Both the position numbers and the translations under genes were made by a program. A stretch of 64,000 nt of DNA from an uncultured delta proteobacterium (GTDB taxonomy: Bacteria > Desulfobacterota > Syntrophia > Syntrophales > CAMTWB01). Location of the stretch: positions 44,261 through 108,260 of the forward strand of contig CAMTWB010000007.1 of NCBI GenBank assembly GCA_947085375.1, written 5' to 3'. The notes beneath the pieces were generated by a model, which saw only the letters and a list, made by a program, of their open reading frames with translations, ran no database searches and had not been told where the DNA came from. Positions 1 to 64,000 of this stretch are shown here, in pieces (the first letter of the stretch is position 1; every line of letters starts with the position of its first letter).

Positions 1-404
1 GCATTCGTAAAATAGCGGCGGTAAACCGAGCGCAAGAGCTCCGCCCGGAGAACGGGCATATTCTTGGGGTCCCCGGTGCCGATGTAAAAATGACACTTGT
101 CGGCGCAGGCGCCGCAACGCACACAGATATCCATGAAGAGGCGAAAGGAACGATACTTTTCCAGCCTTTCTTTAAACCCTTCCAGGATGATCTCTTTCCA
201 ATTTTCCGGAAGCATCCAATCTGCATCCGGGGGTTGCCAGGCCCGCGGGTTGGGCAGGCCAAGTGTATTTAAACTTTTGGGAGTCCCGCTATAGCTCCAG
301 GTGCCCGGCCGGAAGATGGTCGGCGTCTCCATCCAGGGCGTCTGAGGGGGCAGGTACTTGATGTCGATAAGTTCGTGTGGTTTAGGTATCTTAGCAAAGG
401 ACAT
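1..404 (-). CDS. dsrK: DsrK N-terminal part (gene continues beyond left edge of window)
   Basis: Absent from the ORF track because it is truncated. My reverse translation from the ATG at 404-402 gives MSFAKIPKPHELIDIKYLPPQTPWMETP...FMDICVRCGACADKCHFYIGTGDPKNMPVLRAELLRSVYRRY. This matches the conserved DsrK N-terminus and its 4Fe-4S Cys motif. It starts 3 nt after the dsrM stop. Confidence 0.8.
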   Translation of the reverse strand, partial: MSFAKIPKPHELIDIKYLPPQTPWMETPTIFRPGTWSYSGTPKSLNTLGLPNPRAWQPPDADWMLPENWKEIILEGFKERLEKYRSFRLFMDICVRCGACADKCHFYIGTGDPKNMPVLRAELLRSVYRRYFTN

Positions 405-406
405 GA

Positions 407-1396
407 CTACTCCTTCTCCACGGGCAGGCCGGCTTCTTTCATCTGCCCCCTGAAATCATTTTCGTACTCCTCGTAGGTATGAACCTTCACCGGGGCATTC
501 CAGGGATTGACATGCCTTTTCCTGCGGCTGTCGTTGGCCAGATTCCGGGTTGGGCTTAAGAATATTCCCCCCAGGTGCATGAGCTTGCTGAAAGGGAACC
601 AGATAAAAAGGGCACAGACAAAAAAGAGGTGGATATAAAAAAACGGACTTAACCCCTTGGGAACCGTCGGCGTAAAGGTCAGCCAGCCTAAGGCCAGGGA
701 CTTGACCGCAAGCAGATCAACGGGAAAGAAGTAGCGCATCAGGATGCCGGTTACAACCGCCCCGAAGAGCAAGAGCAGTGAAAAGTAATCGCTGAAGAGC
801 GACAAGTAGCGAATCCGCGGCGCCAGCACCCGGCGGAGCATCAGGAAGGTGAGACCAGTAATAATCAGAACATTGCTTAGATACAGCGTGGGCAGGCCAA
901 TCTCGAAAAATCCATCAAGGGCGGATAGGGTATTGATCCAAGGAGCGATCGGTTCGATAAAAAGGCGCAGATGGCGAAGCAAAATGATCAAAAGCGACCA
1001 GTGGAAGGCCAGCGCGAAAAACCATAGCCACTTGGAGCTGGTATAGAGGGTACGTCCGTAACCAATTTCCGCCCGGCTGTTGCGGAAGAGCGACCGGAAA
1101 AACAGCACCTCCAGGAGCATTCGCCCGATAACACCCCATTTGCCCGCCGGGCTTTCCAGCGGGTTCCATTTTATCCAAGGCAGGGACTTCCCCTGGCCGC
1201 AGGTGGTGGGAATGCGAAAGGGAACGGGAGACCTCGCCCAGAGGAGCATCCGGTAGATAAACCCCAGGATAAACAGGGTCAAGGCCCCGTAGGGAAGAAC
1301 CAGGGCGAGCAGGCCCGTCCAGCCGGCTGCCAGGGCCGCCAGGGGAAGCACGATCAGAATACCTGCGGCAATCAGGGATGTGACGAGATGATTCAT
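407..1396 (-). CDS. dsrM: DsrM, NarI-type membrane dihaem cytochrome b of the DsrMK(JOP) complex
   Basis: 329-aa polytopic membrane ORF immediately followed by dsrK, and part of the dsr gene string. Confidence 0.8.
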   Translation of the reverse strand: MNHLVTSLIAAGILIVLPLAALAAGWTGLLALVLPYGALTLFILGFIYRMLLWARSPVPFRIPTTCGQGKSLPWIKWNPLESPAGKWGVIGRMLLEVLFFRSLFRNSRAEIGYGRTLYTSSKWLWFFALAFHWSLLIILLRHLRLFIEPIAPWINTLSALDGFFEIGLPTLYLSNVLIITGLTFLMLRRVLAPRIRYLSLFSDYFSLLLLFGAVVTGILMRYFFPVDLLAVKSLALGWLTFTPTVPKGLSPFFYIHLFFVCALFIWFPFSKLMHLGGIFLSPTRNLANDSRRKRHVNPWNAPVKVHTYEEYENDFRGQMKEAGLPVEKE

Positions 1397-1457
1397 GGCT
1401 TCATAATCCGTAAATGCTTTTGGTGTTTAGGCCGAAGGCCCCTGTCTCTGCCTTTTC

Positions 1458-1518
1458 GGTTCAGGATTGCAGCCTGAACCGGGAATTAATGTTTTGGTTC
1501 AATCTGCAAGATTGAACC
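1458..1518. repeat. Two adjacent palindromes: GGTTCAGGATTGCAGCCTGAACC (1458-1480) and GGTTCAATCTGCAAGATTGAACC (1496-1518)
   Basis: Read directly. The second is identical to the core palindrome of the repeats in the 29.3-38.1 kb cassette region. Confidence 0.9.
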
Positions 1519-1528
1519 AGCCAAGCCG

Positions 1529-1584
1529 CCTTTAGCCTTTAGCCTTCAGCCTTCAGCCTTCAGCCTTTAGCCTTCAGCCTTTAG
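1529..1584. repeat. Tandem heptanucleotide repeat (CCTTYAG)x8; on the coding strand (CTRAAGG)x8
   Basis: Eight perfect-length 7-nt units counted directly. The array abuts the stop codon (1586-1588) of the DsrK-like gene, in the spacer before dsrM. Confidence 0.95.
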
Positions 1585-1585
1585 C

Positions 1586-2923
1586 CTATTTCCCCGAATA
1601 GTCCCTGCGTTCCGCGGCTTTTCCGTTGATCACGATGGCCCGGGAAAGCAGATCATGGACACCGCCGAGTTCCATGTCCAGGTGGTGGTACTCGATTAAC
1701 TGCGTGAGTTGACGCTTGCAGTTCGAGCAGGCTGCGGCCACATATTTGGCTCCCGTGGCAAGAATCTGTTCGACCTTCTTCTTCCCTGAGATATTCATCC
1801 GGAAGTCCAGGATGCTGTCCATGGCGGAGAGCCCGGCGCCGCCCCCGCAGCACCAGTTATCGCCACGGTTGGGATACATCTCGCGGAAGTCCGCACAGAC
1901 CGCATTGAGGATCACCCGGGGCTCATCAAGAATACCGCAGGAACGGCCGAAATTGCAGGGGTCATGGTATGTTACCGGTTGGGGATTTTTGCTTTTATCG
2001 AACTCGAAGCGATTGTTTTTAATGTGCAGGGCGGTCCATTGCAGGCAATTGATGATGGTGAAAGGAAGATCGCCCCACCACTTCCCCTTTTCCATGAGCA
2101 TCTTCATGATCCGATAGGCATGACCGCACTCGCCCATGAGCATCACCTTGGCGCCCAGGCGCTTCGCCTCCTCCACGTATCCCTTGTTGTCCTCCTTCAT
2201 GTGCGCGTCGTTACCCGTGAACAGCCCGTAGTTCGCGCCATCGAAAAACCGGGAACTCATCGTCCATTTGTCCGTCATGCCCAGGACATGAAAGATTTTG
2301 GCAATACCCATCGTCGCCTCGATGTTGACCAGCACATCCCCGGAAGGCGGTACGTAAAAGTACTCCGCCCCCACCACATCCACGGGAATCTTGATTGCTA
2401 CGCCGTGCTCGTCCATCATTTCTTCTTCCAGAAACTCCACGGCATTCATCAACGCCGCGGGGGAAGCCCCGTCGGTGTTCCCCGTCTTGAGAGAAACGCT
2501 GACGACCTTCGCCATATGCGGCGGCGTCAATCCCATTTTATCCACAATGCCCCGGGCTTTCCTCGTGACGACGGAGTGATCGAGGCCAAAGGGACAGTAC
2601 ATGGCGCAACGCCGGCAGCCCGTACATTCATAAAAAGACTCGACCCACTCTTTAAGTTCCTCGGGCGCGAAATCCCCGGCCCCGGAGAGCTTGGCCAGTA
2701 ATCGTCCCGTGAGGGTGCCGTAGCGCTTGTAAACCCGACGGATCAGTTCCGTCCTCTCCGCGGGATTGTATCTTTTTTCGCTTTTGCCATAATATACGGG
2801 ACACACCGAGGCGCAAGTGCCGCACTTGGCGCACATCTCCATGTTCATCCGTAAGGCCCGGGGGCCGTTTTTGATGGCCATAACCTCATCTATTACCTTG
2901 TTTTTCAGGTTACCGTCTGACAT
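1586..2923 (-). CDS. DsrK-like / HdrD-like iron-sulfur protein (two 4Fe-4S motifs plus CCG domains)
   Basis: 445 aa with CAKCGTCASVCP and CTGCRRCAMYCP ferredoxin motifs. The C-terminal half has CCG-type motifs (NWCCGGG, DPCNFGR). It is paired with a NarI-like membrane protein upstream. Confidence 0.7.
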   Translation of the reverse strand: MSDGNLKNKVIDEVMAIKNGPRALRMNMEMCAKCGTCASVCPVYYGKSEKRYNPAERTELIRRVYKRYGTLTGRLLAKLSGAGDFAPEELKEWVESFYECTGCRRCAMYCPFGLDHSVVTRKARGIVDKMGLTPPHMAKVVSVSLKTGNTDGASPAALMNAVEFLEEEMMDEHGVAIKIPVDVVGAEYFYVPPSGDVLVNIEATMGIAKIFHVLGMTDKWTMSSRFFDGANYGLFTGNDAHMKEDNKGYVEEAKRLGAKVMLMGECGHAYRIMKMLMEKGKWWGDLPFTIINCLQWTALHIKNNRFEFDKSKNPQPVTYHDPCNFGRSCGILDEPRVILNAVCADFREMYPNRGDNWCCGGGAGLSAMDSILDFRMNISGKKKVEQILATGAKYVAAACSNCKRQLTQLIEYHHLDMELGGVHDLLSRAIVINGKAAERRDYSGK

Positions 2924-2942
2924 TCATATCTCCCTAATTTGA

Positions 2943-3662
2943 TCAATTCTTCCGAATAAGCTGGTGCGTAAAGAATATCCCCCCCAGATGCAACAGTTTG
3001 CTGAAGGGAATACAGATCAGCAACAGTAACGATAAACCCATATGAACAAGGAAAAGATTGTTCTTCAGCACTGCCGCTTCGGTTACACCGGAAAATGACG
3101 CCAAGCCGGCAAAGTAGTTTCTGGTCAGCGTCAGGTCGAAATGATCCGTGCCAAAGCGCATCAGGTTGCCCGTCACGATGATCGCCAGGAGGAGCAGGAG
3201 GGCAAGGTAGTCGCCCGGCCCGGTGATCTCCCGGACACGGGCCAGGGTCACCCGCCTGAACAAGAGCAACAGCAGTGTCGCCATAATCAGTACCCCCGCC
3301 GCGCCGCCTACCCCGCCGGACATGGCCTTAATGCCCTCCTGAGTCATTCCCAGGGCAAAAAAAATCCCATCCACATTGGCAAAGACACGGAAATGGCCTA
3401 AAAATATGAGGGCCAATAGGGCATGAAAGCTCCAGGCAAAAAACCAGAGCGTCCGGTCGCCCTGGAAAAGACTCTTAAAAAACAAGGCCTCCTGGACCGT
3501 ATTGAGGAAATTGGCCGCCCCCGTGGGTGGAGAGGGAAAGAGGGTAATGGACGGTGAGGGAAGTTTGGTCCACACGTAAATACGGTAGCTCATCCCCGCG
3601 ATAAAGACCATAAGTGCAAGGTACGGGAGAATTGCCCCGACGATGAACCTGACGATTTCCAT
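2943..3662 (-). CDS. DsrM-like / NarI-family membrane cytochrome b (paralogue)
   Basis: Polytopic membrane ORF. The start is trimmed to the ATG at 3662 (MEIVRFIVG...), which sits 7 nt after AGGAGG. The ORF-track start at 3728 lacks an RBS. Confidence 0.65.
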   Translation of the reverse strand: MEIVRFIVGAILPYLALMVFIAGMSYRIYVWTKLPSPSITLFPSPPTGAANFLNTVQEALFFKSLFQGDRTLWFFAWSFHALLALIFLGHFRVFANVDGIFFALGMTQEGIKAMSGGVGGAAGVLIMATLLLLLFRRVTLARVREITGPGDYLALLLLLAIIVTGNLMRFGTDHFDLTLTRNYFAGLASFSGVTEAAVLKNNLFLVHMGLSLLLLICIPFSKLLHLGGIFFTHQLIRKN

Positions 3663-3764
3663 TTGCATGCCTCCTGTTAATAACAATGAACAATAATCAA
3701 TGAACAATGATAATTGACCGTTGATCATTGTTCATTGAAAACACGCTTCCTTGCTCTCGCCGCG

Positions 3765-4091
3765 CTACACGCAACCCGTCGGTTTCGAAAGGCCGGCGAG
3801 CTTGCAGGCTCCCTTGGCCGGTCCCGTGGGGAAAAGCTCATAAAGTCGCTTCATATCGATTCCATTGTCCTTGCAGAGCTTGCGAACCATCGGGGCAATG
3901 CCGAACTTGTTAAAATAATCCCGCAGGTAATTAATAATCTTCCAGTGCTCCTCTGTAAGCGGGCCTTCAATGTCTTCCATTTTGGCGTAAGCCTCGACAA
4001 ACTCCTCATTCCACTTGTCCAGTTCCTGAAGGAAACCATCTTCATCGACTTCATACATCTTTCCAGCTAATTCAATTGTGGGCATATCCAA
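3765..4091 (-). CDS. dsrC: DsrC (TusE/DsrC family) with the two conserved C-terminal cysteines
   Basis: 108 aa. It contains VDEDGFL, GIAPMVR and FPTGPAKGACKLAGLSKPTGCV at the C-terminus, which is the classic DsrC signature. Confidence 0.92.
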   Translation of the reverse strand: MDMPTIELAGKMYEVDEDGFLQELDKWNEEFVEAYAKMEDIEGPLTEEHWKIINYLRDYFNKFGIAPMVRKLCKDNGIDMKRLYELFPTGPAKGACKLAGLSKPTGCV

Positions 4092-4116
4092 AACCTCCGT
4101 AAATTTTTATCGCTTT

Positions 4117-5541
4117 TTAGCGGTTCATCTTTTTTTGGCCGGCATCGCTTTCGGCGCGATAGCTCCGGGCCTTGTCAATCAATGCCGATGCCCATTGGGG
4201 CGCACCCGCAGCGTGCAGATGGGAAAACCCGGCCAGGATGTTTTTCCGCACAAGGCCGTCTCGCCCGCCTCCCATGCCGGTGCCGCGAATGACCCGATAG
4301 GCGCACTGATCATCCCCGGCTCTCTTGGAAACAATCCGGCAGTAATGAAACTCGTGTCCGTTCATCCGGGCGCCTACGGGGAAAAACGGGTTTTCTCTGG
4401 CCACCTCCAAAACGGTGTACCCATGCCCCTGGGGACGCTTCTCCATCTTGAAGGCAACCGGCAAGGCGCCCACCATCGGGTATTGAATGTCGCCAACGGT
4501 CAGTGATTCCCCCAGGTATATAAACCCGCCGCATTCGGCGTATATCGGCAGACCATTTTCCGCCGCCTCGCGCAGGGACCGGCGAAAGGTCTCGTTTCCA
4601 GCAAGCAGCTCAGCTTGCGTCTCTGGAAAACCGCCGCCTATGTACAAGGCATCGATGGCAGGCAAGAATTTATCTTCAATGGCGCTGATTTCCACAATCC
4701 TGGCGCCACCTTCAGCCAAGGCCTCAATATTTTCCTGATAGTAAAACTGAAAAGCCGCATCCCGGATGATGCCTATAGCCACCGGCTTGCAGGAATCACT
4801 GGCTGCCGGCCCGGGCGTTGCGTCGGATGCGATATGTTCCCACTGCGGGGCGCTTCTGGCCGCTTGGATTATGGCTGCCATATCCAGATAGCGGTCGGCA
4901 ATGTCCCCCGCCTTGTTCAGGGCAGCCTGCACGCGGTGGTGCTCCTGCGGCGGCACCAGTCCTAAATGCCGCTGCGGAAAGGGGAGATCATCTACCCGCG
5001 GCACACAGCCAAAAACCGGGACACGGCAAATATCTTCCACGGATTTTGTTGCCAGGGCGGCATGACGTTCTCCCCCCACCCGATTGAGGATGACCCCCTG
5101 AATATTCAAATCCGGGTCCATCCGTTGACAACCCAGAACCATAGCGGCTGTCGTCCGGGTAACCTTGTCGCAATCGACCACCAGGATCACCGGGGCGGAC
5201 AAGAGCCTGGCCAGTTCGGCCGTGCTGTGCTCGCCCTCGTGATTCATGCCGTCAAAAAGGCCCCGATTCCCCTCAATCAGAGAGATGGAGCCTTCACGGG
5301 CGCGCCGAGTGAAGGAATCAAGAACCTGCGTACGGCCGATCAAAAAGGTATCCAGGTTATAGCAGGGGCCGCCTACCGCCTGGCCCAGCCAGGCGGCGTC
5401 GATATAATCCGGACCTTTTTTAAAGGGCACTACTGAAAGCCCCCTCCTTTGCAAGGCCACCGCCAAAGCCACCGTAATTGTGGTCTTGCCGGCGCCGCCC
5501 CGCAACGCGGCCACCACCAACCGAGGACAGAAGCGGCTCAT
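4117..5541 (-). CDS. dsrN: DsrN, cobyrinate a,c-diamide synthase-like sirohaem amidase
   Basis: 474 aa with an N-terminal P-loop (GGAGKTT) and a C-terminal glutamine amidotransferase-like half (AECGGFIYL). It lies between dsrD and dsrC. Confidence 0.8.
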   Translation of the reverse strand: MSRFCPRLVVAALRGGAGKTTITVALAVALQRRGLSVVPFKKGPDYIDAAWLGQAVGGPCYNLDTFLIGRTQVLDSFTRRAREGSISLIEGNRGLFDGMNHEGEHSTAELARLLSAPVILVVDCDKVTRTTAAMVLGCQRMDPDLNIQGVILNRVGGERHAALATKSVEDICRVPVFGCVPRVDDLPFPQRHLGLVPPQEHHRVQAALNKAGDIADRYLDMAAIIQAARSAPQWEHIASDATPGPAASDSCKPVAIGIIRDAAFQFYYQENIEALAEGGARIVEISAIEDKFLPAIDALYIGGGFPETQAELLAGNETFRRSLREAAENGLPIYAECGGFIYLGESLTVGDIQYPMVGALPVAFKMEKRPQGHGYTVLEVARENPFFPVGARMNGHEFHYCRIVSKRAGDDQCAYRVIRGTGMGGGRDGLVRKNILAGFSHLHAAGAPQWASALIDKARSYRAESDAGQKKMNR

Positions 5542-5554
5542 AGGTCGCCACCAA

Positions 5555-5806
5555 TCAGGAACACGTACCCCCGTCTTTCGGATAATGCTCCGCCAAAATC
5601 AGGTACGTCGAACTGCCGCTAGACCAGTAGCGGATGATTTCCTCTTCCAGCAGTTCTTTTACCGCGGTTTGGATGGCATTGCGGTCGTCACCTGGAAGCC
5701 AGCGAACAACATCCCGGATGTAGTACATCTTCTTGTCGCCGCCGGACTTCTGCCTGAATGCTTGCAGTACCCTCGCCTTTAAGTCTTCGCTCATGGTCAA
5801 CTCCAC
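5555..5806 (-). CDS. dsrD: DsrD
   Basis: Small ORF after dsrB containing YWSSGSSTY, the DsrD hallmark block. The start may be the internal ATG at 5794 (MSEDLK...). Confidence 0.85.
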
Positions 5807-6858
5807 TTGAAGAGTGCGGACGAGCGGAAGGTTTCTGTCGCCAGATCAAAGTCATCGATGTGCTTGTCCGTAAAGGGAATCCCCGTTAAAGTGAAAAATC
5901 TCTCCCAACCGACTCGCTCGATCCACTCACCGACGCGCTCATGCTTTCGGGCATTGCTGGCATATATTTCGATGATCTTTTTGACGGCATTGACTACCTC
6001 CGGCCAGCGCGGCGGGTTGTTTGGCAGGAAGGGGATGGCCAGCTTGGAAAAGGCGGGAGCACTGCGGGCGTTCGACACCTTTCCCCCAACCCAGATCGAG
6101 ATGCCGTCGTTATCGGGATCGGCAATGGGCAGGGCGGGGCAGACCGTGTAGCAGTTGCCGCAGTACATGCACTTATCTTCGATCAGGGTGACGGTCTTTT
6201 TGTTCAAGTCACCCCGGATCGCCCCAGTGGGGCAGGAAGCCACGGTGGAGGGAATTTCACAAACATTGGGCACCCTGGTGTTATCCACCTTGGGCACTGT
6301 ACGATGGATTCCCAAAATGGCAATGTCCGAGCAGTGCACAGCGCCGCACATGTTGAGACAGCAGGCGAGCGCAATCCGCACGTGTGCCGGGAGCGTCATG
6401 CTCTCGAAGTAATCGTAAATTTCATCCATCAGCGCCTTGACCGGGCCTGAACCGTCCGTGGCCGGGGTATGACAGTGGATCCAGCCCTGAGTATGAATAA
6501 TGTTGGATATGGAGCGTCCCGTTCCTCCGACGGGGTAGTTTCGGCTCTTCAATTCCGCAATCAGCGGCTCTACCTTATCCGCACCGGTCGGGAAAAACTC
6601 AATGTTATGGCGGCTGGTGAAGCGCAGATAGCCGTCGCAGTACTTTTCGGCAATATCACAGATTTCCCGGATATGCTCCGTGGACAACAGACGCGCCGAG
6701 CCGGCACGGACCGTGTACATCTTTTCTCCCGATTCCGAAGTATGAACCAAAACTCCCGGGCGGGGAATTTCATGGTAACGCCATTTACCATAATTATTGC
6801 TGATCACGGGTGGCAGCATTCCCTTATAATCAGGGGGACCGATATCAGTTTTTGCCAT
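5797..6858 (-). CDS. dsrB: Dissimilatory sulfite reductase beta subunit
   Basis: 353 aa with sirohaem/4Fe-4S Cys clusters and a ferredoxin insert ([12 protein letters not shown]). It is adjacent to dsrA with a 1-nt gap. Confidence 0.9.
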
Positions 6859-6859
6859 C

Positions 6860-8053
6860 TTACTTATCCTCCTTCTTGATAATATCTTCCGGCCAGAAAA
6901 AGACGTACGGATTCGCCCGGGGCGCCTTTACCATCTGCGGTACCGCAGGAAGCCCGACCGCGCGCAGGAATTGCCTCATCCCCAGACGCTTGATCAGCTC
7001 ACCCAGCCTTTCCCGTGACTTGCCGTGCTCATCCCACCAGTCTAAAACCTTCAACAGAAGATCTTTCACCTCGTCATAGGGCGGCTCCAGCTTCATAAAT
7101 GGCACGATAACCCAGGACAGGAGAGCCCCTTCCAAAATCGGCGCTTTCCCTCCCACCAGGATGGTGGCGCCCCCCTCCTCGCCCGGCCGGAGCGCTTTGG
7201 ACATCAGGTTAATACAGTGCATACACCGGGTGCAGTCTTCGTTGTAGATTTTCAATTTTTTCCCGTCCCATTCCATGCACCTGGTAGGACAGAGGTCACA
7301 AACTTCTTTCTGAATGTTCAGGCCGGATTCCGCATAGGCCGCTACTTCCGCCTGATCGATGCGGATGTCCCCCTTCCATGTTCCGATTATGGAAAAATCA
7401 GACCGAGCAATGGAGGCAACGCAGTCATTGGCGCAGGCCGAAACCTTAAGCTTGAACTTGTACGGGAACATGGGGCGGTGAATCTTGTCCTGAAAAGACA
7501 TGGTGATGTTGTAGCAGATATCCAGACTGTCGATACAGGCCCACTCACAGCGCGCCGGCCCTACGCAAGCGCTGGGCGTTCTCAGCGCCGACCCGGAACC
7601 GCCCAGGTCAAATCCCGCCTCGGTAAGGTCGTCAAAGCAGGGTTGAATATGTTCGGTGTTAGTGCCAAGTAAGATGATGTCACCCGTCGAGCCGTGCATA
7701 TTGGTCAGACCGCTGCCATGCTTATCCCAAACATCGCAAAGGCGACGCAGGGTATCTGTTTTGTAAAACCAGCCCGTGGGATGGTTCACCCTCATGGTGT
7801 GGAAAGCCTGCACATTCGGGAAGAGTTCCGGGCGATCCGAGTAGCGCCCGATTACTCCGGCGCCGTAACCCTTGACGCCGACAATCCCGCCGTGCTTCCA
7901 ATGCCCTATCTTTTCCTTATAGGAAAGTTCCAACTGATTGAGAAGATCCGCCGCCATAGGTTTCTTCTCGGCCGCTTGCTTCATATCCTTAACGAAGCTT
8001 GGCCACCTACCCTCTTCCAGCTGATCCAGAAGAGGTGTTTTCGAGTCCGCCAT
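6860..8053 (-). CDS. dsrA: Dissimilatory sulfite reductase alpha subunit
   Basis: 397 aa with a conserved DsrA N-terminus ([27 protein letters not shown]) and Cys clusters ([23 protein letters not shown]). Confidence 0.9.
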
Positions 8054-8242
8054 GATGTTGCCTCCTTTCGTTTTTTAAAAAATATCTTGCTGTGAACTAT
8101 GATGACTTCTGGTTCAAGCACCGGTGGCACATCAGTAACTGCGAGGCTTCGCGCAACTTGCTTGTTTAGCTGACATGTACGTTTTTGCGATACGTAAACC
8201 GGTGTGGTTCTAGTGGTCTGGCCGTCCCAGGTTCGCACCGGT

Positions 8243-8271
8243 CTATTACTGATATCGGTGGCATTTGTCAA
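8243..8271 (-). promoter_or_regulatory. Candidate sigma70-type promoter for the dsr operon (TTGACA-N17-TAATAG)
   Basis: Read on the minus strand about 190 nt upstream of the dsrA ATG. This is a motif match only. Confidence 0.3.
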
Positions 8272-8330
8272 TCTATTATTTTCCTTTTCGTGAAGATTCA
8301 GTGTTGACGACTTTTTACGAGGTCGTCTTT

Positions 8331-9176
8331 TTAGTTGCGGGTAAATTTTCCAAGCAAACCCCTAGGCGAGGTGATTAATCTATTGATGCCCAATCTTATA
8401 TGGTCAACCCCCAGCGCCAGACCTAGCAACTGGGTGATATAAAGGACTGGAATCCTTATTTTCTCCCCCAGTTCCCGTTCAATCGCGTTTTGTTTGCCGT
8501 CCAGCATGAAATGGCACAGGGGGCACGCAACCACCAGGCAATCGGGCGCATACCGCCTGGCTACCTTCAATATCCTTCCGGCCAATTTAAGCGCCACTTT
8601 TTCTTTGGTGAGTAAGAGCCCGCCGCCGCAACAATCGACCTTATCGGGAAAGGAGAGGGGTTTCGCCCCCGTTAAGGCGATCAACTTCTCCATTATTTGG
8701 GGGTTCTCCCGGCTCTCCGTCCCGCCCGGAGGAAAGGGCCGCACGGTCAGACAACCGTAGTAGGGAAGGACCTTGATTCCCGCGAGGGAACAAACCAGGC
8801 GCCGTTTAATTTCTTCCGGCCCCAGGTCGAAGCCCAAGACATCCAGTAACTGCTTGACGTCGGGAAACCGGGAGGGAGAGGCCTTGGCTGTCTCGTCTTT
8901 CCGCAGCCGGTCAAGCGCCTGCTGGTGATTGAGGTAACAATTCGGACAGAGCGTCAGGAGTTCCCGGTTTGCCTTGGCCGCCTGCTCAAGGGTTTTTAAG
9001 GGCAGGCGCTCTGCCAGCTCTTTACTCAAGGATTTGGCCACCGTCGCGCCGCAACAGCCCCAATCGCCCGGTTCTTCGATTTCAATCCCGAGGTCAGGGG
9101 CAATCGCTTTAAAAGACTCTTCAAAATCACGGGCGGTTCCCTTCAGGGAGCATCCCGGATAATAGAGGTATTTCAT
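8331..9176 (-). CDS. HdrB-like heterodisulfide reductase subunit (two CCG domains)
   Basis: The start is trimmed to MKYLYYPGCSLKG (ATG at 9176), which overlaps the hdrC-like stop as ATGA. CCG-type Cys motifs are present (GCCGATV, VDCCGGG). Confidence 0.75.
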   Translation of the reverse strand: MKYLYYPGCSLKGTARDFEESFKAIAPDLGIEIEEPGDWGCCGATVAKSLSKELAERLPLKTLEQAAKANRELLTLCPNCYLNHQQALDRLRKDETAKASPSRFPDVKQLLDVLGFDLGPEEIKRRLVCSLAGIKVLPYYGCLTVRPFPPGGTESRENPQIMEKLIALTGAKPLSFPDKVDCCGGGLLLTKEKVALKLAGRILKVARRYAPDCLVVACPLCHFMLDGKQNAIERELGEKIRIPVLYITQLLGLALGVDHIRLGINRLITSPRGLLGKFTRN

Positions 9177-9589
9177 CGGATTTTCCCCCGTCGCCACAGT
9201 TGCAAAAAAAGCAGGGCCTGACCCAGAGGACGGCGGGGAAACCGGCATAGCGCCGATTTAAATCCGAGCCGCCACTCGCTGACCCGACCGCTCTTTTCGA
9301 TCATTTGCCTAAATATCCGGTAAAACGCCGGCGCTCTGACCTCCCCCAGCTCCTGGCCCTCTCGTCGCAATGCCAGCATGATCTCCAAAACCGGCAGCCC
9401 CCGGGGACATCTGGTGGAACAGGCCTGGCAGGTCGCGCAAAACCACAACAAAGGGCTCCGGCGGGCCTCTCCCCGTTGGTCAAGCTGGAGCAGCCGGATG
9501 ATTTGCCTTGGCGACTGACCTGACTCGAAGGCCACGGGACATCCCGCCGAGCAGCGGCCGCATTGAACACATGCTGATATCCTTTCCAT
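9173..9589 (-). CDS. HdrC-like 4Fe-4S ferredoxin subunit
   Basis: 138 aa with CVQCGRCSAGCP and CATCQACSTRCP motifs. It appears translationally coupled to the hdrB-like gene. Confidence 0.7.
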   Translation of the reverse strand: MERISACVQCGRCSAGCPVAFESGQSPRQIIRLLQLDQRGEARRSPLLWFCATCQACSTRCPRGLPVLEIMLALRREGQELGEVRAPAFYRIFRQMIEKSGRVSEWRLGFKSALCRFPRRPLGQALLFLQLWRRGKIR

Positions 9590-9593
9590 CGGC

Positions 9594-11951
9594 TCAAGCC
9601 CTAAATGGGTTCGGACCCATTTCCTTCAGCTCTTTGAGGTATGAATGGATCAGTTCGACATAGGCCCGGGAATCACGGATTTCCAGGTTCGTAAGCCGGA
9701 CCCGCCGGGGGTCCATGATCATGCTCTGCAATTTTGCCTTCAGATCATCCCCTCGGGTTTTGATCAGTTGATTGCCCTTGATATAATGGCACTGGCCGTC
9801 TCTACAGCCGGCGATAAGGACGCCGTCGCTGCCGAAGGCCAGCGCATCGGCAATCAGCGCATTATTCACGGCCCCGATGCAGGGAACGGTAATATGAAAA
9901 ACGTTTAAGGGAATCGACAGACCCAATTCCGCCGCCCGGCGCACCGCCGGGTAGGCGTCGTTGGCGCAGAGAAAGGCCAGGAGCACGGGTTCTTCCCGGG
10001 CCAGAAAAGAGGGCTTGACGGCCCTTACCTGGGCGGCTAGTTGTTCGATGGTGCTGTGCCGCCGGGATACGGCCAAAAGCGGACAGGTTCCCATACAGCC
10101 GCCACATTGCCGACATCTGCCCAAATCCACCTGAGAGAACCCTTCGGCATCGAAAAGGAAGCTGCCAAAGGGGCATTCCTCCATGCAGCGTTTGCACTTG
10201 TCGCATTTGGACAAGTTGAGGACCGGAACGGTCGGTGTGACTTCGATGGTCTCCTGGAGGAAGGGCAGGACATCCAGGGCCGCCTGCTGGGCCGTTTCGA
10301 TCGCACGATCAATTCCCATCGGGCCGCGGCTCGTCCCCCCTACCCGGATCCCCGTCCGCTGACTTTCCTCCGAATGGCAGGGAAGGTGGGATTCGAAGAA
10401 ACCCTCGGCATTTCGGGGGAGTTTCAAAACATCGGCGATCTCACTGGTCCCCTCCGACGGGATCAATCCGCCGGCCAGAACCAGAAGATCAACGGACAAA
10501 TCGAGCTCTTTTCCGCTGAAGGTGTCTTCCACGCGCAGTGCCAGCCGGCCATCCTGCCGCGGCCTTACCACCGCCGGATTCGCCCGGATAAAGAGCACCC
10601 CTTCCAAAGCCTTGACCCGTTGGTACAGCTCTTCACCCAAGCCAGGCGTCCTTATATCCTGATAGAAGATATAACAGCGCACCGCGGGGTTTTTCTCTTT
10701 CAGCGCCAGGACCTGCTTGAGCGTCACGGAACAACAGACGGCGGAGCAGTAATCGAGGTGTCGCTCATCCCGACTCCCAGCGCATTGGATAAAGCCGACC
10801 TCACGGATTTCCCCCGGCAAGGCATCCTGTTGTTCCATCTCCAGGTTGCTGATTACATTTGGATAACGGCCGTAGCCATACTCCTCTACCTTAGCCAGCG
10901 CGTAGGGATCCCAACCGGTGGTCACCAGCATTGCCCCAACCCGAAAAGTGAGCTCTGTGGGCGGTTGATCCAGCAGCACGGCGGCGCTGGGGCAGGCCTT
11001 TTCGCACTTTCGGCAATGGGGCGGGCATAAAGGGCGTGCGATTACATAGGCGGTGGGAAAATTAAGCGGCCAGGGTGGGCTAATGGCGCACTTCCGGAAG
11101 GTTGACTCGCAAACTGTCTCCGGGGCGTGCTGACATCCGTACGGACCTGAGGTCTCTTCCGGAAGGACCACCGGACAGACCTTCCGGCATTCCCCGCAGG
11201 CGTTGCACCGCTCTTCATCCACATAACGGGGGGCCTTTAAGACCCGAACGAAAAAGTTGCCCGGTCCGCCCTCGACCGCCACCACCCGGGAAAGGGTATG
11301 AATTTCTACCGATTTGGTCTTTCGTATCTTTTGGATGATGAAATCTAGTCCGCAATGGGGGTCACAGATCCGCGGATAGAGCCGCCCAAGCTCTGCCACC
11401 TTCCCGCCCACCGCACTTTGCTGTTCGATGAGATAGACCTTTTTTTTGGCCTGAGCCAAGGCCGCGACGGCGTGCAGACCGGCGGTCCCGCCACCTACGA
11501 CGAGGACTGCATCTGTTCCCGGCAGGCAAAGCGGCTCGAGCGGTTCCAGGAGCCGGGTACGCGCCAGGGACATCTGAATCAGGATCATGGCCTTCTGGGT
11601 CTGAAGCTCACGGAGGTCTTTCTCATGATAAATTCCCTGTTCCCGCAGATCGCACCACTCCTGCAGGTAAGGATTGAGTCCTGCGGCAGCCAGATCCGAT
11701 TCCCAGTTTCTCCTCTGTTCCGGGGAGAATCTTCCCACCCAGAGGATGCGGTTGAACATTCCCTGCTGGTACTTCGCAATGATGTCTTCCCGATTTTTCC
11801 CGGCCCCTCCCCCCGGCAATACCTCGCAGCAGGAGACATTTTTGGCGCGTGAAAACCTGGGAACAAGGGCCGCAAGATCAACGGACTGTGAGAGCTCATC
11901 TCCTTCATTTGCGAAAAATATCGCGATTTTAGGAGTAACTTTCAAGCTCAA
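9594..11951 (-). CDS. HdrA/QmoB-like FAD- and FeS-flavoprotein with a C-terminal MvhD-like domain
   Basis: Contains GxGxxG (VVGGGTAGL) and four 4Fe-4S motifs (CNACGECRKVCP, CRKCEKACP, CDKCKRCMEECP, CRQCGGCMGTCP). The C-terminal block resembles MvhD/FlpD. The start is uncertain: the ORF-track ATG at 12017 overlaps the aprB-like gene by 70 nt. I favour TTG at 11951 or 11945, which overlaps the aprB-like stop. Confidence 0.7.
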   Translation of the reverse strand: MSLKVTPKIAIFFANEGDELSQSVDLAALVPRFSRAKNVSCCEVLPGGGAGKNREDIIAKYQQGMFNRILWVGRFSPEQRRNWESDLAAAGLNPYLQEWCDLREQGIYHEKDLRELQTQKAMILIQMSLARTRLLEPLEPLCLPGTDAVLVVGGGTAGLHAVAALAQAKKKVYLIEQQSAVGGKVAELGRLYPRICDPHCGLDFIIQKIRKTKSVEIHTLSRVVAVEGGPGNFFVRVLKAPRYVDEERCNACGECRKVCPVVLPEETSGPYGCQHAPETVCESTFRKCAISPPWPLNFPTAYVIARPLCPPHCRKCEKACPSAAVLLDQPPTELTFRVGAMLVTTGWDPYALAKVEEYGYGRYPNVISNLEMEQQDALPGEIREVGFIQCAGSRDERHLDYCSAVCCSVTLKQVLALKEKNPAVRCYIFYQDIRTPGLGEELYQRVKALEGVLFIRANPAVVRPRQDGRLALRVEDTFSGKELDLSVDLLVLAGGLIPSEGTSEIADVLKLPRNAEGFFESHLPCHSEESQRTGIRVGGTSRGPMGIDRAIETAQQAALDVLPFLQETIEVTPTVPVLNLSKCDKCKRCMEECPFGSFLFDAEGFSQVDLGRCRQCGGCMGTCPLLAVSRRHSTIEQLAAQVRAVKPSFLAREEPVLLAFLCANDAYPAVRRAAELGLSIPLNVFHITVPCIGAVNNALIADALAFGSDGVLIAGCRDGQCHYIKGNQLIKTRGDDLKAKLQSMIMDPRRVRLTNLEIRDSRAYVELIHSYLKELKEMGPNPFRA

Positions 11952-12274
11952 TCGAGGCTTCCCCGGTTGATATAATGAAACCGCTCCACCTTGCCGTTCA
12001 GGTCGATTAGCGTCCAAGTTATGCTGTTAGTCCCCATCAGGGGGATCAGTTTCGCCTGATGATAGCCGATCTGATAGGGAACCCTGGTCTCCAGCGCCCC
12101 CTTGGGGCAGATCTTGACACAGGACATGCAGTCCCAGCAGTCCCGGGGCATCCGGCAGCGGGCCTTTTTATCCTCGCCCAGCGTGAAAAGATCGCCCGGG
12201 CAGATCTGTTCACAGAGGGGTTCGTTTTCCGCCTTGCAACCATCACATTTTTCACGATCCACTTTGGGTGGCAT
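11948..12274 (-). CDS. AprB-like 2x[4Fe-4S] ferredoxin subunit (short form)
   Basis: 108 aa. The motifs KCDGCKA...CEQICPGDL and DCWDCMSCVKICPKGA follow the AprB pattern. It appears to lack the extended C-terminal tail of canonical AprB. Confidence 0.65.
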   Translation of the reverse strand: MPPKVDREKCDGCKAENEPLCEQICPGDLFTLGEDKKARCRMPRDCWDCMSCVKICPKGALETRVPYQIGYHQAKLIPLMGTNSITWTLIDLNGKVERFHYINRGSLD

Positions 12275-12299
12275 CTCTGTCCTCCTTATTTAAATCAGC

Positions 12300-14057
12300 T
12301 TACCCCTTCGTCCGATCCCCAGCAACAAGCTGTTCGTAGGACCGGGTAAATACCTTCACCTCGCCGGACAGGGGATCCCGGCGGCTTTCGATAAAACAAT
12401 CAAGATCAGGGTTGACCTCGGGATAGTCCATCCTCGTCTGCCAGCCCTCCCAGCGGGTTTCCTTGCGGTAGATCAGATGGTGCAGCAGGACCTCGGCCAC
12501 GCTCAGGCGGTCGATAACCTCATGAACATTCAGTAGATCATGGAGGTCTGAGGCAAAAAGGTATCTAGTCTGGTCTTGAAGCACCTTGACCTGTTTTAAG
12601 GCGTGCTCTAGGCGTTCCTCGTTCATCCGGTAAAACTGACTTACGCCCCCGGCATACTCGTCCATGAGCCGCTGCAGCCGCTCCTCCATCTCCACTGCGG
12701 TAACCCCGTCAAAAGCGCCTCCTCGCAGTAGCGGGGCAAAGACCCGCTCCTTTTCCCGGTCGATCTGGTCGGCAGGTGGCGCCGGTAAGGAGACGCCCAT
12801 CAAATATTCCAAGGCGCCCCGCGCGGCAATCCGGCCTTCCGTAGCGCATCCGCCGACAAACTTGTTGGGACTGCCGCCGGCGGCCTCGCCGGCGGCGAAA
12901 AGGCCGGGGATGGTACTCATTCTTTTAATATCGACCCAGTAGCCGCTGCCGGTGTGTCCCCCGACAATGTAGGGATCACTGCCGAATATTTCCACCGGCT
13001 CCTTGGTGATGTCGATCCCGTTGCTGGCCAGAAACAACACAAATGATGGGCGTTCGTTGAGGAGATCTTCCCGCAGTTCTTTCGACTCCTCCGAGCTCAA
13101 CCTTGTTGTATCAACATAGGTAGGGGCACGACCCTCGAGCCATTCCGTCATCGGGGCGTTGAGGCGCAAAAACCGCGGCGCCTTTTCCCCTCCAAGGTGG
13201 GCGTAACGATCGGCCATGATCTTCTCCCCCCTGCCGTTGATCATCAGGCAGCCATATCCTACGGCGAGGGTATCGACCGGTCCGCAGAAGTCCTTCGTCC
13301 GAATGGCCACCCATCTTTGTTCCAGCGAGGTCATCTCCGCGCCCGCCCGTATCCCAATGGCGTACCCACTGCCTACATTGAAGGGGCACATCCAGGTCTG
13401 ATGGTGCGAGCCCGTATAATCGGTCACCGGAGAGCGGTAGATGCCGCAGGCTCCGCCGGTGGCGACAATGGTGGCTTTCGCTTGAAATACGTATAATTTT
13501 CCGTCCCGCACCCCAAGACCAAAAGCCCCGACGCAGCGGTCACCAGCCATTAAGAGATTCGTCGCCGCGACGCGATTGTAAACCTGGGCGCCGGCCTCCA
13601 TCGCCTTTTCGGCCATAATCGGTTTGAGCTGCTCCCCCTGGATCGAGATGTCCCAGCGCCCCCGGAGCTTGTAGTACCCCTCGTCATCGCGGACAATGGG
13701 CAGCCCCCACTCCTCGAGCATTTCCACCGACTCGTTTAAGAGCTCCGCATTGCTCAGCACCAGGTCTTCCCGGATCGGGCCTCCGCCTAGTTGTGCGCGT
13801 CCCCAGCGAACTAGGCTTTCTGGTGTCTCACCCCGATCTTCCCGGATATAGGTGTTAATGGCGTCCATGCCAGCGGCGGTCGCGCCGCTGCGACTGATCT
13901 GCGCCTTTTCCATAATGGTTACCTTCAGGGCGGGGTTTTGGGTTTTGGCCTCGTAAGCGGCAAAGCAACCCGCATTTCCGCCGCCGATAATCAGCAGGTC
14001 GGTTTCGATGATCTCGGTCTTAATATCGTTGAGCGTTGTAATACCCTTGTTCTCCAT
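12300..14057 (-). CDS. AprA-like FAD flavoprotein (divergent adenylylsulfate-reductase alpha-type subunit)
   Basis: The start is trimmed to the ATG at 14057 (MENKGI...), behind GAAGGAG. It has an FAD fold (LLIIGGGNAGC) and Apr-like blocks: RSGATAAGMDAINTY, EEWGLPI, ATGGACGIY, GAEMTSLEQRW, KETRWEGWQTRMDYPE. Confidence 0.7.
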   Translation of the reverse strand: MENKGITTLNDIKTEIIETDLLIIGGGNAGCFAAYEAKTQNPALKVTIMEKAQISRSGATAAGMDAINTYIREDRGETPESLVRWGRAQLGGGPIREDLVLSNAELLNESVEMLEEWGLPIVRDDEGYYKLRGRWDISIQGEQLKPIMAEKAMEAGAQVYNRVAATNLLMAGDRCVGAFGLGVRDGKLYVFQAKATIVATGGACGIYRSPVTDYTGSHHQTWMCPFNVGSGYAIGIRAGAEMTSLEQRWVAIRTKDFCGPVDTLAVGYGCLMINGRGEKIMADRYAHLGGEKAPRFLRLNAPMTEWLEGRAPTYVDTTRLSSEESKELREDLLNERPSFVLFLASNGIDITKEPVEIFGSDPYIVGGHTGSGYWVDIKRMSTIPGLFAAGEAAGGSPNKFVGGCATEGRIAARGALEYLMGVSLPAPPADQIDREKERVFAPLLRGGAFDGVTAVEMEERLQRLMDEYAGGVSQFYRMNEERLEHALKQVKVLQDQTRYLFASDLHDLLNVHEVIDRLSVAEVLLHHLIYRKETRWEGWQTRMDYPEVNPDLDCFIESRRDPLSGEVKVFTRSYEQLVAGDRTKG

Positions 14058-14168
14058 GCTAGGCTCCTTCTTTTTGGTGAGAATTTTAATATCTGTGCGG
14101 GGCAAATGGTATCAGCCAGGCGATAGAGTGTAAAAAAGATCGTGATTTGCGCGCTCGGCCCGCCGCCG

Positions 14169-15659
14169 TCAGGTCTTTTTCATCGTCCCCAAGGTGGTCT
14201 TGACGATCACATAACCGGTAATGGCCATCAAGAGCATGGCCACGGGACGGGTGAGGAACATATAGGAGTTATGCTGCGAGGCGATGATCACCTGCTGGAG
14301 CGATGTTTCCCACATCGGGGCCAGAATGAAACCGATGATGAAGCAGATGTGGTTGAAATCGAACTTCTTCATGAAGTAGGCGACAAAGGCGAAAAACAGC
14401 ATCGTGCTGACTTCAAATACGGACATGCCGGCCAGATAAGAGCCGACGAGGCAGGTTAGGATAACGATCGGAAAAAGGATCGCGGGGGGTGTCTGCACGA
14501 CCCTGCAAAACATCTTCAAACCGGCGACCCCAGTAATGAGGAGAAAGATATTGGCCACAATCAGACTGCCGTAGATCGAGTAGATGAACTGCGCGTTCTT
14601 TTCAAACATCAACGGTCCCGGGATCATGCCGTGGATCACAAACGCGCCGATGAGGAGCGCCGCGGCAACGTTCCCCGGAATCCCCAGCGTGAACAGCGGG
14701 ATGAGGCTGCCGCCGACGACTGCGCTGTTGGCCGATTCGGAGGCGGCGATACCCTCAATCCTGCCTTTTCCAAACTCTTCCGGATGTTTGGACCTTTTCT
14801 TCTCCTGGTCGTAGGCAAAAAACGAGGCAACCGGGGCGCCGAGGCCGGGCAGCGCGCCGACTACGGTGCCGAAAATTGAGGAACGAAAAAGCGTCTTTAG
14901 GCAACCGCGGTACTCGGCCCAGGAAACACGGTTGTCCTCCGGTTTGGCGGAAAACGAGATGGTGCCGCCGCTGGCGCCCATCCGGATATGGCGTTCCAGT
15001 TGGATGATGATTTCAGAAAAGGCCAGCATCCCAATCCCGATCGGGATAAGAGAGAAGCCCTTTTCCAACTGATAGATTCCGAAGGTCAGCCGAGGCAGCG
15101 CCGATACGGAGTCCATGCCCACGGAACCGACCAGTATGCCAAAGGCGGCAGCGACGAGACCCCGGGCGAGCGACTTGCTTCCCACGCCAGCAATGATCGT
15201 CATTGCGACACAAATCAGCGCAAATATCTCCGGCGGCCCCATGTAGAGTGCGACCGCCGCCAGCGGCGCCGCCACCATAATCAGCACCAGCGTTGAAAAG
15301 GCATCCCCTGAGACCGAGGCGTAGAGCGCCATCAGCAGCGCTTTTTTCCCCTTGCTCTGTCTGGCCAAGGGAAATCCGTCCCAGGTGGTCGCGGCGGCTT
15401 CAGGTGTGCCCGGCGTGTTCATCAGAATGCCGGAGATGGACCCCCCGAAAAAGGCGCCCTTGTTGAGGCCAACCAGAAAACTGATGGCTGACACCGGAGA
15501 CATATAATAGGATAGGGGAATGCAAAGTGCGATGGCCATCGGACCGTTGATACCGGGAATGGCCCCTGCAATTGTACCCAAGATGACGCCCAGCAACACG
15601 AACAACAGGTTGAGAGGGTGGAGCGAATCGGTAAGCCCGGCGATGATGATCTCTAGCAT
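14169..15659 (-). CDS. tctA: Tripartite tricarboxylate transporter large permease
   Basis: About 496-aa polytopic membrane protein. The start is trimmed to MLEIIIAGL (ATG at 15659), which avoids overlap with tctB. Confidence 0.85.
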   Translation of the reverse strand: MLEIIIAGLTDSLHPLNLLFVLLGVILGTIAGAIPGINGPMAIALCIPLSYYMSPVSAISFLVGLNKGAFFGGSISGILMNTPGTPEAAATTWDGFPLARQSKGKKALLMALYASVSGDAFSTLVLIMVAAPLAAVALYMGPPEIFALICVAMTIIAGVGSKSLARGLVAAAFGILVGSVGMDSVSALPRLTFGIYQLEKGFSLIPIGIGMLAFSEIIIQLERHIRMGASGGTISFSAKPEDNRVSWAEYRGCLKTLFRSSIFGTVVGALPGLGAPVASFFAYDQEKKRSKHPEEFGKGRIEGIAASESANSAVVGGSLIPLFTLGIPGNVAAALLIGAFVIHGMIPGPLMFEKNAQFIYSIYGSLIVANIFLLITGVAGLKMFCRVVQTPPAILFPIVILTCLVGSYLAGMSVFEVSTMLFFAFVAYFMKKFDFNHICFIIGFILAPMWETSLQQVIIASQHNSYMFLTRPVAMLLMAITGYVIVKTTLGTMKKT

Positions 15660-15687
15660 AAGTTGCTCCCGTCGTTGATACACCGGC

Positions 15688-16167
15688 TCATGGCATCGGA
15701 ACCCCAAGCCCGTAACGCATGACCGCATACAATATGAACACGGAAGCGACGGCGGTGACCACCGCCGCAACCGGTTTTCGCTGCCCGCAGAGGTATTGAA
15801 TAAGCAGCATGAAGACCAGCCCCGCCGGGATGAACCCCAGCCAATTCATCGCGGGCATCAAGAGGGCGCTTGGGAACATGAAGCGGGCAAGATGCCATAA
15901 ATGTACCCGGTCTTCCCGATATCCGTCGCTGGACGGTCTCTGTTCGTCAATTTTGGCTACCTCCACCCGACCGGACCAGAGATTGCGCCCCAGCGACAAA
16001 AGAGAGAGCACCAGCATGATGCCCACGGTTACACTGGGCACCAGCGCCGCCGATACTCCATACCCCGGATAGGGGGGCGAGTAGGCGGGGATAACCCACA
16101 ATAAAAAAATCAGACTGAATAACGCGATGCCGCCATAGATGATATTTTCTCTCTGCCTGCTCGTCAT
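15688..16167 (-). CDS. tctB: Tripartite tricarboxylate transporter small membrane subunit
   Basis: 159 aa with four hydrophobic segments, located between the tctC-like and tctA genes. Confidence 0.7.
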   Translation of the reverse strand: MTSRQRENIIYGGIALFSLIFLLWVIPAYSPPYPGYGVSAALVPSVTVGIMLVLSLLSLGRNLWSGRVEVAKIDEQRPSSDGYREDRVHLWHLARFMFPSALLMPAMNWLGFIPAGLVFMLLIQYLCGQRKPVAAVVTAVASVFILYAVMRYGLGVPMP

Positions 16168-16192
16168 AATGCTGTTTCCTGCGGGTTTTTAT

Positions 16193-17161
16193 TCACTTCT
16201 TCGTTTCCGCCGCTTCCTGTCGGAAACGCTCGTTGGCCTGCCTCATATAAGACCTGGCGTGATCCCGGCCGAAGGGCTGAGGCCCCATTTTTAGATCCGC
16301 CGTGATGAACTTACGAAACCTGTCATCCTTGGCCAAAATAGCCATCGTCCTTTCCAGCCGCGCCATCACCGCTTCAGGCAACCCCCTTGGCGCTGCCAGC
16401 ACCAGATACATCTCCACAGATTCGTCCCATCCCTGTTCCCGCAAGGTCGGCACATCGGTCAGTTGCGTCAGCCGCTCAGGGGTGGAGGCCGCCAACAACT
16501 TCAGGCGGCCGGATTGGACATACTCAAACAAGATGGCCCCTACATGGCCGATGTCGGCATGACCGCCCATCACGGCTGCGATTACCGAAGGGCCGCCGGT
16601 GCTCGGCATAAGCGCGATATTTACCCCTTCGCTCGCGGCGATGCGCTTGAGCGCGTCCCGGTCGTCGGAGCCCTGAAACATGTAGGTCAGCCCCTTTTTT
16701 TCCTTTTTCGCCCAAGCAAAGGCATCTTTCAAGGTCTTCCAGGGACGGTCAGGAGCACAGATAACCCCGCTTTGGTTGAGTCCCAACATGGATATGAAGT
16801 CAAAATCATCAAATTTGTAGGTTGTTTTCACAAAATGTGGCGAATAGGTAAAGGCCGCCGTTACCGATACCCCCAGGGTGTAGCCATCGGGCTTGGCGGC
16901 ACTTAGTTCCGCCGCCATCACGCTGCCGTGCGATCCGCCTGGGCTATTGGTCACCAGTACCGGTTGTCCCAACTGGTCACTCATCGCCTTTGCCAGCGCG
17001 CGCGTCAGCAAATCAATCTGGGCGCCCGGACCGGTCATCGTAAGCATCTTAATCGGCCGATTCGGGTATTCCGCCGCCAGCGCCGGAGGGGAAACGCACA
17101 CAACGGCAAAAACTCGCCAAATAGGCGCCTTCTTCGCAGGGACGAGTTCCGACTCGTCCAC
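16193..17161 (-). CDS. tctC: TTT periplasmic substrate-binding protein (Bug/TctC family)
   Basis: The Bug-family-like body runs from ...AAEYPNRPIKMLTMTGPGAQ. The ORF-track start at 17473 reads through a repeat element and the ilv leader region. I favour GTG at 17161, which gives a KK-hydrophobic-ALAAE signal peptide. ATG at 17206 is an alternative. Confidence 0.75.
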   Translation of the reverse strand: MDESELVPAKKAPIWRVFAVVCVSPPALAAEYPNRPIKMLTMTGPGAQIDLLTRALAKAMSDQLGQPVLVTNSPGGSHGSVMAAELSAAKPDGYTLGVSVTAAFTYSPHFVKTTYKFDDFDFISMLGLNQSGVICAPDRPWKTLKDAFAWAKKEKKGLTYMFQGSDDRDALKRIAASEGVNIALMPSTGGPSVIAAVMGGHADIGHVGAILFEYVQSGRLKLLAASTPERLTQLTDVPTLREQGWDESVEMYLVLAAPRGLPEAVMARLERTMAILAKDDRFRKFITADLKMGPQPFGRDHARSYMRQANERFRQEAAETKK

Positions 17162-17189
17162 CCCTATGCATAGGCCTTGCCGAAAGGCA

Positions 17190-17262
17190 TAGCATTTTAC
17201 TGCCATGACGAAGCATGGCCCTCCGAAAAACCCCTCTGAATATGTTTCGGAGTCAAGTGGGA
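17190..17262. repeat. Short structured repeat (TTTACnGCCATGACGrAGCATGGCCCTCCGAAAA ... TTTCGGAG); second copy at 29205-29300
   Basis: A core of about 35 nt is shared with 29205-29245. Both copies contain the CCATG-N6-CATGG and CTCCGAAA...TTTCGGAG inverted repeats. Confidence 0.7.
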
Positions 17263-17371
17263 CATAAGCATCCGGAGTTTTAACCGCTTGATCAAAATTG
17301 TCTGCTGCAAAAAAACCTTGACAGCGGGGAATCAAGTTGCTAGGTGTCGAATCAACGTGGAGATTTACCAG

Positions 17372-17455
17372 ATGCTTATGAACCGTGCTTTTGTAAAATA
17401 CATCGCCATAATTATTCTTGGGATAATTATACCCTTGCGCGGAGGGTACTGGTGA
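17372..17455 (+). CDS. Candidate ilv leader peptide (27 aa, MLMNRAFVKYIAIIILGIIIPLRGGYW)
   Basis: GGAG lies 9 nt upstream of the ATG. The peptide has 7 Ile, 3 Leu and 1 Val, with 9 Ile/Leu in an 11-residue stretch. It ends 25 nt before a terminator hairpin and lies upstream of ilvB. Confidence 0.5.
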   Translation: MLMNRAFVKYIAIIILGIIIPLRGGYW

Positions 17456-17479
17456 TGGTTTAGGCTTACACACAATCCT

Positions 17480-17518
17480 AAAAAAAACCGTTGCCAGGGT
17501 CGGCAGCGGTTTTTTTTT
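17480..17518 (+). terminator. Intrinsic terminator/attenuator hairpin (A8-ACCGTTGCC-loop-GGCAGCGGT-T9)
   Basis: 9-bp stem including one G-U pair, followed by a T9 run. It sits 31 nt upstream of the ilvB ATG. Confidence 0.6.
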
Positions 17519-17548
17519 GGCGTAAGTGCTACGAGTTGGGAGGGAGAT

Positions 17549-19276
17549 ATGAAGTTAACAGGGGCGCAGATATTTTTTCAAGCATTGAAGATGGAAGGGG
17601 TGGATACGATTTTCGGCTATCCCGGTGGCGCAGTGATGGACCTTTATGATGAAATGTACCGTCAGGACATCAGGCATATCCTGGTCCGCCACGAACAGGG
17701 AGGAGTCCACGCCGCCGACGGCTATGCCCGCAGTACCGGCAGGGTGGGAGTATCTCTCGTTACCTCCGGCCCCGGGGCGACCAATGCCGTAACCGGTATT
17801 GCGACAGCATTTCTCGATTCGGTTCCACTGGTGGTTTTCACCGGACAGGTGCCGACCAGATTCATCGGCAATGATTCTTTCCAGGAGGTGGATATCACCG
17901 GGATAACCCGTTCCTGCACTAAACATAACTTTTTGGTGAGGGACGTGAGACAACTGCCGCAGACTATTCGCCAGGCTTTTAATATTGCTCGCAGCGGACG
18001 TCCCGGTCCGGTCCTGGTGGACCTGCCAAAAGATGTAATCCAGTCGGTGGTGGAAAGGGCGGATATCGATTTTCCGTCTGATGTTCAAGAGGAGTTGCCA
18101 TCACGGAAATACCTGGAGATGCGCTGTCGGGAGGCGCTGGATCTACTGCTTAAGGCCGAAAAACCGCTTATCCTGTGCGGCGGCGGCATTTTGCGCGGCA
18201 AGGCCTCGGAGGAATTCCGAAAGCTTGTGACCCGATTAAATATACCGGTTACCAGCACTCTCATGGGCATCGGTTCCTTTCCCGGTCATTCTCCCCTCTG
18301 GCTGGGAATGGTGGGAATGCACGGCACTTACTACGCCAACATGGCCGTCAGCCATTGCGATCTCCTGTTTGCCGTGGGGGCCCGTTTTGATGACCGGGTT
18401 ACCTCCAAAGTGGAAGCCTTTGCCCCCCATGCCAAGATAATTCACGTAGACATTGATCCCCTGTCTCTGGAAAAGGTTGTTCGCACCCACGTTGCCATTC
18501 AAAGTGACTGTAAACCGGTTTTGCAACTGCTAAACGATATGCTGGACGAGGCCTTGCCTAAGCGCCAGGGTGATCAATATTCATCCTATTCACCCTATTC
18601 ACATTGGCGGGAGGAGATCGCCCGCTGGAAGAAAAAGGTCCCTCTTAGCTATTGTCGCAACGAAAACATCAAGCCCCAGTATGTGATCCAAAAACTGAAT
18701 AAAATTACCAATGGCCAGGCAATCATCACCACTGACGTGGGACAGCACCAGATGTGGGCGGCCCAGTTTTATAATTTTGACTATCCTGATACCTTCCTTA
18801 CCTCTGGAGGACTGGGCACTATGGGCTACGGACTGCCCGCGGCCATTGGCGCCCAGGTTGCTCATCCGGAGCGTCTGGTGGTCAACATTGCCGGTGACGG
18901 CAGCATTCAGATGAATATCCAGGAACTTGCCACCGCCGTTGAATATGACTTGCCGGTCAAGGTAATTATTTTGAATAACGGCTACCTGGGGATGGTGCGT
19001 CAGTGGCAGGAAATGTATTACGGAAAACGCTACTCTCAATCGGGAATCAGCGGCTGCCCGGATTTTGTCAAACTGGCCGCAGCCTACGGGGCGCTGGGGC
19101 TCCGTACCGACAGGCCCGACCTGGTGGAAGAAATCCTCCGGCAGGGCATTGCTCATCCGGGGGTGGCTGTTATGGATTTCCGTATCGAACCATTGGAGGG
19201 AGTATATCCGATGGTCAAGCCCGGGGCCCCCTTGACGGAAATGCTTCTGGGACAACAGACAGCGGCAATAATGTAA
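17549..19276 (+). CDS. ilvB: Acetolactate synthase large subunit (ThDP/FAD)
   Basis: 575 aa with conserved blocks GYPGGAVMDLYD, TSGPGATN and GLGTMGYGLPAAIGA. Confidence 0.92.
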   Translation: MKLTGAQIFFQALKMEGVDTIFGYPGGAVMDLYDEMYRQDIRHILVRHEQGGVHAADGYARSTGRVGVSLVTSGPGATNAVTGIATAFLDSVPLVVFTGQVPTRFIGNDSFQEVDITGITRSCTKHNFLVRDVRQLPQTIRQAFNIARSGRPGPVLVDLPKDVIQSVVERADIDFPSDVQEELPSRKYLEMRCREALDLLLKAEKPLILCGGGILRGKASEEFRKLVTRLNIPVTSTLMGIGSFPGHSPLWLGMVGMHGTYYANMAVSHCDLLFAVGARFDDRVTSKVEAFAPHAKIIHVDIDPLSLEKVVRTHVAIQSDCKPVLQLLNDMLDEALPKRQGDQYSSYSPYSHWREEIARWKKKVPLSYCRNENIKPQYVIQKLNKITNGQAIITTDVGQHQMWAAQFYNFDYPDTFLTSGGLGTMGYGLPAAIGAQVAHPERLVVNIAGDGSIQMNIQELATAVEYDLPVKVIILNNGYLGMVRQWQEMYYGKRYSQSGISGCPDFVKLAAAYGALGLRTDRPDLVEEILRQGIAHPGVAVMDFRIEPLEGVYPMVKPGAPLTEMLLGQQTAAIM

Positions 19277-19288
19277 GGAGAAATAAAG

Positions 19289-19777
19289 ATGCCGAACATG
19301 GAAACAGCTCTTGCGATTTTAGTTAACAACAAACCCGATGTTCTGGCCCGGATTGCCGGAACATTTAGTGGTCGCGGATTCAATATTGAAAGTATATCGG
19401 CCAATACAACCAGTGATCCCGCCCTGACCAAGATTGTCATTACCACTAACGATAGCCGGGAGGTAATAAAAAAGATTGAAAAACAGTTGAAAAATATCGT
19501 TGATGTGCTCAAGGTGGAGAATCTTTCCACCCAGAAATCGATTCACCGGGAGATGCTATTGGTTAGAATGAAGGCGGCAGGGGATAAAATCTCTTTGCTG
19601 GAAAAGATAATTGCCGAACGGGGATGGCGGCTGATAAGCAGGAACAGCGGCTGTTTTATTCTGGAAATTACCGGGGATCAGAAGGAAATCATGGCCGCCC
19701 TTGCCCTTTTGGAATCTTTTGGTATTGACGATTACACCAGAGGCGGGGTAGTGGCTTTGGAACTAGAGCAGAAATGA
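19289..19777 (+). CDS. ilvN: Acetolactate synthase small (regulatory, ACT-domain) subunit
   Basis: 162 aa with the ACT motif LVNNKPDVLARIAGTFSGRGFNIESI, directly after ilvB. Confidence 0.9.
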   Translation: MPNMETALAILVNNKPDVLARIAGTFSGRGFNIESISANTTSDPALTKIVITTNDSREVIKKIEKQLKNIVDVLKVENLSTQKSIHREMLLVRMKAAGDKISLLEKIIAERGWRLISRNSGCFILEITGDQKEIMAALALLESFGIDDYTRGGVVALELEQK

Positions 19778-19810
19778 CATTTTGTCAACTAAACTGAAAA
19801 CGGGGGATTT

Positions 19811-20866
19811 ATGGCTAAAATTAATTTTGGCGGTGTGATTGAAGATGTGGTTACGGTGGACGAATTTCCGGTAGCAAAGGCCCGGAAATTACTCAGCACG
19901 GAGACGGTGGCCGTAATCGGTTACGGGGTCCAGGGACCTGGTCAGGCCCTTAATATGAGGGATAACGGAGTTGCAGTAATTGTGGGGCAACGGGAAGGCA
20001 CCCCTTCTTGGGATAAGGCGCAAGCGGACGGATTTGTGCCCGGCAAGACTCTTTTTACGCCGGAAGAAGCCGCCCAGAGGGGCACGATAATAATGTATCT
20101 CCTCTCTGATGCCGGTCAGAAGGCCATGTGGCCGGCCATCAAGCCTCAGCTCAAACCGGGCGACGCTCTTTATTTCTCACATGGATTCTCCATCACCTAC
20201 AAGGAGCAGACGGGGGTTATTCCGCCTGCGGACGTAGATGTTATTCTCGTCGCCCCCAAGGGCTCCGGAAGATCGCTGCGGACAAACTATCTGGCGGGCA
20301 GCGGTCTCAATTCCAGCTATGCCATCTTCCAGGATTACACCGGGCGGGCAAACGAGCGGGCGCTGGCGGTGGGGATGGCCATCGGTTCCATTTATCTCTT
20401 CCCGACTACCTTCGAAAAAGAAGTCGTGAGCGACCTGACCGGCGAACGGGGAGTGCTGATGGGCTGCCTGGCCGGGGTCATGGAGGCCCAATACAATATC
20501 CTCAGGAAACATGGCCATTCACCTTCGGAAGCATTCAACGAAACGGTGGAGGAACTGACCCAGAGCCTTATCATTCTGGTTGGGGAAAACGGGATGGATT
20601 GGATGTACGCCAACTGCAGCACCACTGCCCAGCGGGGCGCCCTGGACTGGAAGGGTCCCTTCCGGGATGCTGTTGCGCCGGTGTTCGAGAAGCTCTATGA
20701 GCAGGTAGTTTCCGGCGAGGAGACCAGAATCGTCCTTGCTGCTAACAGCGCCCCGGATTATCGAGAACGTCTGAACAAAGAACTAGAAGCCGTAAAACAG
20801 ATGGAAATGTGGCAGGCCGGCGCCGCGGTCCGGGCGCTGAGGCCGGAAAATCGCAGAACAAATTAA
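19811..20866 (+). CDS. ilvC: Ketol-acid reductoisomerase
   Basis: 351 aa with IGYGVQGPGQALNMRDNG (NADP site) and an IlvC C-terminal knotted-domain pattern. Confidence 0.9.
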   Translation: MAKINFGGVIEDVVTVDEFPVAKARKLLSTETVAVIGYGVQGPGQALNMRDNGVAVIVGQREGTPSWDKAQADGFVPGKTLFTPEEAAQRGTIIMYLLSDAGQKAMWPAIKPQLKPGDALYFSHGFSITYKEQTGVIPPADVDVILVAPKGSGRSLRTNYLAGSGLNSSYAIFQDYTGRANERALAVGMAIGSIYLFPTTFEKEVVSDLTGERGVLMGCLAGVMEAQYNILRKHGHSPSEAFNETVEELTQSLIILVGENGMDWMYANCSTTAQRGALDWKGPFRDAVAPVFEKLYEQVVSGEETRIVLAANSAPDYRERLNKELEAVKQMEMWQAGAAVRALRPENRRTN

Positions 20867-20923
20867 GGGGAGAGATGAAGGAGAACTTGAGCCACCGGAC
20901 TTCTGACAAAGCCGCCAAATAGC

Positions 20924-21131
20924 GCGTGCGACAAATTTATGGCTGTCCTAATCTTGCAGGGCCCAGCCCCCCCCCTTTCCCAAAGGGGGGCAGGGGGGAT
21001 TTTCCCAAAGGGGGGCAGGGGTGTTTCATAATGAAAGCAAGAGGTTACTTTTAGTTCGTGAAATCTCCCCCGACCCCTCTTTGGGAAAGAGGGGAGAAAA
21101 ACCGTCTCTACCCATAAATTTGTCGCGCACC
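20924..21131. mobile_element. MITE-like element with about 20-bp terminal inverted repeats (GCGTGCGACAAATTTATGG / CCATAAATTTGTCGCGCAC) and internal C6TTT-N3-AAAG6 hairpins
   Basis: TIRs were read directly. A homologous, inverted copy lies at 55194-55467. Confidence 0.7.
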
Positions 21132-21147
21132 CCGTCAAATATAGTTC

Positions 21148-21176
21148 TTGTCAAGGCCAAAAAAAATCGCTATAAA
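21148..21176 (+). promoter_or_regulatory. Candidate sigma70 promoter TTGTCA-N17-TATAAA upstream of ftsB
   Basis: Motif match only. Confidence 0.3.
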
Positions 21177-21260
21177 ACCACACCTAAACAACTGAATTAC
21201 GCCTGCCATGCGCTTTTTAACTCGGGAGGCGCACTTGCCATTTTTAAGGTGGGGCACGCC

Positions 21261-21527
21261 ATGAAGTTACTAAAATATCTCTTAATTTTTGTTTTTATGG
21301 GTGGCCTTCTCATTATCTTTGGTGACCGCGGGTTGATTGACAACTATCGCCTGTCCCAGCGTCTGCATGATTTAAAAAGTCAAAATGAACAATTACTGCA
21401 GGAAAACAAAAAAACCCAGCAAATAATTTCTCTACTCAAAGAAGACCTGACCTATATTGAAATGATTGCGCGCCGAGAGCTGGGAATGACCGGCAAGGGC
21501 GAACTGGTGTACCGCTTTACACAATAA
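21261..21527 (+). CDS. ftsB: Septum formation initiator (FtsB/DivIC family)
   Basis: 88 aa with an N-terminal TM helix, a coiled coil, and EMIARRELGM. The ORF-track start at 21021 translates the MITE. Confidence 0.7.
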   Translation: MKLLKYLLIFVFMGGLLIIFGDRGLIDNYRLSQRLHDLKSQNEQLLQENKKTQQIISLLKEDLTYIEMIARRELGMTGKGELVYRFTQ

Positions 21528-21600
21528 GCAGGCGGTATCTTCAGCGAAGATGCAGGAGCTTTTCCGGTAATGCTTTTTTTGTGGTCTAAGTGAGAGCGTC

Positions 21601-22677
21601 ATGTTTAGCTTGAAAGACATTTTTCCCAAGCGCAGTCAGGTTATAGGAATCGATGTCGGGTCGAGTTCGTTGAAGCTCTTGGACATCAAGGACTCTCCCC
21701 GCGGCCCAGAGCTGATCAAGTTTGGCCAGATAGCCATGCCCCGGGGGGCGATTGTGAATGGCGAGCTCCTGGAGCCGGGGGTCCTTTCCGACAGGCTGGT
21801 AGAGCTCGTTTCCTCCTGCGGTTGTAAGCGAAGACCGGTCGTTTCCTGCCTTTCGGGAAACTCGGTGCTGGTAAAAAAGGTCAATTTCAACCAGATGGGC
21901 GAGGAAGAACTACGCGAACTCCTCCAGGATGAGGGCGCCAAGTATCTCCCCTTTGAAGACATATCTCATGTGTACCTCGATTTCCAGGTTCTAAAGGGTT
22001 CTGATGTAAATCCCAACCAAATGGAAGTTCTGATCGTAGCGGCAAAGAAAGACGTCGTTGACAGCTATACGCAGGCCTTCCTCAAGGCAGGCTTGGAGGT
22101 GGTCATCATGGATGTCGACTCCTACGCCATTGAGACCATGTATGAAGAAAATTATGATTTCGATGACGACGAGGTAGTTGCTCTGATCGATATCGGCGCC
22201 AGCGCCACTAATATAAATGTGCTCAAGGGCGGCATTTCCATCTTCACCCGGTCCTTTTCCCTGGGGGGCAACATCATTACCGAAGCCATTGGGCGCGAGC
22301 TGGGGGTGGCCTTCGATGAAGCGGAGCTGATAAAGATAACGGGGGTTTCCGGCGAAACTGCGGAGAGAGAGAAGTTGCGCGAAAAAATAATCATTGAGGC
22401 CGAATCAATCATCCAGGAAATTGAGAGCTCTCTTGATTACCTCAAGTTCCAGGCCCGGGAATTTGTCAAGCAGATTGTGCTGTCCGGCGGTAGCGCAACT
22501 ATTGCCGATTTCGATCGTGTTATTGCCGATAGACTTAACATGGCGGCAAGTATCGTCGATCCCTTCAGGAAAATTCATGTCGATCCCCAAAAAATTTCGC
22601 CGACGATCATTGCCGCCGCAGCGCCTTTCGCGGCAGTTGGAGTGGGCCTGGCCTTAAGAAGATTGGGGGACAGATGA
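21601..22677 (+). CDS. pilM: Type IV pilus assembly ATPase-like protein PilM
   Basis: 358 aa with an actin-like fold pattern (IGIDVGSSSLK..., IDIGASATN). It is the first gene of the pilMNOPQ string. Confidence 0.85.
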   Translation: MFSLKDIFPKRSQVIGIDVGSSSLKLLDIKDSPRGPELIKFGQIAMPRGAIVNGELLEPGVLSDRLVELVSSCGCKRRPVVSCLSGNSVLVKKVNFNQMGEEELRELLQDEGAKYLPFEDISHVYLDFQVLKGSDVNPNQMEVLIVAAKKDVVDSYTQAFLKAGLEVVIMDVDSYAIETMYEENYDFDDDEVVALIDIGASATNINVLKGGISIFTRSFSLGGNIITEAIGRELGVAFDEAELIKITGVSGETAEREKLREKIIIEAESIIQEIESSLDYLKFQAREFVKQIVLSGGSATIADFDRVIADRLNMAASIVDPFRKIHVDPQKISPTIIAAAAPFAAVGVGLALRRLGDR

Positions 22678-23261
22678 TCCGGATTAATCTACTTCCCTAC
22701 TGGGAGAAGGGGAAAAAAGAGGACATCAGACGTCAGGTGTTTTTCCTGGCAGCTTCGTTTGTTTTGTTTATCCTTGTCCTGTCTTCTTTTTATATTTACA
22801 TCAGTTGGAGTAACTCTAGATTGGAAGCCCAGGTCAAAACGATGGAGCTAAGGACCGCAATGTTGGCCAAGGAGGTAGGGGATGTTGAGGCTAACCTGAA
22901 GAAAAAAAGACAATTTGAGCAGAAACTTGCGGTCATTGAAGAATTGGATAATAATCGCCTTTTTGCGCTCCGGCTTTTCCGGGAAATGAGCTTCTTCACG
23001 CCGATAGGCAACGTCTGGCTGAACAAAGTTGCTCAAAAGGGCACCGAAGTGCGGCTGGACGGCTATGCCAGGCATAACATGGCCGTGGCGCAATTCATGA
23101 AAAATGTGGAGAAATCGGGCTTCCTTACCGATGTTGATTTGGTTGTTTCCAAACGGGAGGAGGTGGAGAAAAGCATGGTGCAGCGTTTCGTGGTGACCGG
23201 TCGGCTTTTCGGAAATCAGCCGGGGACTTCGCTTAAAGAGGGGCCAGCGGGCCGAAACTGA
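22674..23261 (+). CDS. pilN: PilN
   Basis: 195 aa starting MIRINLLPY, with one TM helix. It overlaps the pilM stop by 4 nt. Confidence 0.8.
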   Translation: MIRINLLPYWEKGKKEDIRRQVFFLAASFVLFILVLSSFYIYISWSNSRLEAQVKTMELRTAMLAKEVGDVEANLKKKRQFEQKLAVIEELDNNRLFALRLFREMSFFTPIGNVWLNKVAQKGTEVRLDGYARHNMAVAQFMKNVEKSGFLTDVDLVVSKREEVEKSMVQRFVVTGRLFGNQPGTSLKEGPAGRN

Positions 23262-23263
23262 TT

Positions 23264-23941
23264 ATGGCGATAGAATCATTAGATGACATAAAAAAGCTTC
23301 CCCCCCGCCACAAGGCAATTGCGGCCGGTGTCCTATATGCCCTCCTGGCTTATTTTTTCTGGTTTTTCCTTCTCCAGTCGGCCTGGGAGGAAAGGGCCAA
23401 GCTACAATCATCCCTGGAGGAGCTGGGAAAAAAGATTGCCGCTCAGGAAAAGGTAGTGGCGCAAAAGGAAAAGTATCTGCGGGAGCTAAGAGCGCTCGAT
23501 GAGCAGTTTAGATTGGCACTCTTGAAACTGCCCGAACGCAAAGAGATCCCAGCGCTGCTTTGGTCCATTGCAAAGGAGGGAAAGATTTCCGGCCTCGATT
23601 TTGTTCTTTTTGAGCCAATTCCGCCGCCGCCGGCTTTGGAGCAAAAGCCGGTAGCCAAAAAAGAAGAGGCGAAAAAGCCGGAGGCTGACAAGGAACAGTT
23701 CTATGAAACCATACAGATACATATGACCGTAAGCGGGAGTTTTCACAAGACCGCCTTGTTTTTGGATCGCCTGGCTAAGCTTCCCCGGATCATAAATCTG
23801 GATCAGATAACAGTAGGCGATCGGGCAGGGGTTAAGGAACGCCCAGATGCCCTGACCACATCGGCCGTGATAAAAACCTACATGTTCAAGTCAACACCTT
23901 TAGATGGAAAGAAAGTCACGACTGATGAAAAGAGCAAATAG
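23264..23941 (+). CDS. pilO: PilO
   Basis: 225 aa with a TM helix, a coiled coil and a C-terminal ferredoxin-like region. The call rests partly on position. Confidence 0.7.
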   Translation: MAIESLDDIKKLPPRHKAIAAGVLYALLAYFFWFFLLQSAWEERAKLQSSLEELGKKIAAQEKVVAQKEKYLRELRALDEQFRLALLKLPERKEIPALLWSIAKEGKISGLDFVLFEPIPPPPALEQKPVAKKEEAKKPEADKEQFYETIQIHMTVSGSFHKTALFLDRLAKLPRIINLDQITVGDRAGVKERPDALTTSAVIKTYMFKSTPLDGKKVTTDEKSK

Positions 23942-24407
23942 GGTTCTGATTTCCAGTCTCATTTTTCTGGTTGTTCTCCTCAATAGCACCTCGACCTCAG
24001 CGGGGACTATGAAGAAGGAGCGGACTGTGGTCAAAACAGGCAGGGTCCTGGTGGCTAAAGCCGACCCGTTCAAACCATTTTTAGAGATGGATGCACAAGT
24101 GGCAAGGAATCGGGAAAAACTTCAGGCGCTGCCGCTGTCGCCCCTGTTGCGTTACCCCGTTGATACCTTCCGGCTGACGGGGATTGGCGGAGCACACGGT
24201 AGCCGTATGGCGGTGGTAGAAGACGGCAAGGGTCGATTTTATATCCTGCTTACGGGAAGCGATATCGGAACCAGAAATGGCCGGGTGGTGCAGATCCATC
24301 AGGATCACGTAATCATTGAAGAGCGGACAAAAAGATCCTCCGGTCAGGAAAAACGGGAAGAGATCAAACTGAGGCTTCATACGGGGGGGCAAGAGGGGAG
24401 GCCATGA
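23904..24407 (+). CDS. pilP: PilP-like lipoprotein/periplasmic protein
   Basis: 167 aa with a signal peptide. The call rests on position between pilO and pilQ. The start may be the ATG at 23925. Confidence 0.6.
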   Translation: MERKSRLMKRANRVLISSLIFLVVLLNSTSTSAGTMKKERTVVKTGRVLVAKADPFKPFLEMDAQVARNREKLQALPLSPLLRYPVDTFRLTGIGGAHGSRMAVVEDGKGRFYILLTGSDIGTRNGRVVQIHQDHVIIEERTKRSSGQEKREEIKLRLHTGGQEGRP

Positions 24408-27400
24408 ATATCTATCTTGATGACTTCGTAAAAAGTCCGGATGCGGCGTTGCGCTGCATCCATCGTCACTGCGGCGTACGAAAAGTACGCCTCATTCCTC
24501 GTGATTTGCGCGCCTTGCCTTCGTCCTTTTTACGAAGCCGTCCTAAATGCAAGGCCTTTGCAACTTTTTACGAGCTGGTCTATCTAAGGCTGTTTGTTGT
24601 CTTTATTCTTACCATCTTCGGGATCGTTAATTACCCGGCATATTCCCACGCAACTGCTCCTTCCCCGGCTGAGTCCGCCAAGGCCACAGGCTTTGTACAG
24701 GATGTAAATGTCGGTTATATCGAGAGTATCAGTTTCAGCAGGCCTCCCGGCAGGGAGAGGGTGGTCATTGCCCTGTCCAATCGTACTCTGCTTAGCTTCC
24801 CCAAGTTGCCCCTCTTGGCGGTGGAGGACCGGGCCTTATCAGTGCTCGTCAAGATGGAGGATATGTTTGTCCCGGAGCACCTGAGACGACCGCAGGGAGA
24901 AAATGTTCCCGGCAATATCGTCCGGGTGGCACCACATCAGGTCAGCCTGGATGGCAAGCAGTTCGTTCATCTGGTTGTCGATTTAAAGGAGAGGGTGCCC
25001 TATGCGGTTCGCCGTGAAGGCGGCAACATCATCTTGGATTTTAATGTCGTCTCACTGATGGATAAAGAGGCTACGACATCGGCCAGGCCGGCGCACGTCG
25101 TTCAGGCGTCTCAACCGGCGCCGCCTGAAGCAGCCAAGAAGCCGGCCCCAGAAGCCTCTCCGGCGGCAGCGGCTGCCGCTACCACCCAGCCTATTTCCCT
25201 TGATTTTCAAGAAGCAAACATCAAGAGCGTTCTTAGGCTTCTGGCGGAAATGGGCGGGGTCAATATCGTCTCCGGCGAGGATGTCAAGGGCGCAATTACC
25301 GTAAATCTGCGGAATGTGTCATGGGAACAGGCCCTGGATGTGATCCTTGACGTAAGTAACCTGACCCGCAGGGAAACGGGCAATGTTATTACCGTGATGA
25401 CCGTCGAGCGGATGAAGAAGGAGGAGGCGGAGCGGGCCTCTTTGGTGGAGGCCCAGCGCCGGGCCGAGATGGACCGAGCCAAGGCGGAGCTGGAGAAGGA
25501 TAAGGAGCGGCTGGTCCTGGAGAAGGAGCGTCAGCGTTTTCTGGAGGAACAGGAACGGCAAAAACTTGCTTTAGAAAAAGATCGCCAGCGGCTCTTGGCG
25601 GAGCAGGAGCAGCGGAAGCTGGCGTTGGAGAAGGAACGGCTGGAGCTGGAGGCCCGCGCCCGGGCGGAGAAGGAACGGCCAGTGGCAAAACCGCCCGTGG
25701 AGCCGAGTACGGATGCGTTCGTTGATACGGATATTCGCCGGGTTTTCCAGCTCTTGGCGGAGGAGAGCCGGAAGCGGGGCGATGTGGTCAGCATTGTGGC
25801 GGGTGATGATGTCAAGGGAACGTTAACCGCAGACTTTAAGGAGGTCCCCTGGGAGCAGAAGTTAGACACGGTTTTAGAGATCAAGGGGCTTGCGAAGCGC
25901 CGGGTCGGCAATGTCATTTCGGTGATGACCATGGATCGGATGAAGAAGGAGGAGGCCGAACGGGCGCTTCTTTTGGAGTCTCAGCGGCGGGCGGAATTGG
26001 AGCGGCGCAAGGCGGAGTTGGATAAGGAGAAGGAGCAGCTCGCCCTGGAGAAGGAACGGCAGCGTTTTCTGGAGGAGCAGGAACGGCAGAAACTGGCTTT
26101 AGAGCAGGAGCGGCAGCGGCTTTTGGAGGAGCAGGAGCGCCGGCGGTTGGCTCTGGAGAAGGAGCGGCTGGAGCTTGAGGCCCGGGTTCGGGCTGAGCAG
26201 GAGCGGCCGACGGTGACGCCGATTTCGAAACCGGCGGAGCCGGGGACGGATGTTTTTGTGGAGATGGATATTCGCCGGGTTTTCCAGCTTTTGGCCGAAG
26301 AGAGTCGTCGCAGGGGCGATGTCGTCAGCATTGTAGCGGGTGATGATGTCAAGGGTACGTTAACCGCAGACTTTAAGGATGTCCCCTGGGAGCAGAAGCT
26401 GGACACGGTTTTAGAGATCAAGGGGCTTGCGAAGCGCCGGGTCGGCAATGTCATTTCTGTGATGACCTTGGATCGGATGAAGAAGGAGGAGGCCGAACGG
26501 GCGCTTCTTTTGGAGTCTCAGCGGCGGGCGGAGTTGGAGCGGCGCAAGGCGGAGTTGGATAAGGAGAAGGAGCAGCTCGCCCTGGAGAAGGAGCGGCAGC
26601 GGCTTTTGGAGGAGCAGGAGCGCCGGCGGTTGGCTCTGGAGAAGGAGCGGCTGGAGCTTGAGGCCCGCGCCCGGGCGGAGAAGGAGCGGCCGGTGGTGAA
26701 GCCCCCGGAGCCAGGGGCGGATGTTTTTGTGGAGATGGATATCCGCCGAGTGTTTCAGCTTTTGGCAGAGGAGAGCCGTCGCCGGGGCGATCTGGTCAGC
26801 ATTGTGGCGGGTGATGATGTCAAGGGAACATTCACCGCAGACTTTAAGGATGTCCCCTGGGAGCAGAAGTTAGACACGGTTTTAGAGATCAAGGGGCTCG
26901 CGAAGCGTCGGGTTGGCAATGTCATTACCGTGATGACGGTGGAGCGGATGAAGAAGGAGGAGGCGGAACGGGCAGCCGCCGACCAGGTCCGCCGAAAGCT
27001 GGAGCAGGAGCATCGCGAGCGTGAGCAGAAGATACTGGCGGAGCAGATGAAGATCGACCAGGCCAAAAGGAAAGATGAAACATCATTGGCCAGACCGCCC
27101 CTTTTAACCAGAGTGGTGGGCGTCCGTTACGCCACCCCTAAGTCGCTGCAGGAAAATCTTCAGGAACTGCTTTTGAAGGATCAGCGGGAAGGCATTCCCC
27201 CGGGGTCTGTTCGGGTCGATGAGCACAGTAATTCCCTGATCATCCAGGCCACCAAGGAGGACATGGGCCGCCTGATTGCCCTGATCGAAAAGGTGGACAA
27301 AGTCACCCCGCAAATATCGATCAAGGCCAATATCATCGAGACCACCAAGGATACGGCCCGTGACCTTGGCATCCTGTGGGGTGGAGTATGGGGTCAGAAG

Positions 27401-28150
27401 GTCGGCGACCAGGGGCTGTACGTAACCCCGGGCGGCATAGGGTCTGTTCCCGGGGCTACAACACCGCCCGGCCAGGCATTTTCCGGGGGGTATACGCCTA
27501 CCTCCGGGTCCCGGGGTATCAGCGGGCAGGGATTTGGCGTTAATTTCCCGGCCACAGCCATGACTGGAGCCGCTTCAGGGTCTTTGGGGGTCATGTTTGG
27601 CGCCATCGGGGGAAATATCCTGGAGGTACAATTGAATGCCTTGCAAAAGGATGGCAAGCTGAACATCCTTTCCAGCCCCCAGATTACCACCCTGGATAAT
27701 CAAATGGCATTCACTGAAAACGGTGAAAAGATACCCTATGTGTCTATCGATAAGGATGGCCGGCCGGAGGTGAAATTCCAGGACGCCGTCTTGAGGTTGG
27801 AAATTACTCCCAATACCATCGATGACAAGACGATGAAGATGAAAATAATAATCAAGAAGGATGAAGTTGATACCACTCGTAACGTGGCGGGCAATCCGTT
27901 TATAATAAAGAAGCATACCGAAACAAACCTGATCGTCCAGGATGGCGAAACAATTGTAATCTCCGGATTGACCAGACAAAAGAACATGGAAGGCACCAGC
28001 GGGATTCCCTGGCTGAAAGATATTCCCGTCCTGGGGTGGCTGTTTAAGGGGGAAGGAAAGAAGGAGTCAATGGAAGAGGTCTTAATCTTTATTACTCCCA
28101 ATATTCTCAAGGCCGGCGCTGTCGCCGGCATCCAGACGGGACAGCCGTAG
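24404..28150 (+). CDS. pilQ: Type IV pilus secretin PilQ, expanded form (AMIN, 4 N0/STN-like modules with E/R/K-rich helices, secretin core)
   Basis: The C-terminal secretin blocks are LNALQKDGKLNILSSPQITTLDNQ, ETIVISGL, GIPWLKDIPVLGWLFK and EVLIFITPNIL. The start ATG overlaps the pilP stop as ATGA. The effective start and signal peptide are unclear (see findings). Confidence 0.85.
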   Translation: MNIYLDDFVKSPDAALRCIHRHCGVRKVRLIPRDLRALPSSFLRSRPKCKAFATFYELVYLRLFVVFILTIFGIVNYPAYSHATAPSPAESAKATGFVQDVNVGYIESISFSRPPGRERVVIALSNRTLLSFPKLPLLAVEDRALSVLVKMEDMFVPEHLRRPQGENVPGNIVRVAPHQVSLDGKQFVHLVVDLKERVPYAVRREGGNIILDFNVVSLMDKEATTSARPAHVVQASQPAPPEAAKKPAPEASPAAAAAATTQPISLDFQEANIKSVLRLLAEMGGVNIVSGEDVKGAITVNLRNVSWEQALDVILDVSNLTRRETGNVITVMTVERMKKEEAERASLVEAQRRAEMDRAKAELEKDKERLVLEKERQRFLEEQERQKLALEKDRQRLLAEQEQRKLALEKERLELEARARAEKERPVAKPPVEPSTDAFVDTDIRRVFQLLAEESRKRGDVVSIVAGDDVKGTLTADFKEVPWEQKLDTVLEIKGLAKRRVGNVISVMTMDRMKKEEAERALLLESQRRAELERRKAELDKEKEQLALEKERQRFLEEQERQKLALEQERQRLLEEQERRRLALEKERLELEARVRAEQERPTVTPISKPAEPGTDVFVEMDIRRVFQLLAEESRRRGDVVSIVAGDDVKGTLTADFKDVPWEQKLDTVLEIKGLAKRRVGNVISVMTLDRMKKEEAERALLLESQRRAELERRKAELDKEKEQLALEKERQRLLEEQERRRLALEKERLELEARARAEKERPVVKPPEPGADVFVEMDIRRVFQLLAEESRRRGDLVSIVAGDDVKGTFTADFKDVPWEQKLDTVLEIKGLAKRRVGNVITVMTVERMKKEEAERAAADQVRRKLEQEHREREQKILAEQMKIDQAKRKDETSLARPPLLTRVVGVRYATPKSLQENLQELLLKDQREGIPPGSVRVDEHSNSLIIQATKEDMGRLIALIEKVDKVTPQISIKANIIETTKDTARDLGILWGGVWGQKVGDQGLYVTPGGIGSVPGATTPPGQAFSGGYTPTSGSRGISGQGFGVNFPATAMTGAASGSLGVMFGAIGGNILEVQLNALQKDGKLNILSSPQITTLDNQMAFTENGEKIPYVSIDKDGRPEVKFQDAVLRLEITPNTIDDKTMKMKIIIKKDEVDTTRNVAGNPFIIKKHTETNLIVQDGETIVISGLTRQKNMEGTSGIPWLKDIPVLGWLFKGEGKKESMEEVLIFITPNILKAGAVAGIQTGQP
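24422..24545. repeat. Repeat element with CTTCGTAAAAAGT / ACTTTTTACGAAG-type termini lying inside the 5' end of the pilQ ORF
   Basis: Termini GACTTCGTAAAAAGTCCGG ... CGTCCTTTTTACGAAGCCGTC. A related motif ACTTTTTACGAG occurs at 24573-24590 and 8306-8325. Confidence 0.6.
25195..26990 (+). repeat. Intragenic tandem duplication in pilQ (N0/STN-like module plus charged helix; nt periods 537 and 471 between the three youngest copies)
   Basis: Near-identical about 200-nt blocks start at 25730, 26267 and 26738. An older copy lies at about 25195. Confidence 0.9.
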
Positions 28151-28199
28151 GGGCGAATAATCATTCGCCCCTACGGCTGGATTCAAGGAGACAGGCGTC

Positions 28200-29165
28200 A
28201 TGAAACATTTGGCCAGATTGACATTCATAGCCTTTGTTGCCATCATGCTGGGGGTCGCAGCAGGCTGCGCCGGACCCAAGTATCAAAAGGGGATGAAAAA
28301 CTACAACCCGGATGATCCGGCGGCGGCGGTGCGGCAGTTGCAACCTCTGGCTCAAGGGGGCAATGCCGATGCTCAGTTCAATCTTGGGTCTCTTTACTAT
28401 CAGGGACGGGGGGTGCCGCAGGACTACCAGGAGGCAATCAAATGGTTTAGCAAGTCGGCCGATCAGGGGCATAGCGCCGCCCAGGTCAACTTAGGCGCCC
28501 TCTATGCCCAGGGCATTTCGGGCGTTATCGCTAAAGATTATCCGCAGGCGCTCAAGTGGCATATCCTGGCTGCAGCCCAGGGGGACGCAGAAGCCGTAAC
28601 GTTGCGGGACAACCTGGCAGTAAAGATGACACCGGCACAAATTGCCGAAGGACAGCGGCTCGCCCGGGAATTCAAACCGGAAGATATGCATACCCGGGCA
28701 CTCAAAGAGATGCTCAAGTCGGCGGAAAAAGGCGACCATCTGGCCCAGTTTAAGGTTGGCCTGATGTACTACTTTGGCCAGGGGACCGTTTTGAATTACC
28801 GCGAGGCAATCGGATGGTTTAAGAAGGCGGGCCTGCAGGGTAATCCTTTGGCCCAATCCAATGTCGGCTACATGTACGAAAAGGGTGAGGGAGTGCCACA
28901 GGATTTTGTGGAGGCGGCAAAATGGTATCGACTCGCCTCGCTCAGAGGAAACGCCCAGGCCCAGTTCTCGCTGGGCTCCATGTACGAGAAGGGCTACGGA
29001 GTTCAACTGGACGAAGTCCAGGCGCTCATGTGGTTCACCCTGGCGGCCGCGCAGGGCGGGACCCCAGCCAGAGCAGCCAGGGACCGGATAACCGCCTGGA
29101 TGACGCCGACCCAGATCGCAGAAGCCCAGCGCCTGGCCCGGGAATTCAAGGTGGTGGATAAATGA
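28200..29165 (+). CDS. Sel1-repeat (SLR/TPR-like) lipoprotein
   Basis: 321 aa with a lipobox (LGVAAGC). About 7 Sel1 units are present, such as AQFNLGSLYYQGRGVPQDYQEAIKWF. Two copies of MTPxQIAEGQRLAREFK occur. It lies directly after pilQ and could be a pilotin-type partner; that is inference. Confidence 0.8.
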   Translation: MKHLARLTFIAFVAIMLGVAAGCAGPKYQKGMKNYNPDDPAAAVRQLQPLAQGGNADAQFNLGSLYYQGRGVPQDYQEAIKWFSKSADQGHSAAQVNLGALYAQGISGVIAKDYPQALKWHILAAAQGDAEAVTLRDNLAVKMTPAQIAEGQRLAREFKPEDMHTRALKEMLKSAEKGDHLAQFKVGLMYYFGQGTVLNYREAIGWFKKAGLQGNPLAQSNVGYMYEKGEGVPQDFVEAAKWYRLASLRGNAQAQFSLGSMYEKGYGVQLDEVQALMWFTLAAAQGGTPARAARDRITAWMTPTQIAEAQRLAREFKVVDK

Positions 29166-29337
29166 GGCTGGCCCCAATACTGTCCGGTACGTAATTTGCG
29201 AAGTTCTATTTACGGCCATGACGGAGCATGGCCCTCCGAAAACCCGGTGGACGTGTTTTGGATAAACCTATGGGTATTGTTTTTCGGAGAGACGAATTCA
29301 AGTCTCGTCCGGATTATTGCGCAGATATTGCACTCCG

Positions 29338-29440
29338 CTGGTTCAATCTTGCAGATTGAACCACACTAGTAAAAATATTGACCAATGGCACTTGGCACTG
29401 CTATTTAATGCTGTGGTTCAATCTTGCAGATTGAACCAGC
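29338..29440. repeat. Two copies of the GGTTCAATCTTGCAGATTGAACC palindrome (29340-29362 and 29415-29437) with flanks of the long cassette repeat, arranged head to head
   Basis: Read directly. The flanks CCACACTAGTAAAAATATT and TTAATGCTGTGG match the reverse and forward arms of the repeats at 34991, 35560 and 36506. Confidence 0.9.
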
Positions 29441-29487
29441 GGGGGCAACTGGGTGGGACAGATAATAATCAGGGAGGAACAGTAATT

Positions 29488-29847
29488 GTGAAACGATCCA
29501 TAATATTATTAGTATTGCCTCTATTTGTGACGCTTGCAATATTCGGCTGCGGCAAGGAGAAAGGCAAGAGTGCCGACAAGGTTGCACCCACGGTGCCCAA
29601 TGGCATTGCAATTACGGCCGTATCTTCTTCCGAAATTAAAATATCCTGGAACCCGTCAGCCGATGATTCCGGGAGAATAAAAGGCTATAAGGCTTACAGA
29701 AATGGTAAATATCTTAAGACGGTAGAAACAACATCGGTATCAGACACGGGCCTGAGCCCCCAAGTTAAGGTCTGTTACCGAATTTCGGCCTTTGATGGAG
29801 CAGGAAACGAATCGGCCCAGAGTGCCGAGGTCTGTGCAATCCTTTAA
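29488..29847 (+). CDS. Small lipoprotein with one FN3-like domain
   Basis: GTG start behind AGGGAGGAA, and a lipobox (LAIFGC). The FN3 unit with the CY...C pattern is homologous to the units in the downstream giant protein. Confidence 0.6.
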   Translation: MKRSIILLVLPLFVTLAIFGCGKEKGKSADKVAPTVPNGIAITAVSSSEIKISWNPSADDSGRIKGYKAYRNGKYLKTVETTSVSDTGLSPQVKVCYRISAFDGAGNESAQSAEVCAIL

Positions 29848-29880
29848 TTACGGCATGACTTTGTTCACAAGGAGATCGCG

Positions 29881-32800
29881 ATGGGAAGGTTATTTTCCGC
29901 ACTGAAAAAAAACCTGTTTTTACTGCTGGTGTTATCTCTGCTTATAGGATGCGGCACAGGCGGCCTAGAAAATGCCCCCTCTCCCTCTCCATCGCCCTCC
30001 CCCACACCGCCTGCCGGAACGACAACAATTACCGGGTACGTCGTGGACGGCTTCATTGCGGGTGCATCAGTGCGGGCCTACCAGATCAATGCCAACGGGA
30101 CGCGGGGCGATGCCATCGGTGCGGCGACAACGACGGACGCAAACGGGCGCTATACCTTAAATCTGAACTATACGGGACCGATCCTTGTCGAAAGCACAGG
30201 AGGAACCCACAAAGATTGGGCCACGGGGGTAGAGAAGATAGCCGTCACGGATAAATTAAGCGCCCTCATGTCCAACGCAAAAGATGCGGTCACAATCAAC
30301 ATTACTCCGCTGACCCATATGGCTTCCCTCCGCGCCCTGCAGGATATGGCCGTCAACAAAACCGCAGTTGCCACGGCCATTGATGCGGCTAATACCAAGA
30401 TCGGCGAGTATTTCGGCGGCATAGACATCATTAAAGACACCCCCATAGATCCCACCGTCGCCAATTCCGCGAGCGGCATCTCGCAAAAAAGGATCGACTA
30501 TGCCCTGATCCTGGCCGGGATTTCTCAAAGCGCCCTTGTCAACGGTTTGAACCCCTTTTCTCTCGCCATCGCCTTGGCTAGGGATGCCGAGGACGGGCTT
30601 TTCGACGGCAAACAAGGAACAACACAACTGACGGTGGTAAATGCCAACGGTGGGGGTACGACCAACCTATCGGCCACCGCCGCCAAAGGCGACTTGGGCG
30701 CCAACATCAATACCTTTCAGAACTCGGCGACAAACAAATCCGGCGGCGCTATAACTACCCGGATCACGGCTGGCTTAAGCGATCCGGCAAACACCGGCGT
30801 CATTCGCGCCAGGCCGGATATCCCCTCAGGATTTTCCGTGACGGCCGTTTCTTCTACGCAGATCAACCTTTCCTGGTCTGCTCCTTCCGGGGCGACGGGG
30901 TATAATGTCTATAAGGGAGACGTCTATCTTAGGTCGGTAACCACGACAACGGCCTCCGATACAGGTTTAACGCCCAATACGCAGTACTGCTATGCAATCT
31001 CTGCCTACGATGTATCCGGGAACGAATCCTCACGGACAAGTAAGTTTTGCACTACGACGAATGTTGCTCCTCCTCCTGTTCCTACGGGCCTGACGGCAGC
31101 GGCGGCTTCAGCGAGCCAGGTTGGTCTCACCTGGACGGCATCAGCGGGCGCTTCGGGTTATAAGATATACCGGGGCGGGACGCTCTTGAAGTCGGTGACG
31201 CAGACTGCGGCGACGGATGCCGGCTTAGCGGCGAATACGCAGTATTGTTACACGGTTTCCGCCTACGATGCTTCCGGCAATGAGTCGATTCAGAGCAGTA
31301 CGGTCTGTGCGACGACGAATTTGCCTGGTCCTGCCTTGCCCACGGCTTTAACGGTTGTCGCCGCCTCATCGAGGCAGATTAATCTTTCCTGGACGGCTTC
31401 GGCGGGCTTACCGGCAGCGGTGGGATACAAGATATTCAAGAACGGCGCCCATCTTAAATCCGTACCCTCGACGGTAACAACGATTGTCGAGGCGGGATTA
31501 ACGGCAAGCACACAGTATTGTTATAACGTCAGCGCCTATGACATTTCCGGAAACGAATCTATCCTGACCAGCACCGTTTGTGCGACGACCTGGAATACGC
31601 CGCCGCCGATCCCTGCCGGTTTGACAGCAACCATTATCTCCACAACGCAAATCAATCTGTCCTGGTCAGCCTCCTTGGGCGCCGCCAATTACCGGATATA
31701 CCGGAATGGAGTGGTCCACACGGTTGCCGCCACGGCCTATGCCGATACAGGCCTTGCGGCCAACACTCGGTATTGTTATACGCTCACGGCCAGCGATTCA
31801 ACGGGCAGCGAATCGGACCAGAGCGGGCAAATTTGCGCAACGACCCCGGCGATTGCACCGCCGGCAGGATTTACGGCAGTTGCGGCATCATCATCGCAGA
31901 TCAATCTCTCCTGGACAGCAGCGGCGGGCGCTTGGGGTTATAAGATATACCGTGGCGGGACGCTGCTCAAGTCTGTTACGACGGTAACGGCGACAGATGC
32001 TGGTTTAGCGGCCAGCACGCAGTATTGTTACGCGATTTATGCCTATGACGGCAACGGCAACCAGTCCCTGTCTTCCAGCCAGGTGTGCGCCACTACCTAT
32101 AATCCGCCGTCAGCCTTCCCGGTCAGCTTGACGGCCAGAGCTATCTCTACCTCAAGCATATCCTTATTTTGGACGGCCTCTACCGGCGCGGCAAGTTATA
32201 AAATCTACCGCGAAGGATCGGCCCCACCGCCCCCAACATCATTATCGACGTCCTACGCCGATACGGGACTCAATGCAGCTACCACATATTGTTATACAGT
32301 TACGGCAGTTGACGGTACGGGCAGCGAATCCGCTCCCAGCAACCGGGCCTGCGCCAATACGGGTCTGCTTGTCCCCGCAGGATTGACGGCGGCCGCCAAA
32401 TCGGAATCCAGAATCGACCTCTCCTGGCTGGCAGCCACCGGGGCAACGCAGTACAGGTTGTATAAAAACGGGGCATCCTGGAGGGCCGTCTCTGCCTTAT
32501 TGACCTCGGACACGGGTCTTTTGGCCAACACCCAATACTGCTATAGCGTATCATCTTTAAATGATTCAGGAAATGAATCGGCCCAGAGCAGCCAGGTTTG
32601 TGTAACGACCAACAATACGCCGCCGGCTGTCCCCACAGGTCTGACGGCCGCGGCTGTAACCCCCGGCCCCGGCGGAGTGATCAATCTGACGTGGAATGCG
32701 TCGCCGGGCGCGACCATCTACAAGATTTATCGAGACGGTTCTTCTGCTGCTATGGCCTCGCAAACAATAACTTCTTATTCCGATACCGGATTGGCGGCCT

Positions 32801-34992
32801 CTACAAGATATTGTTATGCGGTGACTGCCTTGGATGCCACGGGCAGCGAATCGGCCGCTAGCGCCCTGGCCTGTGCCAATACGGGGTTGACGGTGCCGGC
32901 CGGCCTGACGGCGATGGCGGCCTCAGCGACGCAAATCAATGTATCATGGACGGCAGTGGCGGGGGCTTCCGGTTATAAGGTATATAAAAACAGGGAATTG
33001 CAAGGGTCGGTCGTCACACCCGCCATCGTGGACGCCGGTTTGACAGCGAATACCCAGTACTGCTATGCCATTTCTGCTTTCGATGCAGCGGGCAATGACT
33101 CCGCGCAGAGCAGCCAGCTCTGTGTAACGACCCCGTCGCTTCCTGCGCCAGCAAGTATTGACCTGCTGGTCAGCAATCCCCAGCTCAATTCCGGCGGTGA
33201 AACACCTGTAACGATAACCGCTCTGGTCAAAGACAGTGGCAACCGGGCCCTGGCCAATCAAACGGTAACATTCACGGCGGACTCCGGGCTGCTGGTTGTT
33301 GCCAATCCCTTGACCAATGCCAGCGGCCAGGCGACGGCGACGTTAAATACCGGCGGTAACCAGAAAAACCGGATGATCACGGTTACTGCCAGCACTGGTT
33401 CTTTATCAGTACCCAAGAAGATCGATGTGGTGGGAACGGTCGTCACGATCACGGGACAGACGAATGAGGTTCTATTAAACGGTACGACAATTTTGACCGT
33501 GCAGCTAAAAGATTCCGCGGGGCGAGGCATCCCCGATCAAATCCTTGACTTGTCCAGCACCCACGGCAACACCCTGAACCCCACGACGGTGACCACCAAT
33601 GCCAGCGGGCAGGGCACGACAGTCTTTACGGCACTGGATATTCTCGGAAGCACTGCCGTCATCACGGCTACGTCCACGGCCATGAATGCAACCGGCGCCT
33701 TTAATATTAAAGTGCTAAACGATCCAACGGCAAAAACCCTGACCTTCAGTACTCCGCCTGCCGGCAAGGAGATTGCGATAAATACCAATGAACCAGTGAC
33801 TGTTCGTTACACCGATATTTCAGGTCCTATCGTGGGCGCCCAGGTCGATTTTTCCTCCTCACGGGGAACATTAAGCGCCCCGTCGGCCCTGACCAATGGC
33901 AGCGGGGAGGCCAGCCTGACGATTACTTCCACGAACGTCGGACCGGCGGTGGTGACGGCGTCCGTCGACGGCGGGCCTGCTGCGACCTTAGCGGTTGAGT
34001 TCATTGCCCCGACAGCGGCCAGGATAGACGTCCAGGCTGACCCGGCCATTATCGGCGTCAATCTCGCGGGCTCGACGACGCAGAGAAGCAGCATCGTGGC
34101 CATAGTCAGGGATGCAGAAAATAATTTAGTCAAGAATAAAACCGTAAATTTCAACATTGCAACTGATCCGAGCGGCGGCTCTCTATTGCCGAGTTCCGGT
34201 ATCGTCGTCACGGATAGTTTCGGCTCGGCCGTTGTGCAATTTGTGGCCGGCTTGTCGCCCAGTGGTCAAAGCGAGGTCAGGATCAGCGCGACGGTGGCCG
34301 GAACGGCGATTACCGCCAGTACGACCTTGACGGTGGCGCAGAAATCATTGTTTATCACCGTGGGGACGGGAAATGTCGTCATAAAGGCCGACCCGAACTT
34401 GTATCAGGTGGACTTCGCGGCCCTGGTGACTGATGCGGCCGGCAATCCCATCAAGGACGCAAACATTGCCGCCAGCCTGATGCCGGTCGTGTATATGAAG
34501 GGCGAGCACACATGGGGAGGGGCGGTATGGGCGCCAGCATATACGTTGACGTCGTCAAATCATCCCAGCCCACCGCCGCCCAATACCCCTTATCCCTGGC
34601 CGGGGTCACCGCCAAATTCCTGCGCGAACGAGGATCTGACTTTCTACAATGATCCGGCGAGGAAAGCCTCCTTGCTGAACGGCATCCTTGACCCTGGAGA
34701 AGACAACAACGGCAACAACCGGCTGGATCCAGGGGGTATTGCCTCGGTCACCCGCACGGCAACTACGGACGCAAACGGAGTCGGCAGGCTGACCGTAACA
34801 TATGCACGGGAATTCGCCTACTGGGTAATCGTCCGCCTGGATGTCCACGTCGGTGTAGCGGGTACGGAGGGGTCGGCGTTCACAACACTGCTCCTGCCCG
34901 GTGCAGGAGACGATTACAACGACCAATCGATCCGTCCGCCCGGGCGCGTGAGTCCCTTTGGTCAATCGGTTACATGCGCCGACAGCCAGTAG
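29881..34992 (+). CDS. Giant surface lipoprotein: N-terminal CarboxypepD_reg-like region, 9 FN3-like repeats, multiple Big (invasin/intimin-type Ig-like) domains
   Basis: 1703 aa with a lipobox (LLIGC). Nine units end in Y-C-Y...GNES...C. Big-type units follow, such as TVTFTADSGLL...TNASGQATATL. Confidence 0.8.
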   Translation: MGRLFSALKKNLFLLLVLSLLIGCGTGGLENAPSPSPSPSPTPPAGTTTITGYVVDGFIAGASVRAYQINANGTRGDAIGAATTTDANGRYTLNLNYTGPILVESTGGTHKDWATGVEKIAVTDKLSALMSNAKDAVTINITPLTHMASLRALQDMAVNKTAVATAIDAANTKIGEYFGGIDIIKDTPIDPTVANSASGISQKRIDYALILAGISQSALVNGLNPFSLAIALARDAEDGLFDGKQGTTQLTVVNANGGGTTNLSATAAKGDLGANINTFQNSATNKSGGAITTRITAGLSDPANTGVIRARPDIPSGFSVTAVSSTQINLSWSAPSGATGYNVYKGDVYLRSVTTTTASDTGLTPNTQYCYAISAYDVSGNESSRTSKFCTTTNVAPPPVPTGLTAAAASASQVGLTWTASAGASGYKIYRGGTLLKSVTQTAATDAGLAANTQYCYTVSAYDASGNESIQSSTVCATTNLPGPALPTALTVVAASSRQINLSWTASAGLPAAVGYKIFKNGAHLKSVPSTVTTIVEAGLTASTQYCYNVSAYDISGNESILTSTVCATTWNTPPPIPAGLTATIISTTQINLSWSASLGAANYRIYRNGVVHTVAATAYADTGLAANTRYCYTLTASDSTGSESDQSGQICATTPAIAPPAGFTAVAASSSQINLSWTAAAGAWGYKIYRGGTLLKSVTTVTATDAGLAASTQYCYAIYAYDGNGNQSLSSSQVCATTYNPPSAFPVSLTARAISTSSISLFWTASTGAASYKIYREGSAPPPPTSLSTSYADTGLNAATTYCYTVTAVDGTGSESAPSNRACANTGLLVPAGLTAAAKSESRIDLSWLAATGATQYRLYKNGASWRAVSALLTSDTGLLANTQYCYSVSSLNDSGNESAQSSQVCVTTNNTPPAVPTGLTAAAVTPGPGGVINLTWNASPGATIYKIYRDGSSAAMASQTITSYSDTGLAASTRYCYAVTALDATGSESAASALACANTGLTVPAGLTAMAASATQINVSWTAVAGASGYKVYKNRELQGSVVTPAIVDAGLTANTQYCYAISAFDAAGNDSAQSSQLCVTTPSLPAPASIDLLVSNPQLNSGGETPVTITALVKDSGNRALANQTVTFTADSGLLVVANPLTNASGQATATLNTGGNQKNRMITVTASTGSLSVPKKIDVVGTVVTITGQTNEVLLNGTTILTVQLKDSAGRGIPDQILDLSSTHGNTLNPTTVTTNASGQGTTVFTALDILGSTAVITATSTAMNATGAFNIKVLNDPTAKTLTFSTPPAGKEIAINTNEPVTVRYTDISGPIVGAQVDFSSSRGTLSAPSALTNGSGEASLTITSTNVGPAVVTASVDGGPAATLAVEFIAPTAARIDVQADPAIIGVNLAGSTTQRSSIVAIVRDAENNLVKNKTVNFNIATDPSGGSLLPSSGIVVTDSFGSAVVQFVAGLSPSGQSEVRISATVAGTAITASTTLTVAQKSLFITVGTGNVVIKADPNLYQVDFAALVTDAAGNPIKDANIAASLMPVVYMKGEHTWGGAVWAPAYTLTSSNHPSPPPPNTPYPWPGSPPNSCANEDLTFYNDPARKASLLNGILDPGEDNNGNNRLDPGGIASVTRTATTDANGVGRLTVTYAREFAYWVIVRLDVHVGVAGTEGSAFTTLLLPGAGDDYNDQSIRPPGRVSPFGQSVTCADSQ

Positions 34993-35115
34993 TCGAAGGT
35001 GCGTTAGCAAAGCGTAACGCACCTAAAACAAATGGTGCGTCCAGACGCACCCTGCATGCTGATGAAAAAATATTCTTAATGTTGTGGTTCAATCTGCAAG
35101 ATTGAACCAGCGGGG
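34991..35115 (+). repeat. Long cassette repeat, copy A (about 125 nt, three palindromes)
   Basis: AGTCG.AGGTGCGTTAGCAAAGCGTAACGCACC...GGTGCGTCCAGACGCACC...AATATTCTTAATGTTGTGGTTCAATCTGCAAGATTGAACCAGCGGGGG. It starts 2 nt inside the stop codon of the giant gene. Confidence 0.9.
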
Positions 35116-35135
35116 GAGGAGAATAAAAATACGTT

Positions 35136-35420
35136 ATGTTAGATACATATAAAGCCAGATTAAAGGGAAGCCGAGTAAAATGGACGGATGACCGTCCTAT
35201 CGCAGTATCTCAGGATCAGGAGATTGAAGTCTTGGTAACATTTCTGTATGAAATGAAGACCCCACCGGATATGCAAGCCCAACAAGGAGAACGTATGGCG
35301 CAATGTTTAGAGAAGATTGCGAGGACAGGAGGCATTCAGGGGATCACGGATCCTGTCGCGTGGCAACGGGAAATCCGAAAAGATCGTCTGGTCTATCCTG
35401 AAAACCACCATGATTCTTGA
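35136..35420 (+). CDS. Orphan antitoxin-like protein (VapB-type context)
   Basis: 94-aa ORF. The C-terminal DPVAWQREIRKDR-type tail resembles antitoxins paired with PIN toxins; this is from memory, not a search. Its stop overlaps a truncated MILD... toxin start. Confidence 0.45.
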   Translation: MLDTYKARLKGSRVKWTDDRPIAVSQDQEIEVLVTFLYEMKTPPDMQAQQGERMAQCLEKIARTGGIQGITDPVAWQREIRKDRLVYPENHHDS

Positions 35421-35441
35421 CAGTCGTAGGGTGGGGAATTA
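35409..35441 (+). pseudogene. Remnant of a PIN (VapC-like) toxin gene, cut after 4 codons at a repeat border
   Basis: ATGATTCTTGAC (MILD, a typical VapC start that overlaps the antitoxin stop) is followed immediately by AGTCGTAGGGTG. That sequence is the left end of the long repeat, and a stop follows. Confidence 0.4.
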
Positions 35442-35559
35442 GGGACACATCACTTATATCCATATTATCTTCCGGTTAGAACCGGGGATATGTCCCCGGT
35501 CTAATGCCTTGTATGAGCAGTATGGAGGTAAAGTTTATGGAAACAACCGGATTGACATT

Positions 35560-35682
35560 AGTCGTAGGGGGCGTTAGCAAAGCATAACGCACCTAAAACA
35601 AATGGTGCGTCCAGACGGCACCCTACATGCTGACGAGAAAATATTCTTAATAGTGTGGTTCAATCTGCAAGATTGAACCAGC
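35560..35682 (+). repeat. Long cassette repeat, copy B
   Basis: Same three-palindrome architecture. It is flanked on both sides by a 38-nt duplication (35524-35561 and 35685-35722) of the RBS and first codons of the downstream gene. Confidence 0.9.
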
Positions 35683-35697
35683 AAGGAGGTAAAGTTT

Positions 35698-35964
35698 ATG
35701 GAAACAACCGGGTTGACATTAGAGATACCGGGGGAGATTTTGGCTGCTGTCAAATTGCCGCCCCGAGAGATTGAACGGGAGTTTCGAAAGGAGCTTGCAT
35801 TGGCTTTGTACCAACGTGGAACCCTTTCGTTTGGCAAGGCGCGAACTCTGGCGCAGTTGACCTATTGGGAATTTGACGACTTGCTTGGGCAGCGTGAGAT
35901 CGTGCGCCATTATACGGATGATGATCTCCAAGAGGATATTCAATATGCCCACGGTGATAAGTGA
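35698..35964 (+). CDS. UPF0175-family antitoxin-like protein
   Basis: 88 aa. LALALYQRGTLSFGKARTLAQLTYWEFDDLL is a typical UPF0175 pattern. It overlaps the downstream PIN-like gene. Confidence 0.7.
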   Translation: METTGLTLEIPGEILAAVKLPPREIEREFRKELALALYQRGTLSFGKARTLAQLTYWEFDDLLGQREIVRHYTDDDLQEDIQYAHGDK

Positions 35965-36451
35965 TTCGTCAACATTGATCCATTTGGCCAAGATTGGTCG
36001 ATTGAATCTGCTGCGAAAGCTTTTTGGACGGATTGTCATAACACCGCGAGTCTGGATAGAAGTCGTAGAGCAAGGCAGTAGCCGCGCTGGAGCAACCGAG
36101 GTGGAAGTGGCCTGCGCAGATGGTTGGATAGAGATTATTGCTCCTGTAGATGCGATGATATTGCCTTTACTAAAACGTGATTTAGACGAAGGAGAAGCCG
36201 AGGTGATCGCCTTGGCGATTGAATGTAAGGCGGACATGGTTCTGCTGGATGAATGGGAAGCGCGCAGAATTGCGGAGGTATATAATTTGGTGAAGACTGG
36301 CATTATAGGAGTTTTGCTGCGCGGTAAGCAGGAAGGATACATTGGTTTTCTAAAGTCGGAATTAGATAAATTGCGAGGCCCCGGCGGATTTTGGATTGAT
36401 GAAGAATTATATCGGCGGGCACTGACCGCCGCAGGAGAGGACGGGGAATAA
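35945..36451 (+). CDS. PIN-like (DUF3368-type) toxin-like protein
   Basis: Starts MPTVISDSSTLIHLAKIGRLNLL, and contains DEGEAEVIALA. It overlaps the antitoxin-like gene by 20 nt. Confidence 0.7.
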   Translation: MPTVISDSSTLIHLAKIGRLNLLRKLFGRIVITPRVWIEVVEQGSSRAGATEVEVACADGWIEIIAPVDAMILPLLKRDLDEGEAEVIALAIECKADMVLLDEWEARRIAEVYNLVKTGIIGVLLRGKQEGYIGFLKSELDKLRGPGGFWIDEELYRRALTAAGEDGE

Positions 36452-36505
36452 ATAAAGGATGCCATTGCTTTTCTGACCCGCCAGGTGTCGGCGCAGGATG
36501 GGCAA

Positions 36506-36631
36506 AGTCGTAGGGTGCGTTAGCAAAGCGTAACGCACCTAAAACAGATGGTGCGTCAAGACGCACACTACATGCTGACGAGAAAATATTCTTAATAGTG
36601 TGGTTCAATCTGCAAGATTGAACCAGCGGGG
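36506..36631 (+). repeat. Long cassette repeat, copy C
   Basis: Near-identical to copies A and B. Confidence 0.9.
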
Positions 36632-36638
36632 GAGACCC

Positions 36639-36902
36639 GTGTTACCATATGCGATTGACATGTTTAAATATGCGATTTACTTTGAAAAAGATGTCCTTGC
36701 AAAACGACCATACCTGAAGAAGGACTGGTGTGAACGAGTCGTTTCCTCCAGAGAGCATATAGAAGAGCAACCTGATGGATGGTTTCGTTTTTGGGGTCAA
36801 GTCCCAGAATACGGAAACAAATATCTTCGCGTTGTGACACTTCCAGACCAGGAGACTATTCTCAATGCCTTTTTCGACCGAGATTTTAAGGAGGTGAGCT
36901 GA
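36639..36902 (+). CDS. DUF4258-like small protein (putative toxin partner of DUF2283)
   Basis: Small ORF ending ...YLRVVTLPDQETILNAFFDRDFK. The start is uncertain: GTG at 36639 or ATG at 36660. The ORF-track start lies inside the repeat. Confidence 0.5.
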   Translation: MLPYAIDMFKYAIYFEKDVLAKRPYLKKDWCERVVSSREHIEEQPDGWFRFWGQVPEYGNKYLRVVTLPDQETILNAFFDRDFKEVS

Positions 36903-36903
36903 A

Positions 36904-37116
36904 ATGAGACTTAGTTATCATGCTGGAACCGATTCGCTTTACATTCATCTTGTCGAGCGTCCTGGAGCGGAAGCCCGTGAAGTTGCTCCCGGGATTGTGG
37001 TCGATTTTGATGCTGAGGGAAAGCCAGTTGGAATAGATATTGAACATGCCCAGAATATTCTTGACCTTACAACCCTTGATGCCGAATCTCTACCAATAAA
37101 AGTCAAGGCTGCGTAA
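36904..37116 (+). CDS. DUF2283-family small protein
   Basis: 70 aa. YHAGTDSLYIHL...VDFDAEGKPVGIDIEHA is the DUF2283 pattern. It begins 1 nt after the upstream gene. Confidence 0.7.
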   Translation: MRLSYHAGTDSLYIHLVERPGAEAREVAPGIVVDFDAEGKPVGIDIEHAQNILDLTTLDAESLPIKVKAA

Positions 37117-37128
37117 TGATCTTTTGCT

Positions 37129-37151
37129 GGTTCAATCTTGCAGATTGAACC
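37129..37151 (-). repeat. Core palindrome copy (reverse orientation)
   Basis: GGTTCAATCTTGCAGATTGAACC, 13 nt after the DUF2283 stop. Confidence 0.9.
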
Positions 37152-37333
37152 ACGCTATGGAGAGGCAATTGCAAAAGTGCCAATATGTCATTTTCGCAAA
37201 GTTTTTGGGTAGGAATCCAGCGGTGCGCAACCTCTTGCAAAAGAGGCAGGGAGAGGACTTTTCTCTTGACAACTGACAACCGTATCAGGGTGCGTTTCGC
37301 CCCACGTTCGACACCCTCTGAGCTGAGGCAGAA

Positions 37334-37720
37334 TTGAATAAAGACGTTAAGAACTGGGTAGCTACCTCAAACTACGATATTCAAACGGCGGCCGCCATGT
37401 ATAAGGCGGGCAGGTATCTCTATGTCGTTTTTATGTGCCATCTCGCCGTCGAAAAAATACTGAAAGCGCTGTTGGCACAAAAATACCCGGAAGACCTGCC
37501 GCCCAAAATCCACAACCTGATTAAGTTGTTACAGAAACTAGAACTAACGCCGCCGGAGAATCTTAAGGATTTTTTACAGCGGATTGATAATGTCAGTCTC
37601 GTCACCCGTTATCCTGAAGACCTTCGAACGTTGTCCAAGGAATTCAATCGGGACATGGCAAAACGGATTCTTACTGAAACAAAGAGGATCATAAAGTGGC
37701 TCAAGCAACACTTGAAATAA
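37334..37720 (+). CDS. HEPN-domain protein (toxin component of a HEPN/MNT pair)
   Basis: 128 aa with a TTG start. It matches the HEPN pattern with an RxxxxH-type region (SLVTRYPED...), and overlaps the downstream nucleotidyltransferase. Confidence 0.7.
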   Translation: MNKDVKNWVATSNYDIQTAAAMYKAGRYLYVVFMCHLAVEKILKALLAQKYPEDLPPKIHNLIKLLQKLELTPPENLKDFLQRIDNVSLVTRYPEDLRTLSKEFNRDMAKRILTETKRIIKWLKQHLK

Positions 37721-38031
37721 GAAATATAATTGCCCGGTACCTGGAAAATCTGAGAGCATTAGGCGTACCTGTCGAAAGGGTCTATCTTTTCGGCTCTCAG
37801 ACGCGCTTGGATGCGGGCAGGGAAAGTGACGTAGATCTGGCCATTGTGTCGCCCTTGTTTGAAAAGATGAGTTTATGGGACCGTGCCGGTTATTTAGGAA
37901 AAGCGGCATGGGATATTCCCTATCAGATGGATATTCTTGGCTTCGCACCATCGCAAATAAGAAAAGCAACACCCGGAACGCTTTTGAGGCACATATTAAA
38001 AAACGGGATAGAGATTGCCCCTGCTGGTTAA
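37696..38031 (+). CDS. Minimal nucleotidyltransferase (MNT) domain protein
   Basis: 111 aa with the LFGSQTRLDAGRESDVDLAIV motif (GS...DxD). Confidence 0.75.
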   Translation: MAQATLEIRNIIARYLENLRALGVPVERVYLFGSQTRLDAGRESDVDLAIVSPLFEKMSLWDRAGYLGKAAWDIPYQMDILGFAPSQIRKATPGTLLRHILKNGIEIAPAG

Positions 38032-38048
38032 ATCTTGCAGATTGAACC
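38026..38048 (-). repeat. Core palindrome copy (variant GGTTAAATCTTGCAGATTGAACC) overlapping the MNT stop codon
   Basis: Read directly. Downstream, CCACATTATTAAAAGC resembles the reverse arm of the long repeat. Confidence 0.85.
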
Positions 38049-38199
38049 ACATTATTAAAAGCAGTTTTTCTGACCAATTCGAAAACTGAGCAAGCCGATC
38101 TTTCTGTTGCCCAAATTCGTCATATCGTGGGCAAGTTTAAGAATGAGGGATAGATATAGACGTCTAACTTATGTTACTGAATCCATATGAACCTATAGT

Positions 38200-40698
38200 T
38201 TGGCCGTGATGGCGCCTGACAACCCGCAGTTAAAACTAGCCGCTGAGTTCGTTCAGAATACGGGTTGTCACGTTTTTCTTACCGGGAAGGCCGGCACGGG
38301 CAAGACCACTTTTTTGCACAATCTCAAAAGAAATTCCATCAAGCGCATGGTGGTCTTGGCCCCGACGGGGGTGGCGGCCATCAATGCCGGCGGAGTAACA
38401 ATCCATTCCTTCTTTCAACTGCCCTTTGGGCCGCAACTTCCGGCGGGCGTTTTGGGGATGCCAAAGCCTGGGGAAGAGGAGCAGAGGTCTCACAGCGCGC
38501 GGTTTCAACGGTTCAGCCGGGAGAAGATCAACATTATCAAGAGCCTGGAACTGCTCGTCATTGACGAAATCTCGATGGTGCGGGCCGATCTGCTCGATGC
38601 TATTGATGAAGTCCTGAGGCGCTACCGCGACCGCGACTGTCCTTTTGGCGGGTTGCAGCTTTTGATGATCGGCGATTTGCAGCAACTGGCCCCGGTGGTC
38701 AAGGGGAATGAATGGTCTATCCTGCAGAATTATTACGATTCGCCGTATTTCTTCAGCAGCCGGGCATTGCAACAAACCGATTTTGTAAGCATTGAACTTA
38801 AGCACATATACCGTCAGCAGGACGAGGCCTTCATCCGCCTTTTAAACAAGGTACGTGATAACAGGCTGGATGAAAAGGCCCTCCGGGATTTGAACAGCCG
38901 CCATATACCAGGATTTTCACCTAGCCACGAGGATGGCTACATCACCCTGACCACCCATAATTTCCAGGCCCAGGAAATCAATCTTTCCCAACTCAATGCC
39001 CTAAAAGGCAAGGCACGGACTTTTAAGGCCCGCCTGGAGGGTGAATTTCCCGCAATATCCTATCCTACCGATCCCGAGCTCACCCTGAAGGTCGGCGCTC
39101 AGGTGATGTTTGTAAAAAACGACCCATCACCCCAGAAGCTCTATTATAACGGCAAGATAGGGAAAGTAACCGCACTGGATGAAGACCGGGTGCAGGTGAT
39201 CTGTCCTGGTGACACCGCCGCAATCGCAGTGGAAAAGGTCGAATGGCAAAATTGCCGTTACGCCCTGGATGAAGATAGCAAGGAGATCAAGGAGACGGTC
39301 ATCGGCTCATTTATCCAAGAGCCGCTGAAACTGGCCTGGGCGATCACGATTCATAAGAGTCAGGGCCTCACCTTTGAAAAGGCCGTCATCGATGCCCACT
39401 CCGCCTTTGCCCACGGGCAGGTGTATGTGGCCCTAAGCAGATGCAGGACACTCGAAGGGCTTGTTTTGAGCACCCCAATCAGTCCCCGGTCGCTGAAAAG
39501 CGATAACACGATTAATCAATTCATCCGCCGGATTGAAGAAAATAATCCGGGGGAAGAACAATTGGCAGCCAGCAAAAATGCTTTTCAAGAGCGGCTGCTA
39601 TTGGAGTTGTTCGATTTTTCCCTGTTGCAGCGGCCTCTGGGCTATTTGTTGAAGCTATTGAGGGACAATCTTTCCAGCATCGATGCCGAATTGCTTGCGA
39701 CGTTTACCCGCCAGGATGCGACCCTGAAGGCCGAGGTAGCCCAGGTGTCCGACAGATTCAAAAACGAACTGCGCCGGCTTATCGCAGCCAATCCGGATGT
39801 AGAAAAGAACGAGCTGCTGCAAGAACGGATCAGGAAGGCCTGTGGGTATTTTTCCCCCCGGATAGAGAACGATCTTTTAGAGGTGCTTCCGGCGGGTGAT
39901 ATTGAAACGGACAATAAAATACTGCGCAAATCCCTCAGAGAGGCGTTGTTGCGCCTCCGGTCAGAGGCAAGAATAAAAATTGCCAGTCTGGCTGCCTGCA
40001 AAACCGGCTTTAACCTTATTGCCTTGCTTCAGGCCAGGGCCAAGGCAGTAATCGACGTGCCGGCAGAGATAAAGGCGGCAAAAGCCTCAACGGCATTGAC
40101 AGTCTCCGCGCATCCTGAATTCTATCGGCTGCTCAAAGCATGGAAAGACCAGACGGCGGAAGCGCTGGGGCTGCCCGGTCACCGGCTTCTGCCCTTACGG
40201 ACGATGAAAGAAATAGCAACGACCCTCCCCGCCACAAGGCAGGCCCTGCGGAGCATTAAGGGGATGGGGGAGAAGAAAGTCAAAAGCTATGGTGCGGAAA
40301 TACTTAAAATGACGCTTAATTTCCGCCGGGAAAACAATATGGAGCTGCCCCGTGACGAAAAGACGGAAGCCCAACCCCAAGGCCGGGAAAAGGGGGAATC
40401 CCGAAGAATAAGCTTTGATCTTTTTCTGGCTGGAAGGTCAGTCCAGGAGATCGCGGCAGAAAGGAATTTGGCCCAAGCTACCATCGAGGGGCATCTATCG
40501 TATTTTGTGGGAACCGGCCAATTATCGCTGGACAATATATTGTCCGCCGAAAAAATTGCACGAATTACTGAATATTTTACCAGGACAAACAATGCCTGGC
40601 CGCAAGCGGCGAAGGCGGCCCTGGGCGCCGACATATCATACGGAGAAATAAACTGCGTCCTGAAACACCTGGAATATCTGAAAGCCACGAAAAGGTGA
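38200..40698 (+). CDS. PIF1/RecD-family (SF1B) helicase with C-terminal HRDC-like and HTH regions
   Basis: Walker A GKAGTGKTT, Walker B LVIDEISMV, and ITIHKSQGLTFEKAVID. An HRDC-like block (LPLRTMKEIATTLPATRQALRSIKGMG) is followed by an HTH-like tail. The start is TTG at 38200 or ATG at 38209. Confidence 0.8.
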   Translation: MAVMAPDNPQLKLAAEFVQNTGCHVFLTGKAGTGKTTFLHNLKRNSIKRMVVLAPTGVAAINAGGVTIHSFFQLPFGPQLPAGVLGMPKPGEEEQRSHSARFQRFSREKINIIKSLELLVIDEISMVRADLLDAIDEVLRRYRDRDCPFGGLQLLMIGDLQQLAPVVKGNEWSILQNYYDSPYFFSSRALQQTDFVSIELKHIYRQQDEAFIRLLNKVRDNRLDEKALRDLNSRHIPGFSPSHEDGYITLTTHNFQAQEINLSQLNALKGKARTFKARLEGEFPAISYPTDPELTLKVGAQVMFVKNDPSPQKLYYNGKIGKVTALDEDRVQVICPGDTAAIAVEKVEWQNCRYALDEDSKEIKETVIGSFIQEPLKLAWAITIHKSQGLTFEKAVIDAHSAFAHGQVYVALSRCRTLEGLVLSTPISPRSLKSDNTINQFIRRIEENNPGEEQLAASKNAFQERLLLELFDFSLLQRPLGYLLKLLRDNLSSIDAELLATFTRQDATLKAEVAQVSDRFKNELRRLIAANPDVEKNELLQERIRKACGYFSPRIENDLLEVLPAGDIETDNKILRKSLREALLRLRSEARIKIASLAACKTGFNLIALLQARAKAVIDVPAEIKAAKASTALTVSAHPEFYRLLKAWKDQTAEALGLPGHRLLPLRTMKEIATTLPATRQALRSIKGMGEKKVKSYGAEILKMTLNFRRENNMELPRDEKTEAQPQGREKGESRRISFDLFLAGRSVQEIAAERNLAQATIEGHLSYFVGTGQLSLDNILSAEKIARITEYFTRTNNAWPQAAKAALGADISYGEINCVLKHLEYLKATKR

Positions 40699-40730
40699 CG
40701 ACAGGGTAAAAAATCCATATAAAAATAATG

Positions 40731-40765
40731 CTTGACAAGTTTTTGTTTTTCTATATTTTGCAGCC
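40731..40765 (+). promoter_or_regulatory. Candidate sigma70 promoter (TTGACA-N16-TATTTT)
   Basis: Motif match only. It is followed by about 210 nt with no convincing ORF before the HTH gene. Confidence 0.3.
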
Positions 40766-40979
40766 AAAGTGGAATAGTATGGAATTAACGGGAAGATTTC
40801 CGATGGAGATGGAAAGGGGATGAAAAATCGGCCCAGGTCCGGAAGTGTTTACCTTGATGGGAGCGGGCGCCCTGCTGCAGCATCAGCGCAAGGGTACTCA
40901 TGAGACCAAACGCTTTCGGGATGTTTTGTATATTAGAGCCTAATTCAGGGCAGTACCTAACCAAATTGGACGCTTTACT

Positions 40980-41210
40980 ATGAACTCAAACAGATTGAAG
41001 GAGCGGCGCATTGCCGAAGGGCTTACCATAACGGAGTTGGCGCGCCTGGCCAACTTGAGCACCAAGATTATTAGCCAGACGGAGCGCTTCTTAACAGATC
41101 CGACTGAGGTTACCAAGAGAAAAATTGTAAACGGTTTGAATTCCGCCAAGAAGCCGGGTGAAAGACACTATGACTTTGAGTTCATTTTTCCCCGCGTTGA
41201 CGGTGATTGA
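40980..41210 (+). CDS. XRE-family HTH protein
   Basis: 76 aa. LKERRIAEGLTITELARLANLSTKIISQTE is a typical Cro/C1 HTH pattern. Confidence 0.7.
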   Translation: MNSNRLKERRIAEGLTITELARLANLSTKIISQTERFLTDPTEVTKRKIVNGLNSAKKPGERHYDFEFIFPRVDGD

Positions 41211-41236
41211 TTGAATTATGGACGATGACCAATAGT

Positions 41237-41388
41237 GCTGAAGCGGTAAAAAGTAAAAAGACCCCCTCTCCCTTGATGGGAGAGGGTTGGGGAGAGGGTG
41301 ATAATAGTTGATATATCGAATATTTAAGCCCCCCTCCCCCTACCCCCTCCCACCAGGGGAGGGGAAATCGGAGCTTTACCGCTTCATC
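41237..41388. mobile_element. MITE-like repeat (termini GAAGCGGTAAAAAGT / GCTTTACCGCTTC; internal CCCTCTCCC-N5-GGGAGAGGG and CCCCTCCC-N4-GGGGAGGGG hairpins)
   Basis: A homologous copy lies at 44005-44185. Confidence 0.7.
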
Positions 41389-41440
41389 AAAAGTGTGGTC
41401 ACTTGATTCGACTGGTAGTTTCCACATGAGAGGATTAGCA

Positions 41441-42589
41441 ATGAAGCCGCCTGTTACGCCGAGCCTTATCAAGCAGTGTTATTTTGCCATTGTGATTCTG
41501 GCATCGCTGCTATTTTTTTCATCCTGCAGCCATTCTCCTGATGTCCCTTCCCAGTTCGACAAGAGCATCAAAACCGCTGAGGATCTAAAACAATTTAAGA
41601 TGCTGGAAACAGGGTTGACGGTTACTCCGGAGAAGGCAGCGCTGCATCCGGATTACCAGATTATTGACAATATTGCGGTTCCCTATGTGCCAGAATACCG
41701 GATGGGACCGGGGGACGTGCTGGAAATCGTCTATCATCTCAAATACGAAAAGACTGCGGATGATTATCGCCTGGAAGTCCAGGACCGAATCAGCGTCAAT
41801 TTTCCTTTTCATCCGCAATACAGCTCCAGCGTACTGGTTAGATCCGACGGGAAAATTACCATGCCGCTAATCGGCGATGTGACGGTAGAATCCAAAACGC
41901 CAATGGAATTGGCAACGGAACTAAATCGGGCATACAAAAAATACTTTATTAACCCCAGCATTACCGTTGCCTTGGAAGCATTTAATGTTAAAGTTGACGA
42001 GCTGAAAAAAGCTATCACTACCGCAGCCAGGGGGCAAAGTAAGATTGCGCCCGTTGCCCCGGATGGGCGGATCTCTTTTCCGCTTATCGGCGGCATGCAT
42101 GTGCAGGGATTAACTGTGGCCCAATTGGAAAAATTGATCAATGAAAGCTATGCCAAACAGGTTCGCAATCTAAATATCACCCTTATTCTGCTGGAAATTC
42201 GTCATCCCAAACTTTATGTCTTGGGCGAAGTGGAAAGACCAGGCGCTTACGATATCGGTTCCGTACCTAATGTTTTGAACGCGCTAGCTTTGGCTGGCGG
42301 CTTAAGAAGAAGCGGCGATCTGGAAGAAATTGCAGTTTTCCGTAATGAAGGTCTCGAGAGGCCTATTGCCTTTAAAGTAGATATTAAAAAAGCTCTAAGA
42401 TCGGGGATCGCCCTGACCAATATCAAATTAAAACCCGGAGACATTATCTATGTCCCCAAAACACGGCTTGACGAGAGACTCGATACAATTGAAAAAATCT
42501 TTACCCGAGGCATTTATGCGGTATTGCCTTTTACGACCAGCTTAGGCGCCAGTTACAATTTGAATCCACTCATCGGACCCAGACAATAG
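41441..42589 (+). CDS. Polysaccharide export outer-membrane lipoprotein (Wza-like; Poly_export plus SLBB)
   Basis: The start is trimmed to MKPPVT..., with the lipobox LFFSSC. It contains the YRMGPGDVLEI and PGDIIYVP motifs. Confidence 0.8.
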   Translation: MKPPVTPSLIKQCYFAIVILASLLFFSSCSHSPDVPSQFDKSIKTAEDLKQFKMLETGLTVTPEKAALHPDYQIIDNIAVPYVPEYRMGPGDVLEIVYHLKYEKTADDYRLEVQDRISVNFPFHPQYSSSVLVRSDGKITMPLIGDVTVESKTPMELATELNRAYKKYFINPSITVALEAFNVKVDELKKAITTAARGQSKIAPVAPDGRISFPLIGGMHVQGLTVAQLEKLINESYAKQVRNLNITLILLEIRHPKLYVLGEVERPGAYDIGSVPNVLNALALAGGLRRSGDLEEIAVFRNEGLERPIAFKVDIKKALRSGIALTNIKLKPGDIIYVPKTRLDERLDTIEKIFTRGIYAVLPFTTSLGASYNLNPLIGPRQ

Positions 42590-42601
42590 GACGATCCTGT
42601 T

Positions 42602-43999
42602 ATGCAAAATATATTCAGAGAGTTTGTTTTCATTCTGTTTTACCGGCTGCCGCTGATTGTCATCGTGTTTCTGACGGTTTTTATTATTTCACTCATCTTA
42701 GCCGTGACGCTTCCCTCCGTCTACCGCTCAACGGCTAAATTCTCCCTTGTTATTCCGCAGAGTTTCGATCCACTGCAGCAGGAAACATCCTTTGATTACC
42801 GCAACAGGGTGCGCCGATTTCTTCAGGATCAAAAGGAGCTTATTACATCCAACCGGGTACTTGCCAAGGTTGTTCAGCAAGCATACCCCAATACCAAGGA
42901 ACAGTCTGAAATCATTACAAAGATAAACAAATTACGACAGAATCTAGATGTCGTCCCACCGGGAGGAGAAACCTTTGAAGGTTCCAGTGTATTTATTGTT
43001 GAATTTTCCGATCACAGTCCGACATTTGCAGCCAGGATTGCATCTTTGGTAACAGATAACTACCTGGCAACATACCGCGAGATTTCTCATAGCAAAACCA
43101 GTTACTCCCTCTCATTTTTTCAAGAGCAAACCCAGAAGCTGCAAAATGAAATGCAGGAGAAGGAAAATAAAGTCCGCGACTTCGAAACAAAGCAGGCCCT
43201 GGCCCTCTTGGAAATCCTCAATCTGGGGCAGGGAGGCGCAAATGTGGAAGTCGGTCCCAATGTTCTTTTGACGCAGTTTTTGCGAAGTTACCATGAGCTT
43301 CAAGCCGATTTGGCCGCGCTTCAGGTCTCCATAGTATCCCTTGAGCGGGAGAGTAACCAAAGTGGCATTCCTGCGGTGTTGCCGGAAATGGAGGTGACGG
43401 GACGCGCCATCACGGTTTTTAAAAACAAGGTTGCCCAGTTGCAGATTCAACTCAACGAAATGAAACCTCAGTTTCAAGAAAATTTTGAACCGATGAAGCA
43501 GGTTGAACAGGAGCTGAAACTAAGTGTTGATTCCCTGAAAAAAGAAATGAAAAGAGCCGTCAGCGCTCAACGAATAACGGCCAACAGCATCAGGGCCAAA
43601 ATAGACCAACTGGAAAAAACCATTCAAAGTCTAAAAGATCGGATACAGGTCATAGCCCGGGAGAAGGCTACCTATCAGGCGCTGTTGCAGGAATTCAACA
43701 TTGTCAAAGATGCCTATACCAGGACCCAGGCCCAGATGGAGCAGGCCCGAATGGCGCAATCGCTGACTCAAGACAAGCAGTTTCTGACCTTGATTGACAG
43801 GCCGACGGTACCGGTTGCACCGTATAAACCCAACCGCCTCCTCATACTTTTAGGAGGATTGCTCGCGGGAATCTTTGTGGGAGTCGCTGTTGCTTTAACC
43901 GTTGATCACTTTGATCACCGTCTGAAGACGGTTTATGAAATTGAAAAGCAGCTGAACGTTCCAGTGTTGGGGTCTATACCAAGTTTAACGGCCTCGTAA
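42602..43999 (+). CDS. Polysaccharide chain-length determinant (Wzz/GumC-type PCP, no kinase domain)
   Basis: 465 aa with N- and C-terminal TM helices flanking a long coiled-coil periplasmic region. Confidence 0.75.
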   Translation: MQNIFREFVFILFYRLPLIVIVFLTVFIISLILAVTLPSVYRSTAKFSLVIPQSFDPLQQETSFDYRNRVRRFLQDQKELITSNRVLAKVVQQAYPNTKEQSEIITKINKLRQNLDVVPPGGETFEGSSVFIVEFSDHSPTFAARIASLVTDNYLATYREISHSKTSYSLSFFQEQTQKLQNEMQEKENKVRDFETKQALALLEILNLGQGGANVEVGPNVLLTQFLRSYHELQADLAALQVSIVSLERESNQSGIPAVLPEMEVTGRAITVFKNKVAQLQIQLNEMKPQFQENFEPMKQVEQELKLSVDSLKKEMKRAVSAQRITANSIRAKIDQLEKTIQSLKDRIQVIAREKATYQALLQEFNIVKDAYTRTQAQMEQARMAQSLTQDKQFLTLIDRPTVPVAPYKPNRLLILLGGLLAGIFVGVAVALTVDHFDHRLKTVYEIEKQLNVPVLGSIPSLTAS

Positions 44000-44004
44000 A
44001 AAGT

Positions 44005-44185
44005 AATGGCACGGCAAAAAGTCAAAAGGCCCCCTCTCCCTTGATGGGAGAGGGTTGGGGCCTGCCCCGTACTTGATACGGGGAGAGGGTGATAATGGTA
44101 GACATACCGAATGTTTACATCCCCCTCCCCCTGCCCCTCCCACCGGGGGAGGGGTAATCAGAGTTTTACCGCGCCATCATAAGTG
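44005..44185. mobile_element. MITE-like repeat, second copy of the 41237-41388 family
   Basis: It shares CCCCCTCTCCCTTGATGGGAGAGGGTTGGGG ... GAGAGGGTGATAAT ... CCCTCCCACC.GGGGAGGGG ... TTTACCGC with the first copy. Confidence 0.7.
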
Positions 44186-44331
44186 ATGAAGCCGTAAAAA
44201 AGTCGGCAAATGTGTAATTTGGGGACGGCGCTGTAAAAAGCGCCTTAAGGCAGGGCGCGCAAATCATGCACAACCAGCCCCCTCCCCCGAAACACCCCTG
44301 CTGGTAACACTACAATGCAAAGGCGACCCCC

Positions 44332-45786
44332 GTGTACATACATGCTGTGCTCATAATCATAGCGTTTGCGACCATACTGCTGTGGCTACTGGCGGCGAGC
44401 AGGCCCGTTGACGCCAAGGATGACCAGCCAACTCTGCCGGCAATCCTTTTGGCATCATGGACTATTGCCGGTGCCGTATTTGGGTTCGCCTTTTATGTTC
44501 TTAAGATCCCCGGCGTATTTGATATTACCATCGAGCGGCTGCTCTTTTCACTCATCCTATTGCTGTTGGTAACTGGTCTTTTTACCGGGAAGGTGCGATT
44601 TCAAACCAACATAACAATTGAAATAGTCATGGGCATTTTTGTCTTACTGTGCCTTCTTTCCATGCTACGAACCGGATTTACTCCGCTTACCCCTGAATTC
44701 GTCTCCCCCTGGTTTGTGTTTATAACCGGCTACCTTTTCCCTTTCTTGGTGTTTGTCTTTGCCAAGAATTATATCTTCAGCGCAAGGGATGTGACGCTTA
44801 TCTTCCATGCGCTGTTCTATTTTGGGTTGTATCTCTCAATTATATCTTTTTTTGAATTCTACGACTTAAGCCAGTTTGTTTTCCCTGGATACATCCGCGA
44901 TCCTCTGGTGTCCCCGCTGCACTTGGAGCGGGCGCGGGGGCCATTTCTAAATGCGGCCTTCAATGGGGTCGGAATTCTGATCGGATTTATCAGCGGGCTT
45001 CACCTATTGGAAAAAAAAACCGGCCTGGCCAAAGCATTTTATCAAGGCTCCCTGCTCTTATTCTTCCCGGCTGTTTTCTTTACCCTGACCCGATCTGTCT
45101 ATCTGGGGCTTCTCGTTGCGCTGTTTATTTTTCTGGGATGGTACAAGACGTCATTCTCCAAGTGGAAGCTGATTGCACTGCCGCTGGCGGTGGTAATGAT
45201 TTTGGGAATTGCCCAGTCGCCCCGCTTGTTGTCCGCGGATAGACGGGCGGGAGGTGTTGCCCAGGTTGAAGAAGTGAGTATCCGCTTGGCCTTGTTGAAG
45301 ATATCTTATACATTGTATTCTGAACATCCGCTTACGGGCGTCGGACTGGCACAGTTCATTCCCGCTACCTATTATGCCAAGGTCTATAAGGGGAAGATGC
45401 CCCCGATTGTAGAAGAGGCGGTCGGGACTTTTCAACACAATCATCTGCTGGGAATCGCAACGGAACTGGGGCTTCCCGGATTTCTGGCCTATCTTACCCT
45501 GCTTATATTGATCCTGAGACGACTTAAACAGTTGGCCGGTAAGATGGCTCCAACAGGGATCATGGGAAACAATCTTCGGATTACAATCCTTGCTATCTGG
45601 TGTGTTTATCTGACCAATAACCTGTTTGTGGAGCCTTCAAACAATATTTTTATCAATTCCGTGCCTTTTTTATTTGCGGGAATTGCCGATGGTCTGTATA
45701 CACGTCATCAAGAATTAGTTTTACCTTCTCAATCAAGGGTCAGAATATCTCAGTCACCCATGAGGACAATTAATAACCATGTATAA
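44332..45786 (+). CDS. O-antigen ligase/polymerase-like membrane protein (Wzy_C family)
   Basis: 484-aa polytopic protein with a GTG start. It contains an internal A9 tract at 45011-45019. Confidence 0.7.
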   Translation: MYIHAVLIIIAFATILLWLLAASRPVDAKDDQPTLPAILLASWTIAGAVFGFAFYVLKIPGVFDITIERLLFSLILLLLVTGLFTGKVRFQTNITIEIVMGIFVLLCLLSMLRTGFTPLTPEFVSPWFVFITGYLFPFLVFVFAKNYIFSARDVTLIFHALFYFGLYLSIISFFEFYDLSQFVFPGYIRDPLVSPLHLERARGPFLNAAFNGVGILIGFISGLHLLEKKTGLAKAFYQGSLLLFFPAVFFTLTRSVYLGLLVALFIFLGWYKTSFSKWKLIALPLAVVMILGIAQSPRLLSADRRAGGVAQVEEVSIRLALLKISYTLYSEHPLTGVGLAQFIPATYYAKVYKGKMPPIVEEAVGTFQHNHLLGIATELGLPGFLAYLTLLILILRRLKQLAGKMAPTGIMGNNLRITILAIWCVYLTNNLFVEPSNNIFINSVPFLFAGIADGLYTRHQELVLPSQSRVRISQSPMRTINNHV

Positions 45787-47596
45787 AGATTATTACCATT
45801 TGAAAACCGAACCATTCAGCACCCACCCCAATACAGGCACTTTTTTTGTGTCCAATACCCACAAGGAGGCCTGGTATTATCTGCTCTTCGGCATCGATAC
45901 CCAGGAACCCTTTGTGGTGCTGACCGGCGAATATGGCATGGGAAAAACCCTGCTTTGTCTTAGGCTGATTAAGGTCCTAAAAGAAAAGGGGCTATCCCGG
46001 GTCGAATATATTCCCACTTCCAATGAAGGCTATGGCGGAATTTTGCGGCGAATGGCCTCCAGTCTGGAAATTTCACCGATTCCTGAAGATGAAGAAATTC
46101 TTCAGGACATGATTTATGAGCGTTTTAGGACTGACGCCTCGAATTCCCACTTTTATCTGATAATCGATGATGCCCACGAACTGAGCGCCGCAGTCTTGAC
46201 CAAGCTCAAACATTTATCGACTTTTAATTACAATGAATTTTTTCCGGTGATCATTATTTTTGTGGGACACCCCTCTTTTCTCCAGGAAATGAAAACACCG
46301 GCCCTAAGCTCACTTAATCAGCGGATAAAAAGGCGCTATCACCTGGCTAGGTTTAATTTCGAAGACACCAAAAATTATATTTATTTTCGCTTGATGAAAT
46401 CCGGCGCCACCGGCATCCCCGCTTTTTCTGACGAAACGATTCAAAAGATATTTGAATACAGCGGCGGTGTCCCGCGTTTGATCAACAACATCTGCGACAC
46501 CTGCCTGCTGATAGGCGCATCCAAACAATTGATTTCAATTCCGCCTTCCGTTGTGGCTGATGCCCGAAAGCTTGTTGAAGGCAGCCTGCCGGCTTCGACC
46601 ACACCATCCAGGCCGGATCCTGTTATAAACGAGGTGCCGGCGGACGCTGCGCCTAAGAAGGACAAGCCGCAAACCGCAATCACCTTTTCAGCAGATATTC
46701 CCGCAGATAACACCATTAGCCAGGTTCCCATTTTTTCATCCCTGGATGGGGATGAGGACCAGCCGGAAATACCCCTTCCCGCCGGTTCCGGTCTTAATAA
46801 AAGACTCAGCAAAGCCATTACACGTACTGTCGTTGTCCTTCTGTTGATTCTGGCTGTTTTTTTCCTGTACCGTTATTACCTGCAGGACATTGCTCTCACC
46901 AATTTTATTTCGCCATTTACCAAGGCAGATCCGCAAATGGCGCCGGCGCCGGCACCAACGGAAATGACCCCGGTGGAAATTCCTATCCTGAAAGAAGAGA
47001 TGGCTGATAAACCGCCGGTTGAAACTCCGACTATGCCCCCGGGGACTGAGTCCTTTACAGCGGCGGGCGCCACCCCCGGGCAGGCGGCTTCCCCACATTC
47101 CCAGCAGTTCACTAAAATGGAGCCCTCTTCAACAGCAAGCTTGGAGCAGCCTGCCCTTCATTCCTTTTCGCTCCGAGCTACCAGTTATCAGCAGCCACAG
47201 CGTGCTCTACAGGAGATTTCTGAAATTAAGCAACTGGGATTGAATGCCTATCTGGTTAAGGTAGACTTAGGCGATATGGGCGCCTGGTGGCGAATCTATA
47301 TCGGGTTTTATTCCAGCGAAGATGAAGCGAAAAAAATAATCAGCACCTACAAACTCGCCAATGCCCAGGTTCAAAAAACGGAATACGCCTGCCTGGCAGG
47401 GGAATTTACAAATGAAACCGACAGCTTCAACATGTTTGAAAAATTAAGGCAAGCCGGCCATTTCCCTTATGTAATCCAGAAGGGCAGAAACAGCTATCGC
47501 TTGTATCTAGGCGCTTATGAAAAAAAGTCCGAAGCCGAGGCACTGCAACAGGAACTGCAAAAAAAAGGTGTTAAGTCTCAGGTTGTTAAAAGATGA
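45779..47596 (+). CDS. ExeA-like AAA ATPase with Pro-rich linker, TM segment and two C-terminal SPOR domains
   Basis: Walker A GEYGMGKT and Walker B LIIDDAHE. SPOR-like repeats are present (WWRIYIGFYSSEDEAKK; YRLYLGAYEKKSEAEAL). Confidence 0.75.
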   Translation: MYKDYYHLKTEPFSTHPNTGTFFVSNTHKEAWYYLLFGIDTQEPFVVLTGEYGMGKTLLCLRLIKVLKEKGLSRVEYIPTSNEGYGGILRRMASSLEISPIPEDEEILQDMIYERFRTDASNSHFYLIIDDAHELSAAVLTKLKHLSTFNYNEFFPVIIIFVGHPSFLQEMKTPALSSLNQRIKRRYHLARFNFEDTKNYIYFRLMKSGATGIPAFSDETIQKIFEYSGGVPRLINNICDTCLLIGASKQLISIPPSVVADARKLVEGSLPASTTPSRPDPVINEVPADAAPKKDKPQTAITFSADIPADNTISQVPIFSSLDGDEDQPEIPLPAGSGLNKRLSKAITRTVVVLLLILAVFFLYRYYLQDIALTNFISPFTKADPQMAPAPAPTEMTPVEIPILKEEMADKPPVETPTMPPGTESFTAAGATPGQAASPHSQQFTKMEPSSTASLEQPALHSFSLRATSYQQPQRALQEISEIKQLGLNAYLVKVDLGDMGAWWRIYIGFYSSEDEAKKIISTYKLANAQVQKTEYACLAGEFTNETDSFNMFEKLRQAGHFPYVIQKGRNSYRLYLGAYEKKSEAEALQQELQKKGVKSQVVKR

Positions 47597-47661
47597 TGAA
47601 TTTAGTTTAAACGCCGCCACCGGGCCTTTTGCCGGGTCGGCAAAGATAAGGGGGGGGGATT

Positions 47662-48597
47662 GTGCGTATCTGGGAAGATGTATATTCCAAGCTCAAAGGG
47701 GTCGGAGGAGGACCTGTTGCTGCCCAAACCGATCAAAATCACTATCAGCAGCAACAATATCAGCTGCGGTCTGAATCGCTTGATCAGCAAGTAAGCTCAG
47801 CCGACTCCGGCCTATTGGAGGATGAAATGCACAGCCGCATCACCAAGCCGCAGTCGGCAAACCAGGCCGATCAGGAAGGGGCGGCTCAACCCACGACCAA
47901 ACCGGTGCATTCACGATTCATCCCGCGGATTCCATCGGGCAGGCCTTCCGCCCCCTATCCGCCAACATTGGCCAAAATGCGCCACAGCCTGGCGGATGCC
48001 TGGGCCAATATAATGCTGGAAACAAAACAAACGGTTGAGACGCTCTTGGTATGCGGCTCAGCCAGACAAGAAGGGACCACTTTGATTTCCTTTCACCTGG
48101 CTATGTTTTTGTCCAAAGAATACAACATGAAGGTTCTGTATGTAGATACGAATCTCAATCATACGGCGATCCCGAATACCCAGAGACGTCCGGGTGTTTA
48201 TTCCTTTGTTTCCGAAAAGAAAGATTTGGCCTCTCTGGTTGTGCCAACCCAGTATCCGGGGCTTTATTTGCTGCCTTCCGGAGCCGGCGCTGTTGCAAAA
48301 AATGTTGGCAGCAATATGCTCTCGCGCGAACCCATCGAAAACCTGCTTAAGTTTTGCCGGACAAATTTTGACATGACGGTTATCGATGGCCAGCCGTTGC
48401 TCAGCAGCCCCGTTATGATAGAATTTGCCAGGGTCGTTGACATGACGCTATTGGTATGTCGCTATGGATTTTCCCGGTATGAAGTAAGCAGGCTGGCTGT
48501 CGATAAACTGCAAAAATTCGGTGTAAATTCGATCGGGGTGATTTTCAATGACCGTAAGTTTCCCGTACCCCCAAAACTATATAAGATTATGGGTTGA
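47662..48597 (+). CDS. BY-kinase-like (CpsD/CapB, MinD/ParA-fold) protein with a degenerate Walker A
   Basis: The C-terminal half of about 200 aa aligns by eye to the tyrosine autokinase fold (VLYVDTNL, FDMTVIDGQPLL). The P-loop reads GSARQEGTT, with no Lys. There is no C-terminal Tyr cluster. GTG start behind a G9 tract. Confidence 0.55.
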   Translation: MRIWEDVYSKLKGVGGGPVAAQTDQNHYQQQQYQLRSESLDQQVSSADSGLLEDEMHSRITKPQSANQADQEGAAQPTTKPVHSRFIPRIPSGRPSAPYPPTLAKMRHSLADAWANIMLETKQTVETLLVCGSARQEGTTLISFHLAMFLSKEYNMKVLYVDTNLNHTAIPNTQRRPGVYSFVSEKKDLASLVVPTQYPGLYLLPSGAGAVAKNVGSNMLSREPIENLLKFCRTNFDMTVIDGQPLLSSPVMIEFARVVDMTLLVCRYGFSRYEVSRLAVDKLQKFGVNSIGVIFNDRKFPVPPKLYKIMG

Positions 48598-49766
48598 TTG
48601 TGGCTGAAATGCCGGGGAGGAAAAGGACGATCCTCCATGTGATTGATGCGTTGAATGTTGGCGGCGCTCAGGAATTGCTGGCGCTTCTGGCAGAGAAGGC
48701 GCCCCGAGCTAACTACCAAACCATCGTCTGCGTGATTCAACCCGATACGACAATCAAGGCGCGAATTGAGTCAACAGGAGTGCCGGTCTATTGCTTCAAC
48801 AGACCCAGAGCCAGCATATATAACCCTCTTGCTTTCTTTCTCTATTTTTATAGAAACATCAGGGATGTCATCTTACTGTGCCGGCGCCATAAGGTCCATG
48901 TAGTCCATTGCCACCTGTCGGATGCAGAATTTATCGGCATTCCGGCGGGATGGCTCTATCGCGCCGACAGGGTTATTTCTACCGTGCATTATCCGGCTCT
49001 ACTGCCGGAGCGAAAGGCTGGCGTCTGGCGAAATTACTTTCGCATCGGCGCAACCAGGGCGCTTTATCAGCTGACGGATTACGTGGTCGCCGTGTCCGCT
49101 GATGTGGCGGAACAACTCCAGAGCATCTTTCATCTGGCGCCTGCAAAAATCAGGGTCATAATCAATGGGATTGATGTCGAGGCAATCGCCGGCACCCGTC
49201 CCAACCGGGAGTTGTTGTCCAATATTAACGCCTTGCCGGGGCAGCGGCTGGTAACTTCCGTCGGACGTCTGATGCCTCCCAAGGGGCATTGCCATCTGGT
49301 TGCGGCCATGCCGTATTTGACCAGCCGGTTTGTCAACGTGAAATTGCTTTTAGCAGGCGATGGCGACCTGCGGGAATCGCTTGTGCAGCAGAGTCTGCAT
49401 CTGGGGGTTTGCGATGCGATTTCCTTCCTTGGCAGCAGAAATGATGTCCCTGAGATCCTGGCCTTAACAGAGATTTTTGTCCTTCCTTCCACTTCAGAAG
49501 GGACATCGCTTGCGCTTCTGGAAGCGATGGCAGCCGGAAAACCGATTGTTGCCACTGATATTCCCGGAAACCGCGCCATCTTAAAACACGGATACAATTG
49601 TCTCTTGGTTCCCCCGGGCAATGCGGAGAAGCTTGCTTGCGCAATTATTTTTTTACTTGACCACCCCGGTATTGCCTCTGATTACGGCCGCAATGCCCTT
49701 AAGGAGGTGTACCAGCGGTTCAACATTAACAACACCATAACAGAGCTTATGGGTATTTGGGGATAA
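48594..49766 (+). CDS. Glycosyltransferase family 4 (GT-B)
   Basis: 390 aa with the EGTSLALLEAMAAGKPIVATD motif. Confidence 0.8.
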   Translation: MIVAEMPGRKRTILHVIDALNVGGAQELLALLAEKAPRANYQTIVCVIQPDTTIKARIESTGVPVYCFNRPRASIYNPLAFFLYFYRNIRDVILLCRRHKVHVVHCHLSDAEFIGIPAGWLYRADRVISTVHYPALLPERKAGVWRNYFRIGATRALYQLTDYVVAVSADVAEQLQSIFHLAPAKIRVIINGIDVEAIAGTRPNRELLSNINALPGQRLVTSVGRLMPPKGHCHLVAAMPYLTSRFVNVKLLLAGDGDLRESLVQQSLHLGVCDAISFLGSRNDVPEILALTEIFVLPSTSEGTSLALLEAMAAGKPIVATDIPGNRAILKHGYNCLLVPPGNAEKLACAIIFLLDHPGIASDYGRNALKEVYQRFNINNTITELMGIWG

Positions 49767-50887
49767 AAATGGTTAAAATCGCGGCAACTGGCTTAAGGGG
49801 AATTCCGGCGACATGGGGCGGTGTCGAGCATCATTGCGAAAACCTCTACTCACGCCTGGCTCAGCAGGGATATGATATTACCATCTATGCCCGCAGCTAC
49901 TATGTCCCCCCGGGCGTGAAATATTATAAGGGGCTCAAGATTGTTCGCCTTCCTACCCTTAACCTCAAATATACCGACGCATTGTTACACACGTTTTTTT
50001 CGCTGATTCATATTCTTTTTACCAATCCGGATATCGTTCATATTCATGGGATTGGCCCCTCTTTCTTCAGTTGGATGCCCCGTCTTTTCCGACCCCGGAT
50101 GAAGGTTTTTTTCACCTGTCACGGGCTCGACTGGCAGCGTAAAAAATGGCCCTGGTGGGCGTCTAAACTGATCTATTTGGGCCAGCTGTGCGCAATTCTC
50201 TTTGCACAACACCGGATTGTGGTTTCCCGCGAACTTAAGCAGTACTTTGCTTCCGTCCATAAAGTCGATACTTTTTATATCCCCAACGGGATTACGCCGA
50301 TTCCACCCCGAGAGCCAAATTTGATCAAGCAATGGGGCCTGTCGGCCCAAAGCTATTTTCTGTGCGTCGGCCGCCTGGTTCCCGAAAAGCGGATGGAGGA
50401 TGTTATTAAAGCCTATTTATTGAAACCGCGAGAATATAGTCTGGTGATTGTGGGAGACAATGCCGCGGCCGGACAGTATCTGAATGACTTGCTAAAGCTT
50501 GCCAAGAACAGCCCGTCGGTCATTTTCACCGGCTATCAGTTCGGGGCTGTCCTGGAAGAACTATTTTCCAATGCCCGCGCCTTTGTAACCGCATCCGAAT
50601 TGGAGGGACTGCCAATAACTCTGCTGGAAGCCTTATCCTATGGCACAATGTGCGTTACAAGCGATATCGGCCCCCACATGGAACTGATGGCAGGCCTCCC
50701 CGGCCTGACCTTTCCGGTAGGGGATATTAATACTCTCTTGGGCCACATGAATCATCTTGAAACTATGACGGAAAAGCAGTATGATGACTTCAGGCAGCAG
50801 GCAGTTGCGATGATTTCCGGGCAGTTCAGTTGGGAGAGGGCCTGCGGCGAGCATGACCGCTTATATCGCACGAGCCTGTACCGTTAA
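49757..50887 (+). CDS. Glycosyltransferase family 4 (GT-B)
   Basis: 376 aa with the ELEGLPITLLEALSYGTMCVTSD motif. Confidence 0.8.
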   Translation: MGIKMVKIAATGLRGIPATWGGVEHHCENLYSRLAQQGYDITIYARSYYVPPGVKYYKGLKIVRLPTLNLKYTDALLHTFFSLIHILFTNPDIVHIHGIGPSFFSWMPRLFRPRMKVFFTCHGLDWQRKKWPWWASKLIYLGQLCAILFAQHRIVVSRELKQYFASVHKVDTFYIPNGITPIPPREPNLIKQWGLSAQSYFLCVGRLVPEKRMEDVIKAYLLKPREYSLVIVGDNAAAGQYLNDLLKLAKNSPSVIFTGYQFGAVLEELFSNARAFVTASELEGLPITLLEALSYGTMCVTSDIGPHMELMAGLPGLTFPVGDINTLLGHMNHLETMTEKQYDDFRQQAVAMISGQFSWERACGEHDRLYRTSLYR

Positions 50888-50897
50888 TGATAATCCC

Positions 50898-52340
50898 ATG
50901 GTGAGTCAGGACAGACAGATGTTAAGACGGATTGAACTGGCGGCAGACGTTTTTCTGACAGTAATGGCTTTTGTCGCCGCATACGCCATCAAACAAAGCT
51001 GGCTGGCCGGTCCTTTTGAAGGACTGACCACGACTCCCAATTATTATTACGTACTGCTTTTGATCATCGTCATCTGGTATATAATCCTGGATATTGTAAA
51101 TGTAAACTACCGCTATGGCGTGAAAATTGCGTTTCCTCTGGTGATGGAGCTGTTTAAGGCAGTCACCATCAGTATCGCAGTATTACTGGTTTGCCTGTAT
51201 ATTTTAAAAATCACCGATGTCAGCCGTCTCTTGATTTTGCTATTTTATGTCCTTGATTTGATCGTTCTTATTATGGCGCGGGTGCTGCTCGACCTGTTGG
51301 TTACATCCAAACGCCGGGATAGCTATTTCCATCGTTATATCCTCATCCTGGGAAGCCGGACCGCCGCGCAGGAACTCATCCAAATGGTCTGCAATCAAAA
51401 GGGATCCACCATTAAAATTGTGGGTTGTATCGAAACTGATCCGGTGGATGTCGGAAAAACGGTAGCTTGTGGAATCCCGGTAATTGGGACGTTAGATGAT
51501 CTGCGGACTATTTTGCTCAATCAGGTCGTCGATGAAGTGCTGATCACCATGCCATTGAACGAGATTAAAAATTCCGAGTGGTACCTGTCCTTTATCAACA
51601 GCTTTGGAATCACCGTCCGAATTATCCCCTACTGGTATATTCGCAAATTCATGACGATCCATGCCTTTCACTCCGTCCGGGTGGAGCAGTTTTTGTCTGA
51701 GCCCGCGCTCGTTGTCAGCCGGGTTCAGAAAAATCAGGACGCCCTGGCGATCAAGGCCATCATGGATTATACTTTGGCCATTTGTGGGCTAATCATTGCC
51801 GCGCCGCTGTTTTTGATTATACCCTGTCTGATCAAATTGATTTCTCCCGGTCCTGTTTTTTATAAGCAGATTCGCAGCGGTCAGGATGGCAGAAAATTTC
51901 CCCTCTTCAAATTTCGCACTATGGTGGTTGGCGCTGAAGAGCAGCAGTACACCCTGATCGAGCGCAATGAGGCCGACGGCCCGGTATTTAAAATCAAGGA
52001 TGACCCCCGCATCATTCCCTATATCGGGAAACTATTACGGAAATTCGGCATTGATGAAATCCCCCAGTTGATAAATGTGCTCCGGGGGGAGATGAGTATT
52101 GTCGGGCCCAGACCGCCAACACCCGCTGAAGTGGAAAAATATGAACTCTGGCAACGCCGGCGCCTCTCGATGAAGCCGGGGATTACCTGTATCTGGCAGG
52201 TCCAGCCCGGAAGAAACGATATTCCATTCAACCAGTGGATGAATATGGATATGGATTACATTGACCACTGGTCTTTACGGTTGGATATAGTTCTGATCTT
52301 GAAAACAATTCCGGCGCTCCTACTGGGGCAGGGCAGATAA
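50898..52340 (+). CDS. Priming polyprenyl-phosphate sugar transferase (WcaJ/EpsB-like, Bac_transf)
   Basis: N-terminal TM helices, a CoA-binding-like region, and C-terminal PGPVFYKQIRSGQDGRKFPLFKFRTM...GPRP. The start is trimmed to the ATG at 50898, which follows the upstream stop. Confidence 0.85.
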   Translation: MVSQDRQMLRRIELAADVFLTVMAFVAAYAIKQSWLAGPFEGLTTTPNYYYVLLLIIVIWYIILDIVNVNYRYGVKIAFPLVMELFKAVTISIAVLLVCLYILKITDVSRLLILLFYVLDLIVLIMARVLLDLLVTSKRRDSYFHRYILILGSRTAAQELIQMVCNQKGSTIKIVGCIETDPVDVGKTVACGIPVIGTLDDLRTILLNQVVDEVLITMPLNEIKNSEWYLSFINSFGITVRIIPYWYIRKFMTIHAFHSVRVEQFLSEPALVVSRVQKNQDALAIKAIMDYTLAICGLIIAAPLFLIIPCLIKLISPGPVFYKQIRSGQDGRKFPLFKFRTMVVGAEEQQYTLIERNEADGPVFKIKDDPRIIPYIGKLLRKFGIDEIPQLINVLRGEMSIVGPRPPTPAEVEKYELWQRRRLSMKPGITCIWQVQPGRNDIPFNQWMNMDMDYIDHWSLRLDIVLILKTIPALLLGQGR

Positions 52341-52384
52341 TTACGGACAGCGGCAGCGCTTCAGGTACAAACCCAGCCCAGCCA

Positions 52385-52413
52385 GTAAAGATTCAGTGTA
52401 ACTGAATCTTTAC
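52385..52413 (+). terminator. 12-bp perfect hairpin GTAAAGATTCAG-TGTAA-CTGAATCTTTAC after the EPS genes
   Basis: Read directly. There is no T-run, so a terminator function is uncertain. Confidence 0.3.
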
Positions 52414-52467
52414 CCCAGCCATCACATTTTTCTTGACTTTTTTACCGCCGGAAACCATTCTGTCAAC

Positions 52468-52986
52468 ATGGAAAACGAAGAGCAAGTCCTCCGGTATCTT
52501 GACGTCCACAATACCCTTACGCTTTGCACGGCCCAAGACGGCCTGCCTCACGGGGCAACAGTTTTCTATGTCAACCGCGGTTTTGTTCTATATTTTTTGA
52601 GCAGCCCCGACAGCAGACACGGGACTGATATTGCCGGCAATCCACGAGTGGCGGCCACAATAAGCGAGGATTGCAGCGCTTGGCTGAACATCAAGGGAAT
52701 CCAATTAGAAGGGATGGCGCAGCCCGTAGGAACAATTAGGGACAACATTTCGCTCGCCAAAACTTATGCGAAAAAATTCCCCGGCGTCAAGGAGCTGCTC
52801 TTTTCGCCCTCCAAGCTGGACCTGACGGTCCTCAAGAAGATCTCCGGCGTTATTTTTTATCAACTGACTCCCCAACGGATCTATTTTATCGACAATTCCA
52901 TCTCTTTTGGTCACCGGGAGGAGCTCTTGTTATCAAATGGCGTTCCCCGGAAGGGACCAGGGGAACTTAAACACAGGAGAAGATAA
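52468..52986 (+). CDS. Pyridoxamine 5'-phosphate oxidase-like FMN-binding protein
   Basis: 172 aa with a split-barrel pattern (LTLCTAQDGLPHGATVFY). Confidence 0.6.
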   Translation: MENEEQVLRYLDVHNTLTLCTAQDGLPHGATVFYVNRGFVLYFLSSPDSRHGTDIAGNPRVAATISEDCSAWLNIKGIQLEGMAQPVGTIRDNISLAKTYAKKFPGVKELLFSPSKLDLTVLKKISGVIFYQLTPQRIYFIDNSISFGHREELLLSNGVPRKGPGELKHRRR

Positions 52987-53384
52987 TGAAAAGACTCAGC
53001 ATCAAAACCGCGGCGCGAATTGAAATGATCGACATTACCGATCAACTGCGAGCCTTACTGAAGGAAACAGGGGTAGTAAACGGCATTTGTCACCTTTTCG
53101 TCCCCCATACCACGGCGGCTATAACGATTAACGAGAATGCTGACCCCGATGTGACCCAGGACATCCTGATCAGTCTGGAAAAACTGATACCGGTAAACGA
53201 CCCATATCGCCACATCGAGGGGAATGCGGCGGCGCATATCAAGGCCGCCATCCTGGGTCCGTCGGAGGTTATTTTTATCGAAAAGGGAGACTTCGCCTTT
53301 GGTATGTGGCAGTCCGTTTTCTTCTGCGAGTTTGACGGTCCGCGTGCCAGACAGCTTTTGGTAAACATAACTGCCACCAACTAA
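52986..53384 (+). CDS. YjbQ/UPF0047 family protein
   Basis: 132 aa. VPHTTAAITINENADPDV ... GNAAAHIKAAILGPS is the family signature. Confidence 0.8.
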   Translation: MKRLSIKTAARIEMIDITDQLRALLKETGVVNGICHLFVPHTTAAITINENADPDVTQDILISLEKLIPVNDPYRHIEGNAAAHIKAAILGPSEVIFIEKGDFAFGMWQSVFFCEFDGPRARQLLVNITATN

Positions 53385-54244
53385 ATGGTCTCGGCCTGCC
53401 TCAATTGCATAAGCATTTCCTGATGGATTATCCCGTTTGACGCGGCGATATCCGGTGAAGAAAGCTGATGGGGCCGGCCGGACAGTTCTGTCGTCACCCC
53501 TCCCGCCTCCTGGATCAGGAGCAACCCCGCTGCCACATCCCAGGGCATCAGCTGCAGCTCCCAAAAACCGTCAAACCGCCCTGCCGCCACATAGGCCATA
53601 TCCAGGGCCGCTGAACCGGGCCGCCGGACAGCCTGGCATGATACTGCCATATGGTTGAAATATTTTATATTGTTGTTTTTTGCGGTCCTTATATTGTATG
53701 GGAAGCCGGTTGCAAGCAGGCTTGCCTCCAGATTGTCAACCTTGGATACGGAAATCCTGCGGCCATTGAGAAATGCGCCCTGTCCCTTTTCGGCGACAAA
53801 CATCTCGCCTAGCATCGGATTGAATACCACCCCCAGGCGGATCTCCCCACCAATCTCCAAGGCGATAGAGACAGAAAATACGGGGTTGCCATGGGCATAG
53901 TTGGTTGTCCCATCCAGCGGGTCGATAATCCAGCGGTAATCAGACCCCAGGGCGGTTCCGGGTGATTCTTCCGAAAGAACATCATGCTGGGGATAGCGGG
54001 AGGTTATCCGGCCGATGATAAGTTCCTCGGACAGTCGGTCCGCTTCGGTAACCAGATTTTTTTCCCCTTTGAAGTCCACCTGGTGAGCTTCATGGAGCCG
54101 CCTTTTGAGCAACGACCCGGCTTCTCTGGCAATGGATACAGTGAATCGGCGAAACTTCTCCAATAGCAATTCCTCTCTTGTTCTGGCGTTTTCCTGACTT
54201 CGTTTAAGTGAAAATGATATCGGGCACCTGGGCAATGCTCTCAA
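53381..54244 (-). CDS. Inositol monophosphatase family protein (SuhB-like)
   Basis: Contains the SEE, WIIDPLDGTTNY and WDVAAG motifs. The start is uncertain because the ORF overlaps the upstream HAD gene. Confidence 0.8.
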   Translation of the reverse strand: MRALPRCPISFSLKRSQENARTREELLLEKFRRFTVSIAREAGSLLKRRLHEAHQVDFKGEKNLVTEADRLSEELIIGRITSRYPQHDVLSEESPGTALGSDYRWIIDPLDGTTNYAHGNPVFSVSIALEIGGEIRLGVVFNPMLGEMFVAEKGQGAFLNGRRISVSKVDNLEASLLATGFPYNIRTAKNNNIKYFNHMAVSCQAVRRPGSAALDMAYVAAGRFDGFWELQLMPWDVAAGLLLIQEAGGVTTELSGRPHQLSSPDIAASNGIIHQEMLMQLRQAETI

Positions 54245-54983
54245 ATATGAAGTCGGGACAGATGTCGGATTTCCTCAACATGACCTCGTCGGTAACGCCG
54301 GTCAGGACGAGTGCCGTGGCCGTGCCGCAGTCATTGCCGAGCTTGATATCGGTCTCCAGACGGTCACCGACAAGTAGACAATCCGCCGCGGGCAGTCCCA
54401 GAATATCCAGAGCCGCCTGGATGATCATTGGCGAGGGCTTGCCAACTACTGCTTCCACTTTTTTCAGGGTGATGGCCTCCAACGCGGCAATCGTTGCGGC
54501 GCAGTCCGGGATGTCGCCGTCTTCCGTGGGACAGGTACGGTCGGGATTGGTGGCCACAAAATGGGCGCCCCGCTTGATCGCCTGATAGGCGATGTTTAGC
54601 TTGCGGTAATCAAAGGTGCGGTCGAAGGCAGCGACAACATACTCAACCTGCTCCGGCTGGTCGGTGATGATAAATCCCGCCTCCAGCAACTCCGCGTTGA
54701 AGGGCGCCTCGCCGATCACAAAGAGCTTGGCCGCGGGAGCCGCATTTTGCAGATAGCGGACCATTGCCAGGGAGGAGGTCACCACCTCATCCGGTCGGGT
54801 GGGAATGCCCAGGCGGGTCAGTTTAGCCGCATAATCGCCCCTGGTCTCAAGGGGTTTGTTGGTCAGATAAACCACCTTGCGGCCCGCTTCGCGCAGCTGC
54901 TTGATTGCCTCCGCCGCCCCGGGAATGAGGTTGTCGCCCTTATAGACCGTCCCGTCGAGGTCGAGAATGAATCCTTTGAACAT
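54204..54983 (-). CDS. HAD-IIA phosphatase (NagD-like)
   Basis: Contains FILDLDGTVY ... LTNK ... GKP ... VGDRLETDI motifs. Confidence 0.8.
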   Translation of the reverse strand: MFKGFILDLDGTVYKGDNLIPGAAEAIKQLREAGRKVVYLTNKPLETRGDYAAKLTRLGIPTRPDEVVTSSLAMVRYLQNAAPAAKLFVIGEAPFNAELLEAGFIITDQPEQVEYVVAAFDRTFDYRKLNIAYQAIKRGAHFVATNPDRTCPTEDGDIPDCAATIAALEAITLKKVEAVVGKPSPMIIQAALDILGLPAADCLLVGDRLETDIKLGNDCGTATALVLTGVTDEVMLRKSDICPDFIFESIAQVPDIIFT

Positions 54984-55193
54984 TATGCTCCGGTATGAAG
55001 CCGAAAATTGATGTTATAGTAATTTCCTGTTCGGCGGAGGCAATATAAGGCAAGAGAAGCTGGTAGGTCAAAGGAAATTTACCAGCAAAGACGACCAGGT
55101 ATGACGAACAAATGCTGTTAAGACACAACAAGTTAACTATTGACGGCCTAGCACAAAAAGCATATATGCTCCCAATTAAAATAATAAACGCCT

Positions 55194-55467
55194 GGGTCTG
55201 CGACAAGTTTATGGGTAGCGCGGCTTTTTCTCTTCCCAAAGAGGGGTCGGAGGAGATTTGACGAACTAAAAATAACCTATTGCTTTTATTATAAATCCCC
55301 CCTGCCCCCCTTTGGGAAAGGGGGGTCTAGACGCCCCCCCCTTTGGGAAAGGGGGGTCTAGACGCCCCCCCCTTTGGGAAAGGGGGGTCTAGACGCCCCC
55401 CCCCTTTGGGAAAGGGGGGGGTATAGGCCCTGACAGATTAGGACAGCCATAAATTTGTCGCACACCC
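55194..55467. mobile_element. MITE-like element, inverted copy of the 20924-21131 family, with about 4 tandem 32-nt units (CCCCCCTTTGGGAAAGGGGGGTCTAGACG)
   Basis: The termini CTGCGACAAGTTTATGGG and CCATAAATTTGTCGCACACCC were read directly. The internal sequence is collinear with the reverse complement of copy 1. Confidence 0.75.
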
Positions 55468-55576
55468 TAAACGCGTCGGAGACTTGATTTGCCAAACCAT
55501 CCAGGATATTTATCTTGTCGTGCCAGCAGCAATGCTGATAGTACCTGCATTAAGCCGAACTGCCTCGGGAGAAAAT

Positions 55577-56623
55577 ATGCATAAAGAAAAAGGGATATTT
55601 TCATTTCTTGTTTTAGCGACCCTCTTCCTGCTGCTGGCAACAGCGCCTGCAGAGGCCACCAAAAAAAGCTGTCAAGACTGCCACGCCAAAAAGTCCCTCG
55701 AGGGAACCCCTCTTTATATTGATTCGGCGAAGTATCAATTGACCTCACATTCGCATTTGGGCTGCGAGGCTTGCCACGATAAGATGAGTAAACGCCATCC
55801 GACGGACAAGGTTCGACCGCCCAAGGTTTCCTGCAAGGAATGTCATGCCGAAATCTTTGCCGAGCATGCGAAGAGTGAACATGGCAATTATGCTGGCTGC
55901 ACCGACTGCCACAACCCGCACGCGGTGAGACCGCTTGCAACCCTCACCGCACGGGATTTGAACGTGCAGTGCGAAAAATGTCATAACCATTCAAAAATAG
56001 TTTTAAGTCACGCCAAATGGCTGCCCCAGGCACCACTGCATATTGATGCCTTGCCCTGCATAAGCTGCCATACGGGTTCCCAAAATTACATAATCCTGCT
56101 GAACATGGCAACGGGCGTGTCACGCTCAGTCGGCAGTGGGCTCAGACCGATCATTTTCAATGATTTACGGCTGTTGCTTCCAGAGGGGGAAAAAGTATCG
56201 ACACTAATAGACAACAATGGAGATGGCAAGATCTCACTTGAAGAGCTGAAAAAATTCAATAAAGACAGTCGATATCGGCATATTAAACTTCTGGGAACCA
56301 TGATGCCGGAGGTAGTGACACACACCTTTCAAACTTTGGATAACCGCTATGATTGCACTTTCTGCCATGCTTCAGGCCCAAATGTGCAACAGGCAAGTTT
56401 TATCGCCTTTCCCGAGCCGGATGGAACATACCGTCGCCTGCCTGTGGAGAAAGGCGCCATTATGGATATGCTTTACGGGACCCCGGATTTCTACATGATT
56501 GGTTTTACCCGCAGCACAACGCTCAGCATTATCGGGGCGCTGATCGTAGCAGGGGGGCTGATGGTGCCCATCCTTCACGGCACCTTACGCTTCCTCACCA
56601 GGAGAAGAAGAAAGGAGGGATGA
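55577..56623 (+). CDS. Heptahaem c-type cytochrome, periplasmic with C-terminal TM anchor
   Basis: The start is trimmed to MHKEKG..., with a signal peptide. Seven CxxCH motifs were counted. An EF-hand-like loop DNNGDGKISLEE is present. The C-terminal TM helix is followed by an RRRRK tail. Confidence 0.8.
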   Translation: MHKEKGIFSFLVLATLFLLLATAPAEATKKSCQDCHAKKSLEGTPLYIDSAKYQLTSHSHLGCEACHDKMSKRHPTDKVRPPKVSCKECHAEIFAEHAKSEHGNYAGCTDCHNPHAVRPLATLTARDLNVQCEKCHNHSKIVLSHAKWLPQAPLHIDALPCISCHTGSQNYIILLNMATGVSRSVGSGLRPIIFNDLRLLLPEGEKVSTLIDNNGDGKISLEELKKFNKDSRYRHIKLLGTMMPEVVTHTFQTLDNRYDCTFCHASGPNVQQASFIAFPEPDGTYRRLPVEKGAIMDMLYGTPDFYMIGFTRSTTLSIIGALIVAGGLMVPILHGTLRFLTRRRRKEG

Positions 56624-56624
56624 C

Positions 56625-57326
56625 ATGTCATCCGCCAAACCGAAGCAACGAATATATCTTACACCCACGCCGGTGAGAATATGGCACTGGTTGAACGCCC
56701 TGGGCATTGTGACCCTTTGCTTCACTGGCCTGCAGATAAGATTTCCTGAATATTTCAATATATTCGGCACATACAAAGCAGCAATCTTACTTCACGACAC
56801 TGCGGGCCTGGCTGTCACGATCTCTTTTCTTCTGGGTTTTTTGTACTCCTTGTTCAAAGTAAGAAGCCTGTTAAGACAATACATTCCCACGCGCGACGAT
56901 ATCAAAAGGGGATTATTACAACAGGCATTATTCTATTTCTTCCACTATTTCCAAGGCGGGAAAAATCCCCATACCCCCTCGCCGGAAAATAAATTCAACG
57001 CCATTCAAAAAACAACCTATCTGATAATCATGTTCCTGCTTCTACCCCTGGTTATAGTTACCGGGCTCCTCCTCTTGAATGTTGACCCTCTGCGGGGTTG
57101 GATCAGCGCGATCGGGGGGATCAAGTTCCTGGCTGAAACCCATTATCTTCTCGCCTGCTCATTTTTTGCCTTCCTCTGTGTTCATATCTACATGGCCACC
57201 CTGGGGCACGCGCCATTGGCGCATTTCCGACAGATGTGGACCGGTTGGGAGGAGACGGAGACACATGAGAAGGAAAATAAACAATCAGAGGGGCAAGCCG
57301 GCAGGGAAGCCACCCCACCCCTCTGA
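56625..57326 (+). CDS. Membrane cytochrome b (PhsC/HydC/FdnI-like)
   Basis: 233 aa with 4-5 TM helices, an RIWHWLNA start motif and conserved His residues in the helices. It begins 1 nt after the cytochrome c gene. Confidence 0.7.
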   Translation: MSSAKPKQRIYLTPTPVRIWHWLNALGIVTLCFTGLQIRFPEYFNIFGTYKAAILLHDTAGLAVTISFLLGFLYSLFKVRSLLRQYIPTRDDIKRGLLQQALFYFFHYFQGGKNPHTPSPENKFNAIQKTTYLIIMFLLLPLVIVTGLLLLNVDPLRGWISAIGGIKFLAETHYLLACSFFAFLCVHIYMATLGHAPLAHFRQMWTGWEETETHEKENKQSEGQAGREATPPL

Positions 57327-57481
57327 TTGGCCTTCCTGCGACGAACAGCATCCCCTTTTAAGGTCACGTTGGCAAAAAAGATTGTTAATGCCGCTGTATA
57401 GACTGAAACCTGAAGGCTAAACTTCAACTCTCAGTCGAAGCACCGGTATTGTCACAGTCCTTGAATCTTCGCGCCCTTACC

Positions 57482-57718
57482 TCAGCCGACTTTATCCGTG
57501 ACCTCAGCGGTTGTTTTCTTCATCCCTTTTCTGAAGCCCAAGAGCATCATCATGGCCGGGAATAACTGGGCGATAATGATCAGGGCGCAGAAAGCCAAAA
57601 ACACCCAAACCAGTATACCGCTGGAGTCTTCCCTGTTCGTCGGGGCCGCAAGGGCCTCTCCGGCAATGGTGGTGTAGAGCAACAGGGTTAAAAGAGCAGT
57701 TAGCCGTTCCACAATCAT
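57482..57718 (-). CDS. Small membrane protein (78 aa), paralogue of the 58188-58424 product
   Basis: A signal-like N-terminus (..EALAAP) and a TM helix with a QLFPAMMMLLGF core, followed by a basic tail. Confidence 0.55.
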   Translation of the reverse strand: MIVERLTALLTLLLYTTIAGEALAAPTNREDSSGILVWVFLAFCALIIIAQLFPAMMMLLGFRKGMKKTTAEVTDKVG

Positions 57719-57732
57719 TTCCTCCTTCTGTA

Positions 57733-58149
57733 TTATTGAAATAAATTGTTATTTAGGGCGCCAATGCCTCTAGTATTAAAGGTTTTCATCAGCGCGCAAT
57801 CCACCACCTGTTTGATTTCTTCCTTATCTGCCGCCATGATTGGCTTGAGCAGATGATAGAATATCCCTTCACGGCGCACTTTCTGCAGGGCCGCCAACGG
57901 AATTTCTTCCGAGATCAGAATGATGTTGATCTGGGGATTGCATTTCTTCAAGATTGGGATCATATCCGCCGCATTCAGCCCGTCAACCTCACTGCCTAGA
58001 AATACAATCTGGGCCAGGCGCTTTATGACACCGCCCAAGCCGCTAGCGGCGGTCTTGCTCACCATCACATCGTAACCATCTCCCACGAGCATCTCCATCA
58101 TTTGCCCGCGGACTGCCGCATCGTTGTCCATGATAAGAATCCCAAACAT
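57733..58149 (-). CDS. Stand-alone receiver-like (CheY-fold) protein, probably lacking the phospho-acceptor Asp
   Basis: 138 aa. ILIMDND, ..IILISE.. and ..LLKP.. fit the receiver beta1/beta4/beta5 signatures. The beta3 end reads IVFLGSEVDG instead of ..D..MP.MDG. Confidence 0.6.
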   Translation of the reverse strand: MFGILIMDNDAAVRGQMMEMLVGDGYDVMVSKTAASGLGGVIKRLAQIVFLGSEVDGLNAADMIPILKKCNPQINIILISEEIPLAALQKVRREGIFYHLLKPIMAADKEEIKQVVDCALMKTFNTRGIGALNNNLFQ

Positions 58150-58187
58150 AATTCCGCTCCTTGCCCGTTTGCTTCCTGTGGCTGCTA

Positions 58188-58424
58188 TCAGCCTTCCGCC
58201 CCGGTGCTCCTAGACGCTACCGCTGATGTTTTCATGAAGGCTCCCTTAAACATAGAACCTAACATGATCAGCGCCGGCATCAACTGGAGGAGCATGATCA
58301 AGGCCACCAACCCCAGGAAGAGGATTACCATGAGGCTCATCCCCCCTGGATCGGTGGTTTTAGCTGCCGCAAGAGCCGGGGTAGCCAACAGCAAGTATAA
58401 AGCGCTTATCGTGGTAGTTTTCAT
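58188..58424 (-). CDS. Small membrane protein (78 aa), paralogue of the 57482-57718 product
   Basis: Same architecture, with a QLMPALIMLGSMF core. A GAGGAGG RBS lies upstream. Confidence 0.55.
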   Translation of the reverse strand: MKTTTISALYLLLATPALAAAKTTDPGGMSLMVILFLGLVALIMLLQLMPALIMLGSMFKGAFMKTSAVASRSTGAEG

Positions 58425-58460
58425 GACGTCCTCCTCGTTTATTAGTCTTAATCAGCTTAA

Positions 58461-58476
58461 CGCAATCGTCATGCCA
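58461..58476 (-). promoter_or_regulatory. Sigma54 (-24/-12) promoter TGGCAT-N5-TTGCG
   Basis: On the minus strand, CTCCTGGCATGACGATTGCGTT has the correct GG/GC spacing. It lies about 37 nt upstream of the ATG at 58424. Confidence 0.6.
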
Positions 58477-58596
58477 GGAGTAAAAAAAGATTCAGAAAAA
58501 TACAACTAGCAGATATAATAAATATATTACAAAATATAATCGCTATATATTCCCGGCTGCGAGGTAAATCGTATAATTCATTATGCACCTAAACGT

Positions 58597-58621
58597 CAGA
58601 GATGAAGGAAATTCATCTCTG
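58597..58621. promoter_or_regulatory. 10-bp perfect inverted repeat CAGAGATGAA-N5-TTCATCTCTG in the AT-rich divergent region (candidate enhancer/operator)
   Basis: Read directly. It lies about 120-160 nt upstream of the sigma54 promoter. Confidence 0.35.
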
Positions 58622-58714
58622 AATAATTAAACATATCATTGCCATACGGAAGGTTGCTTGCTGTATTTATATATATACATGTTTCGCTGAGTTTATCCCG
58701 ATCGGGATCAGCAT

Positions 58715-58743
58715 TTGACTGTTGCCTGTGCCTGGTGTATTAA
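58715..58743 (+). promoter_or_regulatory. Candidate sigma70 promoter TTGACT-N17-TATTAA for the NtrC-type regulator gene
   Basis: Motif match only. Confidence 0.3.
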
Positions 58744-58825
58744 ACGCGGAGAATGCGTCGTCCGCGGCCTGACGGCGGGCAAGGTGGCGGGCTTGAAAAA
58801 ATAGTACCTTAATGAGGGTCGAAAC

Positions 58826-60241
58826 ATGGATAAAAAAGCAGTTTTAGTTGTTGACGACGAACCGGCAATAAGAGACGGGCTCAGGAGGATCTTCGAGAAA
58901 CAGGGATTCTCCGTGGAAACTGCGCCAAGCGGATATGACGCCCTTGAGTGCATCCAGAAAAGGGAATTCGGCATTGTACTCACCGATCTGAAAATGCCGG
59001 GGATGAGCGGCATGGAGGTCTTAAGGAGTATCAAGATACTCCAGCCCGACGTTCCGGTCATCATAATTACCGGTTACTCTACCATCTCCTCGGCAGTGGA
59101 GGCCATGAAAAACGGCGCTGCCGATTATATTGCGAAACCCTTTACTGCTGATCAGATTGTCCATAAGGTACAGGAGGTTTTATCAAAAAAAAAGGATTCC
59201 CCCGAAGCGAGACATTTATGGGACGAGTTGCAATTGAGGCGGGGATTCGACGGATTTATTGGTGACAGCAAGGTGATGCAGAAAGTCTACAACCGGATAA
59301 TCCAGGTGGCCCCTACGGACAGTACCGTTCTGATCAGGGGCGAGACGGGCACAGGAAAGGAACTGGTGGCCAGATCGATTCATAAACACAGTCTGAGACA
59401 GGACGGTCCTTTCGTGGCGGTTGATTGCACTTCTCTGGTGGAGCAATTGTTGGAAAGTGAACTGTTTGGTCATGTGAAAGGATCTTTTACGGGCGCCGTT
59501 CAGACCAAGATTGGCTTATTTAAGGTGGCCGACAGGGGGACGCTGTTTCTTGATGAAGTGGCCAACATCAGTTTGACTACTCAGGCCAAGCTGCTCAGGG
59601 TCCTTCAGGAAAAGGTGATCACGCCCATCGGCAGCACCAACCCGCAGCCCGTGGACATCCGCTTGATTGCCGCCACAAACAGAAATCTCAAGGAAATGAT
59701 TGCCCAGGAGACCTTCAGGGAAGACCTATATTTTCGACTGAATGTGATTCCCATTGATCTGCCACCGCTCCGGGAGAGGCAAGGCGATATACCGCTCCTC
59801 ATAAAGAGCTTCATTAATAAGTATTCCGCTGAGCTGGGTAAATCTATCCGGGGAATCGCACCGGAGACCGTTGAACTTTTGGACTCTTACAACTATCCGG
59901 GCAATGTCCGGGAATTGGAGAACCTTATTGAGCGGGCGGTTGTGCTTTGTAAAGGGGAAATAATTTCCAATGAAAACCTTGAACTTTACGGACGGTTAGA
60001 TGCCAGAGAGGAAAAATCTCCTGTTCCGTCCACCCTGGAGGAACTCAATGAGGCCAAACGTCTGATCCGGGGAACCACTATTGAAGCGCTGGAAAGGTCA
60101 TTTGTATTGAACGCACTGGAGAGAAACAAGGGGAATATCTCGCGTGCGGCTTTGGAAACAGGGATGTTGAGACCTAATTTTCAGGCGCTGATGAAAAAGC
60201 TTGGTATTTCGGGCAAGACGCCTGTGGATGAGCTGCCGTGA
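58826..60241 (+). CDS. Sigma54-dependent response regulator (NtrC/AtoC family: REC, AAA+, Fis-type HTH)
   Basis: VLVVDDEP..LTDLKMPGMSG receiver; GETGTGKELVA Walker A; the GSFTGA variant of GAFTGA; C-terminal HTH NISRAALETGMLRPNFQALMKKLGI. Confidence 0.9.
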   Translation: MDKKAVLVVDDEPAIRDGLRRIFEKQGFSVETAPSGYDALECIQKREFGIVLTDLKMPGMSGMEVLRSIKILQPDVPVIIITGYSTISSAVEAMKNGAADYIAKPFTADQIVHKVQEVLSKKKDSPEARHLWDELQLRRGFDGFIGDSKVMQKVYNRIIQVAPTDSTVLIRGETGTGKELVARSIHKHSLRQDGPFVAVDCTSLVEQLLESELFGHVKGSFTGAVQTKIGLFKVADRGTLFLDEVANISLTTQAKLLRVLQEKVITPIGSTNPQPVDIRLIAATNRNLKEMIAQETFREDLYFRLNVIPIDLPPLRERQGDIPLLIKSFINKYSAELGKSIRGIAPETVELLDSYNYPGNVRELENLIERAVVLCKGEIISNENLELYGRLDAREEKSPVPSTLEELNEAKRLIRGTTIEALERSFVLNALERNKGNISRAALETGMLRPNFQALMKKLGISGKTPVDELP

Positions 60242-60249
60242 CGGGAGCG

Positions 60250-61830
60250 CTATCCTTCTTTGCCAGCCACTTCCGGGCAGGCGAGGGGAAGCCAGATCCT
60301 GACTGTGGTGCCTGTGCCAACCTTGCTTTTCACTTCTATCCTGCCCTTATGGCTTTCTATAATACCATAGGAAATTGACATGCCCAGACCGGTTCCCCGG
60401 TTTTCCTTGGTGGTGAAAAAGGGATTGAATATCTTTCGCAGGTTTTCCTCCGATATTCCACAGCCCGTATCCGACACTTCCATATAGGCCGAAGTTTTGT
60501 CTGATGTCAGGCCGGAAGTGATGGTCAATATCCCCCCATCCGTCATTGCCTGGAATGAGTTCATCAGTATGTTTATAAATACCTGTTGCAGTTGACCAGC
60601 ATCTGCATGAATTTGCGGGAGCGCCTCATGAAAAGAGGTCTGGATTCTCATATTGGCTGCGGAAAATTGCTTTTCCATCAAATCCAATGTCTCCTTCATT
60701 ACTTTGTTGAGAGAGCAGGGGCCCATCTGGGGGATATGCTCCCGGGAAAATTCTAGCAGTGCCTTGACGATTTTGGCGCAGCGTTGTGCCTCGGAGATAA
60801 TAATTGAAACATCACTCTGTAGTTCCAGATCGAGTTTTTTATTATCGCACAGCAACGTGGCGTACATGAGGATACTGGTGAGGGGATTGTTAATTTCATG
60901 GGCTACGCCGGCGGCAAGCTGACCCACGGAAGCCATCTTTTCTGTGCGGATTAACTGATCCTGCATATTTCTTATTTCCTGAGTCCTCTCTTCAACCTTG
61001 GTCTCTAGGTTTTTCCCCCAGTCTTCCAGTTCACGACGGGCTTTCTTCAGACTGTCCGTCATGCCGTCGAAGGTCCACGCCAACCTCCCCAACTCGTCTT
61101 TTGATGTAGAGTCGATCTTCGAGTCCAGATCGCCTTCCCCGACCCTTCTGGCATGTTCAAGCAGCGCCTTGATCGGCCAATTGATGATCCGTTGCGTGAA
61201 AATGGTGATCAACGTTCCCGTGAGCAAAAGCAAGATAATGGTAAGGTAAATGGTCTTATTACGCAGGGCGGTGATCTCGGCGTTTTCTTTTTCCAGCGAG
61301 AAGACCACATCCAGCATTCCCAGCACCCTTGTTTGCGCCGGATGAGCGTGGCAAGAAGCATTGGAACAGCTCGGCTGATTGTAGATAGCCTTGGTCATTC
61401 CCAGTACCTTCCTGCTGCTTTCGTTTTTGAGGATCCTCCCCCGATCCATCGTGGAGGCATGAATAAGGGGTGTATCACCGGCGTGGCACATATTACAGGC
61501 CTTAGCCTGCTTGTTCATTATCGTTCCTATTTCTTCTTTGTCGGTGGAATGGATGATGACGCCATCCTTGTTTATCATTCTGATTTTTTCGATATCCTCC
61601 TGCTTGCCAACTTCGTCTATCATTAGGTATACTTGGCGTTTGTTGACGCTAAGCATCTCGTAATGAGTGGTTTTGATGATGGTTTCCGTTATTTTATCCG
61701 CATTGGAAGTGGCCTTTTCAACCACGTACCTGTTCATAGATTCAATGTTCATGTAGGCGAAAATGAACATAAATATGGCCAGGATTAGACTGCTGACAAT
61801 AGTAAGTTTGAAGATCAGACTTTGGCGCAC
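60250..61830 (-). CDS. Sensor histidine kinase with a periplasmic domain carrying c-type haem motifs, HAMP, HisKA and HATPase
   Basis: Two TM helices flank a domain of about 170 aa that contains CNMCH (CxxCH) and CSNASCH. The H-box is AHEINNPLT, and N/G boxes are present. GTG start. Confidence 0.8.
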   Translation of the reverse strand: MRQSLIFKLTIVSSLILAIFMFIFAYMNIESMNRYVVEKATSNADKITETIIKTTHYEMLSVNKRQVYLMIDEVGKQEDIEKIRMINKDGVIIHSTDKEEIGTIMNKQAKACNMCHAGDTPLIHASTMDRGRILKNESSRKVLGMTKAIYNQPSCSNASCHAHPAQTRVLGMLDVVFSLEKENAEITALRNKTIYLTIILLLLTGTLITIFTQRIINWPIKALLEHARRVGEGDLDSKIDSTSKDELGRLAWTFDGMTDSLKKARRELEDWGKNLETKVEERTQEIRNMQDQLIRTEKMASVGQLAAGVAHEINNPLTSILMYATLLCDNKKLDLELQSDVSIIISEAQRCAKIVKALLEFSREHIPQMGPCSLNKVMKETLDLMEKQFSAANMRIQTSFHEALPQIHADAGQLQQVFINILMNSFQAMTDGGILTITSGLTSDKTSAYMEVSDTGCGISEENLRKIFNPFFTTKENRGTGLGMSISYGIIESHKGRIEVKSKVGTGTTVRIWLPLACPEVAGKEG

Positions 61831-61907
61831 TTGGTCAGTTCTCTATGATCGTTAAGCGGCTGGTGGAGCCGTTGCACGGAATCAAAACGTACACCTACGA
61901 TTACAAA

Positions 61908-63761
61908 TCAGTTCCCTCGCTGCAATAAGGCGTAGATCATCATGATTATCAGGGCAGTGCCAACAAAAACAGCCAGGAAGCCAAACCCCTTAACCAGAAA
62001 ATCGTAGAGTACGCCACTGTGTTTCGCAAGATGGAACTGCTCCGTAATGCCCTCTTTTTCATAGCGTTTCCACTGATCGCCCCGCTCTTCGATCATTTCA
62101 TGCTTCGATATCTGGCCATTGAAAATGACGAAGTCCATGGGAAATTTCTCCGGCCGCAGGTGGGTGTTGAAGAAGTGAACCGTGAAGATGAATCCAGTGG
62201 CCAACAACGCCTCGTCGGAATGAATAACAGTGGCAATGTTGAATGTCCAGCCCGGCAAAAAGAGGCCGAAAAATTCCGGGAACCAGAGCATAAGTCCCGA
62301 ACCGCCGATGGCAAACATACCCCAGAAGACGGCGAGAAAATCAAACTTCTCCCAGTATGCCCACCTCTCGAAGGAAGGCTTGGGACCCCTGAAGAAGAAC
62401 CAGCGGAACATGGCGCCTACATCTTGGATGTCCCGGGGGGAAGGGAAGAGGGAATCCGGACCCATCAGCCGCTCCAACCAATTACCGGGAATATCTTTCC
62501 TGATGAAAAGAAAGTGGGCCACCAGGATCATCACCCAGCCAAAGCCTATGAACATAATGATAGCGCAGATTCTGTGGATGAGCCCCGCCATCGCTGTGCC
62601 ACCCATGAGAGAAATAAGCATTCTCGCCCACTCCTGGTCGCTGAACTTCAAGGGCGCGCCGGTCAGGGCCAGGCCAAGGAAACTGACCATCACCAGCAGA
62701 TGGAGAATAATATCCCGGTTACTGAAACGGCGGTACTGCTTGTATCCATCGGAAACCACCTGGGCTTTCCCTTCACTCAAGGCCCTGGTCTTTTCCCGGT
62801 TTTCCACAAAACCCCGGAACATCCACAAAAGCGAGTGGAACCAGAAAACGGCAAATACGCAGAGCAGAAGCCCCGTCATGGCAATAAAGGTCCAGTAGAG
62901 CAGGGGGTAGTTCTTCCTATCACTATAATCGCCGTGAGAGTAGAACTGAGTAAAGAGCGTCGTCGCCTTAGGATGGCACTGTCTGCAGGTCTTGACCAGA
63001 TTTTGAGGGTTTATGGAGGACTCAGGGTTATCCGCCTTGAGAATAGCATGGGCGGTATGACAATCCGTACAACCTGCCACCTTTTCCGGATAGCCCAAGC
63101 GATAATTTTTACCGTGATAACTATCAAGATAGGTTTTCGCCGGAATGGTAAGGATTCCGGTACGGGCCATCATCAAGTCGTTGCTGTGGCACTTGAGGCA
63201 TTCTTTGGTGTGAAACTCCTTCTGTGCGATGGGATTGGCTTCACGTACGGACTTGATTTCGTGGAGACCGTGACAATCATGACAGGCTGCCGAATCCGGG
63301 TTTCGGGCGGCGACACCCTTACCATGGACAGATTTTTGATACTCTTGACCCTTGTCGTGGCATTGGATACATTTTGCAACGGCGATGCGCTTGTCCCCCT
63401 GCCAGTGCTTGTGGGAATGAACATCCGTGTGACAATCGGCACAGGTTATATCTCGCCTAGCGTGTATACCGGCGTAATGCTCCGAATTTTCTTTTTTATG
63501 GCAACGCTGGCAATTAACCTTCTCCTTTTTAATCTTCTTATCCGTATGCCGTTCAATATCCGTGATAGAGGTGTGGCAAGCGGTACAGGCATTCCGCCCA
63601 TGTACGGAAGCGGAAAAGGCTTCCGGTGAAATTTTGTCGCTGTGGCAACCGAGACAAGTGGCCGGATCTATGGCCAGGCTCCCCGGTTTGGCTTGCGCCG
63701 GCAAAACAAAAAGTAGAAAAAAGGCAACTACAGACAGCACCCGGAATGAAATACTGAGCAT
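61908..63761 (-). CDS. CbcL-like fusion: nine-haem periplasmic cytochrome c domain plus membrane cytochrome b-like domain
   Basis: Signal peptide, nine CxxCH motifs counted, then about 6 TM helices with conserved His residues. Confidence 0.8.
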   Translation of the reverse strand: MLSISFRVLSVVAFFLLFVLPAQAKPGSLAIDPATCLGCHSDKISPEAFSASVHGRNACTACHTSITDIERHTDKKIKKEKVNCQRCHKKENSEHYAGIHARRDITCADCHTDVHSHKHWQGDKRIAVAKCIQCHDKGQEYQKSVHGKGVAARNPDSAACHDCHGLHEIKSVREANPIAQKEFHTKECLKCHSNDLMMARTGILTIPAKTYLDSYHGKNYRLGYPEKVAGCTDCHTAHAILKADNPESSINPQNLVKTCRQCHPKATTLFTQFYSHGDYSDRKNYPLLYWTFIAMTGLLLCVFAVFWFHSLLWMFRGFVENREKTRALSEGKAQVVSDGYKQYRRFSNRDIILHLLVMVSFLGLALTGAPLKFSDQEWARMLISLMGGTAMAGLIHRICAIIMFIGFGWVMILVAHFLFIRKDIPGNWLERLMGPDSLFPSPRDIQDVGAMFRWFFFRGPKPSFERWAYWEKFDFLAVFWGMFAIGGSGLMLWFPEFFGLFLPGWTFNIATVIHSDEALLATGFIFTVHFFNTHLRPEKFPMDFVIFNGQISKHEMIEERGDQWKRYEKEGITEQFHLAKHSGVLYDFLVKGFGFLAVFVGTALIIMMIYALLQRGN

Positions 63762-63870
63762 TATCCTCCTCCAGTTTTAATTTTCAAACAATATGTTATA
63801 CGGTTATCATGGTTCTCTAGTACAATGGAGGGCAGAAAGCAATAAAATTATCTGTCCGCGAGTAAAGATT

Positions 63871-63916
63871 GACGCGGCGGTAAAAACTCCCCGTTGGGAC
63901 TTTTTACCGCCGCGTC
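63871..63916. repeat. Perfect 16-bp-stem hairpin GACGCGGCGGTAAAAA-N14-TTTTTACCGCCGCGTC followed by a T-rich tract
   Basis: Read directly. The arms share the GCGGTAAAAA motif with the termini of the 41237/44005 repeat family. Confidence 0.8.
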
Positions 63917-64000
63917 ATTATTGGTATTTTTCTTTTTTGGGCCTGGTTTTAGTGGTCGTAGAATGCGGCCGGAATACTTCTCGATTCCTTCCAGGAAATC

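What the first reader, a model, noticed from the sequence alone, without database searches (positions are those of the whole stretch)
29338..38048. Cassette-like array: a conserved multi-palindrome repeat delimits a giant adhesin gene and four toxin-antitoxin-type gene pairs
Seen:
- Eight copies of the 23-nt palindrome GGTTCAATCTGCAAGATTGAACC, or its complement-loop version, occur in the window. They start at 1496, 29340, 29415, 35086, 35657, 36602, 37129 and 38026.
- Three of them are embedded in a repeat of about 125 nt that is conserved nearly base for base (starting at 34991, 35560 and 36506).
- That long repeat adds two further palindromes. The first is GGTGCGTTA-N8-TAACGCACC, with 9-bp arms around an 8-nt spacer. 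The second is GGTGCG-N6-CGCACC.
- The repeats fall exactly in the gaps between functional units:
  - FN3 lipoprotein plus 1703-aa adhesin;
  - orphan antitoxin;
  - UPF0175/PIN pair;
  - DUF4258-like/DUF2283 pair;
  - HEPN/MNT pair.
- Forward copies end in GGGGGAG/AAGGAGG, which supplies the RBS of the next gene.

Established: arrays of small, often TA-encoding cassettes separated by conserved imperfect palindromes are the hallmark of chromosomal integrons. Inverted arms around a 6-8-nt spacer are the format of tyrosine-recombinase core sites. Hairpin-based repeats are also used by REP/RAYT and IS200/IS605-type systems.

Inference: this is a recombination- or transposition-competent cassette system, or a structured-RNA processing signal. 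Its repeat does not look like a classical attC to me, and no cognate enzyme is in the window. It is the best candidate here for an undescribed system.
Basis: partly seen in the sequence, partly recalled or inferred. Interest (0 to 1): 0.82.

Follow-up and report, generated by a model that had tools for sequence, protein, structure and literature searches.

The report
REP hairpin repeats between toxin-antitoxin genes
The repeated palindromes are real, but they are REP elements, the short hairpin repeats spread by a known REP-associated transposase (RAYT), so this is an ordinary kind of bacterial repeat and not a new gene-cassette system.

Summary
Eight copies of the palindrome (10-11-bp stem, 3-nt loop GCA/TGC) and three copies of a repeat of about 130 nt lie at the stated coordinates, where chance predicts none.

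The interpretation does not hold. The same palindrome, GGTTCAATCT-NNN-AGATTGAACC, occurs in more than 120 stretches of genomes from many phyla. There it lies between genes of every kind, with no toxin-antitoxin enrichment.

In five independent loci the exact palindrome brackets a roughly 166-aa REP-associated tyrosine transposase (RAYT) gene. These are a Nitrospirota locus, a Patescibacteria locus, a contig whose RAYT protein cluster includes Syntrophaceae and Smithella members, and two unclassified contigs. The TGC-loop copy lies upstream and the GCA-loop copy downstream, the classical "REPtron" layout. The five RAYTs scanned against NCBIfam (three from these loci, two sister-stem) all pass the curated RAYT model. 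Sister RAYTs in Jettenia, a Thermodesulfobacteriota MAG and Methylobacter carry hairpins of the same design with other stems.

The two extra palindromes form a second REP family with the canonical GTAG foot (GTAG...CTAC doublet), which occurs on its own in 54 metagenome stretches. The 125-nt repeat is therefore a BIME-like compound of two REP families.

The window holds no integrase and no RAYT, and the repeat has no attC-like fold.

Still unexplained: the same compound sits upstream of three unrelated small operons, and a 44-nt duplication flanks one copy.

Verdict: new member of a known kind, low-to-moderate interest.

The parts
1458..1480 (+). REP variant 'hpA' (GGTTCAGGATTGCAGCCTGAACC, TGC loop, one mismatch in the stem). 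It is the left half of a REP doublet lying between two genes of the dissimilatory sulfite-reductase region.
   Evidence: The same hpA-spacer-REP-B doublet occurs in Syntrophales L027, L035 and L067 and in Scalindua L061 and L101.
1486..1523 (+). REP-B unit, forward (TTAATGTTTT-GGTTCAATCT-GCA-AGATTGAACC-AGCC).
   Evidence: (family D5).
29338..29364 (-). REP-B, reverse orientation (GCT-GG..TGC..CC-AC). It is the left half of a REPIN-like doublet.
29405..29445 (+). REP-B with forward flanks (TTAATGCTGT ... AGCGGGGG) but an inverted loop (TGC). It is the right half of the doublet, 52 nt from its partner.
   Evidence: The same loop flip is seen in the middle doublet of L052.
29479..29847 (+). fn3 lipoprotein gene.
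29881..34992 (+). 1703-aa fn3/Big_1 surface protein gene.
34990..35122 (+). Compound repeat copy 1. It consists of AGTC, then REPIN-2 (foot degenerated to GAAG at 34994-34997, hp1 34998-35023, hp2 35034-35051, CTGC 35052-35055), then a linker, then the REP-B unit (35076-35116, core 35086-35108).
   Evidence: (D6).
35136..35420 (+). 94-aa ORF with no family hit.
35422..35435 (+). Isolated left end of the compound repeat (AGTCGTAGGGTGGG), followed by unrelated sequence.
35518..35561 (+). 44-nt copy (93% identical) of the RBS plus the first 24 nt of the UPF0175 gene. It lies immediately upstream of compound repeat copy 2; its twin is at 35679-35722.
   Evidence: D15.
35560..35690 (+). Compound repeat copy 2. 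GTAG 35564-35567, hp1 35568-35593, hp2 about 35604-35622, CTAC 35623-35626, REP-B unit 35647-35687 (core 35657-35679).
35698..36451 (+). UPF0175 antitoxin (35698-35964) and PIN/DUF3368 toxin (to 36451).
36506..36636 (+). Compound repeat copy 3. GTAG 36510-36513, hp1 36514-36539, hp2 36550-36567, CTAC 36568-36571, REP-B unit 36592-36632 (core 36602-36624).
36639..37116 (+). Small ORF with no family hit (about 36639-36902) plus the DUF2283 gene (36904-37116).
37127..37153 (-). REP-B, reverse orientation, starting 10 nt after the DUF2283 stop codon.
37334..38031 (+). HEPN (37334-37720) and MNT nucleotidyltransferase (37696-38031) pair.
38024..38050 (-). REP-B, reverse orientation, with one mismatch (GGTTAAATCT). 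The mismatch creates the TAA stop codon of the MNT gene.

Best explanation
**What it is.** The 23-nt palindrome is a REP (repetitive extragenic palindrome). With its leader and tail it is a unit of about 40 nt: TTAATGTTnT-GGTTCAATCT-GCA-AGATTGAACC-AGC. I call it REP-B.

**How it works.**
- *Established knowledge for the REP/RAYT family:* on single-stranded DNA the REP folds into a hairpin. A single-copy RAYT, a domesticated HUH/Y1 transposase of the IS200 superfamily, recognises the hairpin and cuts and rejoins DNA at its foot. This seeds singlets and inverted doublets (REPINs/BIMEs) into gaps between genes. Once transcribed, such hairpins can also punctuate or stabilise mRNA.
- *Inferred for this family:* that its RAYT acts on REP-B in this way.

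**The 125-nt repeat.** It is a BIME-like compound of two REP families.
- A GTAG...CTAC doublet, which I call REPIN-2: GTAG-GGTGCGTTAGCAAAGCGTAACGCACC ... GGTGCG-N6-CGCACC-CTAC.
- A 20-nt linker.
- One REP-B unit.

**Why the repeats delimit the toxin-antitoxin pairs.** REPs occupy gaps between genes, and an island of small operons has many gaps.

**Shown and inferred.**
- *Shown:* the identity of the repeats, their dispersed extragenic distribution, and their REPtron association with RAYT genes in other genomes.
- *Inferred:* that a cognate RAYT exists elsewhere in this genome; that the compound repeat reached three neighbouring gaps by recombination, gene conversion or mobilisation as a unit; and any RNA-level role.
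For: 1. **Exact flanking of RAYT genes.** The window palindrome brackets RAYT genes, with the TGC-type loop upstream and GCA downstream. This holds in L075 (Nitrospirota), L127 (Patescibacteria), L133-135 (an ENA metagenome contig whose RAYT protein cluster includes Syntrophaceae and Smithella members), L191 (5.2-Mb contig, 2 upstream and 3 downstream copies) and L192, whose downstream copy carries one mismatch. The leader TTAATGTT.TGG and the tail CCAGC are shared with the window copies.
2. **The proteins are RAYTs.** They show HUH (LNHIHLI) and Y..NPV motifs. There are 239 homologues, many named RayT or REP-associated tyrosine transposase by their sources. All five tested pass NCBIfam NF047646 (80.5-97.7 bits, cut-off 80).
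3. **Sister RAYTs keep the design.** Their hairpins have an 11-bp stem and a 3-nt loop, TGC upstream and GCA downstream, but other stems: Thermodesulfobacteriota (GGGTTCAGGTT) and Methylobacter (GGAGCGGGGTT). Jettenia carries the same GGGTTCAGGTT hairpins on both sides, preceded by GTAG in two of them, with loops ACA, TGC and GCA.
4. **L075 781-907 is an internal-deletion derivative of the REPtron.** It is a reverse REP, about 60 nt of RAYT leader, then a forward REP, which is the REPIN/MITE relationship. Window 29338-29445 and 1458-1523 are equivalent doublets.
5. **Dispersed extragenic distribution.** More than 120 stretches in many phyla, all gene orientations, flanking genes in 212 Pfam families without toxin-antitoxin enrichment.
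6. **The second REP family stands alone.** hp1 and hp2 carry the canonical 5' GTAG foot and form a GTAG...CTAC doublet. That doublet exists on its own in other metagenomes (L138, L157) and in 54 stretches overall.
7. **Folding.** As single-stranded DNA the repeat folds into three separate strong hairpins (-33.1 kcal/mol, z = -7.2).
8. **Assembly behaviour.** A short-read contig of the same organism breaks exactly inside the repeats: L121 corresponds to 35655-36563.
Against: - No RAYT lies in the 64-kb window, and the source genome could not be retrieved. The cognate enzyme and the genome-wide copy number are therefore unverified for this organism.
- The REP-B foot is NTGG (GTGG in four of five forward copies here), not a strictly conserved GT[AG]G.
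- 7 of 8 copies cluster in 8.7 kb. The identical compound sits upstream of three unrelated operons, all in direct orientation. Random REP insertion does not predict this.
- A 44-nt duplication flanks copy 2. IS200-type or RAYT-type chemistry makes no target duplication.
Confidence: 0.9

Rival explanations
1. Integron-like or CALIN-like cassette array. The 125-nt repeats would be attC-type recombination sites, and the toxin-antitoxin pairs would be cassettes captured by an integron integrase.
For: - Small, co-oriented, partly toxin-antitoxin units are separated by a conserved structured repeat of about 125 nt.
- The toxin-antitoxin segment has lower GC (46-48%) than its neighbours.
Against: - No Phage_integrase or IntI-type gene was found among the window ORFs scanned.
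- The repeat folds into three independent perfect hairpins. It does not form one imperfect R''-L''/L'-R' hairpin pairing its two ends.
- No GTTRRRY core lies at the boundaries; this was judged by inspecting the sequences.
- The modules of the repeat occur separately and dispersed next to housekeeping genes here (1496) and in many genomes.
- The palindrome brackets RAYT genes, not intI.
Confidence: 0.02
2. Xer/dif-module-like system. The palindromes (arms around a central region) would be core sites of a tyrosine recombinase, and the toxin-antitoxin modules between oppositely oriented sites would move as with the pdif modules of Acinetobacter plasmids.
For: - The DUF2283 unit lies between a forward site (36602) and a reverse site (37129).
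- hp1 has 9-bp arms around an 8-nt spacer.
- pdif modules often carry toxin-antitoxin genes (my own knowledge, not tested here).
Against: - REP-B has a 3-nt loop between perfect 10-bp arms, with no 6-8-nt asymmetric spacer.
- Site orientations do not alternate: R, F, F, F, F, R, R.
- No recombinase is in the window.
- The loop varies freely in Chloroflexota copies, 30 different loops in all. That fits a hairpin and does not fit a crossover region.
- The sites are consistently associated with RAYT genes.
Confidence: 0.02
3. The primary function is at the RNA or regulatory level. The hairpins would be transcript-boundary, processing or stabilising signals, or operator sites, selected at the edges of toxin-antitoxin operons, and not selfish repeats.
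For: - Forward copies sit just upstream of ribosome-binding sites, and reverse copies start 10 nt after or over stop codons.
- The hairpins are very stable.
- REPs of E. coli are reported to affect mRNA turnover (cited in the abstract of PMC3479197).
Against: - This does not explain the origin of the repeats, their cross-phylum identity or their RAYT bracketing.
- No sigma-70-like promoter lies in the compound repeat, and there is no T-tract terminator on the sense strand.
- No Rfam family matched.
- This is best seen as a possible secondary, co-opted role.
Confidence: 0.06

Closest known systems
E. coli REP/BIME elements and their RAYT (TnpA-REP, RayT/YafM) in a 'REPtron' (PMC3479197, PMC6006769, PMC2817692)
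   Same: - Short extragenic palindromes present as singlets and inverted doublets.
- More than one REP family per genome, forming mosaics.
- A single-copy HUH/Y1 gene bracketed by its own REPs in inverted orientation.
- The proteins pass the NCBIfam RAYT model.
   Different: - REP-B is a perfect 10-11-bp stem with a 3-nt loop. It is not a long bulged hairpin.
- Its foot is NTGG and not strictly GT[AG]G.
- The roughly 40-nt unit is nearly invariant across several phyla.
- No RAYT lies in this window.
REPIN-RAYT systems of Pseudomonas (PMC3116915, PMC3337134)
   Same: - Two REPs in inverted orientation with a spacer form the replicating unit.
- RAYT is single-copy and REP-flanked.
- Copies are restricted to gaps between genes.
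   Different: - Here many copies are singlets.
- The doublets often pair two different stems (hpA with REP-B).
- The three compound repeats are in direct orientation.
GTAG-tagged REP super-family (Di Nocera et al. 2013, PMC3733652)
   Same: - REPIN-2 has the 5' GTAG foot and its CTAC mirror.
- Such families are reported in several phyla and to overlap the ends of ORFs.
- hp1 matches a plasmid of Gloeothece (Cyanothece) PCC 7822. The paper lists strain 7822 among the six Cyanothece strains in which GTAG-15 and GTAG-16 were monitored.
   Different: Whether REPIN-2 equals GTAG-15 or GTAG-16 could not be checked, because the sequences are in figures that are not held.
Integron attC sites and chromosomal cassette arrays
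   Same: Structured repeats of about 60-130 nt lie between small, co-oriented genes that are often toxin-antitoxin genes.
   Different: - No intI gene.
- No R''/L''-L'/R' single hairpin and no GTTRRRY core.
- The repeat modules are dispersed genome-wide and across phyla next to unrelated genes.
IS200/IS605 elements and their miniature derivatives (PATEs)
   Same: The enzyme belongs to the same superfamily, and recognition depends on a subterminal hairpin.
   Different: - The enzyme has the RAYT signature (Y..NPV) and not Y...Q.
- There is no tnpB gene.
- The gene did not appear in multiple copies in the loci examined.

Membership tests
REP / REPIN-RAYT system | Short (20-40 nt) palindromic repeat confined to gaps between genes. 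| tested here: met
   - Eight copies in the window, all between genes or at gene ends.
- 129 copies in 120 loci from other genomes, mostly between called ORFs, in all gene orientations.
REP / REPIN-RAYT system | High copy number, dispersed in the genome. | tested here: inconclusive
   - The source genome was not retrievable.
REP / REPIN-RAYT system | A cognate RAYT gene bracketed by the REP in inverted orientation (REPtron). | tested here: met
   - Met in five independent loci from other genomes with the exact palindrome.
- Met in three more with sister stems.
- Not met inside the window itself, which has no RAYT.
REP / REPIN-RAYT system | The enzyme is an HUH/Y1 protein of the RAYT type. | tested here: met
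   - NCBIfam NF047646 at 80.5-97.7 bits, cut-off 80, for 5 of 5 proteins.
- HUH and Y..NPV motifs are aligned.
REP / REPIN-RAYT system | 5' GT[AG]G foot at the base of the hairpin. | tested here: met
   - REPIN-2 has GTAG and a mirrored CTAC in copies 2 and 3, and in most of the metagenome copies listed.
- REP-B has GTGG in four of five forward window copies. In other genomes it is ATGG, AAGG or TTGG, so the feature is only loosely met for REP-B.
REP / REPIN-RAYT system | Inverted doublets (REPIN/BIME). | tested here: met
   Doublets at 29338-29445 and 1458-1523, GTAG...CTAC doublets in the three compound repeats, L052 doublets, and the L075 781-907 doublet.
REP / REPIN-RAYT system | RAYT cleaves and rejoins the REP as single-stranded DNA. 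| not testable with these tools
   This needs biochemistry.
Integron / CALIN | An intI tyrosine recombinase adjacent to the array. | tested here: not met
   Pfam scans of the 50 window ORFs scanned found no Phage_integrase family hit. CALINs lack intI by definition, so this alone is not decisive.
Integron / CALIN | attC architecture: a single imperfect hairpin pairing R''-L'' with L'-R', and a GTTRRRY core at the cassette boundary. | tested here: not met
   - The minimum-free-energy and centroid folds show three separate perfect hairpins, and the two ends are not paired.
- No GTTRRRY core was seen at the boundaries on inspection.
- No attC covariance model was available to run.
Integron / CALIN | The repeat is specific to the cassette array. 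| tested here: not met
   The modules occur separately and are dispersed.
Xer/dif-type modules | Two about 11-bp arms around a 6-8-bp asymmetric central region, with sites alternating in orientation around the modules. | tested here: not met
   REP-B has a 3-nt loop, and the site orientations are R, F, F, F, F, R, R.

The most novel reading that the evidence does not exclude
The compound REP unit (AGTC + REPIN-2 + REP-B + AGCGGGGGAG) may be more than a passive insertion. It could be a RAYT-dependent, or REP-homology-dependent, junction at which small operons such as toxin-antitoxin pairs are captured and shuffled. That would be a hairpin/HUH-based analogue of integron cassette arrays.

Three observations are compatible with this:
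- The identical compound, in direct orientation, sits upstream of three unrelated operons within 1.6 kb.
- An orphan left end (AGTCGTAGGGTG) lies at 35422.
- A 44-nt duplication of a gene start flanks copy 2.

A weaker but more probable novelty is that one REP-RAYT lineage keeps a nearly invariant REP of about 40 nt across Patescibacteria, Nitrospirota, Thermodesulfobacteriota, Planctomycetota (Brocadiales) and Chloroflexota. That implies either horizontal spread or very strong constraint.
Probability: 0.07. Interest if true: 0.7.

Novelty: new member of a known kind. Interest (0 to 1): 0.25.

Why it matters
- **It removes a false lead.** The 'cassette array' is a REP/BIME landscape and not a new recombination system.
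- **It adds a REP-RAYT family.** It gives a concrete pair, the REP-B sequence with roughly 166-aa RAYTs, that I did not find described in the searchable literature.
- **The REP is conserved across phyla.** It is almost identical across distant phyla, including tiny Patescibacteria genomes. This bears on the debate over whether REPIN-RAYT systems are inherited strictly vertically (bioRxiv 10.1101/2022.05.22.493013; PMC6006769 argues for patchy horizontal transfer).
- **It has a practical use.** These repeats break short-read assemblies of such organisms, and they can mislead cassette or attC-like pattern searches.

Tried and rejected
- **Rfam, gathering threshold, whole window:** no match.
- **Literature search for the palindrome sequence:** only unrelated shRNA and SARS-CoV-2 primer hits.
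- **Looking up window proteins by exact sequence to find the source genome:** only contigs of 0.9-2.3 kb from two samples were found (ERR3478700 and ERR3478716). Neither the RAYT of this genome nor strain comparisons could be obtained.
- **Searching the 120 fetched loci for hp1, hp2 and the linker:** absent there. This first suggested the 125-nt repeat was private to this genome. The later metagenome scan showed hp1/hp2 is a widespread GTAG REP.
- **Portable-promoter idea for the compound repeat:** the simple sigma-70 scan finds none.
- **Phage or plasmid vector idea:** only 3 of 2.9 million viral contigs carry the palindrome. The plasmid collection gave one partial match of the compound repeat, covering hp1 only.
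- **Considered from memory and rejected on sequence:** LexA, ParB or other operator palindromes; CRISPR repeats; a tRNA T-arm relic.

Full report
**1. Checking the observation**

The 23-nt palindrome is present at all eight stated positions. Seven copies are exact on one strand, and the copy at 38026 has one mismatch. Dinucleotide shuffles of the window give no match.

The palindrome is a perfect 10-bp stem, or 11 bp with the flanking T/A, around a 3-nt loop. Its flanks define orientation.
- Forward copies read TTAATGnTGT-[stem-GCA-stem]-AGCGGGGG.
- Reverse copies read GCT-[stem-TGC-stem]-AC.
- The copy at 29415 has forward flanks and a flipped loop.

The three long repeats at 34990-35122, 35560-35690 and 36506-36636, and the two extra palindromes inside them, are confirmed.

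Pfam confirms these genes: fn3 lipoprotein, 1703-aa fn3/Big_1 protein, UPF0175, PIN/DUF3368, DUF2283, HEPN and the MNT nucleotidyltransferase. The 'orphan antitoxin' and the 'DUF4258-like' ORF have no Pfam or NCBIfam hit.

**2. The palindrome elsewhere**

They come from Chloroflexota, Brocadiaceae/Scalindua, Syntrophales/Smithella and other Thermodesulfobacteriota, Nitrospirota, Nitrospinota and Candidatus Kuenenbacteria.
- Several MAGs contribute many separate loci.
- The copies lie mostly between called ORFs, in all gene orientations: ++ 31, -- 24, +- 16, -+ 10.
- The 150 flanking ORFs scanned hit 212 different Pfam families. The 25 most frequent include methyltransferases, TPR proteins, ABC transporters and glycosyltransferases, and no toxin-antitoxin family.
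- In the window one copy lies between two genes of the dissimilatory sulfite-reductase region, 28 kb from the array.

The repeat is therefore a dispersed extragenic palindrome and not a cassette-specific site.

**3. The enzyme**

A motif filter for HUH followed by Y..NPV, run on every ORF of the 120 loci, picked one ORF: L075 1329-1856 in a Nitrospirota MAG.
- A reverse copy of the palindrome lies immediately upstream of it.
- A forward copy, split by an insertion, lies just after its stop codon.
- L075 781-907 is a miniature in which the reverse REP and about 60 nt of the RAYT leader are fused to the forward REP.

The protein has 239 homologues of about 166 aa. Many are named RayT or REP-associated tyrosine transposase by their sources.

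Fetching the DNA around homologues gave the following.

| Locus | Origin | Hairpins flanking the RAYT gene |
|---|---|---|
| L127 | Patescibacteria, 812-kb contig | TGGTTCAATCT-TAC-AGATTGAACCA 30 nt upstream; GGTTCAATCT-GCA-AGATTGAACC 5 nt after the stop |
| L133-135 | ENA metagenome contig; RAYT cluster includes Syntrophaceae and Smithella members | Same palindrome, TGC loop upstream and GCA downstream, tail AGCGGGCGG |
| L191 | 5.2-Mb contig, 35% GC | Two reverse copies upstream, three forward copies downstream |
| L192 | 1.1-Mb contig, 54% GC | Same arrangement; the downstream copy has one mismatch |
| L124 | Jettenia | GGGTTCAGGTT hairpins on both sides, two of them preceded by GTAG; loops ACA, TGC and GCA |
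| L132 | Thermodesulfobacteriota MAG | GGGTTCAGGTT with TGC upstream and GCA downstream |
| L130 | Methylobacter luteus | GGAGCGGGGTT-TGC upstream, GGGACGGGGTT-GCA downstream |

All five RAYTs tested pass the NCBIfam equivalog NF047646, with 80.5-97.7 bits against a cut-off of 80. The five RAYTs bracketed by the exact REP-B palindrome are 57-72% identical to each other and 46-60% identical to those with other stems.

This is the REPtron arrangement described for REP/RAYT systems (PMC6006769, PMC2817692, PMC3116915).

**4. The 125-nt repeat**

Its first two palindromes are preceded by GTAG and followed, on the far side of the second hairpin, by CTAC. The sequence is GTAG-GGTGCGTTAGCAAAGCGTAACGCACC-TAAAACAAAT-GGTGCGTCCAGACGCACC-CTAC. 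This is an inverted REP doublet with the canonical GT[AG]G foot.

A metagenome scan for the hp1 core found 54 stretches.
- Nearly all copies carry GTAG at the foot.
- Many are GTAG...CTAC doublets.
- Two (L138, L157) are almost the same doublet as in the window, without REP-B beside them.
- hp1 also matches a plasmid of Gloeothece PCC 7822. Strain 7822 is one of the Cyanothece strains in which Di Nocera et al. monitored GTAG REP families (PMC3733652).

The alignment shows that the repeat is modular. It consists of AGTC, REPIN-2, a 20-nt linker, and a REP-B unit that it shares with the doublets at 29380 and 1440. As single-stranded DNA it folds into three separate hairpins (-33.1 kcal/mol, z = -7.2). 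It does not form one attC-like hairpin.

**5. What is not in the window**
- No integrase, recombinase, transposase or RAYT was found (Pfam on 50 ORFs; tblastn).
- No Rfam family matched.
- No sigma-70-like promoter lies in the compound repeat.
- The palindrome is almost absent from viral contigs: 3 of 2.9 million.

**6. Mechanism**

The best-supported reading is that REP-B and REPIN-2 are non-autonomous single-stranded-DNA hairpin elements. Their cognate RAYTs, encoded elsewhere in the genome, would spread and maintain them. That last step is inferred from the REPtron association in relatives and from established RAYT biochemistry in E. coli (PMC3479197).

The repeats fall 'exactly in the gaps' because REPs are extragenic by nature. 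Details fit this.
- One reverse copy starts 10 nt after the DUF2283 stop codon.
- A point mutation in another copy supplies the TAA stop codon of the MNT gene.
- Di Nocera et al. report that REPs commonly abut or overlap the ends of ORFs (PMC3733652).

Loop flips occur at window 29415 and in the middle doublet of L052. They are what intrastrand template switching in a perfect palindrome would produce; this is my inference.

**7. What remains unexplained**
- Seven of eight copies lie within 8.7 kb.
- The same compound, with the same internal junctions, lies in direct orientation upstream of three unrelated small operons within 1.6 kb. The compound therefore formed once and then spread as a unit.
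- An orphan left end, AGTCGTAGGGTGGG, lies at 35422.
- A 44-nt duplicate of the UPF0175 RBS and first codons lies just upstream of copy 2 (family D15).
- The copies are mosaics: 1 and 3 share the 5' half, 2 and 3 share the 3' half. This suggests gene conversion or recombination between them.

These points leave a small probability that REP-mediated recombination helped to assemble the toxin-antitoxin array. They do not support an integron-like or Xer-like system.

**8. Verdict**
Its preferred reading, an undescribed cassette system, is not supported.
- Novelty: a new member of a known kind.
- The moderately interesting residue is the near-invariance of one REP of about 40 nt, with a roughly 60%-identical RAYT, across at least five phyla, together with the locally propagated compound repeat.

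Noticed in passing
window 55305-55450; also 20970-21025 and 21074-21094: Another palindrome family, CCCCCCTTT-GGG-AAAGGGGGG (9-11-bp stem, 3-nt loop). Four tandem copies with a 31-nt period lie upstream of a multihaem cytochrome gene, and further copies lie around the start of the DivIC-domain (septum formation initiator) ORF (21021-21527): 20970-21025 just upstream of and reaching its start, 21074-21094 inside it. This may be a third REP-like family in this genome.
   Followed up: partly
window 41231-41366 and 43999-44157: Two intergenic segments of about 140 nt in the exopolysaccharide cluster are 77-85% identical. They are rich in C/G-tract palindromes (CCCTCTCCCTTGATGGGAGAGGG and CCCCTCCCACCAGGGGAGGGG) (families D11 and D13).
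   Followed up: no
window 1528-1597: A heptamer tandem repeat (GCCTTTA/GCCTTCA, about 10 units) lies directly after the REP-B copy at 1496, between two genes of the dissimilatory sulfite-reductase region (family D10).
   Followed up: no
window 38026-38031: The single mismatch in the last REP-B copy (GGTTCAATCT changed to GGTTAAATCT) creates the TAA stop codon of the MNT nucleotidyltransferase gene. Without it the ORF would run 10 codons further, through the REP.
   Followed up: partly
window 35518-35561 versus 35679-35722; 35422-35435: A 44-nt duplication (93% identical) of the RBS and the first 24 nt of the UPF0175 gene brackets compound repeat copy 2. An orphan 14-nt left end of the compound repeat follows the stop codon of the 94-aa ORF. 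This looks like a recombination scar, but the mechanism is unresolved.
   Followed up: partly
L075 1878-2040: In the Nitrospirota REPtron, the forward REP after the RAYT stop codon is split by an insertion of about 125 nt. The insertion is itself strongly palindromic (GAGACGCGGAGGCGCGGAG ... CGGCGTCTCAGCGTCTCCGCGG), and CAAGATTGA is repeated at both joints.
   Followed up: no
L133 406-1110: The same contig that carries the REP-B RAYT has a second Y1_Tnp gene (565-1041). It is bracketed by a different GTAG REP family (GTAGGGATTGATC-CCC-GATCAATCC and GGCGCAATC-CCC-GATTGCGCC). Two REPtrons therefore lie side by side.
   Followed up: no
Chloroflexota loci such as L002, L012, L113: In Chloroflexota the palindrome is extended to AGATT-[core]-AATCT and the loop varies freely, with 30 different loops overall. 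The arms then read AGATTG-GTT-CAATCT, so each arm is itself a mini-palindrome. No RAYT of this family was seen in those loci, so the link to RAYT is untested for this phylum.
   Followed up: partly
window 25379-27001: The 1248-aa secretin gene contains three internal repeats of about 530 nt (67-91% identical), which fits the four stretches matching the STN domain.
   Followed up: no
window 1-12017: The flanking genes indicate a sulfite- or sulfate-reducing or syntrophic organism. They include two NIR_SIR genes at 5797-8053 (the dissimilatory sulfite-reductase type), several membrane and iron-sulfur subunit genes like those usually found with it, and an HdrA/FlpD-like gene. The REP doublets resemble those in Syntrophales MAGs.
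   Followed up: partly

Follow-up and report, generated by a model that had tools for sequence, protein, structure and literature searches.

The 64,000-nucleotide window analysed here, which is the whole stretch of DNA considered and belongs to a genome in 51 contigs (G000), contains two real rearrangement scars, both located at ends of an already described type of repeat, a REP/REPIN mosaic, and not of a new mobile element. At one scar, a PIN toxin gene is cut down to its first few codons beside its intact partner gene; at the other, the start of a UPF0175 antitoxin gene stands on both sides of a repeat copy. The mosaic has features of a substrate of REP-associated tyrosine transposases (RAYTs), and we consider it an even call whether both scars arose by strand exchange at the AG (complement C|T) that flanks the REPIN. 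How REPs and REPINs are disseminated is poorly understood, according to a 2021 study of TnpA-REP (PMC8266576). Scars with exact junctions provide concrete substrates with predicted cut sites, in a genus in which one species has the enzyme and many copies of the repeat, and another has few copies and no enzyme.

Table 1 Features around the two scars, in window coordinates.
Feature	Position	Strand	Details
Repeat copy A (mosaic)	34991..35117	+	AG flank, start-degenerate REPIN, linker, hairpin 35086-35108, tail ...CAGCGGGGGAG
VapB-like orphan partner gene, 94 aa	35136..35420	+	Full length relative to homologues
vapC (PIN toxin) remnant ATGATTCTTGACAG	35410..35423	+	ATG ATT CTT GAC AG; 4 codons + 2 nt
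Fragment 'a', AGTCGTAGGGTG	35422..35433	+	First 12 nt of mosaic left end, including flanking AG and GTAG
Unique segment U, 90 nt	35434..35523	+	Single occurrence in genome; unrelated to repeat
Duplicate 1 (c), RBS + 8 codons of UPF0175 + AG	35524..35561	+	Now a dead 16-codon stub
Repeat copy B (mosaic)	35560..35684	+	AG flank, TC, REPIN, ATG-CT, linker, hairpin 35657-35679, AGCAA
Duplicate 2 (c'), functional RBS + start of UPF0175 gene	35685..35722	+	
UPF0175 antitoxin gene, 88 aa	35698..35964	+	Intact; PF03683, 1.8e-25, model positions 1-74 of 75
PIN-like partner gene, DUF3368	35945..36451	+	Intact; PF11848 at 4e-11; homologues 170 aa
Repeat copy C (mosaic)	36506..36633	+	Nearest to consensus; hairpin 36602-36624; tail ...CAGCGGGGGAG

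The repeat, about 125 nt in length, is a BIME-type mosaic that comprises a 63-nt REPIN, a linker and a 23-nt hairpin module that is also dispersed on its own (Table 1). The REPIN pairs two REP hairpins, each tagged with GTAG, that are inverted relative to one another. Copies B and C both contain the motif GTAG-GGTGCGTTA-GCAAAGCG-TAACGCACC, as do more than 10 further sites, and its version in copy A (GAAGGTGCG) is degenerate. The inverted doublet, GTAGGGTGCG...CGCACCCTAC, has a predicted fold that pairs both ends (-44.2 kcal/mol, z -4.1) and is also present in a congeneric genome, the Smithellaceae MAG G002. In copy B, the REPIN (GTAGGGGGCG...CACCCTAC) spans 35564-35626; that of copy A (TCGAAGGTGCG...CACCCTGC) is degenerate at its start and ends at 35055. 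The start of copy A falls within a TAG stop codon (34990-34992), that of a gene that encodes a 1703-aa adhesin-like protein; the orthologous gene in the relative G001 has the stop codon TGA and no repeat, and is followed by a tRNA-Met gene, not the island. Copies A and C cease to match exactly after ...GGGGGAG.

We describe the repeat as a mosaic because a genome scan recovered its modules apart and in other combinations. Chance does not account for what is seen in the sequence, as the 23-nt hairpin by itself gave 15 matches against 0 expected. The complete three-part mosaic occurs in 3 copies, in the same orientation within 1.6 kb, and nowhere else in G000. An earlier note on this DNA, made from the window's letters, had treated the repeat as one long unit and compared it with a MITE. 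The repeat is instead a composite of separable modules, and the comparison with MITEs gives way to that with REP/REPIN-containing BIME-type mosaics, for which a cognate RAYT gene is present in the congener. The repeat resembles MITEs in being short, non-coding, multi-copy and structured; it differs in that its two ends (left, AGTCGTAGGG; right, GAACCAGCGGGGGAG) do not match each other as inverted repeats, in having no regular short target-site duplication, and in ending with GTAG/CTAC hairpins plus flanking AG/CT. Two other identities were rejected by eye: a sigma-54 promoter for the 23-nt hairpin (GG-GC spacing off by 1-2 nt) and an integron attC site for the repeat (ends without dyad symmetry and no GTTRRRY core at the borders). 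No family was matched in an Rfam gathering scan of the window, and a promoter and terminator scan of 34900-37400 returned nothing above shuffle expectation.

About 12 REP/REPIN copies are dispersed over 7 contigs of G000. The congener G002 has 78 matches to the repeats of the region, and in other genomes at least 120 stretches contain the exact 30-mer. G002 encodes two RAYTs of family NF047646 (195 and 190 bits), and the RAYT at C7:156-605 has GTAGGGTGCGTTAGCG... REPs on both sides and thus forms a REPtron. Judged from these sequence relationships, the window's REP family is the cognate substrate of a RAYT (TnpA-REP, an HUH nuclease). A search of G000 for this enzyme found none: the best NF047646 match (92 bits) is of a different, 288-aa type that is not flanked by the window's REPs, and tblastn with the G002 RAYT gave 21% identity. 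We rejected as cognate enzyme the RAYTs of G000 on C1, which is flanked by a different REP (CCCAGGGTTGCGGCG...), on C45, which adjoins a AATTAGGGACAG element, and at C19:62624, which is a truncated fragment. Repeat activity in G000, which has no cognate RAYT, is past. The 94-aa gene of the first scar is absent from G001, G002, G003 and 37 further relatives, and the UPF0175 gene is absent from G001, G002 and G003. Empty sites in relatives, a comparison proposed earlier, were sought, and no clean case was obtained for any REPIN, with orthologous intergenic regions of G000 and G002 carrying different repeats.

At the first scar, the 94-aa gene ends in a TGA that overlaps ATGATTCTTGACAG, the start of a vapC gene. 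The remainder of vapC, about 400 nt in homologues, is absent from the locus, and a search for a cognate copy elsewhere in G000 found none. Homologues of the 94-aa protein (60-74% identical) occur in three independent metagenome contexts, with an overlapping PIN gene on the 3' side in two of them (L004/5 and L006/7) and a decayed PIN gene in the other (L002/3). These PIN genes encode 126-139 aa with the N terminus MIL(L)DSNIIIYAA, and their alignment at the junction reads ATGATTCTTGATAGCAAT... in L002 and ATGATTATTGACAGCAAC... in L006. Because orthologous loci carry a full VapC directly after the 94-aa homologues, the comparison supports the removal of the PIN toxin gene by one event that kept the partner gene. 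The earlier note had reached the same view from the overlap of an antitoxin-like gene with a MILD start that is joined to a 12-nt repeat start and then to unrelated DNA, all of which is in the sequence; the intact pairs that it proposed to look for are those of L004/5 and L006/7. Its measurements need slight correction, as the remnant starts at 35410, not 35409 (one base off), and survives over 14 nt, not 12.

We call the 94-aa protein VapB-like on the basis of conserved synteny in these three contexts, the one ground for its putative antitoxin role; Pfam and NCBIfam searches matched it to no family. The locus shares with type II VapBC modules and orphan antitoxins a small upstream gene, a stop that overlaps a PIN start (MILDSN...) and, as in orphans, a lost toxin with a retained partner. 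It differs from VapBC in that the partner belongs to no named antitoxin family, and 14 nt are all that is left of the overlapping PIN gene directly downstream.

What follows the vapC remnant is the repeat's own start, over 10-12 nt; fragment 'a' is identical to the first 12 nt of copy C. Beyond it lies segment U, the first ~27 nt of which resemble one other intergenic stretch, at C1:87482 of G000. Its last ~13-18 nt resemble the region upstream of the closest UPF0175 homologue; this likeness is weak, with 59 of 500 shuffles reaching the upstream-only local alignment score. Segment U was rejected as a degenerate mosaic copy (alignment scores at or below the shuffle mean) and as the 3' end of vapC (no PIN C terminus in three frames, by eye), and its MITE-like features were limited to an inverted repeat of 10 nt at 90% and a fold that is weak (z -2.0).

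At the second scar, the 38-nt string GGAGGTAAAGTTTATGGAAACAACCGG(A/G)TTGACATTAG, which is the RBS and first 8 codons of the UPF0175 gene, flanks copy B on both sides (37/38 identical), exactly where the earlier note had placed it. Duplicate 1 opens a stub, METTGLTLVVGGVSKA*, that reads into the REPIN. The UPF0175 gene is overlapped by the DUF3368 gene, which weakly matches the PIN-domain Pfam family PIN-TPR-GreABC; arrangement and lengths are as in L024-L027. In the closest UPF0175 homologue (91% DNA identity), the gene start is uninterrupted, and the 200 nt upstream contain no repeat. Metagenome contigs were scanned for the 38-mer with a strict and with a degenerate exact pattern, and neither scan found it. 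We scanned 46 hairpin hits and the REP hairpins of G000 for similar flanking duplications (direct repeat of at least 14 nt at a unique site) and found only the 38-nt case. As it is unique among the copies scanned, the duplication is an idiosyncratic one-off and not a target-site duplication rule. The earlier view that it is no ordinary MITE target-site duplication stands, but its reading as the signature of a different transposition mechanism does not. In the same REP family in other genomes, a 129-nt duplication flanks a REPIN in L135, and L081 contains a tandem array (244 nt x 2.4) with a REP in each unit; long flanking duplications were found at REPs in 4 of 80 loci against 1.3% of control positions, a modest enrichment.

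The two sets of direct repeats are interleaved, at a distance of 138 nt for the 12-nt pair and 161 nt for the 38-nt pair. This makes a link between the two scars probable, and histories other than simple insertion are possible.

The window has four left junctions, each of them AG|TCG, as had been noticed before, and elsewhere in G000 the left junction is AGTCG in two copies on C37 and one on C42, and AGTTG in one on C45. The proposal that the left end of the repeat is a defined recombination point gains support from this pattern. The vapC stub meets the repeat at GACAG|TCGTAGGGTGGGG and duplicate 1 meets copy B at TTAG|TCGTAGGG. In both cases the AG is common to the two partners, being part of a Ser codon (AGC/AGT) in vapC homologues and of TTAGAG in the UPF0175 gene; it is for this reason that 14 nt of vapC survive and that the crossover point is ambiguous within AG. 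Copy B meets duplicate 2 at CAGCAA|GGAGG. The native partner is known at three junctions (vapC GAC AGC, UPF0175 TTAGAG and RBS GGAGG), each with AG at the joint, and all informative junctions lie on AG. Neither AG nor CT is present where fragment 'a' meets U (GGGTG|GGGAAT).

An AG also stands 2-5 nt 5' of GTAG in 30 of 35 copies in G002 and 10 of 14 in G000 (background 0.25), with variable bases in between. This conserved AG is the complement of C|T, the dinucleotide that TnpA-REP nucleases require: in vitro, they cleave only at C|T, 5' or 3' of the REP and more than 400 nt away (PMC3333891; PMC8266576). In the window, the C|T near the REP is present as the AG complement outside GTAG, and its cleavage by a RAYT is a prediction. 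At C37:31864, two A|G sites enclose a tandem micro-duplication of 6 nt (AGTCGT|AGTCGCAGGG).

Under the reading that we place at even chances, a RAYT would have been the agent of both scars, and as G000 has no cognate enzyme, it must have acted in an ancestor. In one event, a C|T in codon 5 of vapC would have been joined to the C|T at the left flank of the mosaic, deleting the toxin gene and leaving its VapB-like partner. In another, a mosaic copy would have been placed after codon 8 of UPF0175, at TTA|G, and its right end joined to the A|G of the gene's own RBS (GGA|GG), 34-38 nt upstream, such that the RBS and first 8 codons came to stand on both sides of the mosaic. This outcome, next to an intact PIN-like toxin gene, probably survived because the downstream duplicate keeps the antitoxin intact. 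The presence of three local, co-oriented mosaic copies and none elsewhere is compatible with spread from a resident BIME to sites some way off, and under the published model B for TnpA-REP, fragments of flanking genes are expected to be sequestered by tandem amplification (PMC3333891). That a RAYT rather than host replication made the joints is an inference, as are the role of selection and the order of the events, which is ambiguous. A 2-nt overlap at the joints is equally expected from microhomology-mediated template switching, so that AG does not discriminate between the two. The duplication needs extra synthesis, a step that is modelled only; the interleaved 12-nt and 38-nt repeats fit tandem duplication at least as well as insertion; and the joint between 'a' and U falls outside the AG pattern.

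Host replication errors alone provide a possible but less probable explanation. Forks would stall at the hairpin-rich mosaic, the fold of which is strong, and the nascent strand would switch template at 2-5-nt microhomologies (AG, GGAG). The vapC deletion, a templated stub of 10-12 nt and a templated mosaic copy with the 38-nt duplication would then follow from one or more complex events without a transposase. This is in keeping with the 2-4 nt common to both partners at every informative joint, with the absence of a cognate RAYT from G000, with a duplication that is a one-off and with local, co-oriented copies that provide a donor template within 1 kb, and it suits the joint between 'a' and U better than the RAYT model does. 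However, replication errors leave unexplained both the use of exactly AG at the joints and the AG outside GTAG in 30/35 congener copies, where the bases between vary, and they require up to four switches per event or several independent events at one spot.

The same chemistry could also have worked through another history, which we likewise regard as possible but less probable. A mosaic would at first have immediately preceded the RBS of UPF0175, much as copies A and C precede their genes, with its left flank already fused to the vapC stub. A 161-nt unit of mosaic plus 38 nt, with A|G at both ends, would have been duplicated in tandem, and most of the first mosaic would then have been replaced by U, leaving 12 nt. 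A single event would in this way account for stub and duplicate; it predicts the interleaving of a...a' (138 nt) with c...c' (161 nt); such units are exactly those expected from model B of PMC3333891; and L081 contains a tandem array of REP and flank. However, this history needs an additional step in which 113 nt gave way to 90 nt of unrelated sequence with no similarity, and the last 13-18 nt of U look, if weakly, like the native upstream region of the homologue and not like a mosaic tail.

An assembly artefact, in which two strain variants were stitched together at shared repeat k-mers of a draft or MAG assembly, is very improbable: the genome is in 51 contigs and repeats are classic places of misassembly, but the novel joints TTAG|TCGTAGGGGG and GGGTG|GGGAAT can be assembled only from reads that span them, the 38-nt copies differ at one base and copy B has private substitutions, and the genes on either side are intact and collinear. 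Least credible is a genuine long target-site duplication by an unknown mechanism that transposes the whole 125-nt repeat; the dup-element-dup arrangement and the second case in the same REP family (L135) agree with it, but the lengths are unequal (38 versus 129 nt), the other G000 copies scanned have no such duplication, the composite is confined to a 1.6-kb stretch and the element's two ends carry no terminal inverted repeats.

Compared with described REP/REPIN/BIME and RAYT systems (Nunvar 2010, PMC2817692; Ton-Hoang 2012, PMC3333891; Corneloup 2021, PMC8266576; for GTAG-tagged repeats, PMC3733652), the repeats share the GTAG tag with an imperfect palindrome, inverted doublets, mosaics with other modules and an intergenic location, as well as a cognate RAYT flanked by REPs (here in the congener) and, close to the REP, a conserved C|T. 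Published models of these systems also predict that repeats amplify locally and capture fragments of flanking genes. Points of difference are that G000 lost or never assembled its cognate RAYT and keeps about a dozen copies; that the host belongs to the Smithellaceae (Syntrophales) and is not a gamma-proteobacterium; and that the joints cut into toxin-antitoxin coding sequence, with scars preserved at base level. IS200/IS605 single-strand transposons (IS608 and ISDra2) have in common with REPINs the HUH Y1 chemistry, subterminal hairpins, a guide tetranucleotide that chooses the cleavage sites and no expected target duplication, but REPINs lack a transposase gene, both of their strands are cut at C|T, and the present scars consist of a deletion and a duplication rather than clean insertions. 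In enterobacteria, REPs are found at the join-points of large chromosomal duplications and deletions, which arise through recombination between distant REP copies. REPs serve as breakpoints here too, but the joints connect a REPIN flank with non-repeat coding DNA over a 2-nt identity.

We tentatively suggest that strand transfer catalysed by a RAYT, at C|T sites lying some way from a resident REPIN, left these joints as natural footprints resolved to the base: one deletion, and one copy 130 nt away that captured a gene start. The joints would then provide in vivo evidence of local REPIN spread and gene-fragment pickup, so far modelled from in vitro work, and would point to selection on an antitoxin gene as a filter of surviving outcomes. 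In other respects, the biology of the locus is ordinary, with repeat-associated decay and shuffling in a toxin-antitoxin island. For annotation, the 'orphan antitoxin' arises from deletion of its own toxin, a 16-codon pseudo-start precedes the real antitoxin gene, and the 'cassette repeat' of the island is to be labelled a REPIN/BIME mosaic.

The repeat that borders both scars, present in the window as three copies (A, B and C) of about 125 nt, is a composite. In its left part GTAG is followed by GGTGCGTTA-loop-TAACGCACC; after a short spacer comes the inverted unit GGTGCGTC-CA-GACGCACC with CTAC. This left part is predicted to fold end to end; judged by its sequence, it is a GTAG-tagged doublet of REPs, a REPIN. 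The 23-nt hairpin GGTTCAATCTGCAAGATTGAACC at the other end has 46 matches (both strands counted) across many contigs of the source genome (G000; 2.52 Mb, 51 contigs, 52.8% GC; the window is C7:44261-108260), with different upstream sequence each time, and the left 70 nt of the repeat occur without the hairpin on contigs C37, C42, C45, C14 and C26. In a congeneric genome (G002) the same REPIN is far commoner (78 matches to the region's repeats), and different linkers or an intervening third module connect it to the hairpin. Because REPIN and hairpin occur apart and in other combinations, the 'long repeat' is a BIME-like mosaic. The combination found in A, B and C occurs in three copies in G000, all in one orientation and confined to this 1.6-kb stretch. 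In G000 almost every hairpin module has ...GAACCAGCGG at its end, with a purine-rich, RBS-like run next, and the module often precedes a start codon by 10–30 nt; its role may be that of a 5′-UTR or processing element and not just of a mobile repeat.

Features around the three repeat copies and the two scars, in window coordinates
Feature	Position
1703-aa adhesin-like gene, TAG stop	34990-34992
Repeat copy A	34991-35117
94-aa gene	35136-35420
vapC remnant, ATGATTCTTGACAG	35410-35423
a, repeat fragment, AGTCGTAGGGTG	35422-35433
U, 90 nt, single-copy	35434-35523
c, 38-mer GGAGG...TTAG	35524-35561
Repeat copy B	35560-35684
c′, second occurrence of the 38-mer, opening the UPF0175 gene	35685-35722
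UPF0175 gene	35698-35964
DUF3368/PIN-like gene, overlapping the UPF0175 gene	end 36451
Repeat copy C	36506-36633
Pair of an unassigned 80-aa ORF and a DUF2283 gene	3′ of copy C; layout described to 37200

The first scar is a PIN toxin gene (vapC) cut short, as the earlier note had proposed. The 94-aa protein encoded before it matches no family in Pfam or NCBIfam and has 13 homologues; at two loci in other genomes (L004/L005 and L006/L007) an overlapping PIN gene of 126–139 aa directly follows the homologue, which refutes the alternative that the ORF starting MILD was never a PIN gene. Base-for-base alignment of the junction gives ...CCACCATGATTCTTGATAGCAATATT in L002, ...ATGATTATTGACAGCAACATA in L006 and ...CCACCATGATTCTTGACAG|TCGTAGGGTG in the window, where the AG at the joint forms bases 1–2 of a Ser codon; as the alignment holds through this AG, vapC survives as 14 nt. 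No cognate vapC was found elsewhere in G000. At L002/L003 (3275-3553), where the homologue is the closest among those on long contigs, the gene after it is 92 aa, has the same start, diverges after about 55 residues and yields neither a Pfam match nor a PIN hit; we read this as a second, independent decay of the toxin, with the partner gene retained both times.

The second scar, the 38-nt direct repeat on both sides of copy B, is equally real: 35518-35561 and 35679-35722 are 93% identical over 44 nt, the 38-nt core differs at one, synonymous, position, and the positions first reported were correct to within one base. Similar long duplications are not the rule at other copies in G000. A scan of every hairpin and REP there for direct repeats of at least 14 nt on opposite sides and within 300 nt yielded this case and otherwise just a pair of copies from a different repeat family. 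Of 80 loci carrying the same REP in other genomes (L062-L141), 4 have long flanking duplications, against 1.3% of random control positions in the same loci, a modest enrichment. Two of the 80 were inspected closely. In a Desulfobacterales MAG (L135, 6853-7295) a REPIN is flanked on each side by a 129-nt segment, the two being 86% identical; in a Betaproteobacteria MAG (L081, 2403-2981) a 244-nt unit forms a tandem array of 2.4 copies with a REP in every unit. The upstream duplicate in the window (35537-35587) keeps RBS and ATG and opens a 16-codon stub (METTGLTLVVGGVSKA*) running into the REPIN, which could serve the UPF0175 gene as a leader ORF.

In the closest homologue of the UPF0175 gene (L023; 93% protein and 91% DNA identity) the gene start is unbroken, and the 203 nt before it contain no repeat. 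The final 13–18 bases of that upstream stretch look like the c side (GTATG-TCAGATT|GGAGG versus GTATGAGCAGTAT|GGAGG), a likeness that is weak alone, as 59 of 500 shuffles score at least as high. The 12-mer at 35422 is identical to the start of copy C, and its match at the start of copy B (a′) lies 138 nt away; this pair is interleaved with c/c′, 161 nt apart. Two histories are possible. A mosaic copy may have been placed into U-c-gene, re-creating c, in which case the stub a would be of separate origin, for example a resident REPIN later mostly deleted. Alternatively, [mosaic + c] may have been duplicated in tandem, after which U replaced most of the first mosaic copy. U itself is unrelated to the mosaic by alignment, and we rejected it as a relative. 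Neither a close strain nor an empty site turned up among relatives G001–G003, 37 further genomes and the metagenome contigs scanned. The first 27 nt or so of the otherwise unique U (GGGGAATTAGGGACACATCACTTA; 35434-35460) are 93% identical to G000 C1:87482-87508, just downstream of a cyclopropane-fatty-acid-synthase-like gene.

The joints share a dinucleotide. In G000 seven copies have AGTC before the REPIN left arm and one has AGTT. Of 35 distinct copies in G002, 30 have AG 2–5 nt upstream of GTAG (background 0.25; binomial p ~1e-11), as do 10 of 14 in G000, with variable bases between. As the doublet is symmetric, CTAC-N3-CT stands at its right end. On the opposite strand AG becomes C|T, the central dinucleotide required for cleavage by TnpA-REP, the REP-associated tyrosine transposase (RAYT). 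This enzyme cuts 5′ or 3′ of a REP and, on single-stranded DNA, at numerous positions spread across more than 400 nt around a BIME, and it forms a 5′-phosphotyrosine link resolvable by a free 3′-OH; in published model B, a unit between two cleavage sites is added in tandem (PMC3333891; PMC8266576). The native partners of known sequence also carry AG at the joint (vapC GAC-AG-C; UPF0175 TT-AG-AG; RBS GG-AG-G opposite the mosaic tail GGGGG-AG), and the likeness of copies A and C ends right after GGGGGAG. At C37:31864-31885 a 6-nt tandem duplication of the REPIN left flank (AGTCGT|AGTCGCAGGG / AGTCGT|AGTCGCAGGGTGCG) is bounded by A|G in the flank and A|G within GTAG. The sole exception is the a|U joint (GGGTG|GGGAAT).

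Within the genus, REPIN load tracks the presence of the enzyme. G002 has dozens of REPINs and two proteins that score 195 and 190 bits against NCBIfam NF047646, 'REP-associated tyrosine transposase' (cut-off 80 bits); the one on its contig C7 has GTAGGGTGCGTTAGCG...ACGCACC units on both flanks and is therefore a REPtron. G000 has about 12 more diverged REPINs and five Y1-transposase-like genes, none of the cognate RAYT type and none flanked by this REP; a further relative, G001, has no REPIN of this family and no strong RAYT. At least 120 genome stretches contain the exact 30-nt REP GTAGGGTGCGTTAGC(R)AAGCGTAACGCACC; their sources span several phyla and include cyanobacteria (many copies in Coleofasciculus), Desulfococcaceae, Syntrophales, other Desulfobacterota, Anaerolineae and beta-, gamma- and alpha-proteobacteria. 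That different phyla share an identical REP suggests that the REPtron has spread horizontally.

We put at roughly even the chance that the joints, as assembled, were made by RAYT-type C|T strand exchange at the REPIN flank, with the enzyme active in an ancestor that still had it. This reading is favoured by conservation of AG, by the presence of a REPtron within the genus, by local spread in a single orientation and by the model already published. The main rival, microhomology-mediated template switching at a hairpin-rich repeat, better accounts for the a|U joint and seems to us rather doubtful overall. The surviving arrangement has a whole antitoxin gene and an adjoining intact PIN-like gene, which suggests, under either mechanism, that selection filtered the events. 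The earlier note's observations thus stand and its interpretation stands in part: the element is of an already known kind, REP/REPIN/BIME with a RAYT, and long duplication is no rule. With strand exchange as the favoured reading, the scars are a good, unsurprising example of what the REP/RAYT system is proposed to do.

Another repeat family in G000 (for example at C37:53889-53986, C25:59614-59695 and C45:34537), ending (T)AATTAGGGACAGCGCCCTATTA, often forms MITE-like inverted pairs about 100 nt apart; one copy lies about 90 nt upstream of a 288-aa Y1-transposase gene on C45, with a comparable layout in G002 (L056). Orthologous intergenic regions of G000 and G002 carry entirely different repeat modules (C40:19100-19240 versus L019; C8:6700-7440 versus L015), and such mosaic elements appear to turn over fast within the genus. 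Copy A starts within the TAG stop of the adhesin-like gene (34990-34995); the G001 orthologue (82% identity; L013, 2680-2951) has TGA at the same codon, then tRNA-Met, with neither repeat nor toxin–antitoxin island downstream. A second island of the same architecture lies at C37:29000-32800 (L183), where the end of a large secreted-protein gene is followed by a REPIN and toxin–antitoxin pairs, VapB/VapC-like and HicA/HicB-like by ORF reading alone, with hairpin modules and another REPIN between them.
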